A stretch of DNA of 64,000 bases from Octopus vulgaris (taxonomy: Eukaryota): NCBI GenBank assembly GCA_951406725.2, contig OX597816.1, forward strand, positions 143,654,001 to 143,718,000. The letters run 5' to 3'. A program made the translations under genes and the position numbers. Within the stretch, counting starts at the first letter, position 1. Each line of letters opens with the position of its first letter. This document shows, in pieces, positions 1 to 64,000 of this stretch. The notes below the pieces were generated by a model. It saw nothing but the letters and a program-made list of their open reading frames with translations. It had not been told where the DNA came from and made no database searches.

Positions 1-985
1 CAGCTATGAGCTGAAACTACAAAATTTATATACATATATCAGTCGGGCTATAATTATTAGAAAGGAAGTGAATATTAAGAAATTATTTTGTTCAACTATT
101 GTATCCATTGCATTTATGTTCAGTAATTGTTGTTTAGCCCCAAAGAAGCCTTGGTGTGAATAGTGAATTAGCGATAGTTTCCAAGAGGTAATCATCCCGT
201 GTAGGTTTAATGTACAATTTATGAAACACTACTTTAAATTACTTCTCTTCTTGTGATTTGTTAGAGATTTTGTTGTTATTTCTAGCAAGACGTTACTCTG
301 TGTAGAACCTTTCCCCTCTCTTTGGCTTTTCCCCGTTCCGTACTTTAAGATAGATGTTAGCTGCTTTACCATCAAGTCCTGATAAATTTCGGCAAATCTC
401 ATTACTGGTAACGTTAAAAACATTATTTATTTTATGTGTCAGCAATACTTTAAACAGGGACGATCCTGAGCCTAGTTTTCAGTTTAATTACTTTGATACT
501 CTGATAAGGACCGCCTTTGACATTTCAGAATGTGATACGCAAATATGACAGCTTAGTTTCGTTGACATTCACTTTTGTGATGTAGATTACCTACCTTGCT
601 TGATCAGGCTGAATTCTGAATTCAATCATGCTCCCATCAACTGTTGATCACGCTGAAATTCTAATGATCCTCACGACACGATTTCAAATTAATCTGATTG
701 TCAAACATTTGCTCACTCGACCATCCTTATCTCATAGTTCTTATTTGTACGACTGAGATATTCTTTCGACGTTTATATGCAAACTGTGAGACGACTGTAG
801 GAAGATGAAGAGATATACTCCCCCTCCTGCTCACTGCACAATGATTTTGATTCGAGGTCAAGTATATTTCACTTCAGGCATTTCCCTAAAGCCACGTGGT
901 TGTGAAGCGAGCTTCTTAATCACACGGCTATGGCTACGGCTCTATGTGTAAGATAATCATAAATATCAATATTATACTGCAATAA

Positions 986-1380
986 GGTGGCGAGCAGGCA
1001 GACTCTTTAGCGCGCCGGGCGAAATGCTTAGCGGTATTTCGTCTGCCGCTACGTTCTGAGTTCAAATTCCGCCGAGGCCGACTTTGCCTTTCATCCTTTC
1101 GGGGTCGATCAAATAAGTACCAGTTACGCACTGGGGTCGATATAATCGACTTAATCCGTTTGTCTGTCCTTCTTTGTCCTCTCTGTGTTTATCCTCTTGT
1201 GGGTAGTAAAGAAATAGGTATTTCGTCTGCCGTTACGGTCTGAGTTCAAATTCCGCCGAGGTCGACTTTGCCTTTCATCTTTCCGGGGTCGATGAAGTAA
1301 ATACCAGTTAAGCATTGTGGTCAATGTAGTCGACTTACCTCCTCCCCCGAAATCGCTGACTTAGTTTCAAAATTTGAAAC
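986..1380 (+). mobile_element. tRNA-related SINE, dimeric form (central core repeated)
   Basis: Head GGYGGCGAGC...GTTCTGAGTTCAAATTCC. The core 'gactttgcctttcatcctttcggggtcgat..aaataagtaccagtt' occurs twice. A near-identical copy lies at 11237-11628. Confidence 0.85.
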
Positions 1381-1392
1381 ATTCACACCCAC

Positions 1393-1492
1393 ATGTATGT
1401 ATGTATGTATGTATGTATGTATGTATGTATGTATGTATGTATGTATGTATGTATGTATGTATGTATGTTTGTATGTATGTATGTATGTATGT
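1393..1492. repeat. (TATG)n microsatellite
   Basis: Direct inspection. Confidence 0.95.
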
Positions 1493-1584
1493 ACGTTTCT
1501 ATTTCGAGGAGGTTGAGTGATCACATAGAAGCTCCTCGTTGTCTGGTAGAAAATTAATGGTTTTTAATTTAGACACAAAGCCAG

Positions 1585-1760
1585 CAATTATGAAGACAAG
1601 CAGTTAGATCCCTGCACTGAACTGGAACTTCATTTTATCGATCCCAAAAGGATGAGAGGCAGAGTTGACCGTGACGAGATTTGAACCCAGAATGTTATAA
1701 AGAGCCGGAGAAAATGCCGCACTGTACTTTTTCGACGCTCTATCGATTCGGTCAATCCAT
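1585..1760 (-). mobile_element. Degenerate SINE, same family as 986-1380
   Basis: Reverse complement of the core: 'ttttatcgatcccaaaaggatgagaggcagagttgacc...gatttgaacccagaatg'. Confidence 0.65.
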
Positions 1761-2411
1761 AACACTTATTATAATGAAAATATTCATGAAATTATCTATA
1801 ATTTATGTAAAGCTATAACAAAATTTATAGAAAAAAGAATGCTGTGTGTAAATAGGTTTTAATTTCACCTCTTTTTTCATTTCCATGTTCAGATCTCATC
1901 GGACTTAATACTTTATGATTTTCGATATAGTAAGTATCTAGTTACTTTATGGATATTGAATTAATTGATTCCAACTATTTCTTTGTGTATTCAAGTATCC
2001 AACACTAAAACAAAAATACAATACTTGAGTTGTCGAATACCTTAGAACAAGAGCTAAAGCTCAAGAAGTAAGCTCAAGAGACTATGAGAGAGATTTGATC
2101 CATTTCCATGCATTTACGTCATAAATGCTCTTCACAAAAACATTAACGTAACATTATTTGCCTTCCATTCCACATAGATGTATGATCTCGTAACTAAGTG
2201 AGAAATCAATTGTCGAGCTTCGCCAAAAATATGTTTACAGTCACAGTCTAATAGCAAGAGACTAACAAATATATTGGTTTCTGCACATATTTGCATTCGC
2301 TTTTGCGTACATGAATAATTGTGTTTACTTGTGTATCTCCACCATATAGAGCTGAGTATATGTGCATCTGTTAATGTGTATAAAAATATATAAATATATA
2401 TATAGCTCCTA

Positions 2412-2757
<346 letters not shown>

Positions 2758-2861
2758 CTGTCTGCTTGAGTGTGTGTGAGTTTACAATGCAGCTGCTTTT
2801 TTGTGCATGTGTGCACATGTATTTCTTGATAATCTTGCATTTGTACATGCATGTGTCTGGG

Positions 2862-2927
<66 letters not shown>

Positions 2928-3024
2928 TGTGTGTATGTTTCTGTTCCTAATTGTGTTTCGAATACGTATTGCTACAGATATATTCGCGAAGTGTTTATTA
3001 CTATACGCTTGTGAAATTCTCTCT

Positions 3025-3027
<3 letters not shown>

Positions 3028-3120
<93 letters not shown>
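3028..3120. repeat. (CA)n microsatellite
   Basis: Direct inspection. Confidence 0.95.
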
Positions 3121-3121
<1 letters not shown>

Positions 3122-3769
3122 TCATGTTAATATGTGTATGAATGTACGTATGTGGATTACATTTATATAGGAATGTTGATGCAAACAGGTAAAATAGAAC
3201 TCGAAATATGAATATAAGTATTTTCTTTATTAAACAGTGACTCATGGTCAAGTAACAGTGACTCATGGTCAGATTCTCGGACCTTCAGTCACTCTGTTAC
3301 TTCTGCTAAATATTAATATGTATATAAAGCTTCTCCGTCCGTATTTGTCACAGTGATTATGTCATCAACATAACTGGCATAGATTGTGTAGCTATGTTTG
3401 GGAACGACTTTGTTTTCAACGTTAGCCATGGAAAATGGCGCAAATGTAGGGCCAAAAAGGAAACCCACAAACACCTTGTCTTTCTAGGTATTACATTGTG
3501 GGTGGGAGAGAACGGAACTCCGCTTGTGCAGGTCAACAGAAAAATTTTGATTGTATTTCTTGGTAAAGCAGTTTTATTATACTCCTATATATATATAAAT
3601 GTTTTTGTATATACAATTACGTGTGTACATTTACGTGTGTGTGTGTGTGTGCGTGTACGTGCGTGCGTGATAAATCATTTTACTGGTTCATTTCCTCGAA
3701 GTGGACACAACTATAAATAATAACATGTAATATATTAAGTTAAAAAACATCCTTGAATTAAAAAGGCCG

Positions 3770-3832
<63 letters not shown>

Positions 3833-4272
3833 ACGCACACACACACACACAGCACACAACACACACGATACACACGCACGATACATGCACACACACACAT
3901 GCACACAACATACACACGATTGTCCTAAAGCAGATTGGGGAATTATTTTGACTTTTAATCTATTGTAAACAATTCATTGTGTTCATATATCATTGTCTAG
4001 TTTCATGTCCTCAATTGACTAGACCCATGATTAAAGACATTCCGTCCGTGACCATCCCATTACGACGCCAGACTGTGTTTTGAAGGTGATCTGGCTGCTA
4101 GAAATGTCAGCCACAAGTCAAGTGACCATCTAAGGTACTTTTGGGAAATTTCACACCGTACCCTCGTTCACGGCAGTAGCTATCTATAATGAGAATGAAA
4201 CTGTTATCTTCTTTATTCATAGTTTTAACATGTGAGATTAATTAATATTTATTTTTTTATCTCTTATCTTAA

Positions 4273-4314
<42 letters not shown>

Positions 4315-4685
4315 CGCGTTTTTGCATGATAACAAAATAACGTAGAAATTTATATTTTCATTGGCACGTTGGCGTCTTCATGCATATAAATCATTCATTC
4401 ATCTATTTCCCACTCTCCTCTTCCTTACGACTTTTATTTTCTATTTATTTATTTGTTTGTTAGCTTATCTCGACACTTATTTCATTTTATCTCTGTCTAT
4501 CTTAAATCGGAAGCTATTTAAGCATGGGAAAAACCCGACATAAAAGGAAATAACTAAAATAAAGAAGCGTTATGGATTACAGTAAGCACATTTAATGTGT
4601 TGCGATACAGAATAACGTACTCATAAGATTTTGTACAGATCGAAATTTGTGCTCTAATCGGAGAAAGTAAACAAAAACCCTAACA

Positions 4686-7036
4686 CTGGGGTGTTAAACA
4701 TACGACCCGCAGGGTTTCATTCGGCCCGCGAGATGATTTTGACAAATGTAAAAATTATATATTTACTTATTGTGAATGTTGATTGTTTGAGTATGACTGA
4801 TGATAGAATGATTCAATTTCTAATAGAAAAACTCCCTTAAATTATCTAAAGATTTGTTTAGATATTGTGTTGGAATAATATCTTTTCGAAATTAATTCAG
4901 TGACTAACAAAGTGTTTTCTTTTTTAGGTCAACATTTCGCTCACTTTTACCTTATCCAAAATGTCATTGTCAAAAAAAAAGGGAAAAGTGGATACAGAGT
5001 GTAGATTATTTTTTAAAAAGTGGTCCTTTTCCTATTTATTCATAGAGGTGAATGGGAAACCTGTGTGCTAGGTGTTTTCGCAGCAGGTTACAGTGCTCAA
5101 GGAATATAATATTCGGCGCCACTATGAGACTCATCATGCCGACAAATTGTACAATAACTTGCAAGGACATATGGGAAGAGAGAAAGTAAATAAATTGTTA
5201 GCGGATCTGAAGAAACAATGGTCTGCTTTAACCCAAAGTCGAGATATCAGTGAAGCAGCAGTAAAAGCTAGCTACTTTGTTGCTAGGGAAATAGCATTAC
5301 ATCAAAGCCGTACTGTGAGGGTGAATTCGTGAAAACATGTATACTGAAAGCTTCAGAAATTGTATGCCCTGAGAAGCCAACATTAGCTGATGAGAGACTT
5401 TTGCCAACATTAGCCTGACGAGAAACACTGTGGCAGATAGGATTTCAGATCTTTCTGTAGATTTGGACAGGCAACTGAAGCACAAAGTCAAGTCATTTAT
5501 TGCATATTCGGTTGCAATTAATGAGAGCACGGACATTACAGATGTTGCGCAACTGGCCATATTCATTCGTGGTGTAGACGAGACTTTGACCGTTACCGAG
5601 AAGTTCCTGGAGTTGATTCCTATGATGGACACCACAACAGCAAATGACATTTTCATCTCTCTCGTTGGAGTGCTGGAAGGGGTCAGAGTGGACTGGTCTC
5701 GTGCTGTCAGCGTGGCTACAGATGGTGCTCCATCAATGATTGGAAAAAATCCACGTTCTGTGACGTAGTTCAGAGAGAAAGTACAGACTGTAAATGGAGG
5801 ACGTCATTTTTGGATATTTCACTGCATCTTGCACCAGGATGCATAGTGTTGCAAATTATTCAAAAGGAATCACGTCATGGAAGTGGTTGTCCGAACTATT
5901 AATTTCACCCGAACTAGAGGTCTGAATCACCGTCGGTTTGTCAATCTTCTCAGCGATATAGGCATTACATATAGCTTGCCATATCACACCGAGGTAAGGT
6001 GATTAGATCGAGGTACCGTGTTGAAGCGTTTCTTTAATTTACGAGAAGAAATTGAACAGTGCATGGAGGAAAAAGGGCAAGCCGTGTTAGAACTTCAATC
6101 ATCAGAATGGCTGCAAGATTTAGCATTTATCGTGAATATTACAGAGCACTTGAATAATCTGAACAAAATGCTGCAAGCCGTAAAAAAAGTTGTCACATAA
6201 TATTTTGAAAGCATACGCGCGTTCAAGTTGAAGTTAATTTTGTTGGAGACACAACTGTCAGGTAGTGACCCTGCTCACTTTCCTTGTGTAAAAGATGTGG
6301 TTGCGACCACAGATAATGTTGACATGAATCTGTACAATTTCACGCGATTGCTGCGAGAGTATGAGCAACGGTTTCGGATCTTTTACGAACTTGAGATAAA
6401 TTTCAGAGTTTTCGCTCACCATATGCAGTCAACGCCCCTGATCTGCCCGTCAACATCCAACTTGAAATGATTGACGTGCAGTGTGATTCAGATTTGAAGA
6501 ACTTTTTATCAGTATCTCCAAATTGACAACCCTTGCTACGAAAGTTTTGCGCAAGTTCGAGAATACCTATCTTTGTGAACGAGTTTTTTTTCTGCTCACA
6601 CATGAGTACCTAAATGACATCCTGAAATTGGCTGCTACTCAGGATTTGACGCCTGATATTGATGCACTTGTGAAGGAGAAAGGATACCAAATTTCAGGAA
6701 CATATTGAAAATTAACGATAACAAATAATAAAAGTGTCTTTAAATGTTTTTCAAAATTTTTTTAAAAAATTCATAAATTGTATACGTCTAAAAGGCAGTG
6801 TGATAACTCAGTCTTCTTTAACAATTCTCACTTTCACTTGTTCAATGTTTTGCAAAAAGAAAATATATATATTCTTTAAACATGAACATTTTCGGAAAGT
6901 ACTTTTTCACATTAAAACAAAGGGAAAATTTTGAAATTGCTATTTATAGGTTCTTGTGCCATAATTTTACTGGGGTGGCCTGCTCGAGATCAAATTGGGT
7001 TGATAAGTGGCCCGTGAACTAAAATGAGTTTAACAC
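4686..7036 (+). mobile_element. hAT (Charlie/GTF2IRD2-like) DNA transposon, decayed
   Basis: Termini ctggggtgttaaac / gtttaacac. Broken transposase 4961-6708 with KEYNIRRHYETHH, SVAINESTDITDVAQLAIFIRGV, ATDGAPSMIGK, HCILHQ, HTEVR-L-RG and WLQDLAF. Confidence 0.9.
4961..6708 (+). pseudogene. hAT transposase pseudogene (multiple stops and frameshifts)
   Basis: ORF fragments 5072-5332, 5430-5768, 6018-6200, 6228-6470 and 6523-6708 carry consecutive hAT motifs. Confidence 0.9.
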
Positions 7037-7525
7037 AATCATTAGCAATCCAGAAAATGGGGAGATAATTTTAAGTAATTTATAATTCACTATTTTGTTT
7101 TTAATACTCACACTTAAGGAAAAGTCTAATCTTTGCTAGCGGCAATAGTGAGGACAATGGTTATGCCTCATGCTTACAAGACTTCGTCAGCGAAACATAA
7201 TCTGTACAGATTCGCTTTAGCAATAGGAGGACGATTTTAGTTAGGAAAGATAAGACCTACACAGATTTTTCATGAGCAGTAATTTGCATAATATTAAACA
7301 AAACGGAGCCGAATGAAATAACTCAAATAAGCCAATGGAATGGATTAAGACAACTCAAGTATGGGTGAAGTACTGAATGATGTGTGCCAACAAATTTTTT
7401 TTTTATAAATCAAAATTTGTTTTTGGAGAGAAAAATCCTCGCTACAGTCATTAGCGACTCAAAAAGAAAAAGAAAAATGAGTGCAATAAATATGTTTGTT
7501 TTGTCTACGTGCGTACGTATATATG

Positions 7526-7627
<102 letters not shown>

Positions 7628-7919
7628 ATATCTATCTTACACCATACAACATGACACTGTGATACACGATCCCTATTGATCGTTTTTTTCCCTCTTCCCC
7701 TTTTTTTCCTCTTTTTTCTTCTTTTTTCATTTTTCTTTTCTTTTGTTCCTTTCCCTTTTTCTTTTTTTCTTTTCCTTTTTCTTCCCCTTTTACGATCCCT
7801 TTTGATCGAAAACCTACGCCACCTTTTTTTTTTTTTCATCCCCCAAAAGAAAAGCTCTACCTTGTAACTTGTCCCATCTGTGTGCAGCCCTGTGTGGCCA
7901 ATAAAGAAACTTATCTACC

Positions 7920-8023
<104 letters not shown>

Positions 8024-8403
8024 ACTCACACACACACACATATATATATATATATGTTCTCATGCCTCGGTACTGCGGACCTTCCTTTGACGGATTTCTG
8101 AAGCAGCGGACAAAATCACGGCATATCAACAACACATCTTCACCATTCATGATAAGTCTGATATTAAATTTAAAATGTTGAATTTACTGTATTATAGTGT
8201 ATATTTATAGCGAACAGGTATTTTACACCGTCAAGTTTGGATAGTGTGGTTGATTAAATGTACAGTACTGTATTTATTCCTCGGTCTTTCGTAATGTAAT
8301 TGTTGATATTAGCCACTCGTAACGTACCGTACCCTAAGTGTCGGTACCTACGGACAATCGGCTCCATCGGACCGATGTTCCCTCGTTTTAGTCCGTAGTA
8401 CCG

Positions 8404-8465
<62 letters not shown>

Positions 8466-8566
8466 ATTATGTATATATATATATAAACATTAATTATATA
8501 TATATATATACATATATATATAAATAATTATATATATATATATATATACACACACGCACATATGTG

Positions 8567-8672
<106 letters not shown>

Positions 8673-8721
8673 TATATAAATATATATAAAACATTAATTA
8701 TATATATATATATATATACAC

Positions 8722-9500
8722 TAATTAGAGAACAAACATGAAATTCCAGTCAACAACTTTATATAACACCGCGCTTCCATACATTTGATCATATGTAAAT
8801 ATTACCATGACCTTCAACATATAAAAGGAATACATACACACTCAGAAGGTAAAAAAATATATAAGCACATAAAAATACAAATATATAGAACGGCCTATAA
8901 AGAAAAGGTATATACAATCGACTAAAAATACTTATTTTTAGTCGATTGTATATACCTTTTCTTGAAAGCGCATGGCTCAGTGGTTAGAGCGTCGACCTTA
9001 CGATCGTCAGGTTGTTAGTTCGAATCCTGAACCGGGCTGCGTGTTGTGTTCTTGAGCAAGACACTGTATTTTTCATGTTATTCCAGTTCACTCAGCTGTG
9101 GAAATGAGTTGCGACGTCACAGGTGCCAAGCTGTATCGGCCTTTGCCTTTCCCTTGGATTACATCAGTGGTGTGGAGAGGGGAGGCCGGTATGCATGGGC
9201 GACTGCTGGTCTTCCATAAACAACCTCGTCCGGACTTGTGCCTGGGAGGGTAACTTTTTAGGTGCAATCCCATGGTCAGTCATGACCGAAGGGGGTCTCA
9301 GCATATATACCTTTTCTTGATAGGCCGTTCTATATATTTGTATTTTTATGTGCATATATGTTTTTTACTTTCTGAGTTTTTATATATATATATTCCTTTT
9401 ATATGTTGAAGGCCATAGTAATATCTATATATGATCAAATGTATGGAAGCATGCTGTTATATAAAGTCGTTGACTCGCATTTGATATTTGTTCTCTGATC
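8722..9500. repeat. Fold-back (palindromic) element, ~210-bp arms, centre ~8931, right arm interrupted by a SINE
   Basis: 'tatacaatcgactaaaaata-ct-tatttttagtcgattgtata' at the centre. The left arm 8722-8930 is mirrored by 8933-8965 plus 9321-9500. Confidence 0.85.
8966..9303 (+). mobile_element. tRNA-derived SINE with 17-bp TSD
   Basis: A-box TGGCTCAGTGG, B-box GTTCGAATCC. TSD tatataccttttcttga at 8949-8965 and 9304-9320. Confidence 0.92.
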
Positions 9501-9611
9501 AATGCTTTTCTTTTCTTTTTATTTCCATCTCAATTTCATTTGAGCACTTCTTTTTTGCAGTCCTATAAACCCTTTTGTTTCCATAAAAAGCGGCAAAAAT
9601 TATTTCTTGTC

Positions 9612-9670
<59 letters not shown>

Positions 9671-9854
9671 CATGTATGTATGTATGTATGTATGTATGTA
9701 TGTATGTATGTATGTATGTATGTATGTATGTATGTATGTGTGTATGTATGTATGTATGTATATATAAATTAAATAATAAGGGTAGAAATTGATATTAATC
9801 AATTAAAACCAGAGGCTTAGCATATTTAAAAAATCCGAGGATTAAAAATTATGT

Positions 9855-9981
9855 TACATACAAAATTAAGAGGAATGACCACTAAAGTGGACACCTAATA
9901 TGCTAAACATAGACGAATGGCGATTTGACGTCTTTGTTTAACATATTAGGGGCCCACTTTAGTATTCATTTCTCTTAATTT

Positions 9982-9990
<9 letters not shown>
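9855..9990. repeat. Imperfect inverted repeat (~55-bp arms)
   Basis: tacaaaattaagagga..actaaagtgg..cctaatatgctaaaca versus tgtttaacatattagg..ccactttagt..tctcttaattttgta. Confidence 0.8.
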
Positions 9991-10019
<29 letters not shown>

Positions 10020-10951
10020 CCGATTTATTTATCTATCTATTCACCTAACTATATATTGTTATCGAACTAGCTAGCTAGCAATATAACAAAGAAACAACTA
10101 AGCAAGCAATCAAACAAACACACCGACAAACCAGCAAGTAAGAAAACTAGCAAGCAAATAAATAGTGTGAGTGATAATCAGCAGCCTTGGAAATCATTGG
10201 CAGCTAACTTCAGCTGCGGATTGAGCGTAGTATGCCTGTATACTATTGTGCATTGAATTCAGAATCCAAGAACCCACTGTTTCAAGTTTTCATTCATTAA
10301 TCATGTCACGACGCTAGTCGTCTGCTACAAGCAGTTCTAGTGCCTTTGTTCTGGTCATAATCGGAAGGAATAAAGTTCATTGCCCATTAAGCTTTTGCTT
10401 GCCTGAATTATGAATGGAGGAGAAACAAAACAGACTGTATGACTGTATGACGTTCCATATCATATGACTATTCAGATTTCAAGCTCATAATATGAATGAC
10501 AGAATAAAAGCGTTACTGGCTGATTTTTATCAATCGCTTTTACCCTGGTTCCGCTAAGATGAATGTAATTCTCTAGTTTCTGAAAGATATCCGTTAATAT
10601 TTCAGTTTAAATCATTCATACCATTTTTTTTTCTTGTTCTTCATTGTTCAGGCATTGTTTAAACCAGTGAAGGCAAACGTAGCAGCAAAAATATTGTCTT
10701 AAGCATGGCTTTTCTATCCGTCCATTTGGTAAATCTATGCATTACACTCACATGGACGCACGTATACATATGCGCGCACATGCACGCACATACACACGCA
10801 CACGTGCGCACACAGATATATGTATATATATCGATATACATATGCGCGTGTTTGTGCGTTGCGCGCGTACGCATCTTAACTTGGTATAATTGTTCTAAAA
10901 ATATGGTTCAGATGATATTTATTCATTGTATTACGTGACATATACATATGG

Positions 10952-10982
<31 letters not shown>

Positions 10983-11236
10983 GCATGTACAAAGGCATAC
11001 TCATATATACATATATGTGATTGTGTGTGTATGCGTGTGTGTGCATGCATGTATTTATAATTATTAAGTTTTACTAGGAGAAAACTATGCGCGTGAATGC
11101 ATGTATTTATGCATATATATACACACGAACTCGCACGCACGCACACATGCACATTATCTCGTCTGTTTGTCTATAGAACACTGCAGTTCCAATATATCCT
11201 TACCTAATTTAAGATGGTAGGATGTGATTTGAACAA

Positions 11237-11628
11237 GGCGGCGAGCTGGCAGAATCGTTAGCACGCCGGGCAAAATGCTTAGCGGTATTTCTTCTGCCGC
11301 TACGTTCTGAGTTCAAATTCCGCCGAGGTCGACTTTGCCTTTCATCCTTTCGGGGTCGATTAAATAAGTACCAGTTACGCACTGGGGTCGAGGTAATCGA
11401 CTTAATCCGTTTGTCTGTCCTTGTTTGTCCCCTCTGTGTTTAGCCCCTTGTGGGTAGTAAAGAAATAGCTATTTCGTCTGCCGCTACGTTCTGAGTTCAA
11501 ATTCAACCGAGGTCGACTTTGCCTTTCATCCTTTCAGGATCGATAAATTAAGTACCAGTTACGTACTGGGGTCGATCTAATCGACTGGCTCCCTCCCCCA
11601 AATTTCGGGCCTTGTGCCTAGAGTAGAA
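11237..11628 (+). mobile_element. tRNA-related SINE, dimeric form
   Basis: Same head-core-tail-core layout as 986-1380. Confidence 0.88.
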
Positions 11629-11858
11629 GAGGCTGTGATTTGGAGAAAATTTTGCTGCTATAACGATCAGAATTCTTCCCTCTTTGGTTTGAATTCAGTT
11701 TTTGCTGTGTCGTGTAGCGGCTGATCAACCGTAGTCGAAAAATAATGATCAAATGCGTTCCAGTCGTGACAATCCCCGTCTTCAATACAACATTCACATC
11801 ATCCATAGAACTACGTGGCTGAGAAGCACTCTTCTTAACCGTATAGCCATGCTAACAT

Positions 11859-11896
<38 letters not shown>

Positions 11897-12009
11897 TTTT
11901 ATTCTTTTGCTTATTTCAGTCCTTTGACTGCGGCCATGCTGGATCACGGCCTTGAAGAGTTTTAGTTGAACAAATCGACCCTAGAACTTATTTTTTAGGC
12001 TTATTACTT

Positions 12010-12106
12010 ATTAATCAACGCTACACGTGTTTCAGCGCTGGTGATTTGTTTTACCAGGCTATACCTAATACATAAATCCACCGGTGCATCCTCAGACTTG
12101 ATTAAT
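12010..12106 (-). ncRNA. Type I hammerhead ribozyme, extended stem II
   Basis: Minus strand: attaatcaagt-CTGAGGA-stem II (tgcaccggtggattt...aaatcaccagcgct)-GAAAC-acgt-GTA-gcgttgattaat. Stem I is ~11 bp with one bulge. Stem III is the palindrome acacgtgt. Confidence 0.75.
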
Positions 12107-12351
12107 GTTATCTTCTTTCCCCACAGACTAATAACAGGTAAGGTATATATATTTTTTAAAAACATGTTTAAATAATTTATAATTAATTCTAATGTATTTT
12201 ATTATTATTGTATGTTATAGTAGGCTTTAAAATGCTTATATTATTAGATTAATATTTTGGATATAATTTTCTATGTATACTCCAGTAAATAAGGTTGTCC
12301 TGAAATTGAAGTTGTGGTCCTATTGGTAAAATTCTAAATTTGTAATAATAA

Positions 12352-12462
<111 letters not shown>

Positions 12463-12584
12463 ATATATGCATATGTATGTATATATATGTATATATATGT
12501 ATATATATGTATATGTATGTATATATATATATGTATATATATGTATGTATATATATGTATATATACATATATAGATATATGTAT

Positions 12585-12622
<38 letters not shown>

Positions 12623-12654
12623 GTCATGGAACGAATAGTCAGACGAAAACTAAT

Positions 12655-13022
12655 CACCTTCCTTGAGGGAAATGACTCGCTGACTGACACCCAACGTGAT
12701 TTCCGACCAGGAAGAAGCTGCCTGACTTAGCTCTTACAACACCATGACTAGGTGCTGAAACAGCTGCTCAACCACTCATATGTGAAAGTGATATATCTCG
12801 ACTTTGCAAAGGCCATTGATAAAGTCGATCAGGGAATGATATGTCACAAACTGCGTGATCTCGGCATAGTCGGAAAACTGGGAGAAGGGCTGCACGACTT
12901 TCTGAAGGGTAGAAGTCAGGTGGTAGTAGCTTATGAGGCCAACTCCAATGACACGCAAATACTGAGCGGTGTTCCGCAAGGAACTGTTTTAGGACTACTA
13001 CTGTTCATAATGGCCGTCTCAG

Positions 13023-13025
<3 letters not shown>
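12655..13025 (+). pseudogene. CR1/L2-type non-LTR reverse transcriptase fragment
   Basis: [34 protein letters not shown]. Contains stops and is truncated by (TA)n. Confidence 0.85.
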
Positions 13026-13091
<66 letters not shown>

Positions 13092-13139
13092 CATGTATAC
13101 ATATATGTATATATATATATGTATATATATGTATATATG

Positions 13140-13612
13140 CAGTGCCGCTGCTATGTTCTGTACAGCCTTGTAGATATCGTATCTCTTCCAAAAGTCACGA
13201 AGTGGGATGAAAATTAGTTGCAGCTATTGCTTGTCGCAGCGTACGCTTCATATAGTAACGCTTGAAGATAGCAGTTATTCCCTGACCTGCAGAAGAAACG
13301 TGATTTTCGGAGATGTACGATAGTAACGTTGGGGTCACTACACTACTTTATGGTGTGTGTCTTAACATTTCCTGTTTGTATTTTAATATGATTTTATATG
13401 CTTTTATTCCTATTTATCGTACAGTAGCATGATTTTATGTGCTTTTAACGGTTTTCTAGTGATTTTACGATTCCAATATTTGTGGTGGACAGACATGAAG
13501 TCGAATAAATTGACTTAACTCGATTTTTATTTTTCAATATATTATTTATGAAAACTGACGTATAATCGAGAACGACTTAAATCGAAACGACTTAATCCGA
13601 GGTATGCCTGTA
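13140..13612. mobile_element. Tigger/pogo-like non-autonomous relic
   Basis: Terminal 'cgacttaaatcgaaacgacttaatccgaggtatgcctg' followed by TA. Confidence 0.45.
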
Positions 13613-14079
13613 TATATATATATATATATCGTCTGAGGAAACACAACTAGATCTCATAATACATGAAAAGGTTACATAACCAAACACCTGCGAGCCTGGA
13701 GAACTCCGTTGCATGGAAACAATTGTAATAATTACAAATAGATGTCCAACTTGTTGACTCCAACTTATTCAATTATATGTGTGTATGTATCGGTAAAAAG
13801 ATAAAGAATAAATCCATTTCAATCTACATTGCCTATAATCATTTCTTAACCGGGATTATCTAGACTCCTAGAGATCCTCGAGAGGTTGCTGGTAATTCCG
13901 TAAGAAATAGTGATAAATGCAAATGCATTTTTGTTTCGTTTATCATGTTTACTTCGCTATTCGTAAACATGCATAGCATATTTTCTAAGAAAATGAGATC
14001 GAGATGTCTGTACATAGTAAGGTAGCCTCGCCGGTTAAACGATTTTTTAATAAAGAATTATAGGGAAATTTTATCCAAA

Positions 14080-14840
14080 GAATGTTTTCGTTAAAACGAA
14101 ATATCTTAAACCTGAGGGATGACAGACGATTGACTATAAATCAAATAGCTAATCCTGTTAGCATATCCAGTGAGAGAGTTGAGAATACACAATGAACTTG
14201 AAACGACGAAGGTTTCTGCTTGGCGGGTGCCACGTCTTCTGACACCTAATTAAAAGCGCACCAGGACGATCGCATCACGAGAAAGTATGATTTTGTTTGA
14301 GACAGATCCAACTAATTTTCTTGTATGTTTCCTAACCCAAGATGAGTGTTGAGACAGAGACAGAGACAATCCAAGCAGTGAAAACACGCCTCCTCATCTG
14401 CTTCAAAGGCCAAGATCATTTCAAGGGAAGATGATAGCACCTGGTTTGGTAATGCCAAATGCATTGTTTCTTGACTATCTTCAAAAAGGCCACGTCATCA
14501 ATGGAAAGTACTATGCCAACCTACTGAGGCAATTACGAAAGGCTATCAAGACCAAACGCCCAGGAAAACTGCCGAAAAAAGTATTTTTTTCGCCAGGACA
14601 ACGCTTCAGCATGCAAATCCTTTGTTTCAATGGTTGCTGTGCGTAACTGTGGCTATGAACTGGTTGACCACACTCCCTGTTCTCCTGACTATCATCTGTT
14701 CTCCAACATGAAAAAACACCAAGAGACTGAAAAGGATCCAAACACTGCAACACCGATAGAAGAAGTGTGTGGATCGCATTTGGTCACATTCCATGAGTGT
14801 ATCTTGGTCAGCTTATGAACTTTTCTACCAACCCTCGAAT
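14080..14840 (+). mobile_element. Mariner transposon relic (3' part)
   Basis: WRVPRLLT, LDYLQKGHVINGKYYANLLRQLRKAIK, HTPCSPDYHLF. 3' TIR gtcagcttatgaacttttctaccaaccctcg. Same family as 29223-30346. Confidence 0.88.
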
Positions 14841-14896
14841 ATACGAAATTTTTGACGTATTTTCAACTTTTTCTCAGTTTATTGGTTTGTATTTTT

Positions 14897-14946
<50 letters not shown>

Positions 14947-14959
14947 GTATATATACATT

Positions 14960-15044
<85 letters not shown>

Positions 15045-15296
15045 GCTGGAGTTGAACTAGGGACAGCTGATGAAGGGGATTTTTCCTTGTGTAGTTTGTC
15101 TTGTACTCTGTTTTTCGTTGTAAAAAAATAGTCTGTTCCATGCTTGTTTTTCCGTTTTCGTTTCTCGTTGAGTTCTACGTCTATTTGTGGTGTCCTGTAC
15201 TCACGTATTTATATTTATGTATGCATGTATATATGCATGTAGATGTAGGTACGTACATATATGTATGTATGTATGCATATATCTTATTTATTACCC

Positions 15297-15343
<47 letters not shown>

Positions 15344-16079
15344 TATATTATGTGCGTGTATCTGTATTTACATATAAATATATATATGCATGTGAGTGTG
15401 TGTGCACATTTGTCTCTGTATCATAGCGTAAGTATTGTAAAGTATATATAATGTATATTTACAATTTAAGCATTATTTGATATAGAACGCAAGTCGCCGG
15501 GTAGATTAGACAAAGGTGTATTTTATTTAACAAAGAGAAAATTTGTCGCAGCCAAGAGCGAAACTCGAGTGCGTTTGCTTGCTTGCGTGTTTGTGTGTGT
15601 GTGTGTGTTTGTGTGCGTCTGTGTGTTTGTGTGTGTGTAATAAGAGTGTATATGAATAAAGAGTAGATCAAGAGCGTGAGAGACTACGCATGCGTACACG
15701 ACTTGTGCGTGCATGCTGCATCTGACTGACTGTATTCGTGCATGTTTTGTATTTGTGAAAGGCAAAATGCGTTCAAATATTGATTGTTCTCTCGCTGTGT
15801 CTCCGAGACCATTCAGTAAATGTACGTGTGGCGCGAAGTGCTTGGCTGAAAGGGATAGTAGAGGAGTCGGTAGGGGAAGTTGGTAGGAGGGGGTAATTCG
15901 GTGGTGACGGTGACGTGGTGGTGATGGTGGTTGTCTGTCTGTCTGTCTGTCTGTCTCTTTTCTTGCTCTCTCATTTATCTATCAGTCTATCTATTTCGAT
16001 TTCAGCTGTCACCTATCTGGGCTTTGATCCCGTATCACCCCCCCATCCATCACCTCCATCACCTCTTTTTGCCTGAATG

Positions 16080-17078
16080 AAAGTAACGACAGCAGGAACA
16101 GCAACAACACCAACAACAACAATAACAGCGTGGTTGGCCATGACAATGACATGAAGAATGTTAATAACAACGAGGACATCGAGAGCAGTCGCAGCAGCGT
16201 AGTAACGTCACCACCACCACCACCACCACCACCACCACCACCACCAAAAACAACAACAACAACAACAGTAAATAATAATAATAATAATAATGATAATAAT
16301 AATAATAATAATAATAATGGCAACAACAACAACAACAGCGACAGTAACAAACGTCCACAATAATGACAATGTCCACAAGCAAGAACAAAGAAAAACAAAA
16401 AAACAATATAAGTTAACATTAACTGTAGCAGCAGTAGCAGCCGCAGCAGCAGCAACAACAACAACAACAACAACAACAGCGACAACAACGTCGTTATTAA
16501 AACTTCAATGAGAATTGATTTTGAACAATGGAGCATGTTATAGAAATGGCAGACGAAAGGAAGGGTGGAGGAAATGGCGTCAATGCTGGTGGTGGTGATG
16601 ATGAGGATGAGGAGGAGGAGGAAGAAGGTTAGGGTTAGTAGGGAAACTGATGGGGCTGCATTTTAATTGTGCAGTCATAGGGGGTAGGAGCAGTGTAATT
16701 AAGAATGGCGGCAAAGACGGTAGTGGTTATGGTGGTGCTGCTGATGGTATCGGCGGCGGTGGTGGTAGAAATCGTAGTGGTAGTATGATATGGCAGTAGT
16801 AGTAGTAGTGGTGGTGGTGGTGGTGGTGGTAGTGTGATAATGATGCGATAGTGGTTTTGGTGTGGTACCTGCAGTAGTGCCTTGGTAGTAGTATGTCAGG
16901 GGAAATGATGATAACAATATAGTGGTGGAGGTGGTAGTAGTGATGATAATAGCAGTGGTGTTGGCGTAGGGTGATTGGGGTGGTAGGGGCAATGGTTATA
17001 GTCTGGAAGTGTTTTGACACAAGAGGTAGAAAAAAGACAATGATAGCTGTGCTCGATAGTAGTAGTAGCAGCAGCAGC

Positions 17079-17122
<44 letters not shown>

Positions 17123-17390
17123 GAGGAGGAGGAGGAGTAATAGTAGTAGTAAGGATAGTAGTGGTGATATCAGTAGTAATAGTAGCAGTAGCGATCCTAA
17201 TTTATGGTGGTAGTGGTGATATCTGTAGTAGTAGTAATAGTAGTAGTAGTAGTAACAAGGAATATTGAGGTATAGACAGTAGCGGTTGAGGTAGTAGTGA
17301 TAGTAGTATACCGATAGTTGTATAGGTAGTTTGGCGGTAGTAATGATGGTGGCAGTGGTTGTTGTTGTTGTGATGGTGGTAGTGGTTACC
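16080..17390. repeat. Mosaic trinucleotide low-complexity tract (CCA/AAC/AAT/GTA/GGT)n
   Basis: Direct inspection. Confidence 0.85.
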
Positions 17391-17541
17391 TTCTTTTCAG
17401 TCAGCCTCCATTGGGAAGACTTATGACGAAAGGCGAGACAACCCAACTGTGACTCTCCGGTTCATTTCAATGCAGACTTGGTGTCTAGAATTGTCATGGG
17501 TAAACTGCAGTTTGCTGGACTAGCAAAAAATTACCTTGAAT

Positions 17542-17700
17542 AAGGGACGGACTGAACCGTCGTTCAATCGGACACTGCCCGAGGGCCTGGGGCTCTGAGG
17601 GGTCCCACACTCTACATGTTAACTCTACTAAAACACACATTCAAAGGGGCCCGGTAAACAGTTATGCCCGAGGGCCCTTAATACTCTCAGTCCGCCCCTG
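17542..17700. mobile_element. hAT-type MITE with 8-bp TSD
   Basis: TIRs aagggacggactga / tcagtccgcccctg. TSD ccttgaat (17534-17541) / ccttgagt (17701-17708). Confidence 0.75.
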
Positions 17701-18379
17701 CCTTGAGTATTTTTTTAGTAGTGCCGCTGGCCTCATGATGAACCATGTCTCATGCGATCCATTTTCGAAAAAGGTTGCCCATTCCTGATCTACATGCACA
17801 ATGAACAAAGGAAGTAAAGACTTAAACGACCATCTTAGAATTCAGACACAGTCAATGGAATCAAATTATTTGACGCCGATAATGATGATGTTGATGAATG
17901 CATCTCTGTTTATACGCGGTTGGGATTGAGTTTGGGCAAATTTGGGTTACTCTTTCTAGCATATGGGGCAACCACGTAGAAGCTTCCGGTGAGAATGATA
18001 GCGAAGGAGGGTGAAGGAGTGACAGTATTTTTTATTAAAAAATTTTTCGGGGCCTTTGATTATGCAAATAGTAGTAGTAGTGGAGATGGTAGTAGTAGTA
18101 CTAGTAGTGGAGGTGGTGGTAGAGTAGTGGTTGTGGTCGTAGTAGAAGAGGGGGAGGTGGTGGTGGTGAATATGGAAGAGTGAAGAGGTAGATTTGACGA
18201 GACGAACGGTAGCTGAAAGAAGGGGGAAGTGACGAAGGGGAACAAAGGTGAGAAATGAAGGAGCAAAAGAGGAAAAGAGAGGGAGAGAGAGAAAGACAGG
18301 GAGAGAGGAGGGAACAGAAAAGCAATTGGATGCACATGTATGTATTAATGTGCCTTGTGCGTGCATATGCGTGTAAATA

Positions 18380-18410
<31 letters not shown>

Positions 18411-19449
18411 GTGCGTGTGCGTGCGTGTGTGTGTGTGCGTGTGTGCGTGTGCGTGCGTGTGTGTGTGAGTAGTTACTGAGCTGAGTCAGCAGATATAATT
18501 TGTATGAATGACTTCCTTGATCTGACTAAATGAATGACTGGATGTCTGAATATCTGAGCGAATGAATGAATGAATGTGCTGATGAATGATTGAAATAATT
18601 GGATGAATGAATAAACGAACGAATGGCAAGCGGGCACGCAGGCAGAGAGAGAGAGAGAAAGGAAGAGAGAGAGAAGGAGAAGGGAGGCAGGCATCATTCG
18701 ATCGATATATGTATATGCAGCTTCACAGTGTCTTTGTCATTCATGTAAGAGCCACTTCACCAGCCGTTGTCCCTGAGAGTAAACCTTATGGAACAAATGC
18801 ATTCCATTCTTTATGGCTTTTATCGATTCAGATACACACACATGCACACGTGTTAATTAACCTACCATATTATATTACTTTCATATATATCTGTATGCAC
18901 GCTTATGAGTATGTGTGTGGTTGTGTATGTCAGTGTGTATGTATGAATGCATATATAAATGTGTATGTAGGCGCATATTTATTTTTCATTATTTCAACAG
19001 AACCCTTGAACATTTTCTCGTTTGTTAACTGAAAATGCCCCCACCAAGAAGAAAAAAAAATCACTACATAGAATCAATAAAAAATGCACCGACATACATA
19101 CAGACATACGTTCATAGATATACATACACGCTCTCTTTTTTTTTCTTCGTAAACTCCACCGTTGTTTCTTTGTTTTCACATATTTTTTATATCTATTATT
19201 ATTGTAAATTATATTTTATATATACTTTATTATCATTACAACTCTGACAGAGCAGTTTTACAGCCATGTGGTTTGAGTAAAGTGTTGTAAGTAGTATAAT
19301 GGCCAATTGAAATTCGTGCGTGCGTCTGTCCTCCTGTCTTCCTCTTCATGTTACAGAATTGGAAAGAGACTTCCACCTACAGTTTGCTGAGTTCTTTAAA
19401 AAAAACACACACACATACGAACGCGCGCACACTCACACAGACATACTCA

Positions 19450-20260
19450 CACGCGAGCACGCACACACACGCGCGCACGCACACACACGCGCGCACGCAC
19501 ACGCGCGCGCGCACGCACACACACGCGCGCACGCACACACACGCGCGCACGCACACACACGCGCGCACGCACACACACGCGCGCACGCACACACACGCGC
19601 GCACGCACACACACGCGCGCACGCACACACACGCGCGCACGCACACACACGCGCGCACGCACACACACGCGCGCACGCACACACACGCGCGCACGCACAC
19701 ACACGCGCGCACGCACACACACGCGCGCACGCACACACACGCGCGCACGCACACACACGCGCGCACGCACACACACGCGCGCACGCACACACACGCGCGC
19801 ACGCACACACACGCGCGCACGCACACACACGCGCGCACGCACACACACGCGCGCACGCACACACACGCGCGCACGCACACACACGCGCGCACGCACACAC
19901 ACGCGCGCACGCACACACACGCGCGCACGCACACACACGCGCGCACGCACACACACGCGCGCGCGCACACACACGCGCGCACGCACACACACGCGCGCAC
20001 GCACACACACGCGCGCACGCACACACACGCGCGCACGCACACACACGCGCGCACGCACACACACGCGCGCACGCACACACACGCGCGCACGCACACACAC
20101 GCGCGCACGCACACACACGCGCGCACGCACACACACGCGCGCACGCGCACACACGCGAGCACGCACACACACGCGCGCACGCACACACACGCGCGCACGC
20201 ACACGCGCGCGCACACACACACATACGCGCGCGCGCGCCCACACGCACGCACGCACGCAC
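19450..20260. repeat. 18-bp minisatellite (GCGCGCACGCACACACAC)n, roughly 40-45 copies
   Basis: Near-perfect tandem array, alternating purine/pyrimidine. Confidence 0.97.
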
Positions 20261-21188
20261 TTCACTGCTGGACGATTTCTGCTACTGATATACTGTCCTT
20301 TTTAGCACTATACGTTCTATACAAGATGCTTTCTCGTGACGAACACCACAGTTGTGTGGCTTACTACAGAGTATCCTCGTTAAATGAGATAAGTCGAATC
20401 ATATGTGTGTGTATGTATGTGCGTGCGTGTGCGTGCGTTTATTTCCATATATATGTATATGTGTGTGCGTGTGTGTGCGCGCACACACACACATATACAT
20501 ACATACATGCATACATACATACATACATACATACATACATAGAAAGAGAGAGAAAGAAAGAGTCAACAGATGAGACCCAGGGCTGCTCAATATAGAAAAC
20601 ACATCGTGGCACTCAAATGATTTGAACTTACACACCGAAATCTTTAACGAGGACTAAGTAGCAGGGTAAAGTGTAGCTATAAGAGGAATCCAGGCGAGCA
20701 TATATGGAGATAATGATGCAAATAAACAATTCAACCGTTTGAGCTAGATATATGCTTCCAGTCGTATGGAAGCATATAAACATCAGTAGATCCAACATCT
20801 GTCTTTTGGATGAAGAGATGGTTAGATACTTATGGCTGCATATTCTTGACCTTTTGTGAACTACATCTACCAACGTTATGAAGTAATTCCTAGCCCCCAG
20901 ACACAGCTGTCAGACCTGAAACATCATACGTTCCCCTTAATTTTCTGTCTTTGTATTTTGTGTGAGTTTTTTTTTGTTTTTTTTTTTTCTGTTTATATAT
21001 AAATATCTACATATTAACATAAGGGGGATCAGCCATCTGAATGTGGCTAGGGTCAGGGCGGGGTGGTGGGGGTGTTACTGATGCATTTAGCCCCAGGCGA
21101 ACATCAACGTCACCAGAAGAGCTGACACCATCTCGGTGTCCTTGCCAGCTTGCAAAGGGAGATCAGCCTCCCGAAGATACGGATACTA

Positions 21189-21231
21189 CACACGGACCGG
21201 TTTCGAGGTTATTGCCTCTTGTCAACGTATG
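21189..21231 (-). ncRNA. Minimal type I hammerhead ribozyme, U3-A8 core variant
   Basis: Reverse complement of 21547-21589. Confidence 0.75.
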
Positions 21232-21546
21232 GTAAGCACCGCTCCTCGTTGAGGGACTCTCTCTACAGGCTGGATATATAGATTTTCACAGTAACCACAG
21301 TCACTGGCGTAGAAAATCCGTTCGAAAACAATAACAAATCTCTGAGCGAGATATAAACAGTAACTGCTCTATAACATAAGGGGGATCAGCCATCTGAATG
21401 TGGCTAGGGTCAGGGCGGGGTGGTGGGGGTGTTACTGATGCATTTAGCCCCAGGCGAACATCAACGTCACCAGAAGAGCTGACACCATCTCGGTGTTCTT
21501 GCCAGCTTGCAAAGGGAGATCAGCCTCCCCGAAGAGCGGTGCTTAC

Positions 21547-21589
21547 CATACGTTGACAAGAGGCAATAACCTCGAAACCGGTCCGTGTG
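21547..21589 (+). ncRNA. Minimal type I hammerhead ribozyme, U3-A8 core variant
   Basis: catacg-TTGACAA-gagg(caataa)cctc-GAAAC-cg-GTC-cgtgtg. Confidence 0.75.
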
Positions 21590-21859
21590 TAGTATCCGTA
21601 TCTTCGGGGAGGCTGATCTCCCTTTGCAAGCTGGCAAGGACACCGAGATGGTGTCAGCTCTTCTGGTGACGTTGATGTTCGCCTGGGGCTAAATGCATCA
21701 GTAACACCCCCACCACCCCGCCCTGACCCTAGCCACATTCAGATGGCTGATCCCCCTTATGTTATAGAGCAGTTACTGTTTATATCTCGCTCAGAGATTT
21801 GTTATTGTTATCTACATATTTATACGGGAATATTCATCGTCTGAATACTTTTAGTCCTT

Positions 21860-22247
21860 GTGGAGGCGCAATGGCCCAGTGGTTAGGGCAGCGGATTCGC
21901 GGTCGTAGGATCGCGGTTTCGATTCCCAGACCGGGCGTTGTGAATGTTTATTGAGCGAAAACACCTAAAAGCTCCACGAGCTCCGGCAGGGGATGGTGGT
22001 GATCCCTGCTGTACTCTTTCACCACAACTTTCTCTCACTCTTACTTCCTGTTTCTGTTGTACCTGTATTTCAAAGGGCCGGCCTTGTCACTCTCTGTCTC
22101 ACGCTGAATATCCCCGAGAACTACGTTAAGGGTACACGTGTCTGTGGAGTGCTCAGCCACTTACACGTTAATTTCACGAGCAGACTGTTCCGTTGATCGG
22201 ATCAACCGGAACCCTCGTCGTCGTAACCGACGGAGTGCTTCCTTCCT
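21860..22247 (+). mobile_element. tRNA-derived SINE with 14-bp TSD
   Basis: A-box TGGCCCAGTGG, B-box-like GTTTCGATTCC. TSD tacttttagtcctt at 21846-21859 and 22248-22261. Confidence 0.9.
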
Positions 22248-22281
22248 TACTTTTAGTCCTTATTTTATCGCTATTTACATG

Positions 22282-22314
<33 letters not shown>

Positions 22315-23361
22315 TTTGTATATCTAACCCAAGCGATTAATTTGTTCATTTGCACCATTGCCTATGAATGGTGCACCATTGCACCATTCATATACATACC
22401 TATATGTATGTATATGAAAAATATGAGGGGTTTAGTTCACTGATGATCTAAACCAATATGTACGCTGTATGCGCTATATTAGGGATCCGTAGTGGGCTTC
22501 TGAGTCAACAGATATATATTAGCAGTGTGTGTGTGTGTGTGTGTGTGTGTGAACGAATGGTACGTGGACGACACATGTTAGCCACTCAGAAATACACAAA
22601 GACTTAACTTCACTTAAGCGTTTATTCTTTGGTGTAAAACTCACGGTTACTCAATGGTTACCTCACTTCGGCCTGTCTCTAGGTAGAAATGCCGGAGACT
22701 CAGAGAGAGGTATTCGGGTTGCACAAGTATTTATTACATAATTCAATGACGTACAGATGTCTCTTTATGGTGACCTTAATCGTTATTCCATATACTGAAA
22801 ATCCTATGGTGATACAAGATTGGTGACGTGTGCAGACCTAACCAGTCGGAAGCGTACAGTAAGTTACAACTCCCATCTGTCACATATGCCCCAAACCATG
22901 CTGATCTGCAACAAGACTGTATAGTCATATCTATGAGGTCATGGACAGAAAGTTACAAATGCTATCGACCAGAAGAAAGCACAAGAAGACGGTAATCATC
23001 CTATGAAAATGGAGCAATCTTCATAAATACATGCATGCATACATACATACATACCTGCATACATGCATGCGTAAATACATACATACACACATACATACAC
23101 ACATACATACATACATACATACATACATACATACATACATACATACATACATACGTACATACATACATATCTTTAAAATTTGTTTATGAGAAGCGTTTTG
23201 AATATGCAAATAAAGCTCCTATTATGCTGGCCTCAGTCTATATGATGCTGACTGGCGATACTAGTTTTTCGGGGTTGCATCGAGCTGTACCGATATAATG
23301 AAGGGTAAATATAACAATAAAAAGAATAATTCTTGAATGGAATTTATAAATTCCATCCAAG

Positions 23362-25225
23362 GATTATTATTATTGTATCTTTATCACAGGTTTTGTTGGA
23401 GCTCCTGGAGTATTGCATGCGTAGCGGGCTTACTACCTGCAGCCCACGGCACCATGCTATTCATTCTTTTCAGCTATCCAATACTTTCCTGATTATTCTG
23501 GCCGTGTCAAGGAGGTAAACCTTTTGTAACAGTTCTTATGGGCACTCTATTCCAATTTCCTTTATATTCCCCCTTGATGCCTTCTGATACTGTTCCCAAA
23601 GACCCAACAATAATTGGTACTATCTTCACCCTCTTCATTTTTCATAGACGGGCTATTTCGTACTTAAGAGGGTTGTATCTATCGCTTTCTTTCTTGACTA
23701 TTCGTGGGTCAAAGGAGCATGCGATATCAACTATAAAGCCCATGTAGTGCATCTTGTCCACCACCACTAGGTCCGGTCTGTTATGCTCTAGCATCTGAGC
23801 TGTTTGGATTGGGAAATCTCAGAAGATTTTGCTAGTGTTCGATTCTGTCACTCTCTGCGGTTTGTGCTCATACCACGTCTTGCCTCTTTTTCAGTTTCCA
23901 ATGTAGCACTTTCGCTGCCTGATCCAAATTGTAGTAATTTTGGGAAAGTCCAAGGCATTCGTTCGTGATATGAGCAACGGTTTCATCCATCCTATTGCAG
24001 ATGCGGCAGAGCATTTCTAAGGTTGAGCCTCCAGTTCATAATCAAAGTTTGGTCTTGCACTGCTAGTATAGTGCTCTCGGTCTCTTTATTCCTTTCATCC
24101 CACCTATTTTTTTCAGCAACTTCTGTTGTGACTACATGGAATTGCTTCTGTAATCCCTTCTCGCGTAATTCTTCTTCATATCCTTTTTATAATTCTTCTT
24201 TTGTTTTCCATTTTTCTCTGCTCTCAATATTCCCTCGTTCCTAACTGTCGCTAGTAAGGTTTCCTTACTTTGGGCTAGGTATCTTATTAAGCTCTCGAGT
24301 TCGATATGCACGCAGTCTTCCACACTTATCAGTCCCCTTCCTCCATTTGCTTCTCTATATGCGATCAGTGTCTGCACGTGGAAGATGGGCACCATGCATC
24401 GTTATGAGCTTTCTTGACTTCCTGTCCATCTCCTTTAGCTCCTACATTGTCCACTTCAGGATTCCAGCGCCATACCGAACTACTGCGACTGCACGCGAGT
24501 TTATTGCCGAAATTATGTTTCTGACATTCAGTTTTGAAGCCACTATTTTTCTCTTTCTCTGCAGATACTCTCTTTTTGTCTTTTACTTCATGTCGTGGTG
24601 TTTGATTCTATCTGCTTCAAGTATTCCCAGGTATTTATAGCTGGATTGAGGTTGAATTGCCAACATCATTTTACCACTTGGCAAATATATGCCTTCTGTC
24701 CGGGCAAGCTTTCGTCGTCTCATCACCAGCATAGCAAATTTTGAGAGTTCAAACTCCATCTTAATATCATCGGAGAAAATCTGCACAGACTGGACTAGGC
24801 TGTCCAGTTCTGCCTCAGTAGTTGTGAATAGCTTCAGGTCGTCCATGAATAGCATGTGGTTCAGTTTTCCCTTACCTCTTCCGAGATCATACTCCGATTT
24901 TGCTTTCTGTACCATTCAACTCAAGGTCATTCCCGATACGAATATCAGTGGGGACACAATGCTCCCCTCCTAGTACTTACTTCCCTGCTGTCAATTCCGT
25001 TCTCCAGCATTTTATACTATTCCATATAAGGATTCTCATATTTTCTGCTACTCCATACGTTTCCATTGTTCTTATTATCCAGGAGTGTGGTATCATATCG
25101 TATGCTTTGCGATAGTCAACCCATGCCATACTCAGGTTTTTATGTCTTCTCTTGCAGTTCCTGGTAATTAGATTATCAATTAAGAGCTGATCCTTCGTTC
25201 CCCGGATCCTTTTTCAGCACCCTTT
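23362..25225 (-). mobile_element. R4/Dong-like non-LTR retrotransposon A (RT 3' half, CCHC, restriction-like endonuclease), decayed
   Basis: NHMLFMDDLKLF, YKYLGILEAD, GGRGLISVED, CRICNRMDETVAHITNEC, HNRPDLVVVDK, VPIIVGSLG, ARIIRKVLD. Ends in (TAA)n. Confidence 0.88.
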
Positions 25226-25588
25226 CTTCAGGTTGAGTAGCCGAGCCTGCTCCAAAGATCCTTGAATAAGGGTTGTTTAAGGATGATGAACAAAACATCC
25301 ATGTTTCAAAATGTGAATTATTCAGACCCCAAATAATTTTTCTCGACACATGGCTATAATGCTCCCCTACCACTTCTGCTCTTGATCAGAGATGCACATC
25401 TCGTCAGCCACCAAGAGACATGCTCAACTGGTTAAGGTCAAGAAACTAATAAGCTAATCTGTGGTATGGAGCAGAATATTTGCTGTAGCTCATATTTTAT
25501 ACCAAGACAAAACAATGTACATGATAACACTGCCAATCAGTTAAGATCAGAAGCCATGAGAATTACTGCCTGGAAATGTATCAGGGCA

Positions 25589-25589
25589 T

Positions 25590-25663
<74 letters not shown>

Positions 25664-25670
25664 TTATTAT
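25589..25670. repeat. (ACT)n/(ATT)n tract at the 3' end of element B
   Basis: Direct inspection. Confidence 0.9.
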
Positions 25671-27790
25671 TGCCTTTGCACAGCTTCTTACGCTGGAGAT
25701 GTCCTGCGGTGTCAGCTGTTCACTAACAGTGAACTAATGTAACATCCCTTATTTTTCGAGCACCTTCCGGATTATTCGAGCGCTTCCAAACAGTGCTGTT
25801 TTCTGTAATAAGGGTGGAGCAAGTGTCTTTGCTGTTAACTACCTGTCCCCTTCTCATGACTAATATTGTACATTTATCTATGCAAAATTCCATGTCCATA
25901 TCTTACAGTCTGTATTACAGAATCTATCTCTTTTTCATTCTTACTAAAAAGCTTCAGATCATCTATTTAGAGCAAATGGTTAATTTTTCCCCTCACTATT
26001 TCTGAACTGATGCCCTACCTTTGCCTTCTTTAATACTAAACTGAGGGGGGTCAAATATAAGATAAATATTAAAGGGGATAATGGGTCCCCCTGGAAAATA
26101 CCTCTTTTGATATTAACTTTCCCTCAGAGTGTGTCACTTGAGTAGAGACCTACTTTCCATTTCGTCATGCTAAAGCTAATTAATTCTCCTATGTTATACA
26201 GAACATACTCAAACAGTCACTTATCCATGAGTGTGGGATCATGTCATAGGCTTTCCTGTAGTCTAGTCATGCTATTGATCGATTTTTCTCTCTAGCCTTT
26301 ACTTCATTTAGAACTGCTTTGTCTATGTATAATAGATTATGCGCTCCTCTTGCCTTCTTCCTGCAACCTGTTTGTTCTTCTGGTAGTAAATTCTGGATGT
26401 CAAGGTACTCGTAAATGCTTTCTGAAAGCCTTCCTGTTAACAGCTTCTACACTAACGGTAAGCAAGTAATCGGTTTATAGTTGCTAGTTGTATTATCTTT
26501 GCTCTTATCTTTCATAATGAGTTCTCCTTCTAGTCATTAAATCTGGTATTATTCCTCCATTAAGGCAATCCTGAAGTTGTTCCCTCAGCCTCCCATGTAA
26601 ACTACTAAATTTCTTTAGCTGGTACCCTTGAACTAAATCTGGTCATGTGTCCTTCCAATTCGGCATTTTCCCTAACACTTTACTCATTAATACTCTAGTC
26701 TTAGATCTAGCTGCTTCTTACTCACAATTTCTTCCCTCACTTTCTTTAACTATACTGCATCTCCATTATGATTGCTTGGCTTATCCCAAATATTACACCA
26801 GAACTTCCTAGTTTCTTCTGCATTAGGTTTCCCATCTTCAGTACTTCGTTCTCCACTATTTATTTGGTTATAAAAGCTTTGGTTTGTCTCAAATAATCTA
26901 TTTTATTGATACTGATCTATTCTTTTCTTATATCTGAAGAACTTGCCTGCAGCTGCTATGATACACTCTTTCAACTCTTCTATTACTGTCCCAAATCCTT
27001 TCTCTTTCACTAAGTATCTTTTCCTAAGGGAAGATTTGCATCTTGTGTTTCCTATCTTGTTCAGTTTCCAGGCTTCTATTTTATTCAGATCTTGTCTTAA
27101 AGTTTTCACTTTTTTTGTAGTTTTCTTTTCCACATTTCCTCTTTTTAATGTTTCCTTGTGAAATATCTAATTTTCTAGTGACTACTGCCCTTCCTGCATA
27201 GATCAATAAGTTAGTGTCTCCTATATTTTTAGTATCTATCCTACTGATAACAGAATCTACTTTCCTAGTCATTTCTAGCAGCTTCCTTCTGTTGGTGCCT
27301 TTTAATGCTGGAAATCTTTTTCTTCTTTACTCATTACTTCCTGCAACTCATCCAAAAATCTTCTGATCTTCCCCACTTAAATCACTTAAGTCGCTGGTGC
27401 CAGTAGTCCCTTCCTTATTGGAAGCGTTATTATTTTTTCCTTTAGGTTCTTCTTTGATTTGAAGTGTATCTCTTACGTTGTTGCTTGTATTTCCTACTGC
27501 CTGGTCTTTCTTTTCCAGTTCTCTTGTGATCTCTTCTACCTCCAATTCTGTCATCCACTTTCTTCTCTTAATACCATTAGCTTGAGCTACTAATCTCTGC
27601 TCAGTCACTTTAAACATACCCAAAGTGTTAACATCCGTTAACATTTTGTTCTATAGCCCCTTCTTTTAGGTTCACTGTCTAAGTAGCACTGCATCACTAT
27701 CCTATTTTCTTCGCTGATCCACTTCCTCCCCCTTACTCTATTATTTGCTGATGCTGTCTTAGGATAGTAGCTGTGGTCAGTCTACATCTT
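25671..27790 (-). mobile_element. R4/Dong-like non-LTR retrotransposon B (N-terminus, RT and 3' tip; internal deletion), decayed
   Basis: TEQRLVAQANGIKRRKW, NLLIYAG, RGIFQGDPLSPLIF and DDLKLF, joined directly to the C-terminal LQKTALFGSARIIRKVLE. Confidence 0.82.
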
Positions 27791-28517
27791 TACTGAACCA
27801 CTGCCGAGCGAGAAGCCTTCCTTTAAAGGTCCAACTTGATTTTCGCTGTTACATTCAGAGTTTCTTCGGAAACTCCTATCTCTCATAAACTGAGGTAAGG
27901 TAACGTTTATCATCAACGTAATCACCACTGTTATTTTTCGACATCCGATAGTTTCAAGCAACTTTCTAATGCAGCATTTTTGTGGGGTGGGAGATATTGC
28001 ATTGTATCGGTATGTTTTGTTATGGGCTTTGGTTTGAGTCTTCTGTTGTGTTAGTTTTTGTATTGTGTGTTGTTTGTGCAGTGCAGGTTTTGTTCTTCTG
28101 TCGGGTATCGTTAATTTTGTTGGGTATTTTCGGTATGAGTTTATTCCTATATGCTTTTGCAGGACTGTTGCATAGTAGTGTGTGTAAATCATAAATCGAC
28201 TATTTCATAGTCTTTATGGTTATCTGTCCACCATTTATTTGGTTGGTGGACTCTTTGGTTGGTTTTTTTATGGGTTCGTTTTTGCAGCGTTTACTTTTTT
28301 AACTGAACACCACCCATGGAAAGTGTTGATGTTTCTTTCGTAGTTATAATTATTATTGATGTATCAGTGAGAGACCGAGAAAAAACAGCAATGTGCATAC
28401 ATATAAAGGTCTTGTATTAATATGGATGTATATGTAATTAAAATAAAAAAAATTAAAATTTTACTCACAGCTTTGAAGTTTTCGTATATAAATATCGCAG
28501 TGTTTACATTTTTACGG

Positions 28518-28518
<1 letters not shown>

Positions 28519-28548
<30 letters not shown>

Positions 28549-28649
28549 CTTCTTCTTCTTCTTCTTCTTCTTCTTCTTCTTCTTCTTCTTCTTCTTCTTC
28601 TTCTTCTTCTTCTTCTTCTTCTTCTTCTTCTTCTTCTTCTTCTTCTTCT
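28519..28649. repeat. (TTC)n microsatellite
   Basis: Direct inspection. Confidence 0.97.
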
Positions 28650-29222
28650 TGTATATCTTCCGATATACTGGAAGCAACAGAGTGCTTCCGGTATATCCGT
28701 TATATACTTTTATTGTTCGTATTATATACTCTAAAGTTTTAAACTTCTACGTCATACATCTACGATCTGGTCAATAGCCCTGTGTCAAATTCTAATTCGT
28801 AGACGTTTGACGTAATCGTTGGGTACTAAGTATACAGAAGTAGTAAGAAATTTTAGAGAGAGCTGAACTGTATAAAATTTTCAGAAAAAACTTGCTCATG
28901 ACTTTTTATAAGTGTTTCGATTCTTGACTCCGGACATTCTAAGTGGGCCGGACTGCACCAATTTCGTGATTCCTGCTTCGAATCTACATCCTCCGGTATG
29001 ATAAAGTGCCTGAAAGCTAAGTCACTTTTAGGGTGAATGTTGTAACTACGTAGCAGTGAGACACAATCTGTAAATAGGGAAAGCTATGCCTTCTGAAGTT
29101 CACTTTTGTACCTACTTCACCAGATCAAGTTAGAACTGTTTTCACTTACTTCTACTATTGTCTTTGGGTCTCTGACCTTCTTCCCTTCAAGACTGAGAAT
29201 ATCGTAATATATACAAGAAAGC

Positions 29223-30346
29223 ATACGAGGGTGGGGGTAACTGGTAGCAATAGCAGATATAACGTCGTCATCATTGTGATACTGGTTCCCAGTCAAGTGT
29301 TTTTTAATGTTGGGGAACAGATGATAGTCAGATGGGGCCAAATCAAGAGAATAGGGAATTTGATCAACCAGTTCAAAGCCACAGTCACGCACAACATCCA
29401 TTGAAACTAAGGACTTGTGTGCTGGAGCATTGTTCTGATGAAACAAAGCCCCTTTCGTCAAATTTCCTGGGTGTTTGGCTTTGATAGCGTTTCGTAACTG
29501 CCTCAGCAAGTTGGTATAGTACTTTTCATTGATGATGTAGCCCTTTTGAAGATAGTCAACTAATACAATGCCATTTGAGTCAATAAACACAATGACTTTT
29601 GCATCGCAAAGAAACTGAGACCATTACCTTCCTTTTAGATGTAACGTCCTTGGCCTTCTTTGGAGCAGCCGAGGAGTGGTGGTTCCCTGCATAGATTGTC
29701 TCTTTGTCTTTAGTTCAAAGTGACGAAGCCAACACTCATCATGATTTAGGAAACGTTTTAGGAAACCAGTTAGATCCGCCTTAATCAGTGTCAGATTTTC
29801 TCGTGATGTGATCAGCCTGGTGCACTTTTGATCGGGTGTCAGTAGAGTGACACACACCGAGCAGAAATCTTCGTCCTGACAAATTCATTGCGCAAAATAT
29901 TTGATTTATAGTCAATCGCCTATCATCCATCAACATGTGGTGAATATGACCAACGTTTTCCTTGGTGGTGGCAGTTGCAGACTTTGGGTCATCTTCAAGA
30001 TTTCCTTCGCTTCCCTCCTAAACCCAGCTGGTCGCTTTTGCATTGTTGATAAAGCTGGAGCATCATCCCCTAATGTAGCAAGCATGTCACCATGAATGTT
30101 CTTGGCATCTAAACCCTTTTCCTGCAGGTACTTGATCACACCACGATGCCAAATTTTGTCCATTTTCAAGATAAGTCGCTACTAATTATTTTTGAAGTCT
30201 TCTTTGAACAGCTAGGTGTTAATTTACCTGGAAAGAAACTATGACGTTATTAGTAAGAAGGGTTGAAATAAATGCATGCAAAATTTCATAGCTTTAGCAT
30301 CATTTCTTCATAGTCAACCTACGAACCTTTCGGGCCATCTTCGTAT
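29223..30346 (-). mobile_element. Mariner transposon, near full length, pseudogenised
   Basis: MDKIWHRGVIKYLQEKG, NHDECW, FHQNNAPAH, PYSLDLAPSDYHLF. TIR remnants tacgagggtggg (29224) and gtcaacctacgaacc...cttcgta (30313-30345). Confidence 0.9.
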
Positions 30347-30541
30347 ATAAGCATGCTTTCATTTGTATGTTACGATATATGTGCATTTTAAATGACTATC
30401 ATGGCACTTCCGGTATGTAAATTCCGTGACGTCATTTGTACTGTCTTGAAAAAAAACTTTGATAAACAATAGTCGTAGATTCATTATTGCTGGATAAAAA
30501 AATGGATGGTCTGCTGATCAAGGATAACAAAACAACAACAA

Positions 30542-30573
<32 letters not shown>

Positions 30574-32440
30574 ACAACAACACAACAACAACAACAACAA
30601 CAACAACAAAAACAACAACAGCAGCAGCAGCAGCGGCAACAGCATGACACTAGCCCTGGCGGCTCTGCATCAAGTTGGCTCTGTAACATCGATCATTCTT
30701 TAAGATGTACCAGCTGACTGCAAGTTAAAGATATATTTTCGTCTGTTTTACAGTGCTGTCGCTCTTTGCAGTGAAGGGTGAGCAAATGTTCCAATTGGGA
30801 GGAGCTCACAATTTCGGGTGGACCTGCCAACCTTATAAAGAAAAGGAGCTGGCCCTTTCGTACGGACTATTTACTGTTAGATAGTTTGAGAGAGCGGTTT
30901 CTTTGACAAAGAATTACTTATATTTATATAAGTTGTTTTAGTTCTTTTATTCTGTTGTGCTTCTTATCCACTCTACATGTACCTGTATTTGCCCGTAACC
31001 CATATATAAATCATATGTGCTTAGCATTGGTTACTAAAATAGTAAATATACATTATGAAACGTGGCATACATTTCACATCCGGCATATGTTTATTGCCCG
31101 CTTTGAACAGGCCTGACTGTGGCTTTTTATTGCTTTGTGATTTGAGTCACGTTTAGAACATAACAAAATATATCACGTTTCACGCCTCAATCAGTGTACC
31201 ATTATGTGACCGCGCCCAGATTTACCTTAAATTATGGCACAACTGGAACAACTTTGATTAAAAGTCGGTTCAATCATGACTGATTTCACTGTAGGCAACA
31301 AGGGCATTATGGTAATTTCCATTTTCAAAACTTTTGCTTTGTCGATCGACCGGCTTGAAAAAGCAGCCTATTATCGATCAAATAATTTCCTATTATCCTT
31401 AGTAAAGTAAGGTTACGTTAATTAATAAATTCTTAGACATCCTCCTGAAAAGACGGTGTTATCATGATTGGAATGTCTTTGATCATGGGTTTGCCAATCC
31501 AGGGTTGATCTGGAGCTAAGCTACAACAATAACAACATCACGAGTCAAGTCACTTCCAATCACAACCTACTGTCTTAAGTATGAAAATGACGAATTAAAT
31601 AATAGAGTTCGACATGCCCCTAGAAAGACGGGATGGTCACAACCGGAATACCTTTTAGTATACTCAGAATTAGTTGACTTGGAGGTTATGCAATATTAAC
31701 GCCATTAACATTGTCTTCAAAACCTCATCAAACAATATCCTTTTACTTCAAAAACTTAGGATAATGTAGCCATAGAAACGTTATGTTTTTAAAAGAAGAA
31801 AAAAACAAGATGGTCATATTTAGAACACCTTTCAGCCCTTTCATCATTGATCTATTGAATTAGATTTGACTTAATCACTTTCACCATTATGACCGCCGAC
31901 GCCAACGCCACCAACACTTGTTCTGCTTTATTAATAGCCTGATTCACACGGACAGAGATCATCACAGGGTGTCTACATTGTTGTGACTATCCTTAGATCA
32001 TTGAGGATTAAGTATGTCACGGATACATGTATTAGTGGTAGGGGTAAGCTATTGGGCTATCAGCTTGAAGAGTCGGTGTAACAACCGATTCTTCAGTGGA
32101 AAGCCTGGTTGCTTATCGACTCGATATGTGGGCACACATATACATACTGCATATATGTATATGTATATGTATATGTATTTATATATATATATGTACAAAA
32201 AGGGTGAAATATAATTAATTGTATATTGGATACTATTACTCCCTCACAATAAATCTGCGAAACTTCGTTTCGTTGGTAATGTTTTGTAACTCACGTGGTA
32301 ATTTTGGAGGGAGATACGAATTCGCCTGTCTATATAAATGTAGAGATGCTAGCGGACGGTTAGATCGTTCGATGTCGCCTGATCGAGCTGGTGTAATGGG
32401 TGAGTTTGTTTTCCTAGCATTTCTAGATTTATAGGAAAAT

Positions 32441-32498
32441 ATTATATTGACAATGAAATGAACCTTCGGTTCTAATCCAGAAACAATTCGTCTATAAT
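32441..32498 (+). ncRNA. Hammerhead-like motif, U3-A8 core variant
   Basis: attata-TTGACAA-tgaa..gaacc(ttc)ggttc..tcca-GAAAC-aattc-GTC-tataat. Stem I is a perfect 6 bp. Confidence 0.6.
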
Positions 32499-32667
32499 TA
32501 ATCCAATAGGCTGGGATTTCGTTATTTTCTTTCTCTTTACCATATACGGGTTACAAATTCTGTTTGTTTGTAGAGACTTTTTTATTAGTAGGAGAAATAG
32601 TGATCTATTTGGCTGCTATTTCTAATATTTTCGGTATGTGGTTTTGAGCAACTTGTTGCAATTAACC

Positions 32668-32742
<75 letters not shown>

Positions 32743-32869
32743 GTGTGTGGGTGGGTGTGGGTGAGAGAGAGAGAGAGAGATGACAGAAGTAAATAGACAC
32801 CCTTATAATCATTAAGATTTCTTTAAATCTGAAAATATACATTCAAATTATTTATTAATTGTTATGTGA

Positions 32870-33990
32870 ATCCTTAATATTTTGTAGACATGCCCTTTAC
32901 ATTTTTCATTGCAAGGACCCTATTAGGCATGTTACTGATTAGATGACGAATATTCTATTGCGGAATTTCTTGCCAAGTTTCATCTCAATAGATCTGGCTT
33001 TGAAAATGTTTTCTTGTTCTTTTTATGAAGTGTCCTGTCGATTATGTCCCAGAAGTGTTCAATAGGGTTCATATCTATCTAGTCACTGGCTTGGCCATGG
33101 AAGCTTTTTAATGCCATTCTCATCCAACGAATCTTGGGTCATTTTAACCGTGTGACAGGGAGCCCCATCTTCCATAAATAAAGTCTTATTTAATCATTTC
33201 ATCACTGGAGAAGATTGGAAGGAGCCCTTTCTGCAAAATGGACACATATTTATCTGAGTTTATGTTTTCCTCACACTCCACTATCTCTAATCGACCATTG
33301 CTCCAAATTGCTCCCCAGACCATCACAGGATAGCTGTTGTGTTTCATTGTTTGCTGCAGTCTCTTTACATCAAATTCTTGATCACAGAGTCTTCAGACCC
33401 ACACTCGACCTTTGTCAGGAAATACAGCAAATCTGGACTTATCAAAGGATATGACAGTGTCCCAAAAAGCTAGTGGCTTCTCCACCATCTCACTAGCCCA
33501 ATCTTTTCTCTGCTTGATTTTGGCTGGTCGAAGAAGTGGCTTCCTTCTTGCTGCTCTGCTATAGTAACCAAGATTGGGAAGATGCCTGACAGCTGTTGTG
33601 GGACTGGCATCCACTTGTTCTGCTATGTCAGAGGCCTTGCAACGAAGATTATCCTCCATACTTCTCTTAGCAAAAAGAAGGATCCCGTCAGAGGGCCCGG
33701 GTTGATCTAAGTGAAGTGATGTGGATTCCTTTCTCTCTCTGGTGAATTGCACAATCACTCAATTAACTGCAGAGAGCGGGATTCCAAGGTTTTCTGTGAC
33801 TTTATGCTATGTCTACCTTCAGAATGACCCACAATGCGGCCTCTTTGAAATTCAGACAGTACATGGTATAATTAAACAGTCACATATAGAACCTGAAACA
33901 TAAAAATGTCAATTAATAAAAAATATAAACCCTTACATGTTAGAATAAACATGAAACGATGTTTTATGGGGTGCTTATTTACTTCTGTCT
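32870..33990 (-). mobile_element. Tc1-like transposon relic
   Basis: LGYYSRAARRKPLLRP..KQRKDWA, ISFDKSRF, MVWGAI, FMEDGAPCHT, WP--SPDRYEPY-NTSG. Confidence 0.85.
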
Positions 33991-34001
33991 TGTGTGTGTG
34001 C

Positions 34002-34058
<57 letters not shown>

Positions 34059-34119
34059 AAAACGGTTATATTCTTCCCCATGCAACTTAAAGTTTCGTAG
34101 GCTCGTTACAGGAACTTAG

Positions 34120-34265
34120 CTCGTCGGCGCGTTGTCCAGTGGTTAGAGTGCTGCACTCACGATCGTGAGATCGTGGTTTCAATTCCCGGACCAGGTAGTG
34201 CGTCGTGTTCTTGAGCAAAAACACTTCGTCACGCGTTGCTCTGCGATCACTTCGACATCTGACAA
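34120..34265 (+). mobile_element. tRNA-derived SINE 5' fragment
   Basis: GTCCAGTGGTTAGAG...GTTTCAATTCC, then 'gtgttcttgagcaaaaacac' shared with the SINE at 8966. Confidence 0.7.
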
Positions 34266-34391
34266 GGTCGATTTGAGCTAACGTACAGCACATACATTTG
34301 ACCACAATAAGTAAAAAAAAAACAACCCATTTGTGTAGATAGTTCAGCAAAAGCTGAGTACTCATACGTCGTCTTCGACGGGAGATTCCAT

Positions 34392-34745
34392 CTCATATAA
34401 AAGATTAAAGATCCTCCACTCCTTCGGTCACGAATGACCATGGGATTGCACCTAGATTCTTCCCCTCCGTGGCACAAGTCCGGGCAAAGGTTGTTTGCGA
34501 AGATCAGCAGTCGCCCATGCATACCCTGCATACCAACAACCCATCTCCACGTCACCGATGTTATCTAAGGGAAAGGCAAAGGCCGATACAGCTTGGCACC
34601 AGTGACACCGCAACTCATTTCTACAGCTGAGTGAACTGGAGCAACGTGTTTTGCTCAAGAACACAACACACTGCCCAGTCCGGGAATCGAACTTACAACT
34701 TTAAGATTGTAAGCCCGTCGCTCTGCCCACTGAGGCATGCGCCTA
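34392..34745 (-). mobile_element. tRNA-derived SINE (family of 8966-9303)
   Basis: Reverse complement shares 'gccaagctgtatcggcctttgcctttcccttg' and the tRNA head. Confidence 0.8.
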
Positions 34746-34984
34746 TATATTTAGTATTAATTGTCAGAAAAACAGTACTCAGTACTATGGGAGAGATTAA
34801 TGATATTTTAGTTTGGTCGAGTTAATCTCTTGGTACTCTGAGTTTCAGCTGTAGGTGCACAGTATCTTCAGGCAAGTTCTGAGTCACAGCTTGCCTGACA
34901 TGGTGAAGTGTAGTGGAATAAAACTTATTCAAAATGGCTCACTCACACCCTGAAATAATTCATTTTAATTAGTTTAGCATGAAG

Positions 34985-35240
34985 TAACGGGGCTGTGCTC
35001 AAGGTCTTTGCAGGTCCCCTGAGACCGGTGAGATTGAGGCTATTAACATTCCGCTTGAACTCTTGCAAACTGACAGCTGCAGAAACAAAATCACACGTGC
35101 AGGGATGGAATTTCTTGTGGGTAGATGTTCTGGTTTGGAAGGAGTGGGTGTGGGGTTTAGTGCATCCCTGAAGCTGTGACGAAAGTAAGGTGGACGAGTG
35201 AGTAGGGAGTGCCTTGCAAGAGACCAGCTTCCGCACAATT
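34985..35240 (-). mobile_element. CR1-like LINE 3' end fragment
   Basis: HSFQTRTS..NSIPA..SLQEFKRNVNSL resembles a CR1/L2 ORF2 C-terminus. Confidence 0.55.
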
Positions 35241-36329
35241 TCTGTCGATAAAATTCCATTCACCAAGCCTTAATCGATCAGAGGCTATGGTTGCTGACTG
35301 GTTTCAATTATTGGTGTTTGGCTTCTAGGGTACAGTCGATCACATCAGCCCGAATGTATAGACTGGTATATATATTTTAGGCCACCTAAGAAAGAAAGGC
35401 AGAGTGGCCTTGGATGGAATTTGAACTTAGAAAACAAAAGGATGTAACCAATTATCACAAAATATAGCATATACACAAACACAGGCATACATACATACAA
35501 GCATATATGCATACATGCAATACATACATACATACATACATACATACATACATACATACATAAATACATACATACATACATACATACATACATACATACA
35601 TACATACATACATACATACATACATACATACATGTAGAGAATGCTATTATTTTCGAGATACGCTTTAGGATACGATGACAGAGCAACACTCGAATTTCGT
35701 AGAATTATCTCGAATTGCGGGTATCCATATCATTTATTATACTTCTTTTATCTACAGCAATGATGTTATCTCGCTATCTGTCTTTCTTTCCATCTGTCTG
35801 TTACCCCCCCTCTCTCTCTCTCTCTGTTACATACATTCTCTCTGTCTCATTCGCTCACAAATTACGCACACGCGCACATAAAAGCACACATACATACGTA
35901 TGAATATTTACATAAATACCAGCATTAATTTTACCACCTAATCTCCAGCAGTGAATTACACACACATACACTCTCTTTCTCTCGCCTTCTCCCCCTCTCT
36001 TTCTCTCTCTCACTCACATGCACATACATGTTTATATATGAAATGCATCCTCTGTTGGATTTCGAGATGAATATTCAATTAATAATCTGTACCATCTCTT
36101 TGAGAAATTGATTACGTCTTCTATAGTTCTCTTAAAGCTATGGCAAACACTAGTATACTGAGGGTGCTGCTGTACTTCGTCTCCGGATGCTGGAATCAAC
36201 GACTCATCAAGTGGGGAAGCAGCTGTGTAGGTGCTTCGTTCCATTCCGCCGCGTCACTAGAGCTACTCGGGGGTCAACCACCGATGTAGGTGACAAAACT
36301 CCTACACAACAACACGAGCATTATTGACT

Positions 36330-36900
36330 CAGGACTAAATGTTTCTACCATCAGTAATGCTTGTTTTTGCTGCGCCACTCTTCCCTTCTCTTAAGTCAAA
36401 TATAATGGTCTACTTTCTCAGTGGCTTCCGTCAATTTTCTAACATGGTTTCTCTCCTTCACAGCCAGCCTAAGTCTTCTGAAAATCTTCCAACAGTTATC
36501 TACACAAGAAAGCATATTGTACCCCAACCACTGTTTTCACAAAGTTTAACCAACTCACTGTATTTTCTGTCTTTCCCGAGAAAAGCATTTTCGATGTTCG
36601 TTTCTCAAGGAACTGCCAGCTTTCGGGATAACCCTGGGAAAAATTAATAATTTCTGGTTTCTTGTTAGTTTTCTCTCTGTCTGTTCGAAATCATGAAATT
36701 GCAAATATTGCATCACCATTTTGTACTGTTGTGTCATCATCGTTGGGCGTAACAATTGGTCAGCATAGATGTTGCTCAAGTTGAGAGAGTTTGAAACATA
36801 TGCGACAAGAATTTTTCTTTCAAGAAATTTTTCCTCAACTTTGACTCAATTGTAGCTGAGGTTGCTAATAAAATATCTGGAAAATTTTTGCTGTTTAACA
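36330..36900 (-). pseudogene. Possible piggyBac-like transposase relic
   Basis: LRPTMMTQQYKMVMQYLQFHDFE resembles the PGBD 'FR-TM---RF--I---LRFDD' segment. Very degraded. Confidence 0.35.
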
Positions 36901-37630
36901 AAATAAAAATGTTTAAAGTGGGCAAAATGAGTATTGACTAATTTCAATAATCTCTTCTCTTTAACGGCATGATGCGTAGATGTATCAGGAAGAGAGCCAC
37001 TCCAACATTTCGTGAAGAAGCTATAGAGAATATTTTATGTTGAATCTTTACATTTAGTCGAGTTTCAGTAATTTCATGTCATGTGACATTTTCCCATGAT
37101 CCCTTTTCCAAGATATTTAAAATTTCTTTTGCATTTTTGATCTTTCTCATGTCAAGGGATGGATATTGGTGTGAATGAGTCACTTTCTAAAATTGTCTTT
37201 TATATACTCAAAGAGAACGGAGAAAATTTTCTGTTATAGTGTTTTTAACGCATGTAGAGAAAATAATTTGCTTAGCTGATATAAAAGGTTTTTGTAAGGT
37301 AGGGAACATTTGTAAAAAATGCAGTGAATATTACTCATTGTGCTGCACCCTTATACAAATATTAATTCTTATCCTGGTACTTATTTTTTCCTATTGTGCA
37401 GCTTTCCCCAAACTGTATTGAAATGTTCAGAATTGTTGTACTTCGGGATGATCTTTTCGTTTTTGTCAAATAAACACACGTACTATATATTCACTCGTTT
37501 ATTAATGTTCTTATTCTAACTCATGTACATTGTCCGGAAATCTTTTGTCACACATCTGTAACTTTTCAGCGACACTTGCTGTCTTCGTGTGTGCTCTTGC
37601 TCTGCTTGTTCCATTCTTATATAAGTATCT

Positions 37631-37853
37631 TTCTCTTTTACTCTTTTACTTTTACTTGTTTCAGTCATTTGACTGCGGCCATGCTGGAGCACCGCCTTTA
37701 GTCAAGCAAATCGACCCCGGGACTTATTCTTTGTAAGCCCAGTACTTATTCTATCGGTCTCTTAGGCCGAACCGCTAAGTGACGGGGACGTAAACACCCC
37801 AGCATCGGTTGTGAAGCAATGCTAGAGGGACAAACACAGACACACAAACATAA

Positions 37854-37886
<33 letters not shown>

Positions 37887-38058
37887 CATATATACGACAG
37901 GCTTCTTTCAGTTTCCGTCTACCAAATCCACTCACAAGGCTTTGGTCGGCCCGAGGCTATAGTAGAAGACACTTGCCCAAGATGCCACGCAGTGGGACTG
38001 AACCCGGAACCATGAGGTTGGTTAGCAAGCTACTTACCACACAGCCACTCTTGCGCCA
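37631..38058 (-). mobile_element. tRNA-derived SINE with internal microsatellite
   Basis: Reverse complement of the family at 62231-62625 (gttccgggttcagtcccactgcgtggca..ttgggcaagtgtcttctactatagcc). Confidence 0.9.
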
Positions 38059-38744
38059 TATCTGAGTATTCCACAGACACTTGTACCCTTAAAACAACCT
38101 TTTGATAGAATCCGTGTGAAACAGTATATGTGACAAGGGCGGTCATTTGAATTATGGGTGGATTTGATGGGCTTCTCTTTAGTTTCTGGCTATGGATCAA
38201 CCTGGTTATTGTAAAACAATTGGGTCAGCTCGAGGTTATGGTAAAATATATTTACTTCAGGTACCAAGCAATAGGATCGAACTTGGGAACTTCGTCATTG
38301 CGATGTAAACGTTTCAACTACTTGCCCATCTAGATATCTTTAAAATGACTAGCTGACCCAGGCGAGAATGCTATCGATCTGATTGATTTGGAATACTGTA
38401 GGGTTAAACAACAGCAACAACATCGACGACCATCACACTATACTACTGCGTTACGCAATTGATATACCCATCCATACACCACCACATTAAACCAGTACCA
38501 TACTAACATCAACTCCTCATATATGACATATAACAGTACACTACTCCATTCACCGAATAGCAGGTTATCACATCACTGTAGGAATAACAGTACGAGTGAA
38601 CGGAGGAGCCTTTATGCAGCCGCTTGATTTCTTACTATGGCACAATAATAAAAATGCTTGTAACCTCTATATACCTCTGCTCGACCAAGGCTGACCTGCG
38701 CTAAATATCCTCCCCCCTCCTCCTCCTCCTCCTCCTCCTCCTCC

Positions 38745-38779
<35 letters not shown>

Positions 38780-39373
38780 GTCATCATCAGGAACAACAGC
38801 AGCAGCAGCAACAACAACAATGAGAATAATATGAAGTGGTAGATGCAATGACATGTTTATTTATGTATTTACACACTAGAACACTGACAAATTAGTGTTC
38901 GTTGGCTTGCGTTGTTATGGATTGATGTTTTTTGAGCAGAAACACTCCCTTTGCAGATAAGCTACATGAACCAAACAAAAGACACTCCAGAACTGTGAGC
39001 AATTGTGAGCTTCTAGTGTCATTGAAGAGAAAATAATTTCCTGTTTGGACTGTTTTTCAGTCATTATCTAGGATAGGTTAGGAGGTCTGATTGTCTTACT
39101 TCCTTTTGGACATTCAAGATATGGAAACAAACAACTTGAAATAGCTTGATGGCCAGTTGACGCTTGTTTAATACACAGTTTAAGATCGGTGTGTGTATGT
39201 GTGTAAGTGTGTATGTATGTATGTACGTATTTACGTACGTATGTATGTATGTACATAATTACGTATGTATGTATGTATGTATGTATGTATGTATGTATGT
39301 ATGTATGTATGTATGTGTTTGTATTTACGTATGTAAAACCCAAGTATATGTAAGTACGTACATATGTTTGTAC

Positions 39374-39419
<46 letters not shown>

Positions 39420-39709
39420 ATGCATCTGTTAATATTTCATTTTAAAAATATATTTATACGGAAGGCAAATACTTCCTGTCATTTTCAAAAGTTGATTTCT
39501 AACAAGTTATGAGTTACAGAACAGTAAGGCATTAAACAACATAACGCATTTGACAAATTGTCCTTCATTTAATTATATGGTCATCAACAGAAGGTATTCC
39601 TGGAAAATTCTGCAATAAAATTACTTCAAGTTGTTTGATTAGTGATTGTTTTCCGCTCAAAATCTATAAATATTCTATCAGTCATTCATATGTCTGCTGT
39701 ATAACTATA

Positions 39710-39750
39710 CTCTACTAATGAGATTCAATAGGATCGAAACATGCCCACAG
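39710..39750 (+). ncRNA. Degenerate minimal hammerhead relic
   Basis: ctcta-CTAATGA-gattc(aata)ggatc-GAAAC-at-GCC-cacag. G5A and U16.1C changes make it probably inactive. Confidence 0.4.
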
Positions 39751-40329
39751 TTGTCACTGTACTCGCCAAAGATACGACTCACTTCCTAATGTAGGTCCAC
39801 ATTCAATCTCAATATCATCTCAAAATTCGAAGTTGTCCCCTTCACCTTTCTTCGTGAAAATTACTACATCTAATGATTTTTTTGTAATTACTGATGTATT
39901 TAAAATTTATACTTTGACATAATGGCATTGTCCGCCATTTAACAATTTTACATGTATGGAATTGCAAAAAGATTTTGTATATTTTTTTAATTAAAATTTG
40001 CAATGTTATTAGTTTTAATATTTTCTGTATTTTAAGACCTTCAACTCTTCTTGCTACTATTGAACTCTAGAAAAATGACGATCTAGCAGAAATCTTATTA
40101 CGCAGAACAAAATGCTTAGCGGCATATATTCTGGCTTTATGTTCTGAGTTAAAATGTCATCGAGGTCGACTTTGCCTTTCAGCTTTCAGGATCGATAAAA
40201 TAAGTACTTAGTAATTTCAGGCATTGTACCTATGGTAGAAAAGATTATACAACCCAAGATCAATGTTGCTTGGCGCGGAGGAAAGGCTGTAACTATAACC
40301 TTCGCAAACAGAAATCGGTGAGATTTCAG

Positions 40330-40501
40330 GGCATCACCTTGAAGAGTTTTAATCGGTGAGTTAGTCTCATTGGTTATTGTTTTTAAAGGCTGGTGCTTAT
40401 TCTATCTGTGGCTTATGTCGAACCGCTAAGTTACGGAGACGTATATAATCAACACCAGTTGTCAAGTGTTGGTAGGGCATAAAACAAGACACACAAACAC
40501 A

Positions 40502-40554
<53 letters not shown>

Positions 40555-40733
40555 GCACACGCACACATATTCGACGGGCTTTCATTCAGTTTTCATTGAC
40601 CAAATGTACTCGCGAGGCTGTGGTCGGCCCGGGGCTATATTAGAAGAGACTTGCCCAAGGTGCTACGATGTGGGACTGAACTCGGAACCATGTAACTGGA
40701 AAGCGAACCTCCTACCACACAGCCAACCGCATC
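40330..40733 (-). mobile_element. SINE with internal (CA)n (family of 62231-62625)
   Basis: Shares gaaccgctaagttacgg, acttgcccaaggtg and gtgggactgaac. Confidence 0.8.
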
Positions 40734-41004
40734 CCCCAGCTTCTTAGACTCAGACTGGGGCAATTTTCTAATTATAGGTGCATTAACTTACTAGTTATAG
40801 CTGTTCGCATGAACTTTTATAATTTAATTTCCCTTATGTGCAAGACGCACCATCTTTTTGCCTCTGATAAAAAGATTTTGAACTTCAAATATTTAGACCC
40901 TCCTTATTGAATATTTATAAGAAAATAGATTCAACAACTATAAACATTTATTACTTATATAACGTATACTGAATCACGAGAACAAATATTTAAAAACCCT
41001 ACTT

Positions 41005-41180
41005 TGAGTATAATAGAAATAATTGCTACAGAAGGTAGAGTATACTGGAAACTTTATTTATCACAACGATCATTTCGGTACATTCTGCACCGCTAAGGGG
41101 CAGTGCAGAACGTGCAGAAAGTATCGTTGTGATAGTTTCCAGTATACTCTATCTTCTGTTTCAGTTATTTCTAGTATATA
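41005..41180. repeat. ~170-bp hairpin, MITE-like fold-back
   Basis: acagaaggtagagtatactggaaact..tatcacaacgat..ttctgcac versus gtgcagaa..atcgttgtgatagtttccagtatactctatcttctgt. Confidence 0.85.
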
Positions 41181-41245
41181 GTCGCCATGATAGATCGGTA
41201 ACCACTACATACATTTTTTTTCTCTCCTTGTTTTTTTCTGTGTCC

Positions 41246-41281
41246 CTTTCTGTAGAAGAGCGTAGGCTCGAAACGTAAAAG
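41246..41281 (+). ncRNA. Minimal hammerhead-like motif with A6U change
   Basis: cttt-CTGTAGA-a-gagc(gtag)gctc-GAAAC-GTA-aaag. Confidence 0.5.
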
Positions 41282-41348
41282 ATTTTTTCAATTCCTGAGC
41301 GTTATACACCACCTGCCTTCGTCTTTTTTTTGTGAAATCTCCCCCACC

Positions 41349-41404
<56 letters not shown>

Positions 41405-41878
41405 GTAATGGTTAAGAGGTTCACTTCTTAACCACGAGGTCCGGAGGCTGATCTCTCTACGTGACATCTATATAGCCTCGGATCGAATCGAAATGGGTAG
41501 ATGTGAACTGCATAGGTACTCTTCCGCTGAATTCGTATAATTCAAAGATACAAACTGAGCTAAGCTGATTCTGCCAGAGAATTACGGTAGGGGTATACTG
41601 GTCTATGGAATGCACAGCCACTTACGCTATAATTCTATGAGAAGGTGCTTTAATTGATGGAAATCAAAGATCCATAATTTTTTATGCACACTCGCGCGCA
41701 CGCACACAGCATGTGTTGAGCACGCTTCTCCTATTGGTCTGAGATAAACCAACTTGTGTGTGTATGCGCTGTGTGCGCTTCATGTTCTCTAAAATGATAA
41801 AAGAACGAAAAAGAATAAAAAATTAATAATAATAATAATAACAACAACGACGACGACGACGACAACAACAACAACAAC

Positions 41879-41912
<34 letters not shown>

Positions 41913-42100
41913 GTAATCTCTAAATAATAAAACAATGAAGGCCAAATGACAACACAAATGAAATATGAGAACAATAACAATGTAGAGACTTCACATCACG
42001 TCTAGCTGTTTCTTTTAATATATTATATTTTCTTTTTTTCTTTTTAATTTGACATGAGAGAAAGAGAGATGGAGAGAGAGAGAGAGAGAGAGAGATAGAT

Positions 42101-42149
<49 letters not shown>

Positions 42150-42500
42150 ATCTGTAAGACACTCGATCCATTTTCTTCAGATGACATTCTGTTTTTATGA
42201 GACTCTCCCTCTCTCTCTACTTCACATCCTTCCCTGACTCGTTACTTATCTGTCATCAGAGGAGTGATAAGTTAACCGGAAGTGAGGTGTGAACATCACT
42301 ATTATGAGAGATAAGTTATCTATCTTCTCTTGTCTTTTGGTCTTTTTAGTTTTTTGTTCATTTTGCTATCCGTTTGTATTAAATGTATTCTTTTCGTATT
42401 AATACAGAGTATTCAAGGGAGACCCAAAACGAATAATGAGTGACTCAATAAACTCACTTCCGGGCTTTATACCAACTTGTCCCATCACTCTCTTTCTGTC

Positions 42501-42530
<30 letters not shown>

Positions 42531-42533
<3 letters not shown>

Positions 42534-42979
42534 ATAAATCTCTAAGCGAGGTATAAACAGTAACTGCTCTGTAATATAAGCGGGACCAGCCATCTGAATG
42601 TGGCTAGGGACAGGGCGGGGTGGTGGGGGTGTTACTGATGCATTTAGCCCCAGGCGACTATGGACGTCACCAGGAGAGCCGACACCATCACGGTGTCCTT
42701 GCTAGCCTGTAAAGGGAGATCAGCCTCCCCGAAGATACGGATGCTACACACGGACCGGTTTCGAGGTGGTCATGCGCTGACGAGAGGCGACCACCTCGAA
42801 ACCGGTCCGTGTGTAGCATCCGTATCTTCGGGGAGGCTGATCTCCCTTTACAGGCTAGCAAGGACACCGTGATGGTGTCGGCTCTCCTGGTGACGTCCAT
42901 AGTCGCCTGGGGCTAAATGCATCAGTAACACCCCCACCACCCCGCCCTGTCCCTAGCCACATTCAGATGGCTGGTCCCG

Positions 42980-42986
<7 letters not shown>
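42531..42986. mobile_element. Palindromic HHR-bearing element (same family as 21016-21808), inserted in (TA)n
   Basis: Arms 42574-42771 and 42789-42986 (198 bp, apparently perfect) with a 17-nt spacer. Homologous to the 357-bp unit. Confidence 0.92.
42771..42813 (+). ncRNA. Minimal type I hammerhead ribozyme, canonical core
   Basis: catgcg-CTGACGA-gagg(cgacca)cctc-GAAAC-cg-GTC-cgtgtg. Confidence 0.85.
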
Positions 42987-43028
<42 letters not shown>

Positions 43029-43199
43029 ATGTGTGTGTGTATATATATGTGTGTGTATGTGTGTGTGTGTCTATATATGTGTGTATATATACATGTGTGT
43101 GATTATATATGTGTGTATATATGTGTGTGTATATATGTGTATGTATATGTGTGTGTATATGTATGTGTGTATATACATATATATACACATACATATAGC

Positions 43200-43598
43200 C
43201 GTAGGCGTGGGTGTGTGGGAAGAAGTTTGCTTAATAACCACATGGTTCCAGGTTCAGTCCAACTGCGGGATACCTTGGGCAAGTGTCTTCTACTAACCAC
43301 TCCGTTGTACCCCCAGTGCGAAACCTATTGGTAAGATCGGCCGTAATGGTTATATAATACTGTACACTTCGGATATGTGTGTGTGTGTGTCTGAATCTGT
43401 TTGTCCTCCCACTGTTGATTGACAATCGATGTTTGTGTTTGTGTCCGTAACTTAGCGGTTCGGCGAAAGGGGTCCGATACAATAAGTACCAGGTTTTAAA
43501 ATAAAAATGTACTGCGGTTGATTTGCTGGAGTAAAATTCTTCAGGGTGGTGCCCCCTGTATGGCCGCAGTCTAACGACTGAAACAAGAGGTAAAAGTT
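43200..43598 (+). mobile_element. SINE (family of 62231-62625)
   Basis: accacatggttccaggttcagtcc..ttgggcaagtgtcttctacta..tggccgcagtctaacgactgaaaca. Confidence 0.8.
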
Positions 43599-44468
43599 AC
43601 TGGATTTGGTTTGCAAAATTCTTGATATGAATCCGTGTGTTGGAACAGCTCCTGTGTCAGGCTGTTATTACGCCAATGATAAAGAACACACTTCTTTATA
43701 GTTAGTCAATCGCTTAAATATCTAACCAACTAACTGATCGATCGTTTGTTTAATGTGTTACTTAAACAATCAATCAGTTTCTTGTTTGTCAAAATCTATT
43801 CTGCGCAATTCATGACAGCAACAATGACATACTCCCTCTCTTCAAGGTCTGCCTTGAGTTTATACATACATACATACATACATACATACATACATACATA
43901 CATACATACATACAAATACGCATTTAGATACATATACATACTTACATATACATACACATGTATTGATTGTGAAGATGATGTTGAATGGGCCTTGACAAGA
44001 AATTTGATTGTTCTCTTAGTATAGTCAAAGCATCAGTAAACGCTTAGTTTTTATTCAAATTGCTTTAAAATAATATTGTTGTAACATTTACATAAATTAC
44101 ATATATATATATATTTGTATTTATATTCGTGTAACATCGTCTGTTTTTCTGTCCTTGATTTCGTATACATTCGATGCTTTTTTCCAAGGAATCTAATGCT
44201 CGTAGCTTAGTTTTTCCTTGGGGCTGGCCAGATTGGAACAATCTCAAGATTAATCAGCCGAAATTGCGAGGATGATCTGGTTCTTGACTGAGGATAGAAG
44301 GCTTCGAATGACCCTGTTTTCTTCCTCCAACCTTCCCTAATTCCCTTTTTCTCCCCAACCTCCTTCACCGTTTCTATCTGTCTCTCTCGCTCTCTCTCGC
44401 TCCTTTTTCAACTTTTCTCTCTCATATTGGAAAATGAATTTTTAGATCAATTATGCCGCAGAAGCTTA

Positions 44469-46761
44469 CACTAGTCAACAATTTTTGAAAAGTTGTGCGT
44501 TTCTTAAATGAGATTAGTTAATTCTTATGTATTTTCATATTCTGGACCCAAATATCACCTTGAACACTGCTTATTAGCTATAGGCTTAAAGATACACAGC
44601 GTTTGTAATTATGTTTTAAGTTCTAGTCTGTATCTACTCTCTGCCCTTTTACTTGACGTTTTTAGTGGGCTGATGAATCATATCTTGCCAATGTCCAGCA
44701 ACAGTCTACAACCATTATTGTGCTCCATTTGCCCTGATACCGATTTTCTGTGGTTGAAATATTTTGGTGAACCTTTTCACCATGTTCGTCACTAACTACC
44801 CTACAGTTCGCTGGAAAAAAGTCTAAATGTGAGTCTAAAGAGTGGATTTTAAGCAACATGTTACATTGCACGATCTTGTAAGTCTTGATGAGGTTTTCCA
44901 CAAATTTTTCATTGTTTCCTTTCCTTCTGTTTCCGAGAAATCCCTTCGCCATTAACATGAATGCTTGCCAAGCAGCTTTCTCCTCCCCGTGATGGGTTAA
45001 TCCAGATTTTAAATTTTTATGAAACTCTCGAATCTGAGGACCAACGAAAATTCCCTCTTTTATCCTAGCGTCGCTCAATGAGGGGAATTTTGATGTTAAA
45101 TACTTGAATGCCTGACTGGATTTGTCCATAGCTTTTACAAAGATTTTCATGAGCCCCAGTTTTATGCGTAATGGTAGTAGCAAAATTTTGTTTAGTTCAG
45201 TGAGAAGTGGGTGTTGAACATTTTTCCTCCCAGGCTCCACTGATTGATGAGGTGGCCAGTCTCTCCTGATATAGTGAGGACCTCTTCCACGGTTGTCCCA
45301 TTCACACAGACAGCAACAGTACTTGGCATATTAGCCTTGTGAGCCCATCACAATAGCAACAACCTTCAAGTCACCACAGAGCTGCCATTGATGTTCCTTA
45401 TATTTTATGCATTGCAGCATATACTTTATATTCTCATAGGTTTCTTTCATATACGATGCATAGCTGCCATTATGCAGCAAGACACCTTTCAGACTAGTTT
45501 TTGATGAATCCATGAATAGTCTCCAGTGACTGGATTCGTATTCAATACCAAGTGCTTCCATCAGATCATTAATATTGCTGCATGCCAATAAATCGCCTTC
45601 CATTATGTAAAAGCTGCTGAACTGCTGCTGATGATGGAGAAAAATTTTGAACTCTTCACATCAACTGCTAGAACATTCCACTGTTGAAGACGAGAACCTA
45701 GCAGCTCTATTTCATTCTTAGGCAGTTTTTGATCTATTGCAAGATCATGAAGTTACTCTTGTGTTATGAGATGTCGTCTAGAGGAGTGTACTTCATAAAA
45801 AATTTGGGTCACTCTATAATCCAGCACTGTCATCCGTTTCTGCTTCCTCCTCACTACTTTCTTCATCTTACTCGTTAGACACCGAAGTTGACGCCTCAGG
45901 AACAGGTAGATCTTCTCCATGTGGAACTGGACGAATAGGGGACGGAATGTTTGGATATTCAACGGACTTCTTTTTCTTCTTTGATTAGCCCTTTTCTTAC
46001 TGGAGGTATCGGGCAGAAATAACAATTGTTGGTATGGTCTGTTGGCTCCCGCCACGTCATTGGCAGAGCAAAAGGCATTCCTTTCCTCTTCCTGTTCAAC
46101 TATTGGCGAAGGTTAATAGCACAAGTGTTGTAACATATGTGAGCAGCCCACTTCTTATTCTGGTCGCCAATCTTGCATCCGAAATATAGGTGATATGTCT
46201 TAAAACCATAGCAGTTATACCGCGCTTCTATGATGCAAATGTCGCCTCGCCACAAATGTAGAAGTTGTCTGCTTCATTCACACCAAATGCGAGACATCCG
46301 AAAGAAGAAAACAACAAACAATTAGAAGATAAACAGAAAATTCATTCATAAATTCATCATTATAATACAGAACATGACAGCTTAGCAGAAATATTTATAT
46401 AATTCGGTAGCAAAATAAAATTAATATAAAATGCCGCATACATACCAATGGCTTGCTCAATGAATATTTATTATAAGTTTTAAAAGTGACTGACTAAGAA
46501 AATCACCGACCTTTCATCGCAATATATAAACTTGCACAGCACAATCACCTCCTATGACTGCTTGAAAAATACTGAAGGGCAGTGGGACTGTGTGTTAAGA
46601 AACACATTGCCGCAATCCTGTTGGAACCTGTTGTGACTCATATGTGTATCTTGAAAATAGAGCCACCAAACAGTTTTAACCATGATATTCATTATCAGCG
46701 ACCTAAAATTAGTTGGAAATTGCTTCTCTGGTCTCAGAAATATTTTGATTCTTGACCAGTG
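44469..46761 (-). mobile_element. Chapaev3-like (CMC) DNA transposon, near full length
   Basis: TIRs cactagtcaacaat / attcttgaccagtg. 3-bp TSD TTA at 44466-44468 and 46762-46764. Confidence 0.88.
44662..46297 (-). pseudogene. Chapaev3-like transposase pseudogene
   Basis: YICGE, FGCKIGDQNKKWAAHIC, WRLFMDSSKTSLKGVLLHNG, LCGDLKVV, LPLRIKLGLMK, GIFVGPQIR, SDEHGEKVHQ, RYQGKW. Frameshifted. Confidence 0.88.
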
Positions 46762-47381
46762 TTATAGGAACAACCAGGGCTGGGCTGGTGCTGAATCCCA
46801 CCCCCTCCATTAGCATCGCCGCATCCGCCGCCGCTGTCAACTCCTCCCAACACTTACTGACGTAAATTCTCACTCCTACAATATTCCCACAACTATCGCG
46901 ACGAACACGTCATGTTTTCAGACACATAACTTATTGAGACTATTAACCTCTTGACACCCGCATTGATTGATCCCTCTGATGTATTGACACACCTAACCTT
47001 ATCATAATACCCACAACTCAAGCTTTTCTATTTACTTTGTACATTTTCTGAGAAACTGAACAAAACAAATCTATTTTTACCTTTTATCTTGTCTGTCTGT
47101 GAAAGTTACATCTAGTCGAACCACCAACCTCACTTTGAGTCCGCTGTCAAGGCACTTTCACTCTGAGATAAAATCAGTCCACTTAAATGTAAATAGGTTG
47201 TCTTAGCAGTATCATAAGGCCCTCACCGGGTAAGGCGTTGCTCTGGAGACACTTCATTTTCAAACAGCGTACAGAGATAAGCAGTAGGTCCTTATATATG
47301 TAGGGCCTGAGCAGTTACTCATTACATCCATAACTTAATGCGGCATTGATCACAAGGTAGAAACTACTCAATGCTCTAAGC

Positions 47382-47749
47382 TAGAGTTTCTCAACGTGGG
47401 TAGTACGCTTCCTACCAAGGGTCACTGAGCATATCAAAGGCTTTAGGGAGAGGTGAAGTAACATAATTAACATTCTACAGTAGTAATTATATTTTAGATG
47501 ATAAAACTAGTAATGGTTATTAAAATAAAATGAGATCCCATCAGGCACTGTATAAAGTAAATTTACTTTTGTCTTTATTAATTTTGTATCATTTCACTGT
47601 TAGAAGCTTATACAATCCATTTTTAGCGTAAAATTCATAAATTATAACCCATTTAGTCGCAATACCTCACTCACCATTTAAGTGGTCTCTAGGTATAACA
47701 ACTACTTCAGAGGGAGTCGTTGAAAAATAATAAAGGTTAAGAACCACTA
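47382..47749. mobile_element. hAT-type MITE
   Basis: TIR-like tagagtttctcaac / gttaagaaccacta. Flanks ctctaagc / ttctaagt (degenerate 8-bp TSD). Confidence 0.55.
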
Positions 47750-48957
47750 TTCTAAGTTGTGCCAGTTCGCTTCGGAAAACTGAAAATTGGTAAATATTAA
47801 TGTTTTGTTCAAAGGCGATGAGCAAGCAGAACCATTAGCGTGCTTAATAAAACGCTTAGCGGTATTTATCCGGTTTTACGTTCTGATTTCAAATTCTCTC
47901 GAGATCAACTTTGCATTTCATCCTTTCGGGATCTATGAAAATAAGTACCAGTCGAGCACTGGGCGCGATGTGACTGAGTAGCACCTTCCAGTGCATCCAA
48001 TTTCTGACCAAGTACTTACTAAGTGTTTAGTCCTACTTTTCCCATATCGCTGATGTTTAATCTCTGGTGTTAATCACTGGATAACTGTGATGGTTGAGGT
48101 GCTGATGTGGAGAGTGATAATTCGGAATGCTGGGCACTTTCTTAAAGACTTCTCATACTATATGAAAATATGCAAGACAGTTCTGAAGTTCAAAATGTGT
48201 TTTTGTTTTTGTAATCAACAGGCGCAGGTATAGCTGTGTGATTGAGAAGCTTGCTTCCCAACTATGTGATCTTCTAATCAGTCCCACTGCAGGACAAGTA
48301 TCCTCTACTTTATCCCCGGACCGACCAAAGTTATGCAAGTGGATTTGGTAGGCGGAAACTGAAAGAATGCTGCTATACAATATACATGTGTATCTTTGTG
48401 TATATTTTTGTGCGTTTTATGTTTGCCCTTCCTCCACCACTGCTTGACAATCGGTATTGGCGTATCTGTGTCCCTATAAACTGCTATTGTCTAAAGACTC
48501 TTGTTTGCAACCCTCAAACGCTACCCCAACTCATTTGACTATCTGGTAATTGTAGCCCACACTGGTCGTCGCCAGTACGTGCATCTATGACTGCATCGAT
48601 ATTATATGTGTATATATGTATATGGCTATCTATACCCTGTGTACGAGTGTGTGAACAATAATAGTGCAATGTCCTTGTGATGTAGTTATAGTGAACGTAT
48701 CTTTACTATATGTTGTTATAGCTTATTTAGCGCCGCTTTGTATTTTTTAATTTGTTCATATACGATCTATGGTTTTGTCAGAGCGAAAGTAAAATGGGAG
48801 CTTTGGGAATTTGTTATACATTAATTTAAATGCTCAATTGGTGAAATATCTAGTATTTGATTTTTGTATTTTTTCACGACTAATAGCCAATCCGTTTGTC
48901 AGGATATACATACATACATACATACATACATACATACATACATACATACATACATAC

Positions 48958-48988
<31 letters not shown>

Positions 48989-49022
48989 CATACATGCATA
49001 CATACATACATACATACATACA

Positions 49023-49053
<31 letters not shown>

Positions 49054-49149
49054 GCCTACATCCTCATTCGAAAGCTAAAACTATGCAAAGCGTATTGTAA
49101 CCAGCGAAGTATAACAACATCAAATAGCCTAGTCGATCACGCGATCAAG

Positions 49150-49259
<110 letters not shown>

Positions 49260-49408
49260 ATGTACAGAGATTTTTTTCTTTAACTGAAGCTAAGAGATTG
49301 TCTCGCAAATTGTCTCCCAAAAGTTAAACAGTTTCGCTTGAAGATAGCAACGACATGAAACTCGAGCTGTGAGGCAATCTGTTTCAGACTCAATAAAAAG
49401 CATAACTA

Positions 49409-49590
49409 AGGCCGCGAGGTGGCTGAAACGTTAGCGCGCCGGGCGAAATGCTTAGTGGTATTTCGTATGTCTTTACGTTCTGACTTCAAATTCTGCCGAG
49501 GTCGACTTTGTCTTACATCCTTTCCGAGTCGATAAATTAAGTAACCAGTTGCGTACTGCGGTCGATCTAATCGACAGAACCCCTCCTCTA
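49409..49590 (+). mobile_element. SINE, monomeric form of the 986-1380 family
   Basis: Head plus a single core. Confidence 0.82.
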
Positions 49591-49635
49591 TAACATGTCT
49601 TGAGTGTTCATTTTTCATTCGTTCAATATCAAGCA

Positions 49636-49682
<47 letters not shown>

Positions 49683-50392
49683 CACATACGATTCGTTTGT
49701 GGATGCCGTCCTGCAGATGAAAGCACACAATTCATTACAGAGTTATATATGTTTTTATATAGTAATTCCGTGTAAATTTGGCATTGACTCACGTTTGTTT
49801 CATGTTCGGATGTTCGAGTGAAACATCTTCGCTGGTATGAACGAAGATGAATCGCCTTATCCATTTATCAGGATTTGTTGGTAATTTACGATATATTATA
49901 GTAGCTGAGAGAAAGTAATAAAATTGAGATAGGGTGGACTCTTTGTAAATCTATAAGTTATAACTCTGAAAATTTGTATTTACTCTCTTATAAGCTCTTA
50001 CACATGCGCACGCGCGCACACACACACAGAATTATATCGAGCTGCCTGTACCAGGTGTCTTGGTCCCTTTCATTACTGATAACGTACGAATATATGTATT
50101 TATTTGTTACTTGATAGATAGATAGACAAAGAGATAGACATGTAACTAGCTAGATAGATAGTGAGATACCCAAGTGGAGACAGGCAGGTGGATACGAAAG
50201 CCCTCAGAATAGCTGGAAGATTGATTATGATAGGCAAGGGGATATATATATGATGACAAATGATCGAGTAAATGTAATATCGCGTTATCGATAGCAAGTC
50301 TACGCCCCTTAATCATGGAGAAAAATATTACGTTTTTTACGAATACCTTTAAATACATACAAATATATACATACATACATCCACGCACGCAC

Positions 50393-50432
<40 letters not shown>

Positions 50433-50599
50433 ACAAACACACACATACACATACGCACACACAGGTAGGCAAAGAAGAGAGAAAGGGGACACATCTTTTA
50501 AATTTATTCAGAACACATTTTCACTATAAAAAGTCAGAGGAACTTTTTGCCTACGTTAGTCATAATATTTAGGAAGGAGATGGGTGTATACATACACAC

Positions 50600-51000
50600 T
50601 CACATAGAAATTTACATTTCAGATAAGAAATTAATTCTTGTATCCTTTACATAAGCATTTCTCAGTAAATCATAAGTATAGGAAGATTTTTAATAGGCGC
50701 TCGATTAAAATATATAGCTGCTGCCCCAATATGAAGAACATTAGCACTCGTAAACATCACCGAGTGTTCACTCTCAATGTTGAGACCCCGAAGCTTGCCC
50801 TCTTAACCAGGTGTGTATTAAAGTATTATAGACTCCCTCGTAAATGAAGCAAAAGTTACAGCAACGCTTTGCAATAACCTAATCGAAAAGAAAAATTATA
50901 TCGGGTTGTGCGAAGGCGAATTCAAAAGAGCTTACAGAAACCTTTCCGGCACATCGACAAAAGTAAAGTCACTAAGTTGGCTAGCTATCTATGGGAGCAC
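50600..51000 (+). pseudogene. Penelope-like element linker/GIY-YIG fragment
   Basis: KIFNRRSIKIYSCCPNMKNI, NYIGLCEGEFKRAY, FRHIDKSKVTKLASYLWE. Confidence 0.7.
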
Positions 51001-51588
51001 ACAATGGAATTGAACCCCAAACCATGCAATTTATGATGCAAAATTCATAACTACACAGCTACGTTTGCGTCTAACAGAGTCTTTGTTTTTAGAATTGTAT
51101 TTTTCAACGAAAAGCTGTTACATGTATTCATGCATGCAAATGGTTATGGATACACACATATATGAATCATATATAAATATGTATAAATTTACATATATTT
51201 GCATTGTTATACTTATGTACTTATGTGCTTAAAAATATCACTATCTGTTATCGGAAATGGTTCCACATTTTCAAATCTCTCATTACATTACAAAGATATC
51301 TTCTGAGAAAATAATTTCTAAAAAATATTGAACATGTAATTATCGTGGCTCTCGAACAATGGGCCTTGTAAGTACGAATAGTTAAGATAGTTTAGAAGCA
51401 ATCCAAAGATACTCATCATACATATTTTCATTATCACGTAAAACTAAATTGTTCTCAATTGACGCCATTATGAATGAGTATCGGCGGACTGACATCTCAA
51501 AATGTATTCATAAGCAACATTGCAAAGAGAATTATATACACATTTTATTCTGTATGGCAATGATCACTATTATAATATTCATTGATTT

Positions 51589-51646
<58 letters not shown>

Positions 51647-52010
51647 TATTAGGCTACCACTTATTTTACTATTTCCTCGAGGAAAATAATATGAAAAAAG
51701 AAATTCATTGAAACGGTAAGTTAATAGATTAATGATAGCGATGATAATAATGTTAATAACAACAACAACAGTTGAGACAGCGCCGAATATCTTTAATGTA
51801 TAGAAAAAAATATTAATCCCGATGAAAAGCTTATACAAATTTATTAATGAAATTTACCCTTTCGCGATTCATGTAATGAATATTATATGGCATTGAATGG
51901 AAAAATAATGGCGGAAACGTTGAGGTAAGTAGGTAAGTAACTGGCAATATCTATGGTTATTAATATGTTAGATAGAACAATGATAGCAGGATGGCGGAAA
52001 CGTTTGCGAT
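51000..52010 (+). repeat. Left arm of an old ~1-kb inverted duplication
   Basis: Colinear diverged similarity to the reverse complement of 52890-53875, e.g. ttatatacacattttattct.tatggca..atcactattataatattcattgattt. Confidence 0.8.
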
Positions 52011-52119
52011 TAAAGTATTTAGTCTGCCTTCATTTTTTGAATTAAAATACTGAATGAGTCGACTTTGCCTTTGTTTCTTCTGGGATTGAAAAAATATGTA
52101 CCAGGCATATACTGGGAGT

Positions 52120-52327
52120 AATTTTTAGTTTTTACTTGTTTCAGTCGTTCATCTGCGTCATGCTGGGGCACCGGCTTGGAGGGTTTAATCGAACAAATCA
52201 GCCCCAAACTTATTTTTTAAGCTTGGTATTTACTCCATCGTTTTCTTATGCCAAACCGCTAAGTTACGGAAAGCAAACAGAGCAACACTATTTTCAAGCG
52301 GTGGTGGGGGAAAAATAGCATACACAA

Positions 52328-52406
<79 letters not shown>

Positions 52407-52412
52407 CGCGCG

Positions 52413-52455
<43 letters not shown>

Positions 52456-52600
52456 ACACACACATGTACGACAGGCTCTCTGTTTCCATCTACCAAATCC
52501 ACTCACAAGTCTTTAATCTTCCTTGGGTTATAGTACAAGATATTTACCTAAGTTGCCACGCAGTGGGACTGAACACAGAACCACGTCGTTGGGAAACAAG
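52120..52600 (-). mobile_element. SINE with internal (CA)n (family of 62231-62625)
   Basis: Shared core and tRNA-like head on the minus strand. Confidence 0.8.
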
Positions 52601-52889
52601 AAACCGTTTGCCAATTATATAAATTCCCATCGTAATGAAAAAGGCAGCTATTTGGCAGAAAATGTAGGATGTTCGCCTAGTATATTACTGTATTTTAATT
52701 TTAGTTTTAGCTGACATCGAAGTTAACGTTCATTCATCCCTCAGGAAATATTCTGAGGGATGAATACAGATCATATTTTACAGTTCACGTATCTGTATTA
52801 CTTCCCTTAACAATGTTTATTAGTTGTTTGGAGTTAAAAATGGAGGCGAATTATCAGACACGGAAAGAGTCGCTCTAATCATTTTTATG

Positions 52890-53875
52890 TTTCTTGTCTT
52901 TGCAGTTTCTGCCAAACCTGATAAAATCCAACGACAATATTACTACGTCCTTACATTCCTCCATTTTTCCAGTCCATCATTGGTAAATGATGAAAATTCT
53001 GTTACGTTGTCTATGCTGTCAATTCCGCAGAGAATATTAAACCCACAAATTTACGTCTTCAAGCTAACGAAACAGAAATGTTACTACAGTGCCTCAATCT
53101 AACAAGAGACGTAAACATTTTCGTTTTGTAAAATATTTCCCTCGCTGTCGTCACTCTTATTGTTATTGATATCATCATCATCACCACCTTTTCCACTTCA
53201 GTGAATCTCCTTTTCTTCTCTAGGCCTAGGAAATAGAAAAATACATGGCTGAAATATAAATATATAAAATCAATGAATATTATAATAGTGATTGCTGCCA
53301 TAGAGAATAAAATGTGTATATAACACCTTGGCGAGGTTTGTTATGTATAGACTTTCGGCTGTCAGGCTGCCGCTCTCTATTGATAAAGGCGTCAGTTTGG
53401 AACAAGTCATGGTTTACGTGAGAGTGATATTTACTAAGGATGAGTTTCGTTGTGTTGCTTTTAAAATATTTGTCCAGGTCGTCATAATGATTCGAATTTG
53501 TAAGACACATTGTTCGAAATAATTATTTGTTCAATATTCATTACAGATTATTTTATCAGAAATTATTATTTTTTAAAAATGTAATATAAGACTCAAAACT
53601 TTAATCTATTTCTCACATCAGGTTACAATATTTTTTAAGCGCGTAAGAGAATCATTTAATCATAATTATGTGAATATGTGTAAATCTATAAATATTTCCA
53701 TATGATTCATGTATGTGTGTGTATAACCATTTGCGTGCATGCATGAGTACTTGTAATAACTTTTTATTTGAAAGTGAAATCTGAAAACAAGATTTTGTTT
53801 GGTGCAGACATAGCAGTGAGGTTAATGGATTTGCTTCACAACTGCACGGTCCCGGGTTCATTTCGTTGGTCCAAT
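52890..53875 (-). repeat. Right arm of the old inverted duplication
   Basis: See 51000-52010. Confidence 0.8.
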
Positions 53876-53927
53876 GTCTTCTGTCATAGCTTATTTAAAT
53901 AAAGAACGTCGTTCAATCCATTTTCTG

Positions 53928-54024
<97 letters not shown>

Positions 54025-54569
54025 GATATAGATCCTCTGTTACGGTTAGGTCTAAGATATATACTGATTTTAAGGATGCTAGTTGTGTGCTGCTCATACG
54101 TATGGATAGATCTGATAATGTTTTCTTGCAGTGTTTGTGTTTCTTTGTAACGTTGAAGAAGATCAGATTGGCATAACTCTATCTGTAGATGTTTTCGAGA
54201 TCTCTATTCATGGTTAATATTTGGTGTGACAGGATAACAATTGTACAATGTTGGGCAGGAATGGAAGTTTGTATCATCCGCCAGTAGTGTGCATCTAAAA
54301 TATCTGCACCAGTGGCTGTGCGTACTAGAAAGAGACACCAAAAGAATCAGTGCATTTTTCGTGATAGGATACGAACCACTCATCAATCTTTTAGGTAAGT
54401 CTCTTACTACCCTCTCTGGATTGGATAAAATAATGGAAATACCACTTTATTTAACATTTTTCCCTCTAGTCTGTATATATATATTTATTGGCATTATGAA
54501 TGCTACGTACATTCTTATACAGAGCCTCCGTTTTTCTATTTTTTGCGGATATTCATATCTTTGTAAGGT

Positions 54570-55538
54570 AAAATGTGTGGCCTACCTGATTTTCAAGAAA
54601 GTAAATTGTTGAAGCACGGATAGCTAGAGTTTCAGTCACAAAAACTGAGGAATTGCTTACTGTTTCGAGAGGTACAGTCTTTTGAATCATGTTGGCATTA
54701 AAAAAAATGATAAAAACAGCTGTGGTAAGTATAATTCTGGACGGAAAGCAAAACTCACAGAGAGGAAGCGCAGAATAGTGAATTGTATTGTGAACTGTGA
54801 CAAAAACTATCGAAATACCGCATCAAAAGTGACAGCAGAGCCAAATCACCAACTTGCCAACCCTGCGTTGACCAAAACCGCTCGTCCTGAGTTCTGTAAG
54901 ATACCACTGAACGGCTGCAATTTCTAACTCTCTGTGGTATACCTTTGGCATATACTCATCGAAAAAATGGCGTCTAGACTATAAGAAATTGTCATTGGTT
55001 CACCGTTTAATCTTTGGAGGAAGTTTATGTGCGGACATAACCCAAAATAAGCTTTCTGACTGTTTGGCCTCCACCATGAGGCATAGAAATCGTTCTGTGA
55101 TTATTTGGGCAGCTATATCACAGAATCAACGCGGAAGGTTCTGTGAATACTTTAGTGGGTCATATCTTTTCTATTCTATAATTATTGTTCTCAGATAGTA
55201 GCGCAAGTTTTTAAGACGATAATGTACCGATTCAAACGATTAATGTTATTCAAAATTAGAACGAAGAGCACAAAAGTGAAGACAACTTGGAATGCCCCCA
55301 TCCAATCCCTGGTTCTCTATATAATCGAATATTTATGACATATTGTATATTTTGGGGTAGTAAGTGAGGGGCCGCGACCCTTCACCATCGTCGCTGAAAG
55401 AACTAAAGCAGGTTTTACTAAAAATTCCTCTAACGACCGTTCACAACCTGTACGAGCCGATTCGTCGGTGCATTAAAGCTATGACTAATAAAACTTCCAC
55501 TTCATATGGTGTTTCCATTATTTTGCTCAACCTCTGTA
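54570..55538 (+). mobile_element. Tc1-like transposon relic
   Basis: NSGRKAKLTERKRR, SVIIWAAIS, DDNVPI. 3' TIR ggtgtttccattattttgctcaacctctg followed by TA. Confidence 0.8.
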
Positions 55539-56425
55539 TGTGTGTATGTATCTATGTTTGTATTTGTGCTGGTATGTAATTATATACGACCTATATATGT
55601 TTATATACATACATTCATATACTCATAAAAACACACTAATACACACGAATAAGTTTTTGCAATGTCACTCAGCATTGAAAACTATAAAACCTAACACAAT
55701 AAGAATGATGCAATACTTAATACAGTGAAGTTTCGATATGTTGAAATATTAAGCTTTCTTCTTTAGATTAATTAGGGTGACTCAGCTCTTGGCTCTATAT
55801 TCTATGCCCTATTTAAATATATCTTTATCAGACAAATGTAAATGTAAAAACTACAACGTACCAGACTATTGATTATGTTAACCATGGTTGTGTGATTAAG
55901 AAATTTTATTCCACTACACCATACCTTGGGCTATTTACCTTGTACGATAGTCCCAGTTTTACAAATGACGAGTGAAGGAACTGACAAAAATTATGTACAG
56001 CTAAGTTACGTTTTCTTATATAAAGGGGTACAACTCGATACACTCATTCACGTGGGTAAAAAGGAACACCACGCGCATACATGCGCACACATATCCAATA
56101 TGTTTCTGCACATGTTCTTTATACGAAATGTTGGTCACTAGTAATTAATATATTCATATCCACGACAGATATATACAACTGCAAAAATTTGACGATAAGC
56201 TCTAGTTTCTCTGTCTCCAAGTGTGTTGTAGGGGTAACCACCACACCAAATCGTGCACGCATGTTGATTAAGTTGACGTGAATTTCGTCCCAATATTTTT
56301 TAAACCGCTTTATATAACCAATAGAAGGGTCACCACAGGCTTTTTCTCTGCACCGTAATAGATCTTGATTAAAAGTAAAAAGACAAGCGTACTGTCATCA
56401 TACATACATACATACATGCATACAT

Positions 56426-56525
<100 letters not shown>

Positions 56526-56629
56526 CTGTGTATGTATATATATATACTACATACCCTGTACCGGCAAGCTCTCAATGGGGACAGTAGGATATTACACTAG
56601 TTGGCTCAGGCAGAGACAAAACTGATCCC

Positions 56630-57088
56630 AAAATGCAGAACCACCCACATGGCAAAAACTACTGGCCAATTGCATGCCAGAACTTAATGTATAACTTATA
56701 TACAGCATGTTTAAACTTCTTCACAGCAGAACGAGTTGCTGGGAAGAAAGCTGTCTGACGATGTGCCGAGCAATTGTTAATAAACAAAACTGTAATGTCA
56801 GTTATGCGGGAGGATAGAAGAAACCTAGTTTCAACTTGGTTAGATTGCAAGAAAGCCTTTGACTCTGTTCCCCACTCATGGATGTTAGAAGCCCGTCAAC
56901 TTGCTAAAGTTCCAGTGAGCATAGTCAAAGGCATTGTTGACCTGACTTCATTGTGGGCCATCATCTTGAAATTAAACACAAAGCGTGACTGTATTATCAC
57001 CGATAGAATGCAGTATCGCAGAGGCATATTCCAAGGGAACAGCCTCTCTGTGATGTTGGTTGTACTTTCTATAAACTGCTTGTCATTC
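56630..57088 (+). pseudogene. R4/NeSL-type RT fragment
   Basis: QLLINK, WLDCKKAFDSVPHSW, RRGIFQGNSLS. Confidence 0.85.
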
Positions 57089-57540
57089 ATGCCCGTGAGC
57101 AATTATGGAGTGAATTTTAGGGCTTATAAATCTAATATTCTCCTATCCTTCCTTAATACCGGTTCCCATATGCTGTTCATATCTGCACTCGGTTTGCTTA
57201 GGAGGTCGTTGTGTCCTAGAATATGTGCCGCTTCTTTTAGTTAAAATAATAGACAGAGAACACCACTGGAAAATACGAAAATTCACTCCATAATTGCCCA
57301 CGGGCATATGGTGTAGTGGTTAAGAGCGCAGGCTACTAACCCCAAGATCCCGAGTTCGACTCCAGGCAGTGACCTGAATAATAATTAATAACAACATCGA
57401 AAAATACATTAGGAATGAGAACCAAGACACCTGATGAAGGCTGGAGGGTATATCAGCCGAAACGTTGTGTTAACAACAAAGAAGATGAGGACAAATATCC
57501 ATCAATTGTAAATAATGTAATTAATGTACATAATTCCTCA
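57089..57540 (+). mobile_element. Composite element: 30-bp inverted repeat, tRNA-like Pol III head and hammerhead ribozyme
   Basis: IR at 57089-57118 / 57278-57307. A-box TGGTGTAGTGG and B-box GTTCGACTCC within 57302-57374. HHR at 57426-57471. Confidence 0.75.
57426..57471 (+). ncRNA. Minimal type I hammerhead ribozyme
   Basis: gacac-CTGATGA-a-ggctg(gagggtatat)cagcc-GAAAC-GTT-gtgtt. Stem III is the palindrome AACGTT. Confidence 0.8.
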
Positions 57541-57555
57541 TCTCATAAATATATG

Positions 57556-57779
57556 TTTCTTTATTACCCACAAGGGGCTAAACATAGAGGGGATAAACAA
57601 GGACAGACAAACGGATTAAGTCGATTACATCGACCCCAGCGCGTAACTGGTACTTAATTTATCGACCCCGAAAGGATGAAAGGCAAAGTCGACCTCGACG
57701 GAATTTGAACCCAGAACGGCAGACAAAATACGGCTACGCATTTCGCCCGGCGTGCTAACGTTTCTGCCAGCTCGCCGCT
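57556..57779 (-). mobile_element. SINE (family of 986-1380)
   Basis: Reverse complement of head, core and tail. Confidence 0.88.
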
Positions 57780-58952
57780 TTATCATCTTATAAATATAGA
57801 ACTGTAAAAACCCAGTAATTAATACATTTACAATGTATATAAAACCTTTTGAAATTTCATAGATATTTATATATCAGCAATAGTCAAATATCTATCAGTA
57901 ACTTCCGAATGTGCGCAAAGCTGAGCTCAGTTAGTATTGAAATCAGTAATAAACAATTTCCTAACGATAGCACAATACACAGATCCATAACGGTGAAATA
58001 TCTGTAACATTCGAATATCCAAAGTGTCAAATCAACAATGTATTAAATGTAGCAGAAGGAAATAATTAATATTCTTACATATTTAACATGGGATTCTGGA
58101 AACAGATTATAGCTAATGGGTTAGAAGGAGTCATGAGAGCATAATTAATGAATGTAAAGGAACAAAAGAAGCGAGAAGAAAAAAAGAAAGACTTGTATAT
58201 TTTCTGTAATAAATATAAGTGCATGCACATATAATCAATAAGTTCACATACACTTGTCTTTCTGTCTAGTTAACCATAAACACCTAATGGTTGAAGTCAA
58301 AGTGTCGACAAAGGAATTTTTCCCACTCAGCATTGAGAAGTATCAATAAAATGTGTTTCTTTTTATTGCCGCTTTATGATAGCTGCGTTATATATGAGGT
58401 GTACCCAAAAAGAAACCAAACTTTTAAACTAGTTTACCAACCAATCAGCTTAGTGTGCTCGTGGCTGTAATGATGCTTATAGATGACCTTGACTTTGAAT
58501 CTAATTATAGCTACCCAGCACCATGTCAGTTCTATACGGTCATTGATTTATACGAGCATATGTTTAGCGCACACACCAATTTGTCCTAAGTTGAACAAAG
58601 AAGGATTTGGAAGAGTAGTGCGTTTGTATGAAAATTTGTTTCAAATGAAAAAAAAAGAATCAAGATTTTTCGAATCTTGCAACAGTTACACGTCTCAATG
58701 TTCGTCTTGGTTAACTCAATATAACACGTGTCCCGAGTAGTACCAAACGTTTTAAATTTGCAAGGACATTCAGCGACGACTCGCCAAAATCTGGACGAAC
58801 TTCCTCAATTCACGGACGAAAGTGCATGATGCGAGCTGCGAAAATTGTCGCCTGACTATAAAGTTTCTGAAGAAATAGTGATGTGTATAAAAGCCTGCTT
58901 TCCGAGACTTGTACAACTTTTCTAGTTGCACTGTTCTTATATGTGTGTGTGT

Positions 58953-59008
<56 letters not shown>

Positions 59009-59043
59009 GTGTGTGTGTGTGTGTGCGTGCGTGTGTGTGTATG

Positions 59044-59122
<79 letters not shown>

Positions 59123-59599
59123 GCATACATACACGCATATATATATACATTATATAACAAAATAGAATGAAAAAATCTACAAAAGGTTTGTATTATATGT
59201 TAAAAAATATATTAAAATCGTCATGTTAGGAAAATGTTATAAAAAGTTTTTTATAGTGATATTGTTTTTGAACCGGTTTCGCATTTTCTTTTCAAATTTC
59301 TCAAATTTCTTTACCCTTGTTGTGTCATCTATTCGCTACGGTGTGATGTAGAAGAGTTCGAAACAGGGGGAGGTAGTCAGGGGCTTTTTCGGTATGGGGA
59401 GATAATCAAAAATGTTGGGAATGATTAGGTTTTGTTAATTTAATATGATTTGATTTTTATAGAATGAAATATTAGAAATGATTAAGTTTTGGTTTATATT
59501 TTTAAATGAGGTAAGTTTCCTTATTTAAAAATGCTAGAAATGGTTAACTTTTGGCTTATATTTTTTAATGATATAGGTTTCCTTATTTAATCTAGCTTA

Positions 59600-60800
59600 T
59601 GTTGGTGTTTCAATAGCACATTGATAAAATGGAAAGATTACAAATTGTGGTAGCAGTTGTTTTGAGCATCTGTCAATGTGTTCACTAAAGGGTATCATTC
59701 TGTATTCTGGGAATGCAATCTGCTGTCGATGCAGAGTGCATCTGCGCCTGAGTGATAATCCCGTGAACCCTATGTAGTTTTGGAGGCAGCTCGAGCATAT
59801 TATGACATAAATCAGGTTTTCTGAGGCACAAGTAAAATTAGATTTGATTTTGAATTTTTGTCCCTCTTTAAAAGGGAATTCTGATCCTTCTAGACGGTTT
59901 GGGCATGTTGCGCAGTTTGGTCGACCACATTTTTCCCTTTTGCGTCCGTTATTTTAGAAAATAATTTTGCCCTTGTAAGGATCTTTTTTAGTGACTTCAG
60001 TTGTTCGTGGCTTTTAATGAACTTATGTGTGTGTAAATCCTTTAATTTGGGGTTCTTATGCAGCATTGGTAGATTTTGGGTGATGATGGTGAGAGCTACT
60101 TTGTTTCTGGGCTTGTATGTGGATATGTACGGCAGTATTTTCAGGGAAAGTGTGTTGCTGTGTTAAACTTTTCTTAAAGTTTTTTTATGTCGATTTGTGT
60201 TTCACGTCTTGATTCCAACCTCTATGAGTTGAACTGGGTAGTGTCTGTCAATGAGGGTGTTTTTGAGTACTTGCTGTCTAAAGTCTCTGGTACTTTCTGA
60301 CACTATGGTGCATATCTTTCTTGCAAGGTTGAAGCGGATGTTTGTTTTGGTGTGTCTTGGGTAGCATGAATTAAGTAGTAGATGTGGTTTTGTAAAATAT
60401 GTCCATTTCTGTTTTTAGGTTTATTTTTTAAAACTAATATATCCAAGAATGGGAGCTCCTTTTGGTTATATTCCAATTTGAATTGTATGTTTGGGTTGAC
60501 GCTGTTCAATAGTATTTTGAATTCCAGGAGTTTGTCTGTGTTTTCATTCCAGAGGATGAAACAGTCTTCCAAGAATATGCTCCAATTTTCTTTTATTTAT
60601 TGGGAAAGAGGGTTTCCAAAGGTAGATAAAGATTCCTGGTATATTATTATTTCCAGATAGCCCGTTGTTAGGTACGAAATGACCGGGGCCGTGCTAGTGC
60701 CCATGGGAATTCCGTATTTTCTCGATAAAAAGTGTTATCAAACATGAAATGGTTGTTTCGTAGGGTGAATTCAACCGATTCAATTATGAAATCTTTGCTG
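59600..60800 (-). pseudogene. Penelope-like element RT + GIY-YIG endonuclease, decayed
   Basis: GIPMGTSTAPVISYL, EDCFILW, NPNIQFKLE..LPFLDILV, NFTCASENLIYVIICSSCLQNYIGFTG, LRRRCTLHRQQI. Confidence 0.9.
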
Positions 60801-60879
60801 ATCCTTTTCGGTATTTCTTCCGGATATTGGTCCAGCTAGAACTGAATTGACTCTAGAACTGATATTGGTCCAGCTAGAA

Positions 60880-61299
<420 letters not shown>

Positions 61300-61311
61300 A
61301 GTGTATATGTA

Positions 61312-61347
<36 letters not shown>

Positions 61348-61815
61348 CTCACACACATGTGTGTGTGTGTGTGTGTGTGTGAATTAAAACGGTCTAATAA
61401 ATGTCTCTGTGGTAAAAACGTTGAAATGTCATATGTATGCGTGTTCGCATCAATATATGTGTATGTGTGTGTCCATGAGTGTGTTTGCAAGTGACTGTGT
61501 TCTGTATGTAAGAGAGAGAGGGAGAGAGAGAGAGAGAGGGAGATAGTGTGGGAGAGTGAGGGAGTGTGAGAGAGAATGAAACAGAAAGTTTGCGTGTACG
61601 TGTGTGTTTATGAGTGGCTGTGTGTATTTGTATGCAATTATACATACGTAGATGCATACATGAATGTAACAGTGAGTCAGTAAATTGCAATTCTTCAATG
61701 TATGTCAAGTATTTTGTCTGAAAACATCAATGTTTTTGTCTGGAGAAGGAGAAAAATCGCTCTCCTCTCTCAATTTTGCTCGCTACATTTCTCATCTATG
61801 CTAAATACATACGCA

Positions 61816-61859
<44 letters not shown>

Positions 61860-62185
61860 ATGCGTGCATTTAAATATACATACACACATAAACACATAAA
61901 TACATGAATACATACATACATGAATACATACATATATACATACATACATACATACATACATACATACATACATACATACATACACACATGCATACTTATA
62001 TGCGTGTGTGCGTGCGTGTGTGTGTGACTGTGTGAATGTGTGTATGTGTGCATATGTGCGTGCGTGTGTGCGTGCAAAAGATTTACACACACAGTTGAAA
62101 TGAGCGTTTTACAGGTACATGAGACACGTATGTCATCCATCAGACTTCCATCAATGCGTGTAGCTCTTTTAAACGTATGTGTGTG

Positions 62186-62225
<40 letters not shown>

Positions 62226-62230
62226 CAGAT

Positions 62231-62625
62231 ACAGGAATGGCTGTGTGGTAAGTAGCTTGCTTACCAACCACATGGTTCCGTGTTCAGTACCACTGCGTGG
62301 CACCTTCGGCAAGTGTCTTCTACTATAGCCTCGGGCCGACTAAAGCCTTGTGAGTGGATTTGGTGGACGGAAACTGAAAGAATCCCGTCGACATATGTAT
62401 ATGTGTATGTATATGTTTGTGTGTCTGTGTTTGTCCCCCCAATATCGCTTGACAACCGATGCTGGTGTGTTTACGTCCCCGTTACCTAGCGATTCGGCAA
62501 GAGAGGCCGATAGAATAAGTACTAGGCTTACAAAGAATAAGTCCTGGGTTCGATTTGCTCGACTAAAGGTGGTGCTCCAGCATGGCCGCAGTCAAATGAC
62601 TGACACAAATAAAAGAATAAAAGAA
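62231..62625 (+). mobile_element. tRNA-derived SINE with internal microsatellite and (AAAGAAT)-type tail
   Basis: GGCTGTGTGGTAAG..GTTCAGTACC head, cggcaagtgtcttctactatagcc core, ggtgctccagcatggccgcagtcaaatgactga tail. Confidence 0.9.
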
Positions 62626-63067
62626 AAAAAAAGAATATACATACATGTACATAAATATATACACACATATACACACACATACACATACATGTGTGCGTGT
62701 GTGTGTGCGTGTGTGTGTTTGTGGCGTGTGTAAATATATATGCCCTTGATGGGGCAAACAAATCATTCGAAATTAAAATATCAGTCTGTTGCAAAACTTT
62801 TTTTCCGTTCTTATTTTGAAATAACAGTTTCACAATACATTTATATATGTCTCACTTTTGTTAGTGGAGATATTGGTGGGATTACCGTTATTGTTTTTGA
62901 GGAGCCTAAGTCAGAATCAGAGGAGTAGATCTAATTCTGGTGAATAAAAACACACACACGTGTGTATGTGTGTGTGTGTGTGTGTGTGCATACACATACA
63001 AAAACAAAGGAACACATGCGTGCGCGCACATAGACAGATATTTATATAAGCTGATGTTGACTAGTAT

Positions 63068-63139
<72 letters not shown>

Positions 63140-63251
63140 TAAACGGCCATAATAGGCCATTCACCCACTAGAAATAACAGCCAAAAGCTTTAACCGCAAA
63201 ATAACATCAATTCCGTAAACCAGGAGAAAATTAAAAAACATTTACCCTGTA

Positions 63252-63358
63252 ATTTCTTAGACGATGCACCGTTTCATCTACCGTTTAATGGTAAACTAAC
63301 CTGATTAAATTAAATCAAGCCAATCTACCATAGGCCCTTAGATTCATCAGTAAGAAAT
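63252..63358 (-). ncRNA. Type I hammerhead ribozyme, intact core
   Basis: atttctta-CTGATGA-atcta...tagat-GAAAC-ggtgcatc-GTC-taagaaat. Stem I is a perfect 8 bp. Confidence 0.9.
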
Positions 63359-63740
63359 ATTAAGTCGGAACAGATATTTTTCACGAGGCATTCCTCTTGC
63401 TACCTCGGCAATATCTGACCTAAAATTTTCAAATCGTCGCACTCGCGCCAAATTTATCGGCAGCAAATAAATATAAGCCACCGATTCCATTACGGAATTA
63501 ACCAGAAAATTCATAATTAATCAATATAGGGTGGCAAAAAAATTTTGTAGAATTCTTTTGCCACCAGCGGCCTAGTGGGAAAAAATTAAATAGTCATAAA
63601 CCATTTTTAAGTTCAACATCACAATCAAGGAACGGCCATAATAGGCCATTCACCCACTAGAAATAACAGCCAAAAGCTTTAACTGCAAAATAACATCAAT
63701 TCCGTAAACCAGGAGAAAATTAAAAAACATTTACCCTGTA

Positions 63741-63847
63741 ATTTCTTAGACGATGCACCGTTTCATCTACCGTTTAATGGTAAACTAACCTGATTAAATT
63801 AAATCAAGCCAATCTACCATAGGCCCTTAGATTCATCAGTAAGAAAT
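63741..63847 (-). ncRNA. Type I hammerhead ribozyme, intact core (second copy)
   Basis: Same motif, 489 bp from the first copy. Confidence 0.9.
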
Positions 63848-63969
63848 AGCCAAGTCGGAACAGATATTTTTCACGAGGCATTCCTCTTGCTACCTCGGCA
63901 ATATCAGGTCAGATATTGCCGAGGTAGCAAGAGGAATGCCTCGTGAAAAATATCTGTTCCGACTTGGCT

Positions 63970-64000
63970 ATTTCTTACTGATGAATCTAAGGGCCTATGG
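63970..64000 (+). ncRNA. Third HHR copy (inverted), truncated by the window end
   Basis: atttctta-CTGATGA-atctaagggcc... Confidence 0.75.

Follow-up and report, generated by a model that had tools for sequence, protein, structure and literature searches.

The window, i.e., the whole 64,000-nt stretch of Octopus vulgaris DNA analysed here (contig OX597816.1, positions 143,654,001 to 143,718,000 of the forward strand), harbors three predicted type I hammerhead ribozymes residing in two insertions of a non-coding retrozyme family. The features are as follows (coordinates within the window):

21004..21015, plus strand: left copy of a 12-bp target-site duplication, read directly from the sequence
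21016..21808, both strands, head-to-head: retrozyme insertion of subfamily A (U3-A8), about 790 bp
21016-21535, minus strand: minus-strand arm of this insertion, about 1.45 monomers
21189..21231, minus strand: second U3-A8 hammerhead, in this other arm, core from 21225 to 21219
21536-21808, plus strand: plus-strand arm of the same insertion
21547..21589, plus strand: type I hammerhead with the core UUGACAA (U3 at 21553, A8 at 21558)
21560-21573, plus strand: helix II of the 21547..21589 hammerhead, whose helix III strand is palindromic
after C17 at 21583, plus strand: predicted cut of the 21547..21589 hammerhead, placed by the hammerhead consensus
21809..21820, plus strand: right copy of the 12-bp target-site duplication, likewise read directly
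42530..42984: retrozyme insertion of subfamily B (C3-G8), a near-perfect palindrome inside a TA repeat
within 42530..42984, minus strand: minus-strand arm, which begins within helix II and is devoid of the core
42771..42813, plus strand: type I hammerhead with the core CUGACGA (C3 at 42777, G8 at 42782)
after C17 at 42807, plus strand: predicted cut of the 42771..42813 hammerhead

A motif scan of the window located all three cores reported in the preliminary description, together with homologous flanks: TTGACAA at 21553 (plus) and 21225 (minus), and CTGACGA at 42777 (plus). Downstream of each core stand GAGG-6 nt-CCTC, GAAA, CCGGTC, and the 6-bp helix I. The other 12 loose matches of the scan lacked the flanks of the retrozyme family. 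The motifs display the type I arrangement, i.e., N3-U-G-A-N-N8-A, G-A-A-A, and U-H with three helices and an open helix I. The three window motifs all have the Watson–Crick pair between positions 3 and 8, whereas elsewhere in the family 670 copies have U3-G8 and at least 35 have C3-A8 instead.

The Rfam model HH9 aligned to 21534-21606 (E 2.2e-05 for an 81-base query; 26.9 bits vs. a gathering score of 52), and Hammerhead_1 aligned weakly (E 2.1; 12.1 of 34 bits) to a family locus with a core identical to that of the 42777 copy. Neither alignment reached the gathering score; variants with a short helix III score low. A scan of the whole window returned no hammerhead among the 150 of 208 Rfam matches listed, which were driven by microsatellites.

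The preliminary description treated the variant shared by the two 21-kb hammerheads as probably present in the template before insertion. These two hammerheads are identical over 228 aligned bases except for a 1-nt gap and represent arms of one insertion; therefore, they make one observation. An alignment of the 21-kb element with the 42.8-kb one shows 20 differences in 214 sites, and, given this divergence, the chance that both named sites differ is ca. 0.9%. Within the window alone, the covariation is evidence of modest weight.

The host retrozyme family and its dispersal

The window hammerheads belong to a non-LTR retrozyme of about 358 bp, represented in the genome by at least 5,105 monomer copies (matches of a motif lying outside the ribozyme). 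Its tandem units are 351-361 bp long, each with a hammerhead, and same-strand arrays reach nine units; the open reading frames flagged at retrozyme loci are parts of neighbouring elements. The family displays two hallmarks of non-LTR retrozymes, i.e., a non-coding tandem unit within 170-400 nt bearing a hammerhead, and dispersed, recently mobile copies (the mean pairwise divergence in the young subfamilies is 1–2%). The monomer folds with a z-score of −4.45. The unit is also spanned by assembled contigs from four runs guessed to be RNA, but these reveal neither ends nor strand nor level, and a tandem and a circle junction look alike in them.

Judging from the published portrayal of metazoan non-LTR retrozymes (PMC7229834, Cervera and de la Pena 2020; bioRxiv 10.64898/2026.07.22.740005), the octopus family shares with them non-coding tandem units of 350-360 bp, the type I hammerhead, a copy number in the thousands, and a self-paired monomer; e.g., a mussel family in these sources has units of 350-390 bp and ca. 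5,000 copies. Unlike those retrozymes as they are portrayed, the octopus family contains a large share of non-canonical 3–8 states, and its insertions are often inverted and two-armed.

The 3' ends of the elements fall into two fixed positions (71 long, 55 short, and 2 other), and inverted loci combine one long and one short end in 32 of 32 cases. Such fixed 3' ends (a tail) and inverted arms are features of Penelope-type mobilization. They resemble the account of the Penelope-like element PAc, in which reverse transcription has two starts, both strands are extended, and the targets are AT-rich (PMC11167929). A further feature of such mobilization, terminal sequence shared with an autonomous RT/GIY-YIG element, was sought in one Penelope-type family, which has no sequence in common with this retrozyme. 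That very abundant family, the only one covered by the comparison, was pointed to by a GIY-YIG fragment adjoining a retrozyme copy at one locus. No retrozyme match was found in its 19 search loci (bar the query locus) and four longer stretches, and the neighbourhood may be a chance adjacency.

An apparent link of C3-G8 to tandem arrays (18 of 39 vs. 16 of 152 loci) was discarded, as it was gone between the age-matched sisters A (U3-A8; 8 of 44 loci in tandem) and B (C3-G8; 3 of 19), in which the frequencies are equal.

Distribution and ancestry of the 3–8 states

On a single motif scaffold, the genome contains 965 matches of U3-A8, 670 of U3-G8, and 2,087 of C3 with a purine at position 8, so the U3 forms amount to 1,635 of 3,722 matches. 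Among the C3 matches listed, 98 of 100 carry G8, and 61 of 100 carry U4C. On a narrower scaffold, C3-A8 comprises 35 of the 36 C3/non-G8 matches, vs. ca. 560 expected if positions 3 and 8 were independent, although the copies themselves are not. Counts obtained with the initial narrow patterns (C3-G8 576, U3-A8 class 423, U3-G8 class 105, C3/non-G8 36) overstated the covariation and were replaced because the motif outside the ribozyme exposed further subfamilies. In a ribozyme-blind sample of 100 matches of that motif, 58 of which extend to the core (57 of them real), the tally by locus was C3-G8/U4 10, C3-G8/C4 7, U3-G8 8, U3-A8 5, and C3-A8 0; one copy carried G5A.

As follows from these counts, both half-changed states spread as inherited subfamily features, a pattern predicted neither by strict compensation nor by decay. 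The CCTGGG subfamily is U3-G8 in 15 of 15 rows, and 29 C3-A8 copies form one dispersed young group spread over 21 loci. The earlier suggestion that U3-A8 was in the template before insertion holds, since this state defines whole subfamilies, and so does the rejection of CpG decay as its source. At the same time, a C3-A8 group also dispersed, and the double-variant picture is overstated in this respect. The expectation that single variants be rarer than the double one was borne out only in part: U3-G8 approaches U3-A8 in the genome and exceeds it in the ribozyme-blind sample, yet these are inherited states and not products of decay.

The order of the states was approached with a tree of 123 copies (core columns excluded; up to three rows per variant type, drawn from 275 near-full copies), the sample for which was found through hammerhead patterns; in short elements that recombine, ancestry may depart from a tree. 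In a 65-row tree, the C3C4-G8 clade (100/99) is placed within U3-G8 rows (100/96), and these within U3-A8. A clade of C3-A8 and C3-G8 (100/99) is likewise found inside U3-A8. A single origin of the two C3-G8 groups is rejected (p-AU 1.9e-07), as are the A+C (C being the C3-A8 subfamily) and A+B clades (0.001 and 0.007, respectively). The inner branch length amounts to 0.74 for U-A, 0.36 for U-G, 0.17 for C-G, and 0.017 for C-A; U3-G8 occupies about one-fifth of it and has several origins.

According to these trees, U3-A8 is likely ancestral in the family of the window, with the 42777 copy carrying a derived C3-G8, i.e., the reverse of the direction implied previously; we infer that U3-A8 was once the state of the family's younger half. 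The regain of C3-G8 through U3-G8, in a lineage that also took U4C, is well supported by the nested clades. This lineage, which looks the largest of all, combines U4C with a U10.1-U11.1 mismatch. The C3-G8 of the 42777 copy was probably regained through C3-A8, a weakly supported route: the C3-G8 clade without C3-A8 reaches 72/69 only, so C3-A8 may instead have arisen later, by loss from C3-G8.

Covariation to U3-A8 in nature has been documented before (PMC3088659, PMC4209133). Perreault et al. 2011 (PMC3088659) report natural U3-A8, the U10.1-U11.1 mismatch, and a U4C viroid variant; in their account these are scattered over organisms, whereas here the states succeed one another in one family. 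The hammerheads of Penelope-like elements (PMC4209133), including a U3-A8 family of Schistosoma mansoni with ca. 1,300 hits, are described with the same U3-A8 replacement of C3-G8 and a palindromic helix III requiring dimers. Unlike them, the octopus motifs have a canonical 4-bp helix II without an extra base after A9, lie in units without open reading frames, and include U3-G8, C3-A8, and U4C subfamilies on one tree; that description is not known to include intermediates. Titles and abstracts of the literature searched disclosed no U3-G8 or C3-A8 subfamilies and no compensatory intermediates in ribozyme repeats; such variants may be listed in Lunse et al. 2016 or in the supplements to PMC4209133 and PMC3088659. 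In one pairwise mutagenesis of positions 3 and 8, rescue is reported only for the swap of C-G to G-C (PMC9901934).

Constraint on the ribozyme and possible constraint on the 3–8 pair

Selection for ribozyme function, proposed in the preliminary description, is supported for the hammerhead structure and only suggested for the 3–8 pair itself, for which it is not statistically shown. Parsimony on the 123-copy tree assigns zero inner-branch changes to G5, A6, A9, G12, A13, A14, A15.1, U16.1, and C17, vs. a mean of 1.66 changes in columns outside the hammerhead, 31% of which have none (a rough P of 3e-5 for the nine positions). The helix III strand is self-complementary in 109 of 123 rows, across eight different common sequences and in every subfamily. 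Position 8 underwent seven inner changes, the same as the free N7. On this tree, neither the absence of G8-to-A changes on inner C3-G8 branches (P 0.07-0.39) nor the quick exit from C3-A8 (P 0.09-0.27) attained significance. Master lineages display an excess of AT-to-GC changes (97 vs. 70, as opposed to 46 vs. 72 at the tips; p 0.002), which could by itself have led the two lineages to C3-G8, with the pair under no selection.

On balance, we favour an explanation in which successive retrozyme subfamilies carried U-A, U-G, C-G, or C-A at positions 3 and 8 under a soft, asymmetric constraint tolerating Watson–Crick pairing or U-G wobble and leaving C-A short-lived. Since half-changed forms still spread, the family probably requires the pair only loosely, and slow cutting is probably enough. 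Multimeric transcripts would form double hammerheads by pairing at the palindromic helix III and would be cut at GUC; the released unit, probably circularized, would then serve as template for a Penelope-type reverse transcriptase, which would begin at two fixed sites, one on each strand, and produce inverted two-armed insertions. More tentatively, the core pair may have been rebuilt twice, via replicating U-G and C-A subfamilies, with a detuned U4C/U-U core in the top young lineage.

If only C3-G8 and U3-A8 cores were active, the dead U3-G8 and C3-A8 copies could still spread when cut in trans. In the expected trans-cutting geometry of a double hammerhead, the core of one partner would cut the site of the other. 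Dimer folding is described for such ribozymes (PMC4209133). Pairing with active sisters would be open to both: C3-A8 has the same CCGG helix III and the same helix I as subfamilies A and B, U3-G8 groups have CTATAG or CCTAGG helix III in common with U3-A8 groups, and the tandem rate of C3-A8 is the lowest (1 of 21 loci). This deficit is insignificant (p 0.28), however, and both the long persistence and repeated origin of U3-G8 and its uniformity in the CCTGGG subfamily make such freeloading rather unlikely.

Near-neutral transitions at both positions, with cleavage dispensable, the structure kept for folding or enzyme recognition, and C3-G8 reached via the AT-to-GC bias, would account for the free change at position 8, the bias itself, and the success of a lineage with U4C and the U10.1-U11.1 mismatch; in addition, PAc insertion in vitro is reported not to be lowered by hammerhead mutants (PMC11167929). 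We regard this drift as improbable: unpaired catalytic positions are invariant, helix III stays palindromic across its eight sequences, U-G far exceeds C-A both in copies and in branch length, and U4C is a known natural variant of reduced yet sufficient activity, according to PMC3088659. As for the decay of a C3-G8 element after its insertion (through C-to-T changes and CpG loss), N7 = C does place G8 in a CpG, and scattered single variants exist, e.g., four C3-A8 copies in the TCAATA-loop family. Still, sporadic singles number few among hundreds, and every state has become fixed in subfamilies that are dispersed and bear diagnostic changes of their own elsewhere, the young ones little diverged; this subfamily structure refutes decay, whose chances we consider negligible.

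With the covariation itself known, what is added here is a near-isogenic natural set: subfamilies that cover all four 3–8 states as well as U4C and for which copy numbers, ages, and a tree are available. With this set, it becomes testable by what route compensatory changes in a catalytic RNA pass through a mismatch, and what amount of cleavage activity is needed by a retrozyme or Penelope-type element. Were the rebuilding real, retrozyme spread would select slow, not fast, cleavage, and the copy numbers would represent an in vivo fitness landscape of core variants deemed nearly dead in the test tube. Because of the large shares of U3 forms and of U4C among the C3 matches listed, hammerhead searches with a fixed CUGANGA overlook most of the octopus retrozyme family.

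Hammerhead motifs and their host repeat

A sequence scan of the window located all three hammerhead cores where the preliminary description had placed them:

21225, minus strand: core TTGACAA
21553, plus strand: core TTGACAA
42777, plus strand: core CTGACGA

All three carry a 4-bp helix II, GAAA, a palindromic CCGG strand of helix III, GUC and a 6-bp helix I; the Rfam HH9 alignment scores under the gathering threshold. The 21-kb pair represents two arms of a single insertion (21016–21808) flanked by 12-bp direct repeats, the arms being identical save one gap over the 228 bases compared. Between the 21-kb and 42.8-kb insertions, 20 of 214 sites are different; hence, from the window alone, there is a chance of about 1% that both core positions 3 and 8, the tertiary pair in question, differ.

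The repeat holding both insertions has a tandem unit of 351–361 bp, a motif outside the ribozyme with 5,105 matches in the 2.8-Gb genome, and a monomer fold that beats 100 of 100 shuffles (z −4.45). It fits non-LTR retrozymes, known from coral, mussel and axolotl (PMC7229834). A 2011 paper described U3-A8 covariation in nature (PMC3088659, citing Przybilski and Hammann 2007 for its in vitro activity), and in Schistosoma mansoni ca. 1,300 U3-A8 hammerheads are associated with Penelope-like elements (PMC4209133). In pairwise mutagenesis, only the G-C swap rescued the 3–8 pair in the construct used (PMC9901934), so the activity of U3-A8 in the retrozyme cannot be assumed. The feature is real, and both the kind of element and the U3-A8 swap are already known; the remaining interest lies in the natural series of 3–8 intermediates. 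A literature search for single variants or compensatory intermediates, limited to main texts other than Lunse et al. 2016, returned no paper.

Other repeats in the window include an 18-bp CA/CG-rich unit repeated 45 times (19448–20260, matches 96%) and two groups of dispersed repeats in inverted orientation (37636–37871/62393–62628 and 1052–1223/11303–11474/57547–57718), 88–93% alike. About 40 bp to the right of the 21-kb insertion starts a SINE-like repeat (21859–22240), whose head we take to be tRNA-like.

Frequency and history of the 3–8 states

The narrow scaffold pattern used first in the genome count returned 576 C3-G8 copies, 423 with A8 but not C3 (U3-A8 in all 100 matches listed), 105 with neither C3 nor A8 (U3-G8 in 97 of the 100 matches listed) and 36 with C3 but not G8, of which 35 were C3-A8. 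Since a ribozyme-independent sample revealed subfamilies missed by this pattern, it was widened, yielding 670 U3-G8, 965 U3-A8 and 2,087 copies with C3 and a purine at position 8 (among the first 100 of these listed, 98 had G8 and 61 had C at position 4). The unbiased sample comprised 100 matches of the motif outside the ribozyme, the core being reached in 58 (one a junction artefact); counted by locus, it held 17 C3-G8 (7 with U4C, i.e., C at position 4), 8 U3-G8, 5 U3-A8 and no C3-A8. Overall, the U-G single and the U-A double are of similar abundance, and C-A is rare (35–60 observed vs. ca. 560–575 expected under independence, with copies that are not independent). The preliminary description had named single variants as frequent as the double as a refutation of its reading; U3-G8 reaches such a frequency but C3-A8 does not, and the reading as strict compensation does not hold.

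A 123-row tree (up to three rows per variant type from 275 near-full copies, core columns removed) formed a ladder, with older subfamilies (8% pairwise divergence) at one end and young ones (1–2%) at the other. Its inner branches carry three changes at position 3, all of them U/C exchanges, and seven at position 8, all A/G exchanges. In a 65-row tree of the younger half, the outgroups carry U3, as do the basal rows. One lineage proceeds from U3-A8 via U3-G8 to C3-G8, with U4C arising on the same branch as C3-G8 (supports 100/96, 100/99). In the second, to which the window belongs, subfamily A (U3-A8, the 21-kb insertion) is sister to a clade of C3-A8 (subfamily C) and C3-G8 copies (100/99) including subfamily B, that of the copy at 42777. 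Hence, the canonical copy at 42777 is likely derived. A single origin of both C3-G8 groups was rejected (p-AU 1.9e-07), as were the A+C and A+B groupings by topology tests. C3-A8 as an intermediate is more parsimonious than a later loss, though at low support (72/69).

In the apparently largest young subfamily, the core reads CCGAYGA (U4C), U10.1 and U11.1 are mismatched, loop 2 has 7 nt, and same-strand arrays reach up to 9 units (loci L243, L220, L230, L251 and L275, e.g., G000:C1:31009488-31013479); both U4C and the U10.1-U11.1 mismatch have been described as natural variants (PMC3088659).

Selection and candidate explanations

The ribozyme is under selection, as the preliminary description had proposed, because nine catalytic positions are invariant, helix I pairing is kept and helix III is self-complementary. 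The nine positions show no inner-branch changes vs. 31% of zero-change columns elsewhere (rough P 3e-5, on a tree whose rows had been found with hammerhead patterns). Apart from variants at positions 3, 4, 7 and 8, the unbiased sample holds one core defect, G5A, among 57 copies. Helix I stays paired despite swaps (C-G, U-G, U-A; A-U, G-C), and 109 of 123 rows have a self-complementary helix III, in eight common sequences. A hammerhead in a satellite family under selection is known from cave crickets (PMC2837043).

Selection on the 3–8 pair itself is only suggested, because events are too few (P 0.07–0.39 and 0.09–0.27) and master lineages lean overall from AT to GC (97 vs. 70), while changes at the tips lean GC-to-AT (46 vs. 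72; whole family, 123-row tree). Possible causes of this pattern are RNA editing, errors in copying or selection on stem stability. Inner branch length amounts to 0.74 for U-A, 0.36 for U-G, 0.17 for C-G and 0.017 for C-A. Tandem formation is equal in subfamilies A and B (8/44 vs. 3/19 loci); the rate for C3-A8 (1/21 loci) does not differ significantly.

We consider it fairly probable that transcripts exceeding one unit would pair via helix III and be cut slowly at GUC, and that the unit would be copied by a Penelope-type enzyme, the enzyme, the circles and the cleavage itself being presumed; 3–8 pairing would help, U-G would suffice, and C-A would be tolerable for some time. Decay of the variants is highly improbable: 26 of 35 C3-A8 copies have one loop in common and, with three close relatives, are dispersed over 21 loci at 1.1% mean divergence, and U3-G8 is fixed in several subfamilies, so these singles are not decay, although sporadic ones occur too (a few among hundreds). 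The single variants may instead be dead and cut in trans by active sisters with common helices, which seems unlikely; similarly doubtful is drift of positions 3 and 8 with dispensable cleavage, for which the in vitro insertion of PAc, a Penelope-like element, offers a precedent, cleavage being likewise dispensable there (PMC11167929).

Ends and neighbors of the retrozyme

Ends in the family of the window are of a long (71) or short (55) type, with 2 others, and all 32 inverted loci combine one long with one short end, matching the two reverse-transcription starts of PAc (PMC11167929). At two loci, L061:1061-1312 (−) and L009:2132-3007 (−), retrozyme copies directly adjoin GIY-YIG-type (Penelope-like) coding fragments of two different families, reflecting either template switch or chance adjacency. 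A search for the carrier element within one Penelope-type family revealed no sequence in common with the retrozyme. At L021:1750-1980, a different repeat with the same long-end tail is joined to a subfamily B array.

Among loci chosen for retrozymes, LINEs of at least three subfamilies, presumably Tx1/L1-like, end at one retrozyme site ca. 25 nt upstream of core position 3 (L121:2165 and 7488; L124:6840 and 1542; L122; L123; L092:1474; L320:285 and 8998). Pfam identifies a zinc knuckle in their ORF1 and endonuclease/RT in their ORF2, and their insertions, sometimes stacked, have target duplications of ca. 12–17 bp.

Follow-up and report, generated by a model that had tools for sequence, protein, structure and literature searches.

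The right-hand end of the window (the whole 64,000-nt stretch of Octopus vulgaris DNA analyzed here) carries a tandem repeat with hammerhead ribozymes, followed directly by an inverted copy of the same sequence. Which kind of element has this arrangement, and what reaction leaves it behind? The earlier note had proposed a young retrozyme or circular-RNA replicon, with a 489-nt monomer cut from a minus-strand transcript and mobilized in trans by a Penelope RT. We find that the locus belongs to a young, abundant, non-coding family, and that the element is very probably a retrozyme mobilized by a Penelope-like element (PLE). As for the reaction, we lean toward two priming events by a PLE RT-endonuclease dimer on the same RNA, a monomer and probably a circle.

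Layout of the insertion at the window end

The 489-bp direct repeat reported from the first inspection of the sequence is there (63142-63359 versus 63631-63848), and the copies are near-identical, at 98.5% over 275 nt. They do not, however, make up two whole copies, since the left part amounts to 1.56 units, a single complete unit and a further 275 nt. The inverted copy from 63906 is likewise present (89 nt at 100% within the window), but it had gone unrecognized as the second, 888-nt arm of a stereotyped insertion. With the neighboring genome sequence included, the complete insertion measures ~1.65 kb and consists of two head-to-head arms flanked by (TA)n: a first (TA)n tract, a left arm of ~770 nt with its ribozyme strand running leftward, the junction, a right arm of 888 nt running rightward, and (TA)n again. 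The window edge truncates the element; the right arm extends 793 nt beyond it to the second (TA)n, terminating in a long ("B") end followed by (TA)n at G000:C3:143718793. This two-armed layout, missed in the earlier note, is the most informative feature of the locus. The features within the window are as follows.

63065..63137, no strand: left (TA)n tract, the target microsatellite (TRF period 2, 36.5 copies)
63136..63905, minus: left arm, ribozyme-sense on minus, 1.56 units, with the short ("A") end as terminus (sequence comparison)
63136..63148, minus: A-type 3' end (unit position ~131), putative RT start site 1 (sequence compared with the usual end)
63252..63358, minus: outer type I hammerhead (stem I 63358-63351 with 63259-63252, core 63350-63344, cut 63260/63259)
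63260..63748, minus: predicted 489-nt monomer, cut to cut, a putative circular RNA (sequence, fold z)
63281..63338, minus: 58-nt hairpin insert, stem II of the outer hammerhead
63513..63530, minus: internal copy of the long ("B") end site, unit position ~236, putative RT start site 2
63618..63630, minus: internal intact copy of the A end site
63741..63847, minus: inner type I hammerhead (core 63839-63833, cut 63749/63748)
63894..63923, no strand: central 5'-to-5' arm junction, at 63905/63906, unit positions 334 and 328
63906..64000, plus: start of the right arm (888 nt, ribozyme-sense on plus; L031:1906-2793)

A third hammerhead starts at 63970 in the right arm, with its core at 63978-63984. 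The A end of this locus has a 7-nt internal deletion relative to the usual CCTTGATTGTGAT followed by (AT)n, and we scored it as unclassified. The absence of an ORF also holds: no stop-to-stop frame in the unit exceeds 57 aa, and the family has no protein-coding capacity and no LTR, its arms being plain tandem units. ARAGORN returned no tRNA.

Other repeats lie close by in the window. A decayed PLE fragment at 59597-60835 (minus; GIY-YIG E = 0.05) belongs to an old, high-copy family and sits 2.3 kb from the element; it is separate from the retrozyme and has no significant sequence match to the unit. We also observe a Tc1-like DDE_3 fragment at 60888-61151 (E = 0.002), a non-LTR RT fragment at 56759-57244 (E = 2e-5), and, at ~62228-62600, a SINE-like repeat with a (AATAAAAG)-type tail that recurs in many of the fetched flanks.

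Hammerhead ribozymes and the size of the family

The minus strand contains two complete type I hammerheads with cut sites 489 nt apart, as described in the first reading of the sequence. Each has an 8-bp stem I (ATTTCTTA/TAAGAAAT), CTGATGA, GAAA, a palindromic stem III and the GTC triplet, a layout that agrees with predicted cuts at 63749/63748 and 63260/63259. Stem II carries a 58-nt hairpin insert, and 68 nt separate CTGATGA from GAAA. This insert probably explains why the Rfam models returned no hammerhead, either at the gathering score or at E<=10, so that the proposed check against RF00163 came back empty although the motif is present. Searches with a fixed geometry, like those with Rfam, can miss hammerheads with a long stem II. 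Weak microRNA-type Rfam matches sit on microsatellites and on the palindrome and were dismissed.

Among copies collected by regular expression, the canonical core is kept in 252 of 257, with the CUGANGA, GAAA and NUH elements, three stems and open stem I of the type I class. The core varies at N7, where all four bases occur, and at N17, which is C or A; between this family and a sister retrozyme family, stems I and III differ by compensatory changes. The monomeric fold of a lone hammerhead is predicted to lie 3.3 kcal/mol above the MFE, a shifted fold being preferred, and two motifs are predicted to pair via the stem III palindrome (-80.3 versus -69.6 kcal/mol). Because the lone hammerhead is predicted to misfold, efficient self-cleavage likely needs the dimeric form; the predicted pairing agrees with the dimeric regulation described in the available text of PMC4209133 and PMC7229834. 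Conservation and folding support the putative self-cleavage of the transcript.

In the genome (2.80 Gb, 227 contigs), the exact ribozyme-junction motif occurs 1,830 times (912+918) compared to 0 for a reversed control, and the copy-number search that had been suggested thus reveals a dispersed family. Searching with the element itself gave 925 candidates, and the 40 of these that were scored contain 222 matches, mostly 97-99% identical. A second conserved motif, the block TTTGGCGCG...TTTGAA (63428-63452 in the window, minus), is kept in both retrozyme families and found exactly at 2,292 places in the genome. It lies ~60 nt upstream of a cluster of arm 5' ends at unit positions 378-388 and appears to resemble E2F/CDE and CHR cell-cycle promoter motifs. 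The units form arrays of up to 18. Tandem type I hammerhead units of a few hundred bp, dispersed in many copies, are the hallmark of non-LTR retrozymes. Contigs from sequencing runs labeled with three organisms cover the complete unit; they served for variants and as a lead to the sister family only, and cannot show RNA ends, strand or circles.

We examined 81 loci in total, out of roughly 900. Set 1 comprises 40 similarity-ranked loci and is biased to full-length close copies. Set 2 comprises 40 more regions (41 insertions), position-ordered along contig C1 and taken from the first 100 junction-motif matches, with one intact junction required for inclusion.

Two ends and one haplotype per insertion

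Across the 81 loci, arms end either ~+131 (A) or ~+236 (B) from the cut site, and (TA)>=4 is found within 30 nt after 135 of 141 arm 3' ends. Sixty loci are two-armed and 21 one-armed, and the arms are head-to-head in all 59 loci with both orientations. Where both ends could be classified (48 of the 60 two-arm loci), one arm always ends at A and the other at B: A+B 48/48, A+A 0, B+B 0, with 25 of these loci similarity-ranked and 23 position-ordered. The other 12, the window locus among them, have an unclassified end. From these one-short/one-long ends we infer two fixed RT starts, one per DNA end; the 12/60 unclassified ends and the 21/81 one-arm loci count against our preferred explanation. 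An inverted 5'-truncated arm, a tail at one end and a microsatellite target are what PLE-mobilized elements have. As an inverted arm, two 3' ends and a (TA)n target make up the PLE signature, PLE-like mobilization is supported, and the initial view of a young non-autonomous hammerhead retrozyme moved by PLE machinery is strengthened by features (the head-to-head arm, the two alternative 3' ends and the (TA)n target) found here.

The sister family, at 70-79% identity, has the same two ends in 8/8 two-arm loci, one end being ~10 nt short. It is older (L092-L111), with a 487-nt unit and often a CCGATGA core and weak stem II; its stem II hairpin insert is ~10 nt longer, and stem II pairs poorly in the same register. 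At one locus of this family (L102), an (AATAAAA)n filler separates the arms.

The pairing of different ends bears on two readings to which, taken together, we give almost no weight. The first is an RNA-to-RNA (viroid-like) replicon, a possibility raised in the earlier note and in keeping with a highly structured RNA (fold z = -7.2 for the 489-nt monomer). However, the opposite strand has no hammerhead core in either the retrozyme family or the sister family, and the family spreads as DNA insertions, which leaves the replicon reading unsupported. The second takes the inverted arm for an assembly fold-back artifact. Perfect inverted repeats can come from chimeric reads, but at dozens of loci the two arms differ in their fixed ends and in their flanks, an arrangement that recurs in the sister family and in four PLE families.

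In a third reading, one arm would be made by TPRT and the other by fold-back (self-priming) copying, with endonucleolytic resolution then leaving the tail at one end; the available text of PMC3846280 describes a similar self-priming idea. Such copying would account for a haplotype shared by the two arms and for near-symmetric centers, since both 5' ends fall within 25 nt of each other on the unit in 11 of 48 loci (5.4 expected, p = 0.012), including the window center (334/328). Yet the 5' ends lie more than 25 nt apart in the other 37/48 centers, by up to 228 nt, and the simplest fold-back products, A+A or B+B, number 0/48. Either arm can be the longer one (A in 11/24 loci), and the G>A bias reported below has the same direction in both arm types, with first-strand errors rarely mirrored. 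We regard fold-back copying as improbable. In the double-priming explanation, near-symmetric 5' ends would fit a single break in a shared circle; 7 of those 11 loci have 5' ends that differ by whole units.

The arm centers themselves show short overlaps or fillers (-38 to +36 nt). The 5' ends, counted against a second natural copy (an apparent pile-up at position 390 is partly a reference artifact), form two post hoc clusters: 7/120 immediately upstream of the ribozyme (unit positions 378-388), and 9/120 at +1 to +13. The former may represent run-off from a linear transcript start and the latter run-off at the cleaved end. A negative correlation of arm lengths in set 1 reversed in the position-ordered set; we treated it as a selection effect and dropped it.

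Whether both arms came from the same template can be read from their substitutions, which we counted after masking homopolymer columns and piece ends. In set 1, there are 0.37 substitutions per 100 nt within the same arm, 0.45 (same register) and 0.44 (other register) against the opposite arm, and 1.74 between loci. The corresponding values in set 2 are 0.46, 0.63 and 0.80, and 4.66. The arms disagree at 1 of 364 common-SNP comparisons; random locus pairs share a haplotype 7% of the time. Eighteen variants private to single loci, at 9 loci in total, are fixed in every unit of the two arms; nine of the 18 come from one divergent locus, L219. At the window locus, one variant is fixed in one arm only. 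Differences between units within a locus are shared across arms in 4 of 176 cases; ~40 would be expected if the donors were multimers as heterogeneous as these loci, and ~7, by our own arithmetic, if the strand-biased excess alone is birth-time variation. By these comparisons, differences between units would not have been inherited from a donor array, and both arms share a locus-specific haplotype.

Single-unit changes also have a direction. On the ribozyme strand, G>A outnumbers C>T (54 vs 17; 2.65 vs 1.31 per kb, p = 0.010), in both arm orientations and at both end types, as expected if each arm is first made as antisense cDNA. The excess suggests errors or deamination on the first cDNA strand. 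The cut-site junction is free of indels in 253/267 contexts, and the other 14 have no downstream anchor. Precise junctions of this kind would be expected from a ligated circle or from uncleaved RNA more than from end-to-end jumping.

Uncleaved RNA is the basis of the chief rival, in which PLE enzymes prime at two sites on a linear multimeric donor transcript, unequal exchange later homogenizes and resizes the arrays, and the ribozyme plays a secondary part. This would account no less well for the A+B rule and for the haplotype that the arms share. Long arrays do contain local duplications, the 5' ends clustering at 378-388 may mark a transcript start, and in vitro the enzyme mainly used unprocessed RNA, according to the portion of PMC11167929 available. 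Linear multimers fare less well with the haplotypes: the opposite arm differs by 0.45 vs 0.44 (set 1) and 0.63 vs 0.80 (set 2) in the same versus the other register, cross-arm sharing is 4 as opposed to about 7-40 expected, and private variants are fixed across all units at 9 loci. Conservation of the core in 252/257 copies also speaks against this rival. We consider this rival unlikely, though it deserves more weight than fold-back copying. A caveat applies to the register and whole-unit arguments, which are weakened because unit number and register can change by local duplication after insertion: 11 variants are each carried by several units within a single arm, which indicates later local duplication in long arrays (also L036 and L044+45). 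The L044+L045 locus (G000:C10:17474904-17483741) has one arm only, an array of 18 units in which two unit types are interspersed, possibly a sign of later local amplification toward a satellite.

Under our preferred explanation of double priming on one monomeric RNA, the cycle would run as follows. Transcripts of tandem arms would be cleaved by dimeric hammerhead pairs to give ~490-nt monomers, and a host ligase would then circularize these; the predicted misfolding of the lone hammerhead would keep the circle intact. A PLE enzyme acting in trans, likely as a dimer, would cut both (TA)n strands, and reverse transcription would begin at two fixed sites ~105 nt apart, one per DNA end. Each reaction would proceed for a variable length, often beyond one unit, to give tandem arms, and the two cDNA ends would be joined by microhomology or short filler.

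Co-resident Penelope-like elements and known systems

The flanks of the retrozyme also allowed us to trace, via fragments, four young PLE families with many intact ORFs (775, 776-847, 784 and 727 aa). The 775-aa ORF has RVT_1 and GIY-YIG domains, and the family with the 727-aa ORF is presumably Hydra-like. The named animal relatives of one co-resident Penelope ORF are bivalve molluscs. Three of the four families have a CX2-5CxxC linker, given for Neptune/Nematis in the available text of PMC8557442. In (TA)n, the A+B rule holds for these families in 16/16, 5/5, 8/8 and 10/10 pairs (39/39), all hand-picked as inverted neighbors with both ends visible; the first count comes from 19 fetched regions, 3 of them unclassifiable, the third from 11 regions and the fourth from 11 with inverted arms. 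In the two families tested, a shared haplotype again links the arms (0.048 vs 0.165 and 0.168 vs 1.256 per 100 nt); tails in the four families measure about 33, 33, 43 and 72 nt. This leads us to a broader and more tentative proposal, to which we would not quite commit: one PLE RT dimer would prime at two fixed positions of the same circular ribozyme RNA, with a polymerase entering from each side of one (TA)n break and both running around that circle; the resulting cDNAs would be joined 5'-to-5', and the same rule would explain the inverted arm and one-sided tail of PLEs generally.

The PLE families also bear on a last rival, in which an autonomous PLE has the unit as its pLTR and our loci are 5'-truncated ends of that PLE with locally amplified repeats. 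Retrozymes do derive from pLTRs in Xenopus, according to the portion available of 10.64898/2026.07.22.740005, the 81 loci are drawn from roughly 900, and the PLE families are a sample. In arrays of up to 18 units, however, each ribozyme has the same unit upstream, not an ORF. Comparison of the unit by blastn with five PLE families (the old neighbor in the window and the four young ones; a sixth, decayed family was left out) gave no significant match (best E about 0.06-0.07). With tblastn, the PLE ORFs matched separate elements of other families in the 80 fetched regions, none joined to the unit. At the loci tested, therefore, the unit is not the terminus of an autonomous Penelope, the case that the earlier note had named as its own undoing. 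We consider the pLTR reading very improbable and, as no Penelope ORF is joined at the examined loci, we class the element as a non-LTR retrozyme. That no autonomous element with a matching pLTR was found also counts against double priming by a PLE dimer.

Several of these PLEs carry hammerhead or hammerhead-like motifs of their own. A very young two-ORF Neptune-like PLE (L156:5361-9631, G000:C1) has a 4,271-nt unit, copies ~99.8% identical, many intact 775-aa ORFs and a minimal hammerhead with a CCGAAGA core; its ORF1 had no Pfam match. Three families, two young and one old (L272, L280, L085), have a hammerhead-like motif with a non-canonical TTGAAAA or TTGACAA core before GAAACCGG, and one of the three includes ~1.4 kb of microsatellite-rich sequence within the unit. 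The fourth young family (L313; 727-aa ORF, divergent clade) has a canonical CTGATGA hammerhead and a ~72-nt tail. At L057, L058, L215 and L239, a retrozyme and an active PLE, or two retrozymes, lie close by in or near the same (TA)n, which is consistent with shared target hot spots.

Much of this picture has precedents. Retrozymes and their likely dependence on PLEs, the inverted arm, the one-sided tail, the two sites of RT initiation and the idea of a circular template are all found in the available portions of published work (10.64898/2026.07.22.740005, PMC11167929, PMC8557442, PMC7229834, PMC3846280, PMC4209133, PMC8969392, PMC9977147). The origin of the inverted arm and one-sided tail of PLEs, and the role of retrozyme circles as transposition templates, are stated to be open in the text available from PMC8557442, PMC11167929 and PMC7229834. 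The main value of the octopus family is as a readout of the PLE integration mechanism. Because it has no ORF and is polymorphic enough to barcode insertions, its many young copies record the reaction, which would involve one template and two fixed starts, one per DNA end. It also supplies a minimal substrate of 490 nt, and the genome that carries it encodes at least four candidate enzymes that are intact.

Metazoan non-LTR retrozymes have been described in coral, mussel and axolotl (PMC7229834) and in vertebrates (10.64898/2026.07.22.740005), and animal retrozymes form circles (PMC7229834), again going by the portions available. Units in the animals tested there are 170-400 nt compared to ~490 nt here, and the octopus family differs in its 58-nt stem II insert, two-armed (TA)n insertions and two fixed ends; the words "inverted" and "microsatellite" are absent from the main text of PMC7229834. 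In the available part of 10.64898/2026.07.22.740005, 8/9 Xenopus retrozyme dimers showed no in vitro cleavage, which counts against our explanation.

EN+ PLEs, as far as the available text of PMC8557442 and PMC3846280 describes them, resemble the retrozyme in their head-to-head inverted arm, 3' extension at one end, (TA)n bias and hammerhead upstream of the 3' ends, but they have an ORF, and their tail is 30-40 nt rather than ~105 nt. These papers place the tail "often" or "optionally" at one end, whereas here there is one of each in 48/48 classifiable loci, with one haplotype.

Closest in mechanism is Poseidon from Anolis carolinensis, the only PLE system tested in vitro (PMC11167929, in the portion available). 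It shares with our proposal two internal RT starts downstream of the hammerhead that define the tail, an AT-rich target, the cutting and extension of both strands, and a predicted dimer. Hammerhead cleavage was dispensable there, which we count against our explanation; that study did not follow whole insertions, while here the pairing of sites and the monomeric template are deduced from genomic copies. The circle proposal in the available text of PMC4209133 is similar in that a ribozyme-cut, ligated RNA templates more-than-unit reverse transcription, with a palindromic stem III dimer; the role of the circle is tentative there, and the octopus copies provide an indirect genomic test of it. Our literature search found no cephalopod retrozyme, two-armed retrozyme, strict A+B count or haplotype test of arm origin, although supplements and repeat databases may hold the family. 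Relative to these systems, what appears to be new here is the two-armed retrozyme, the strict one-short/one-long count and the use of haplotypes to test where the arms came from.
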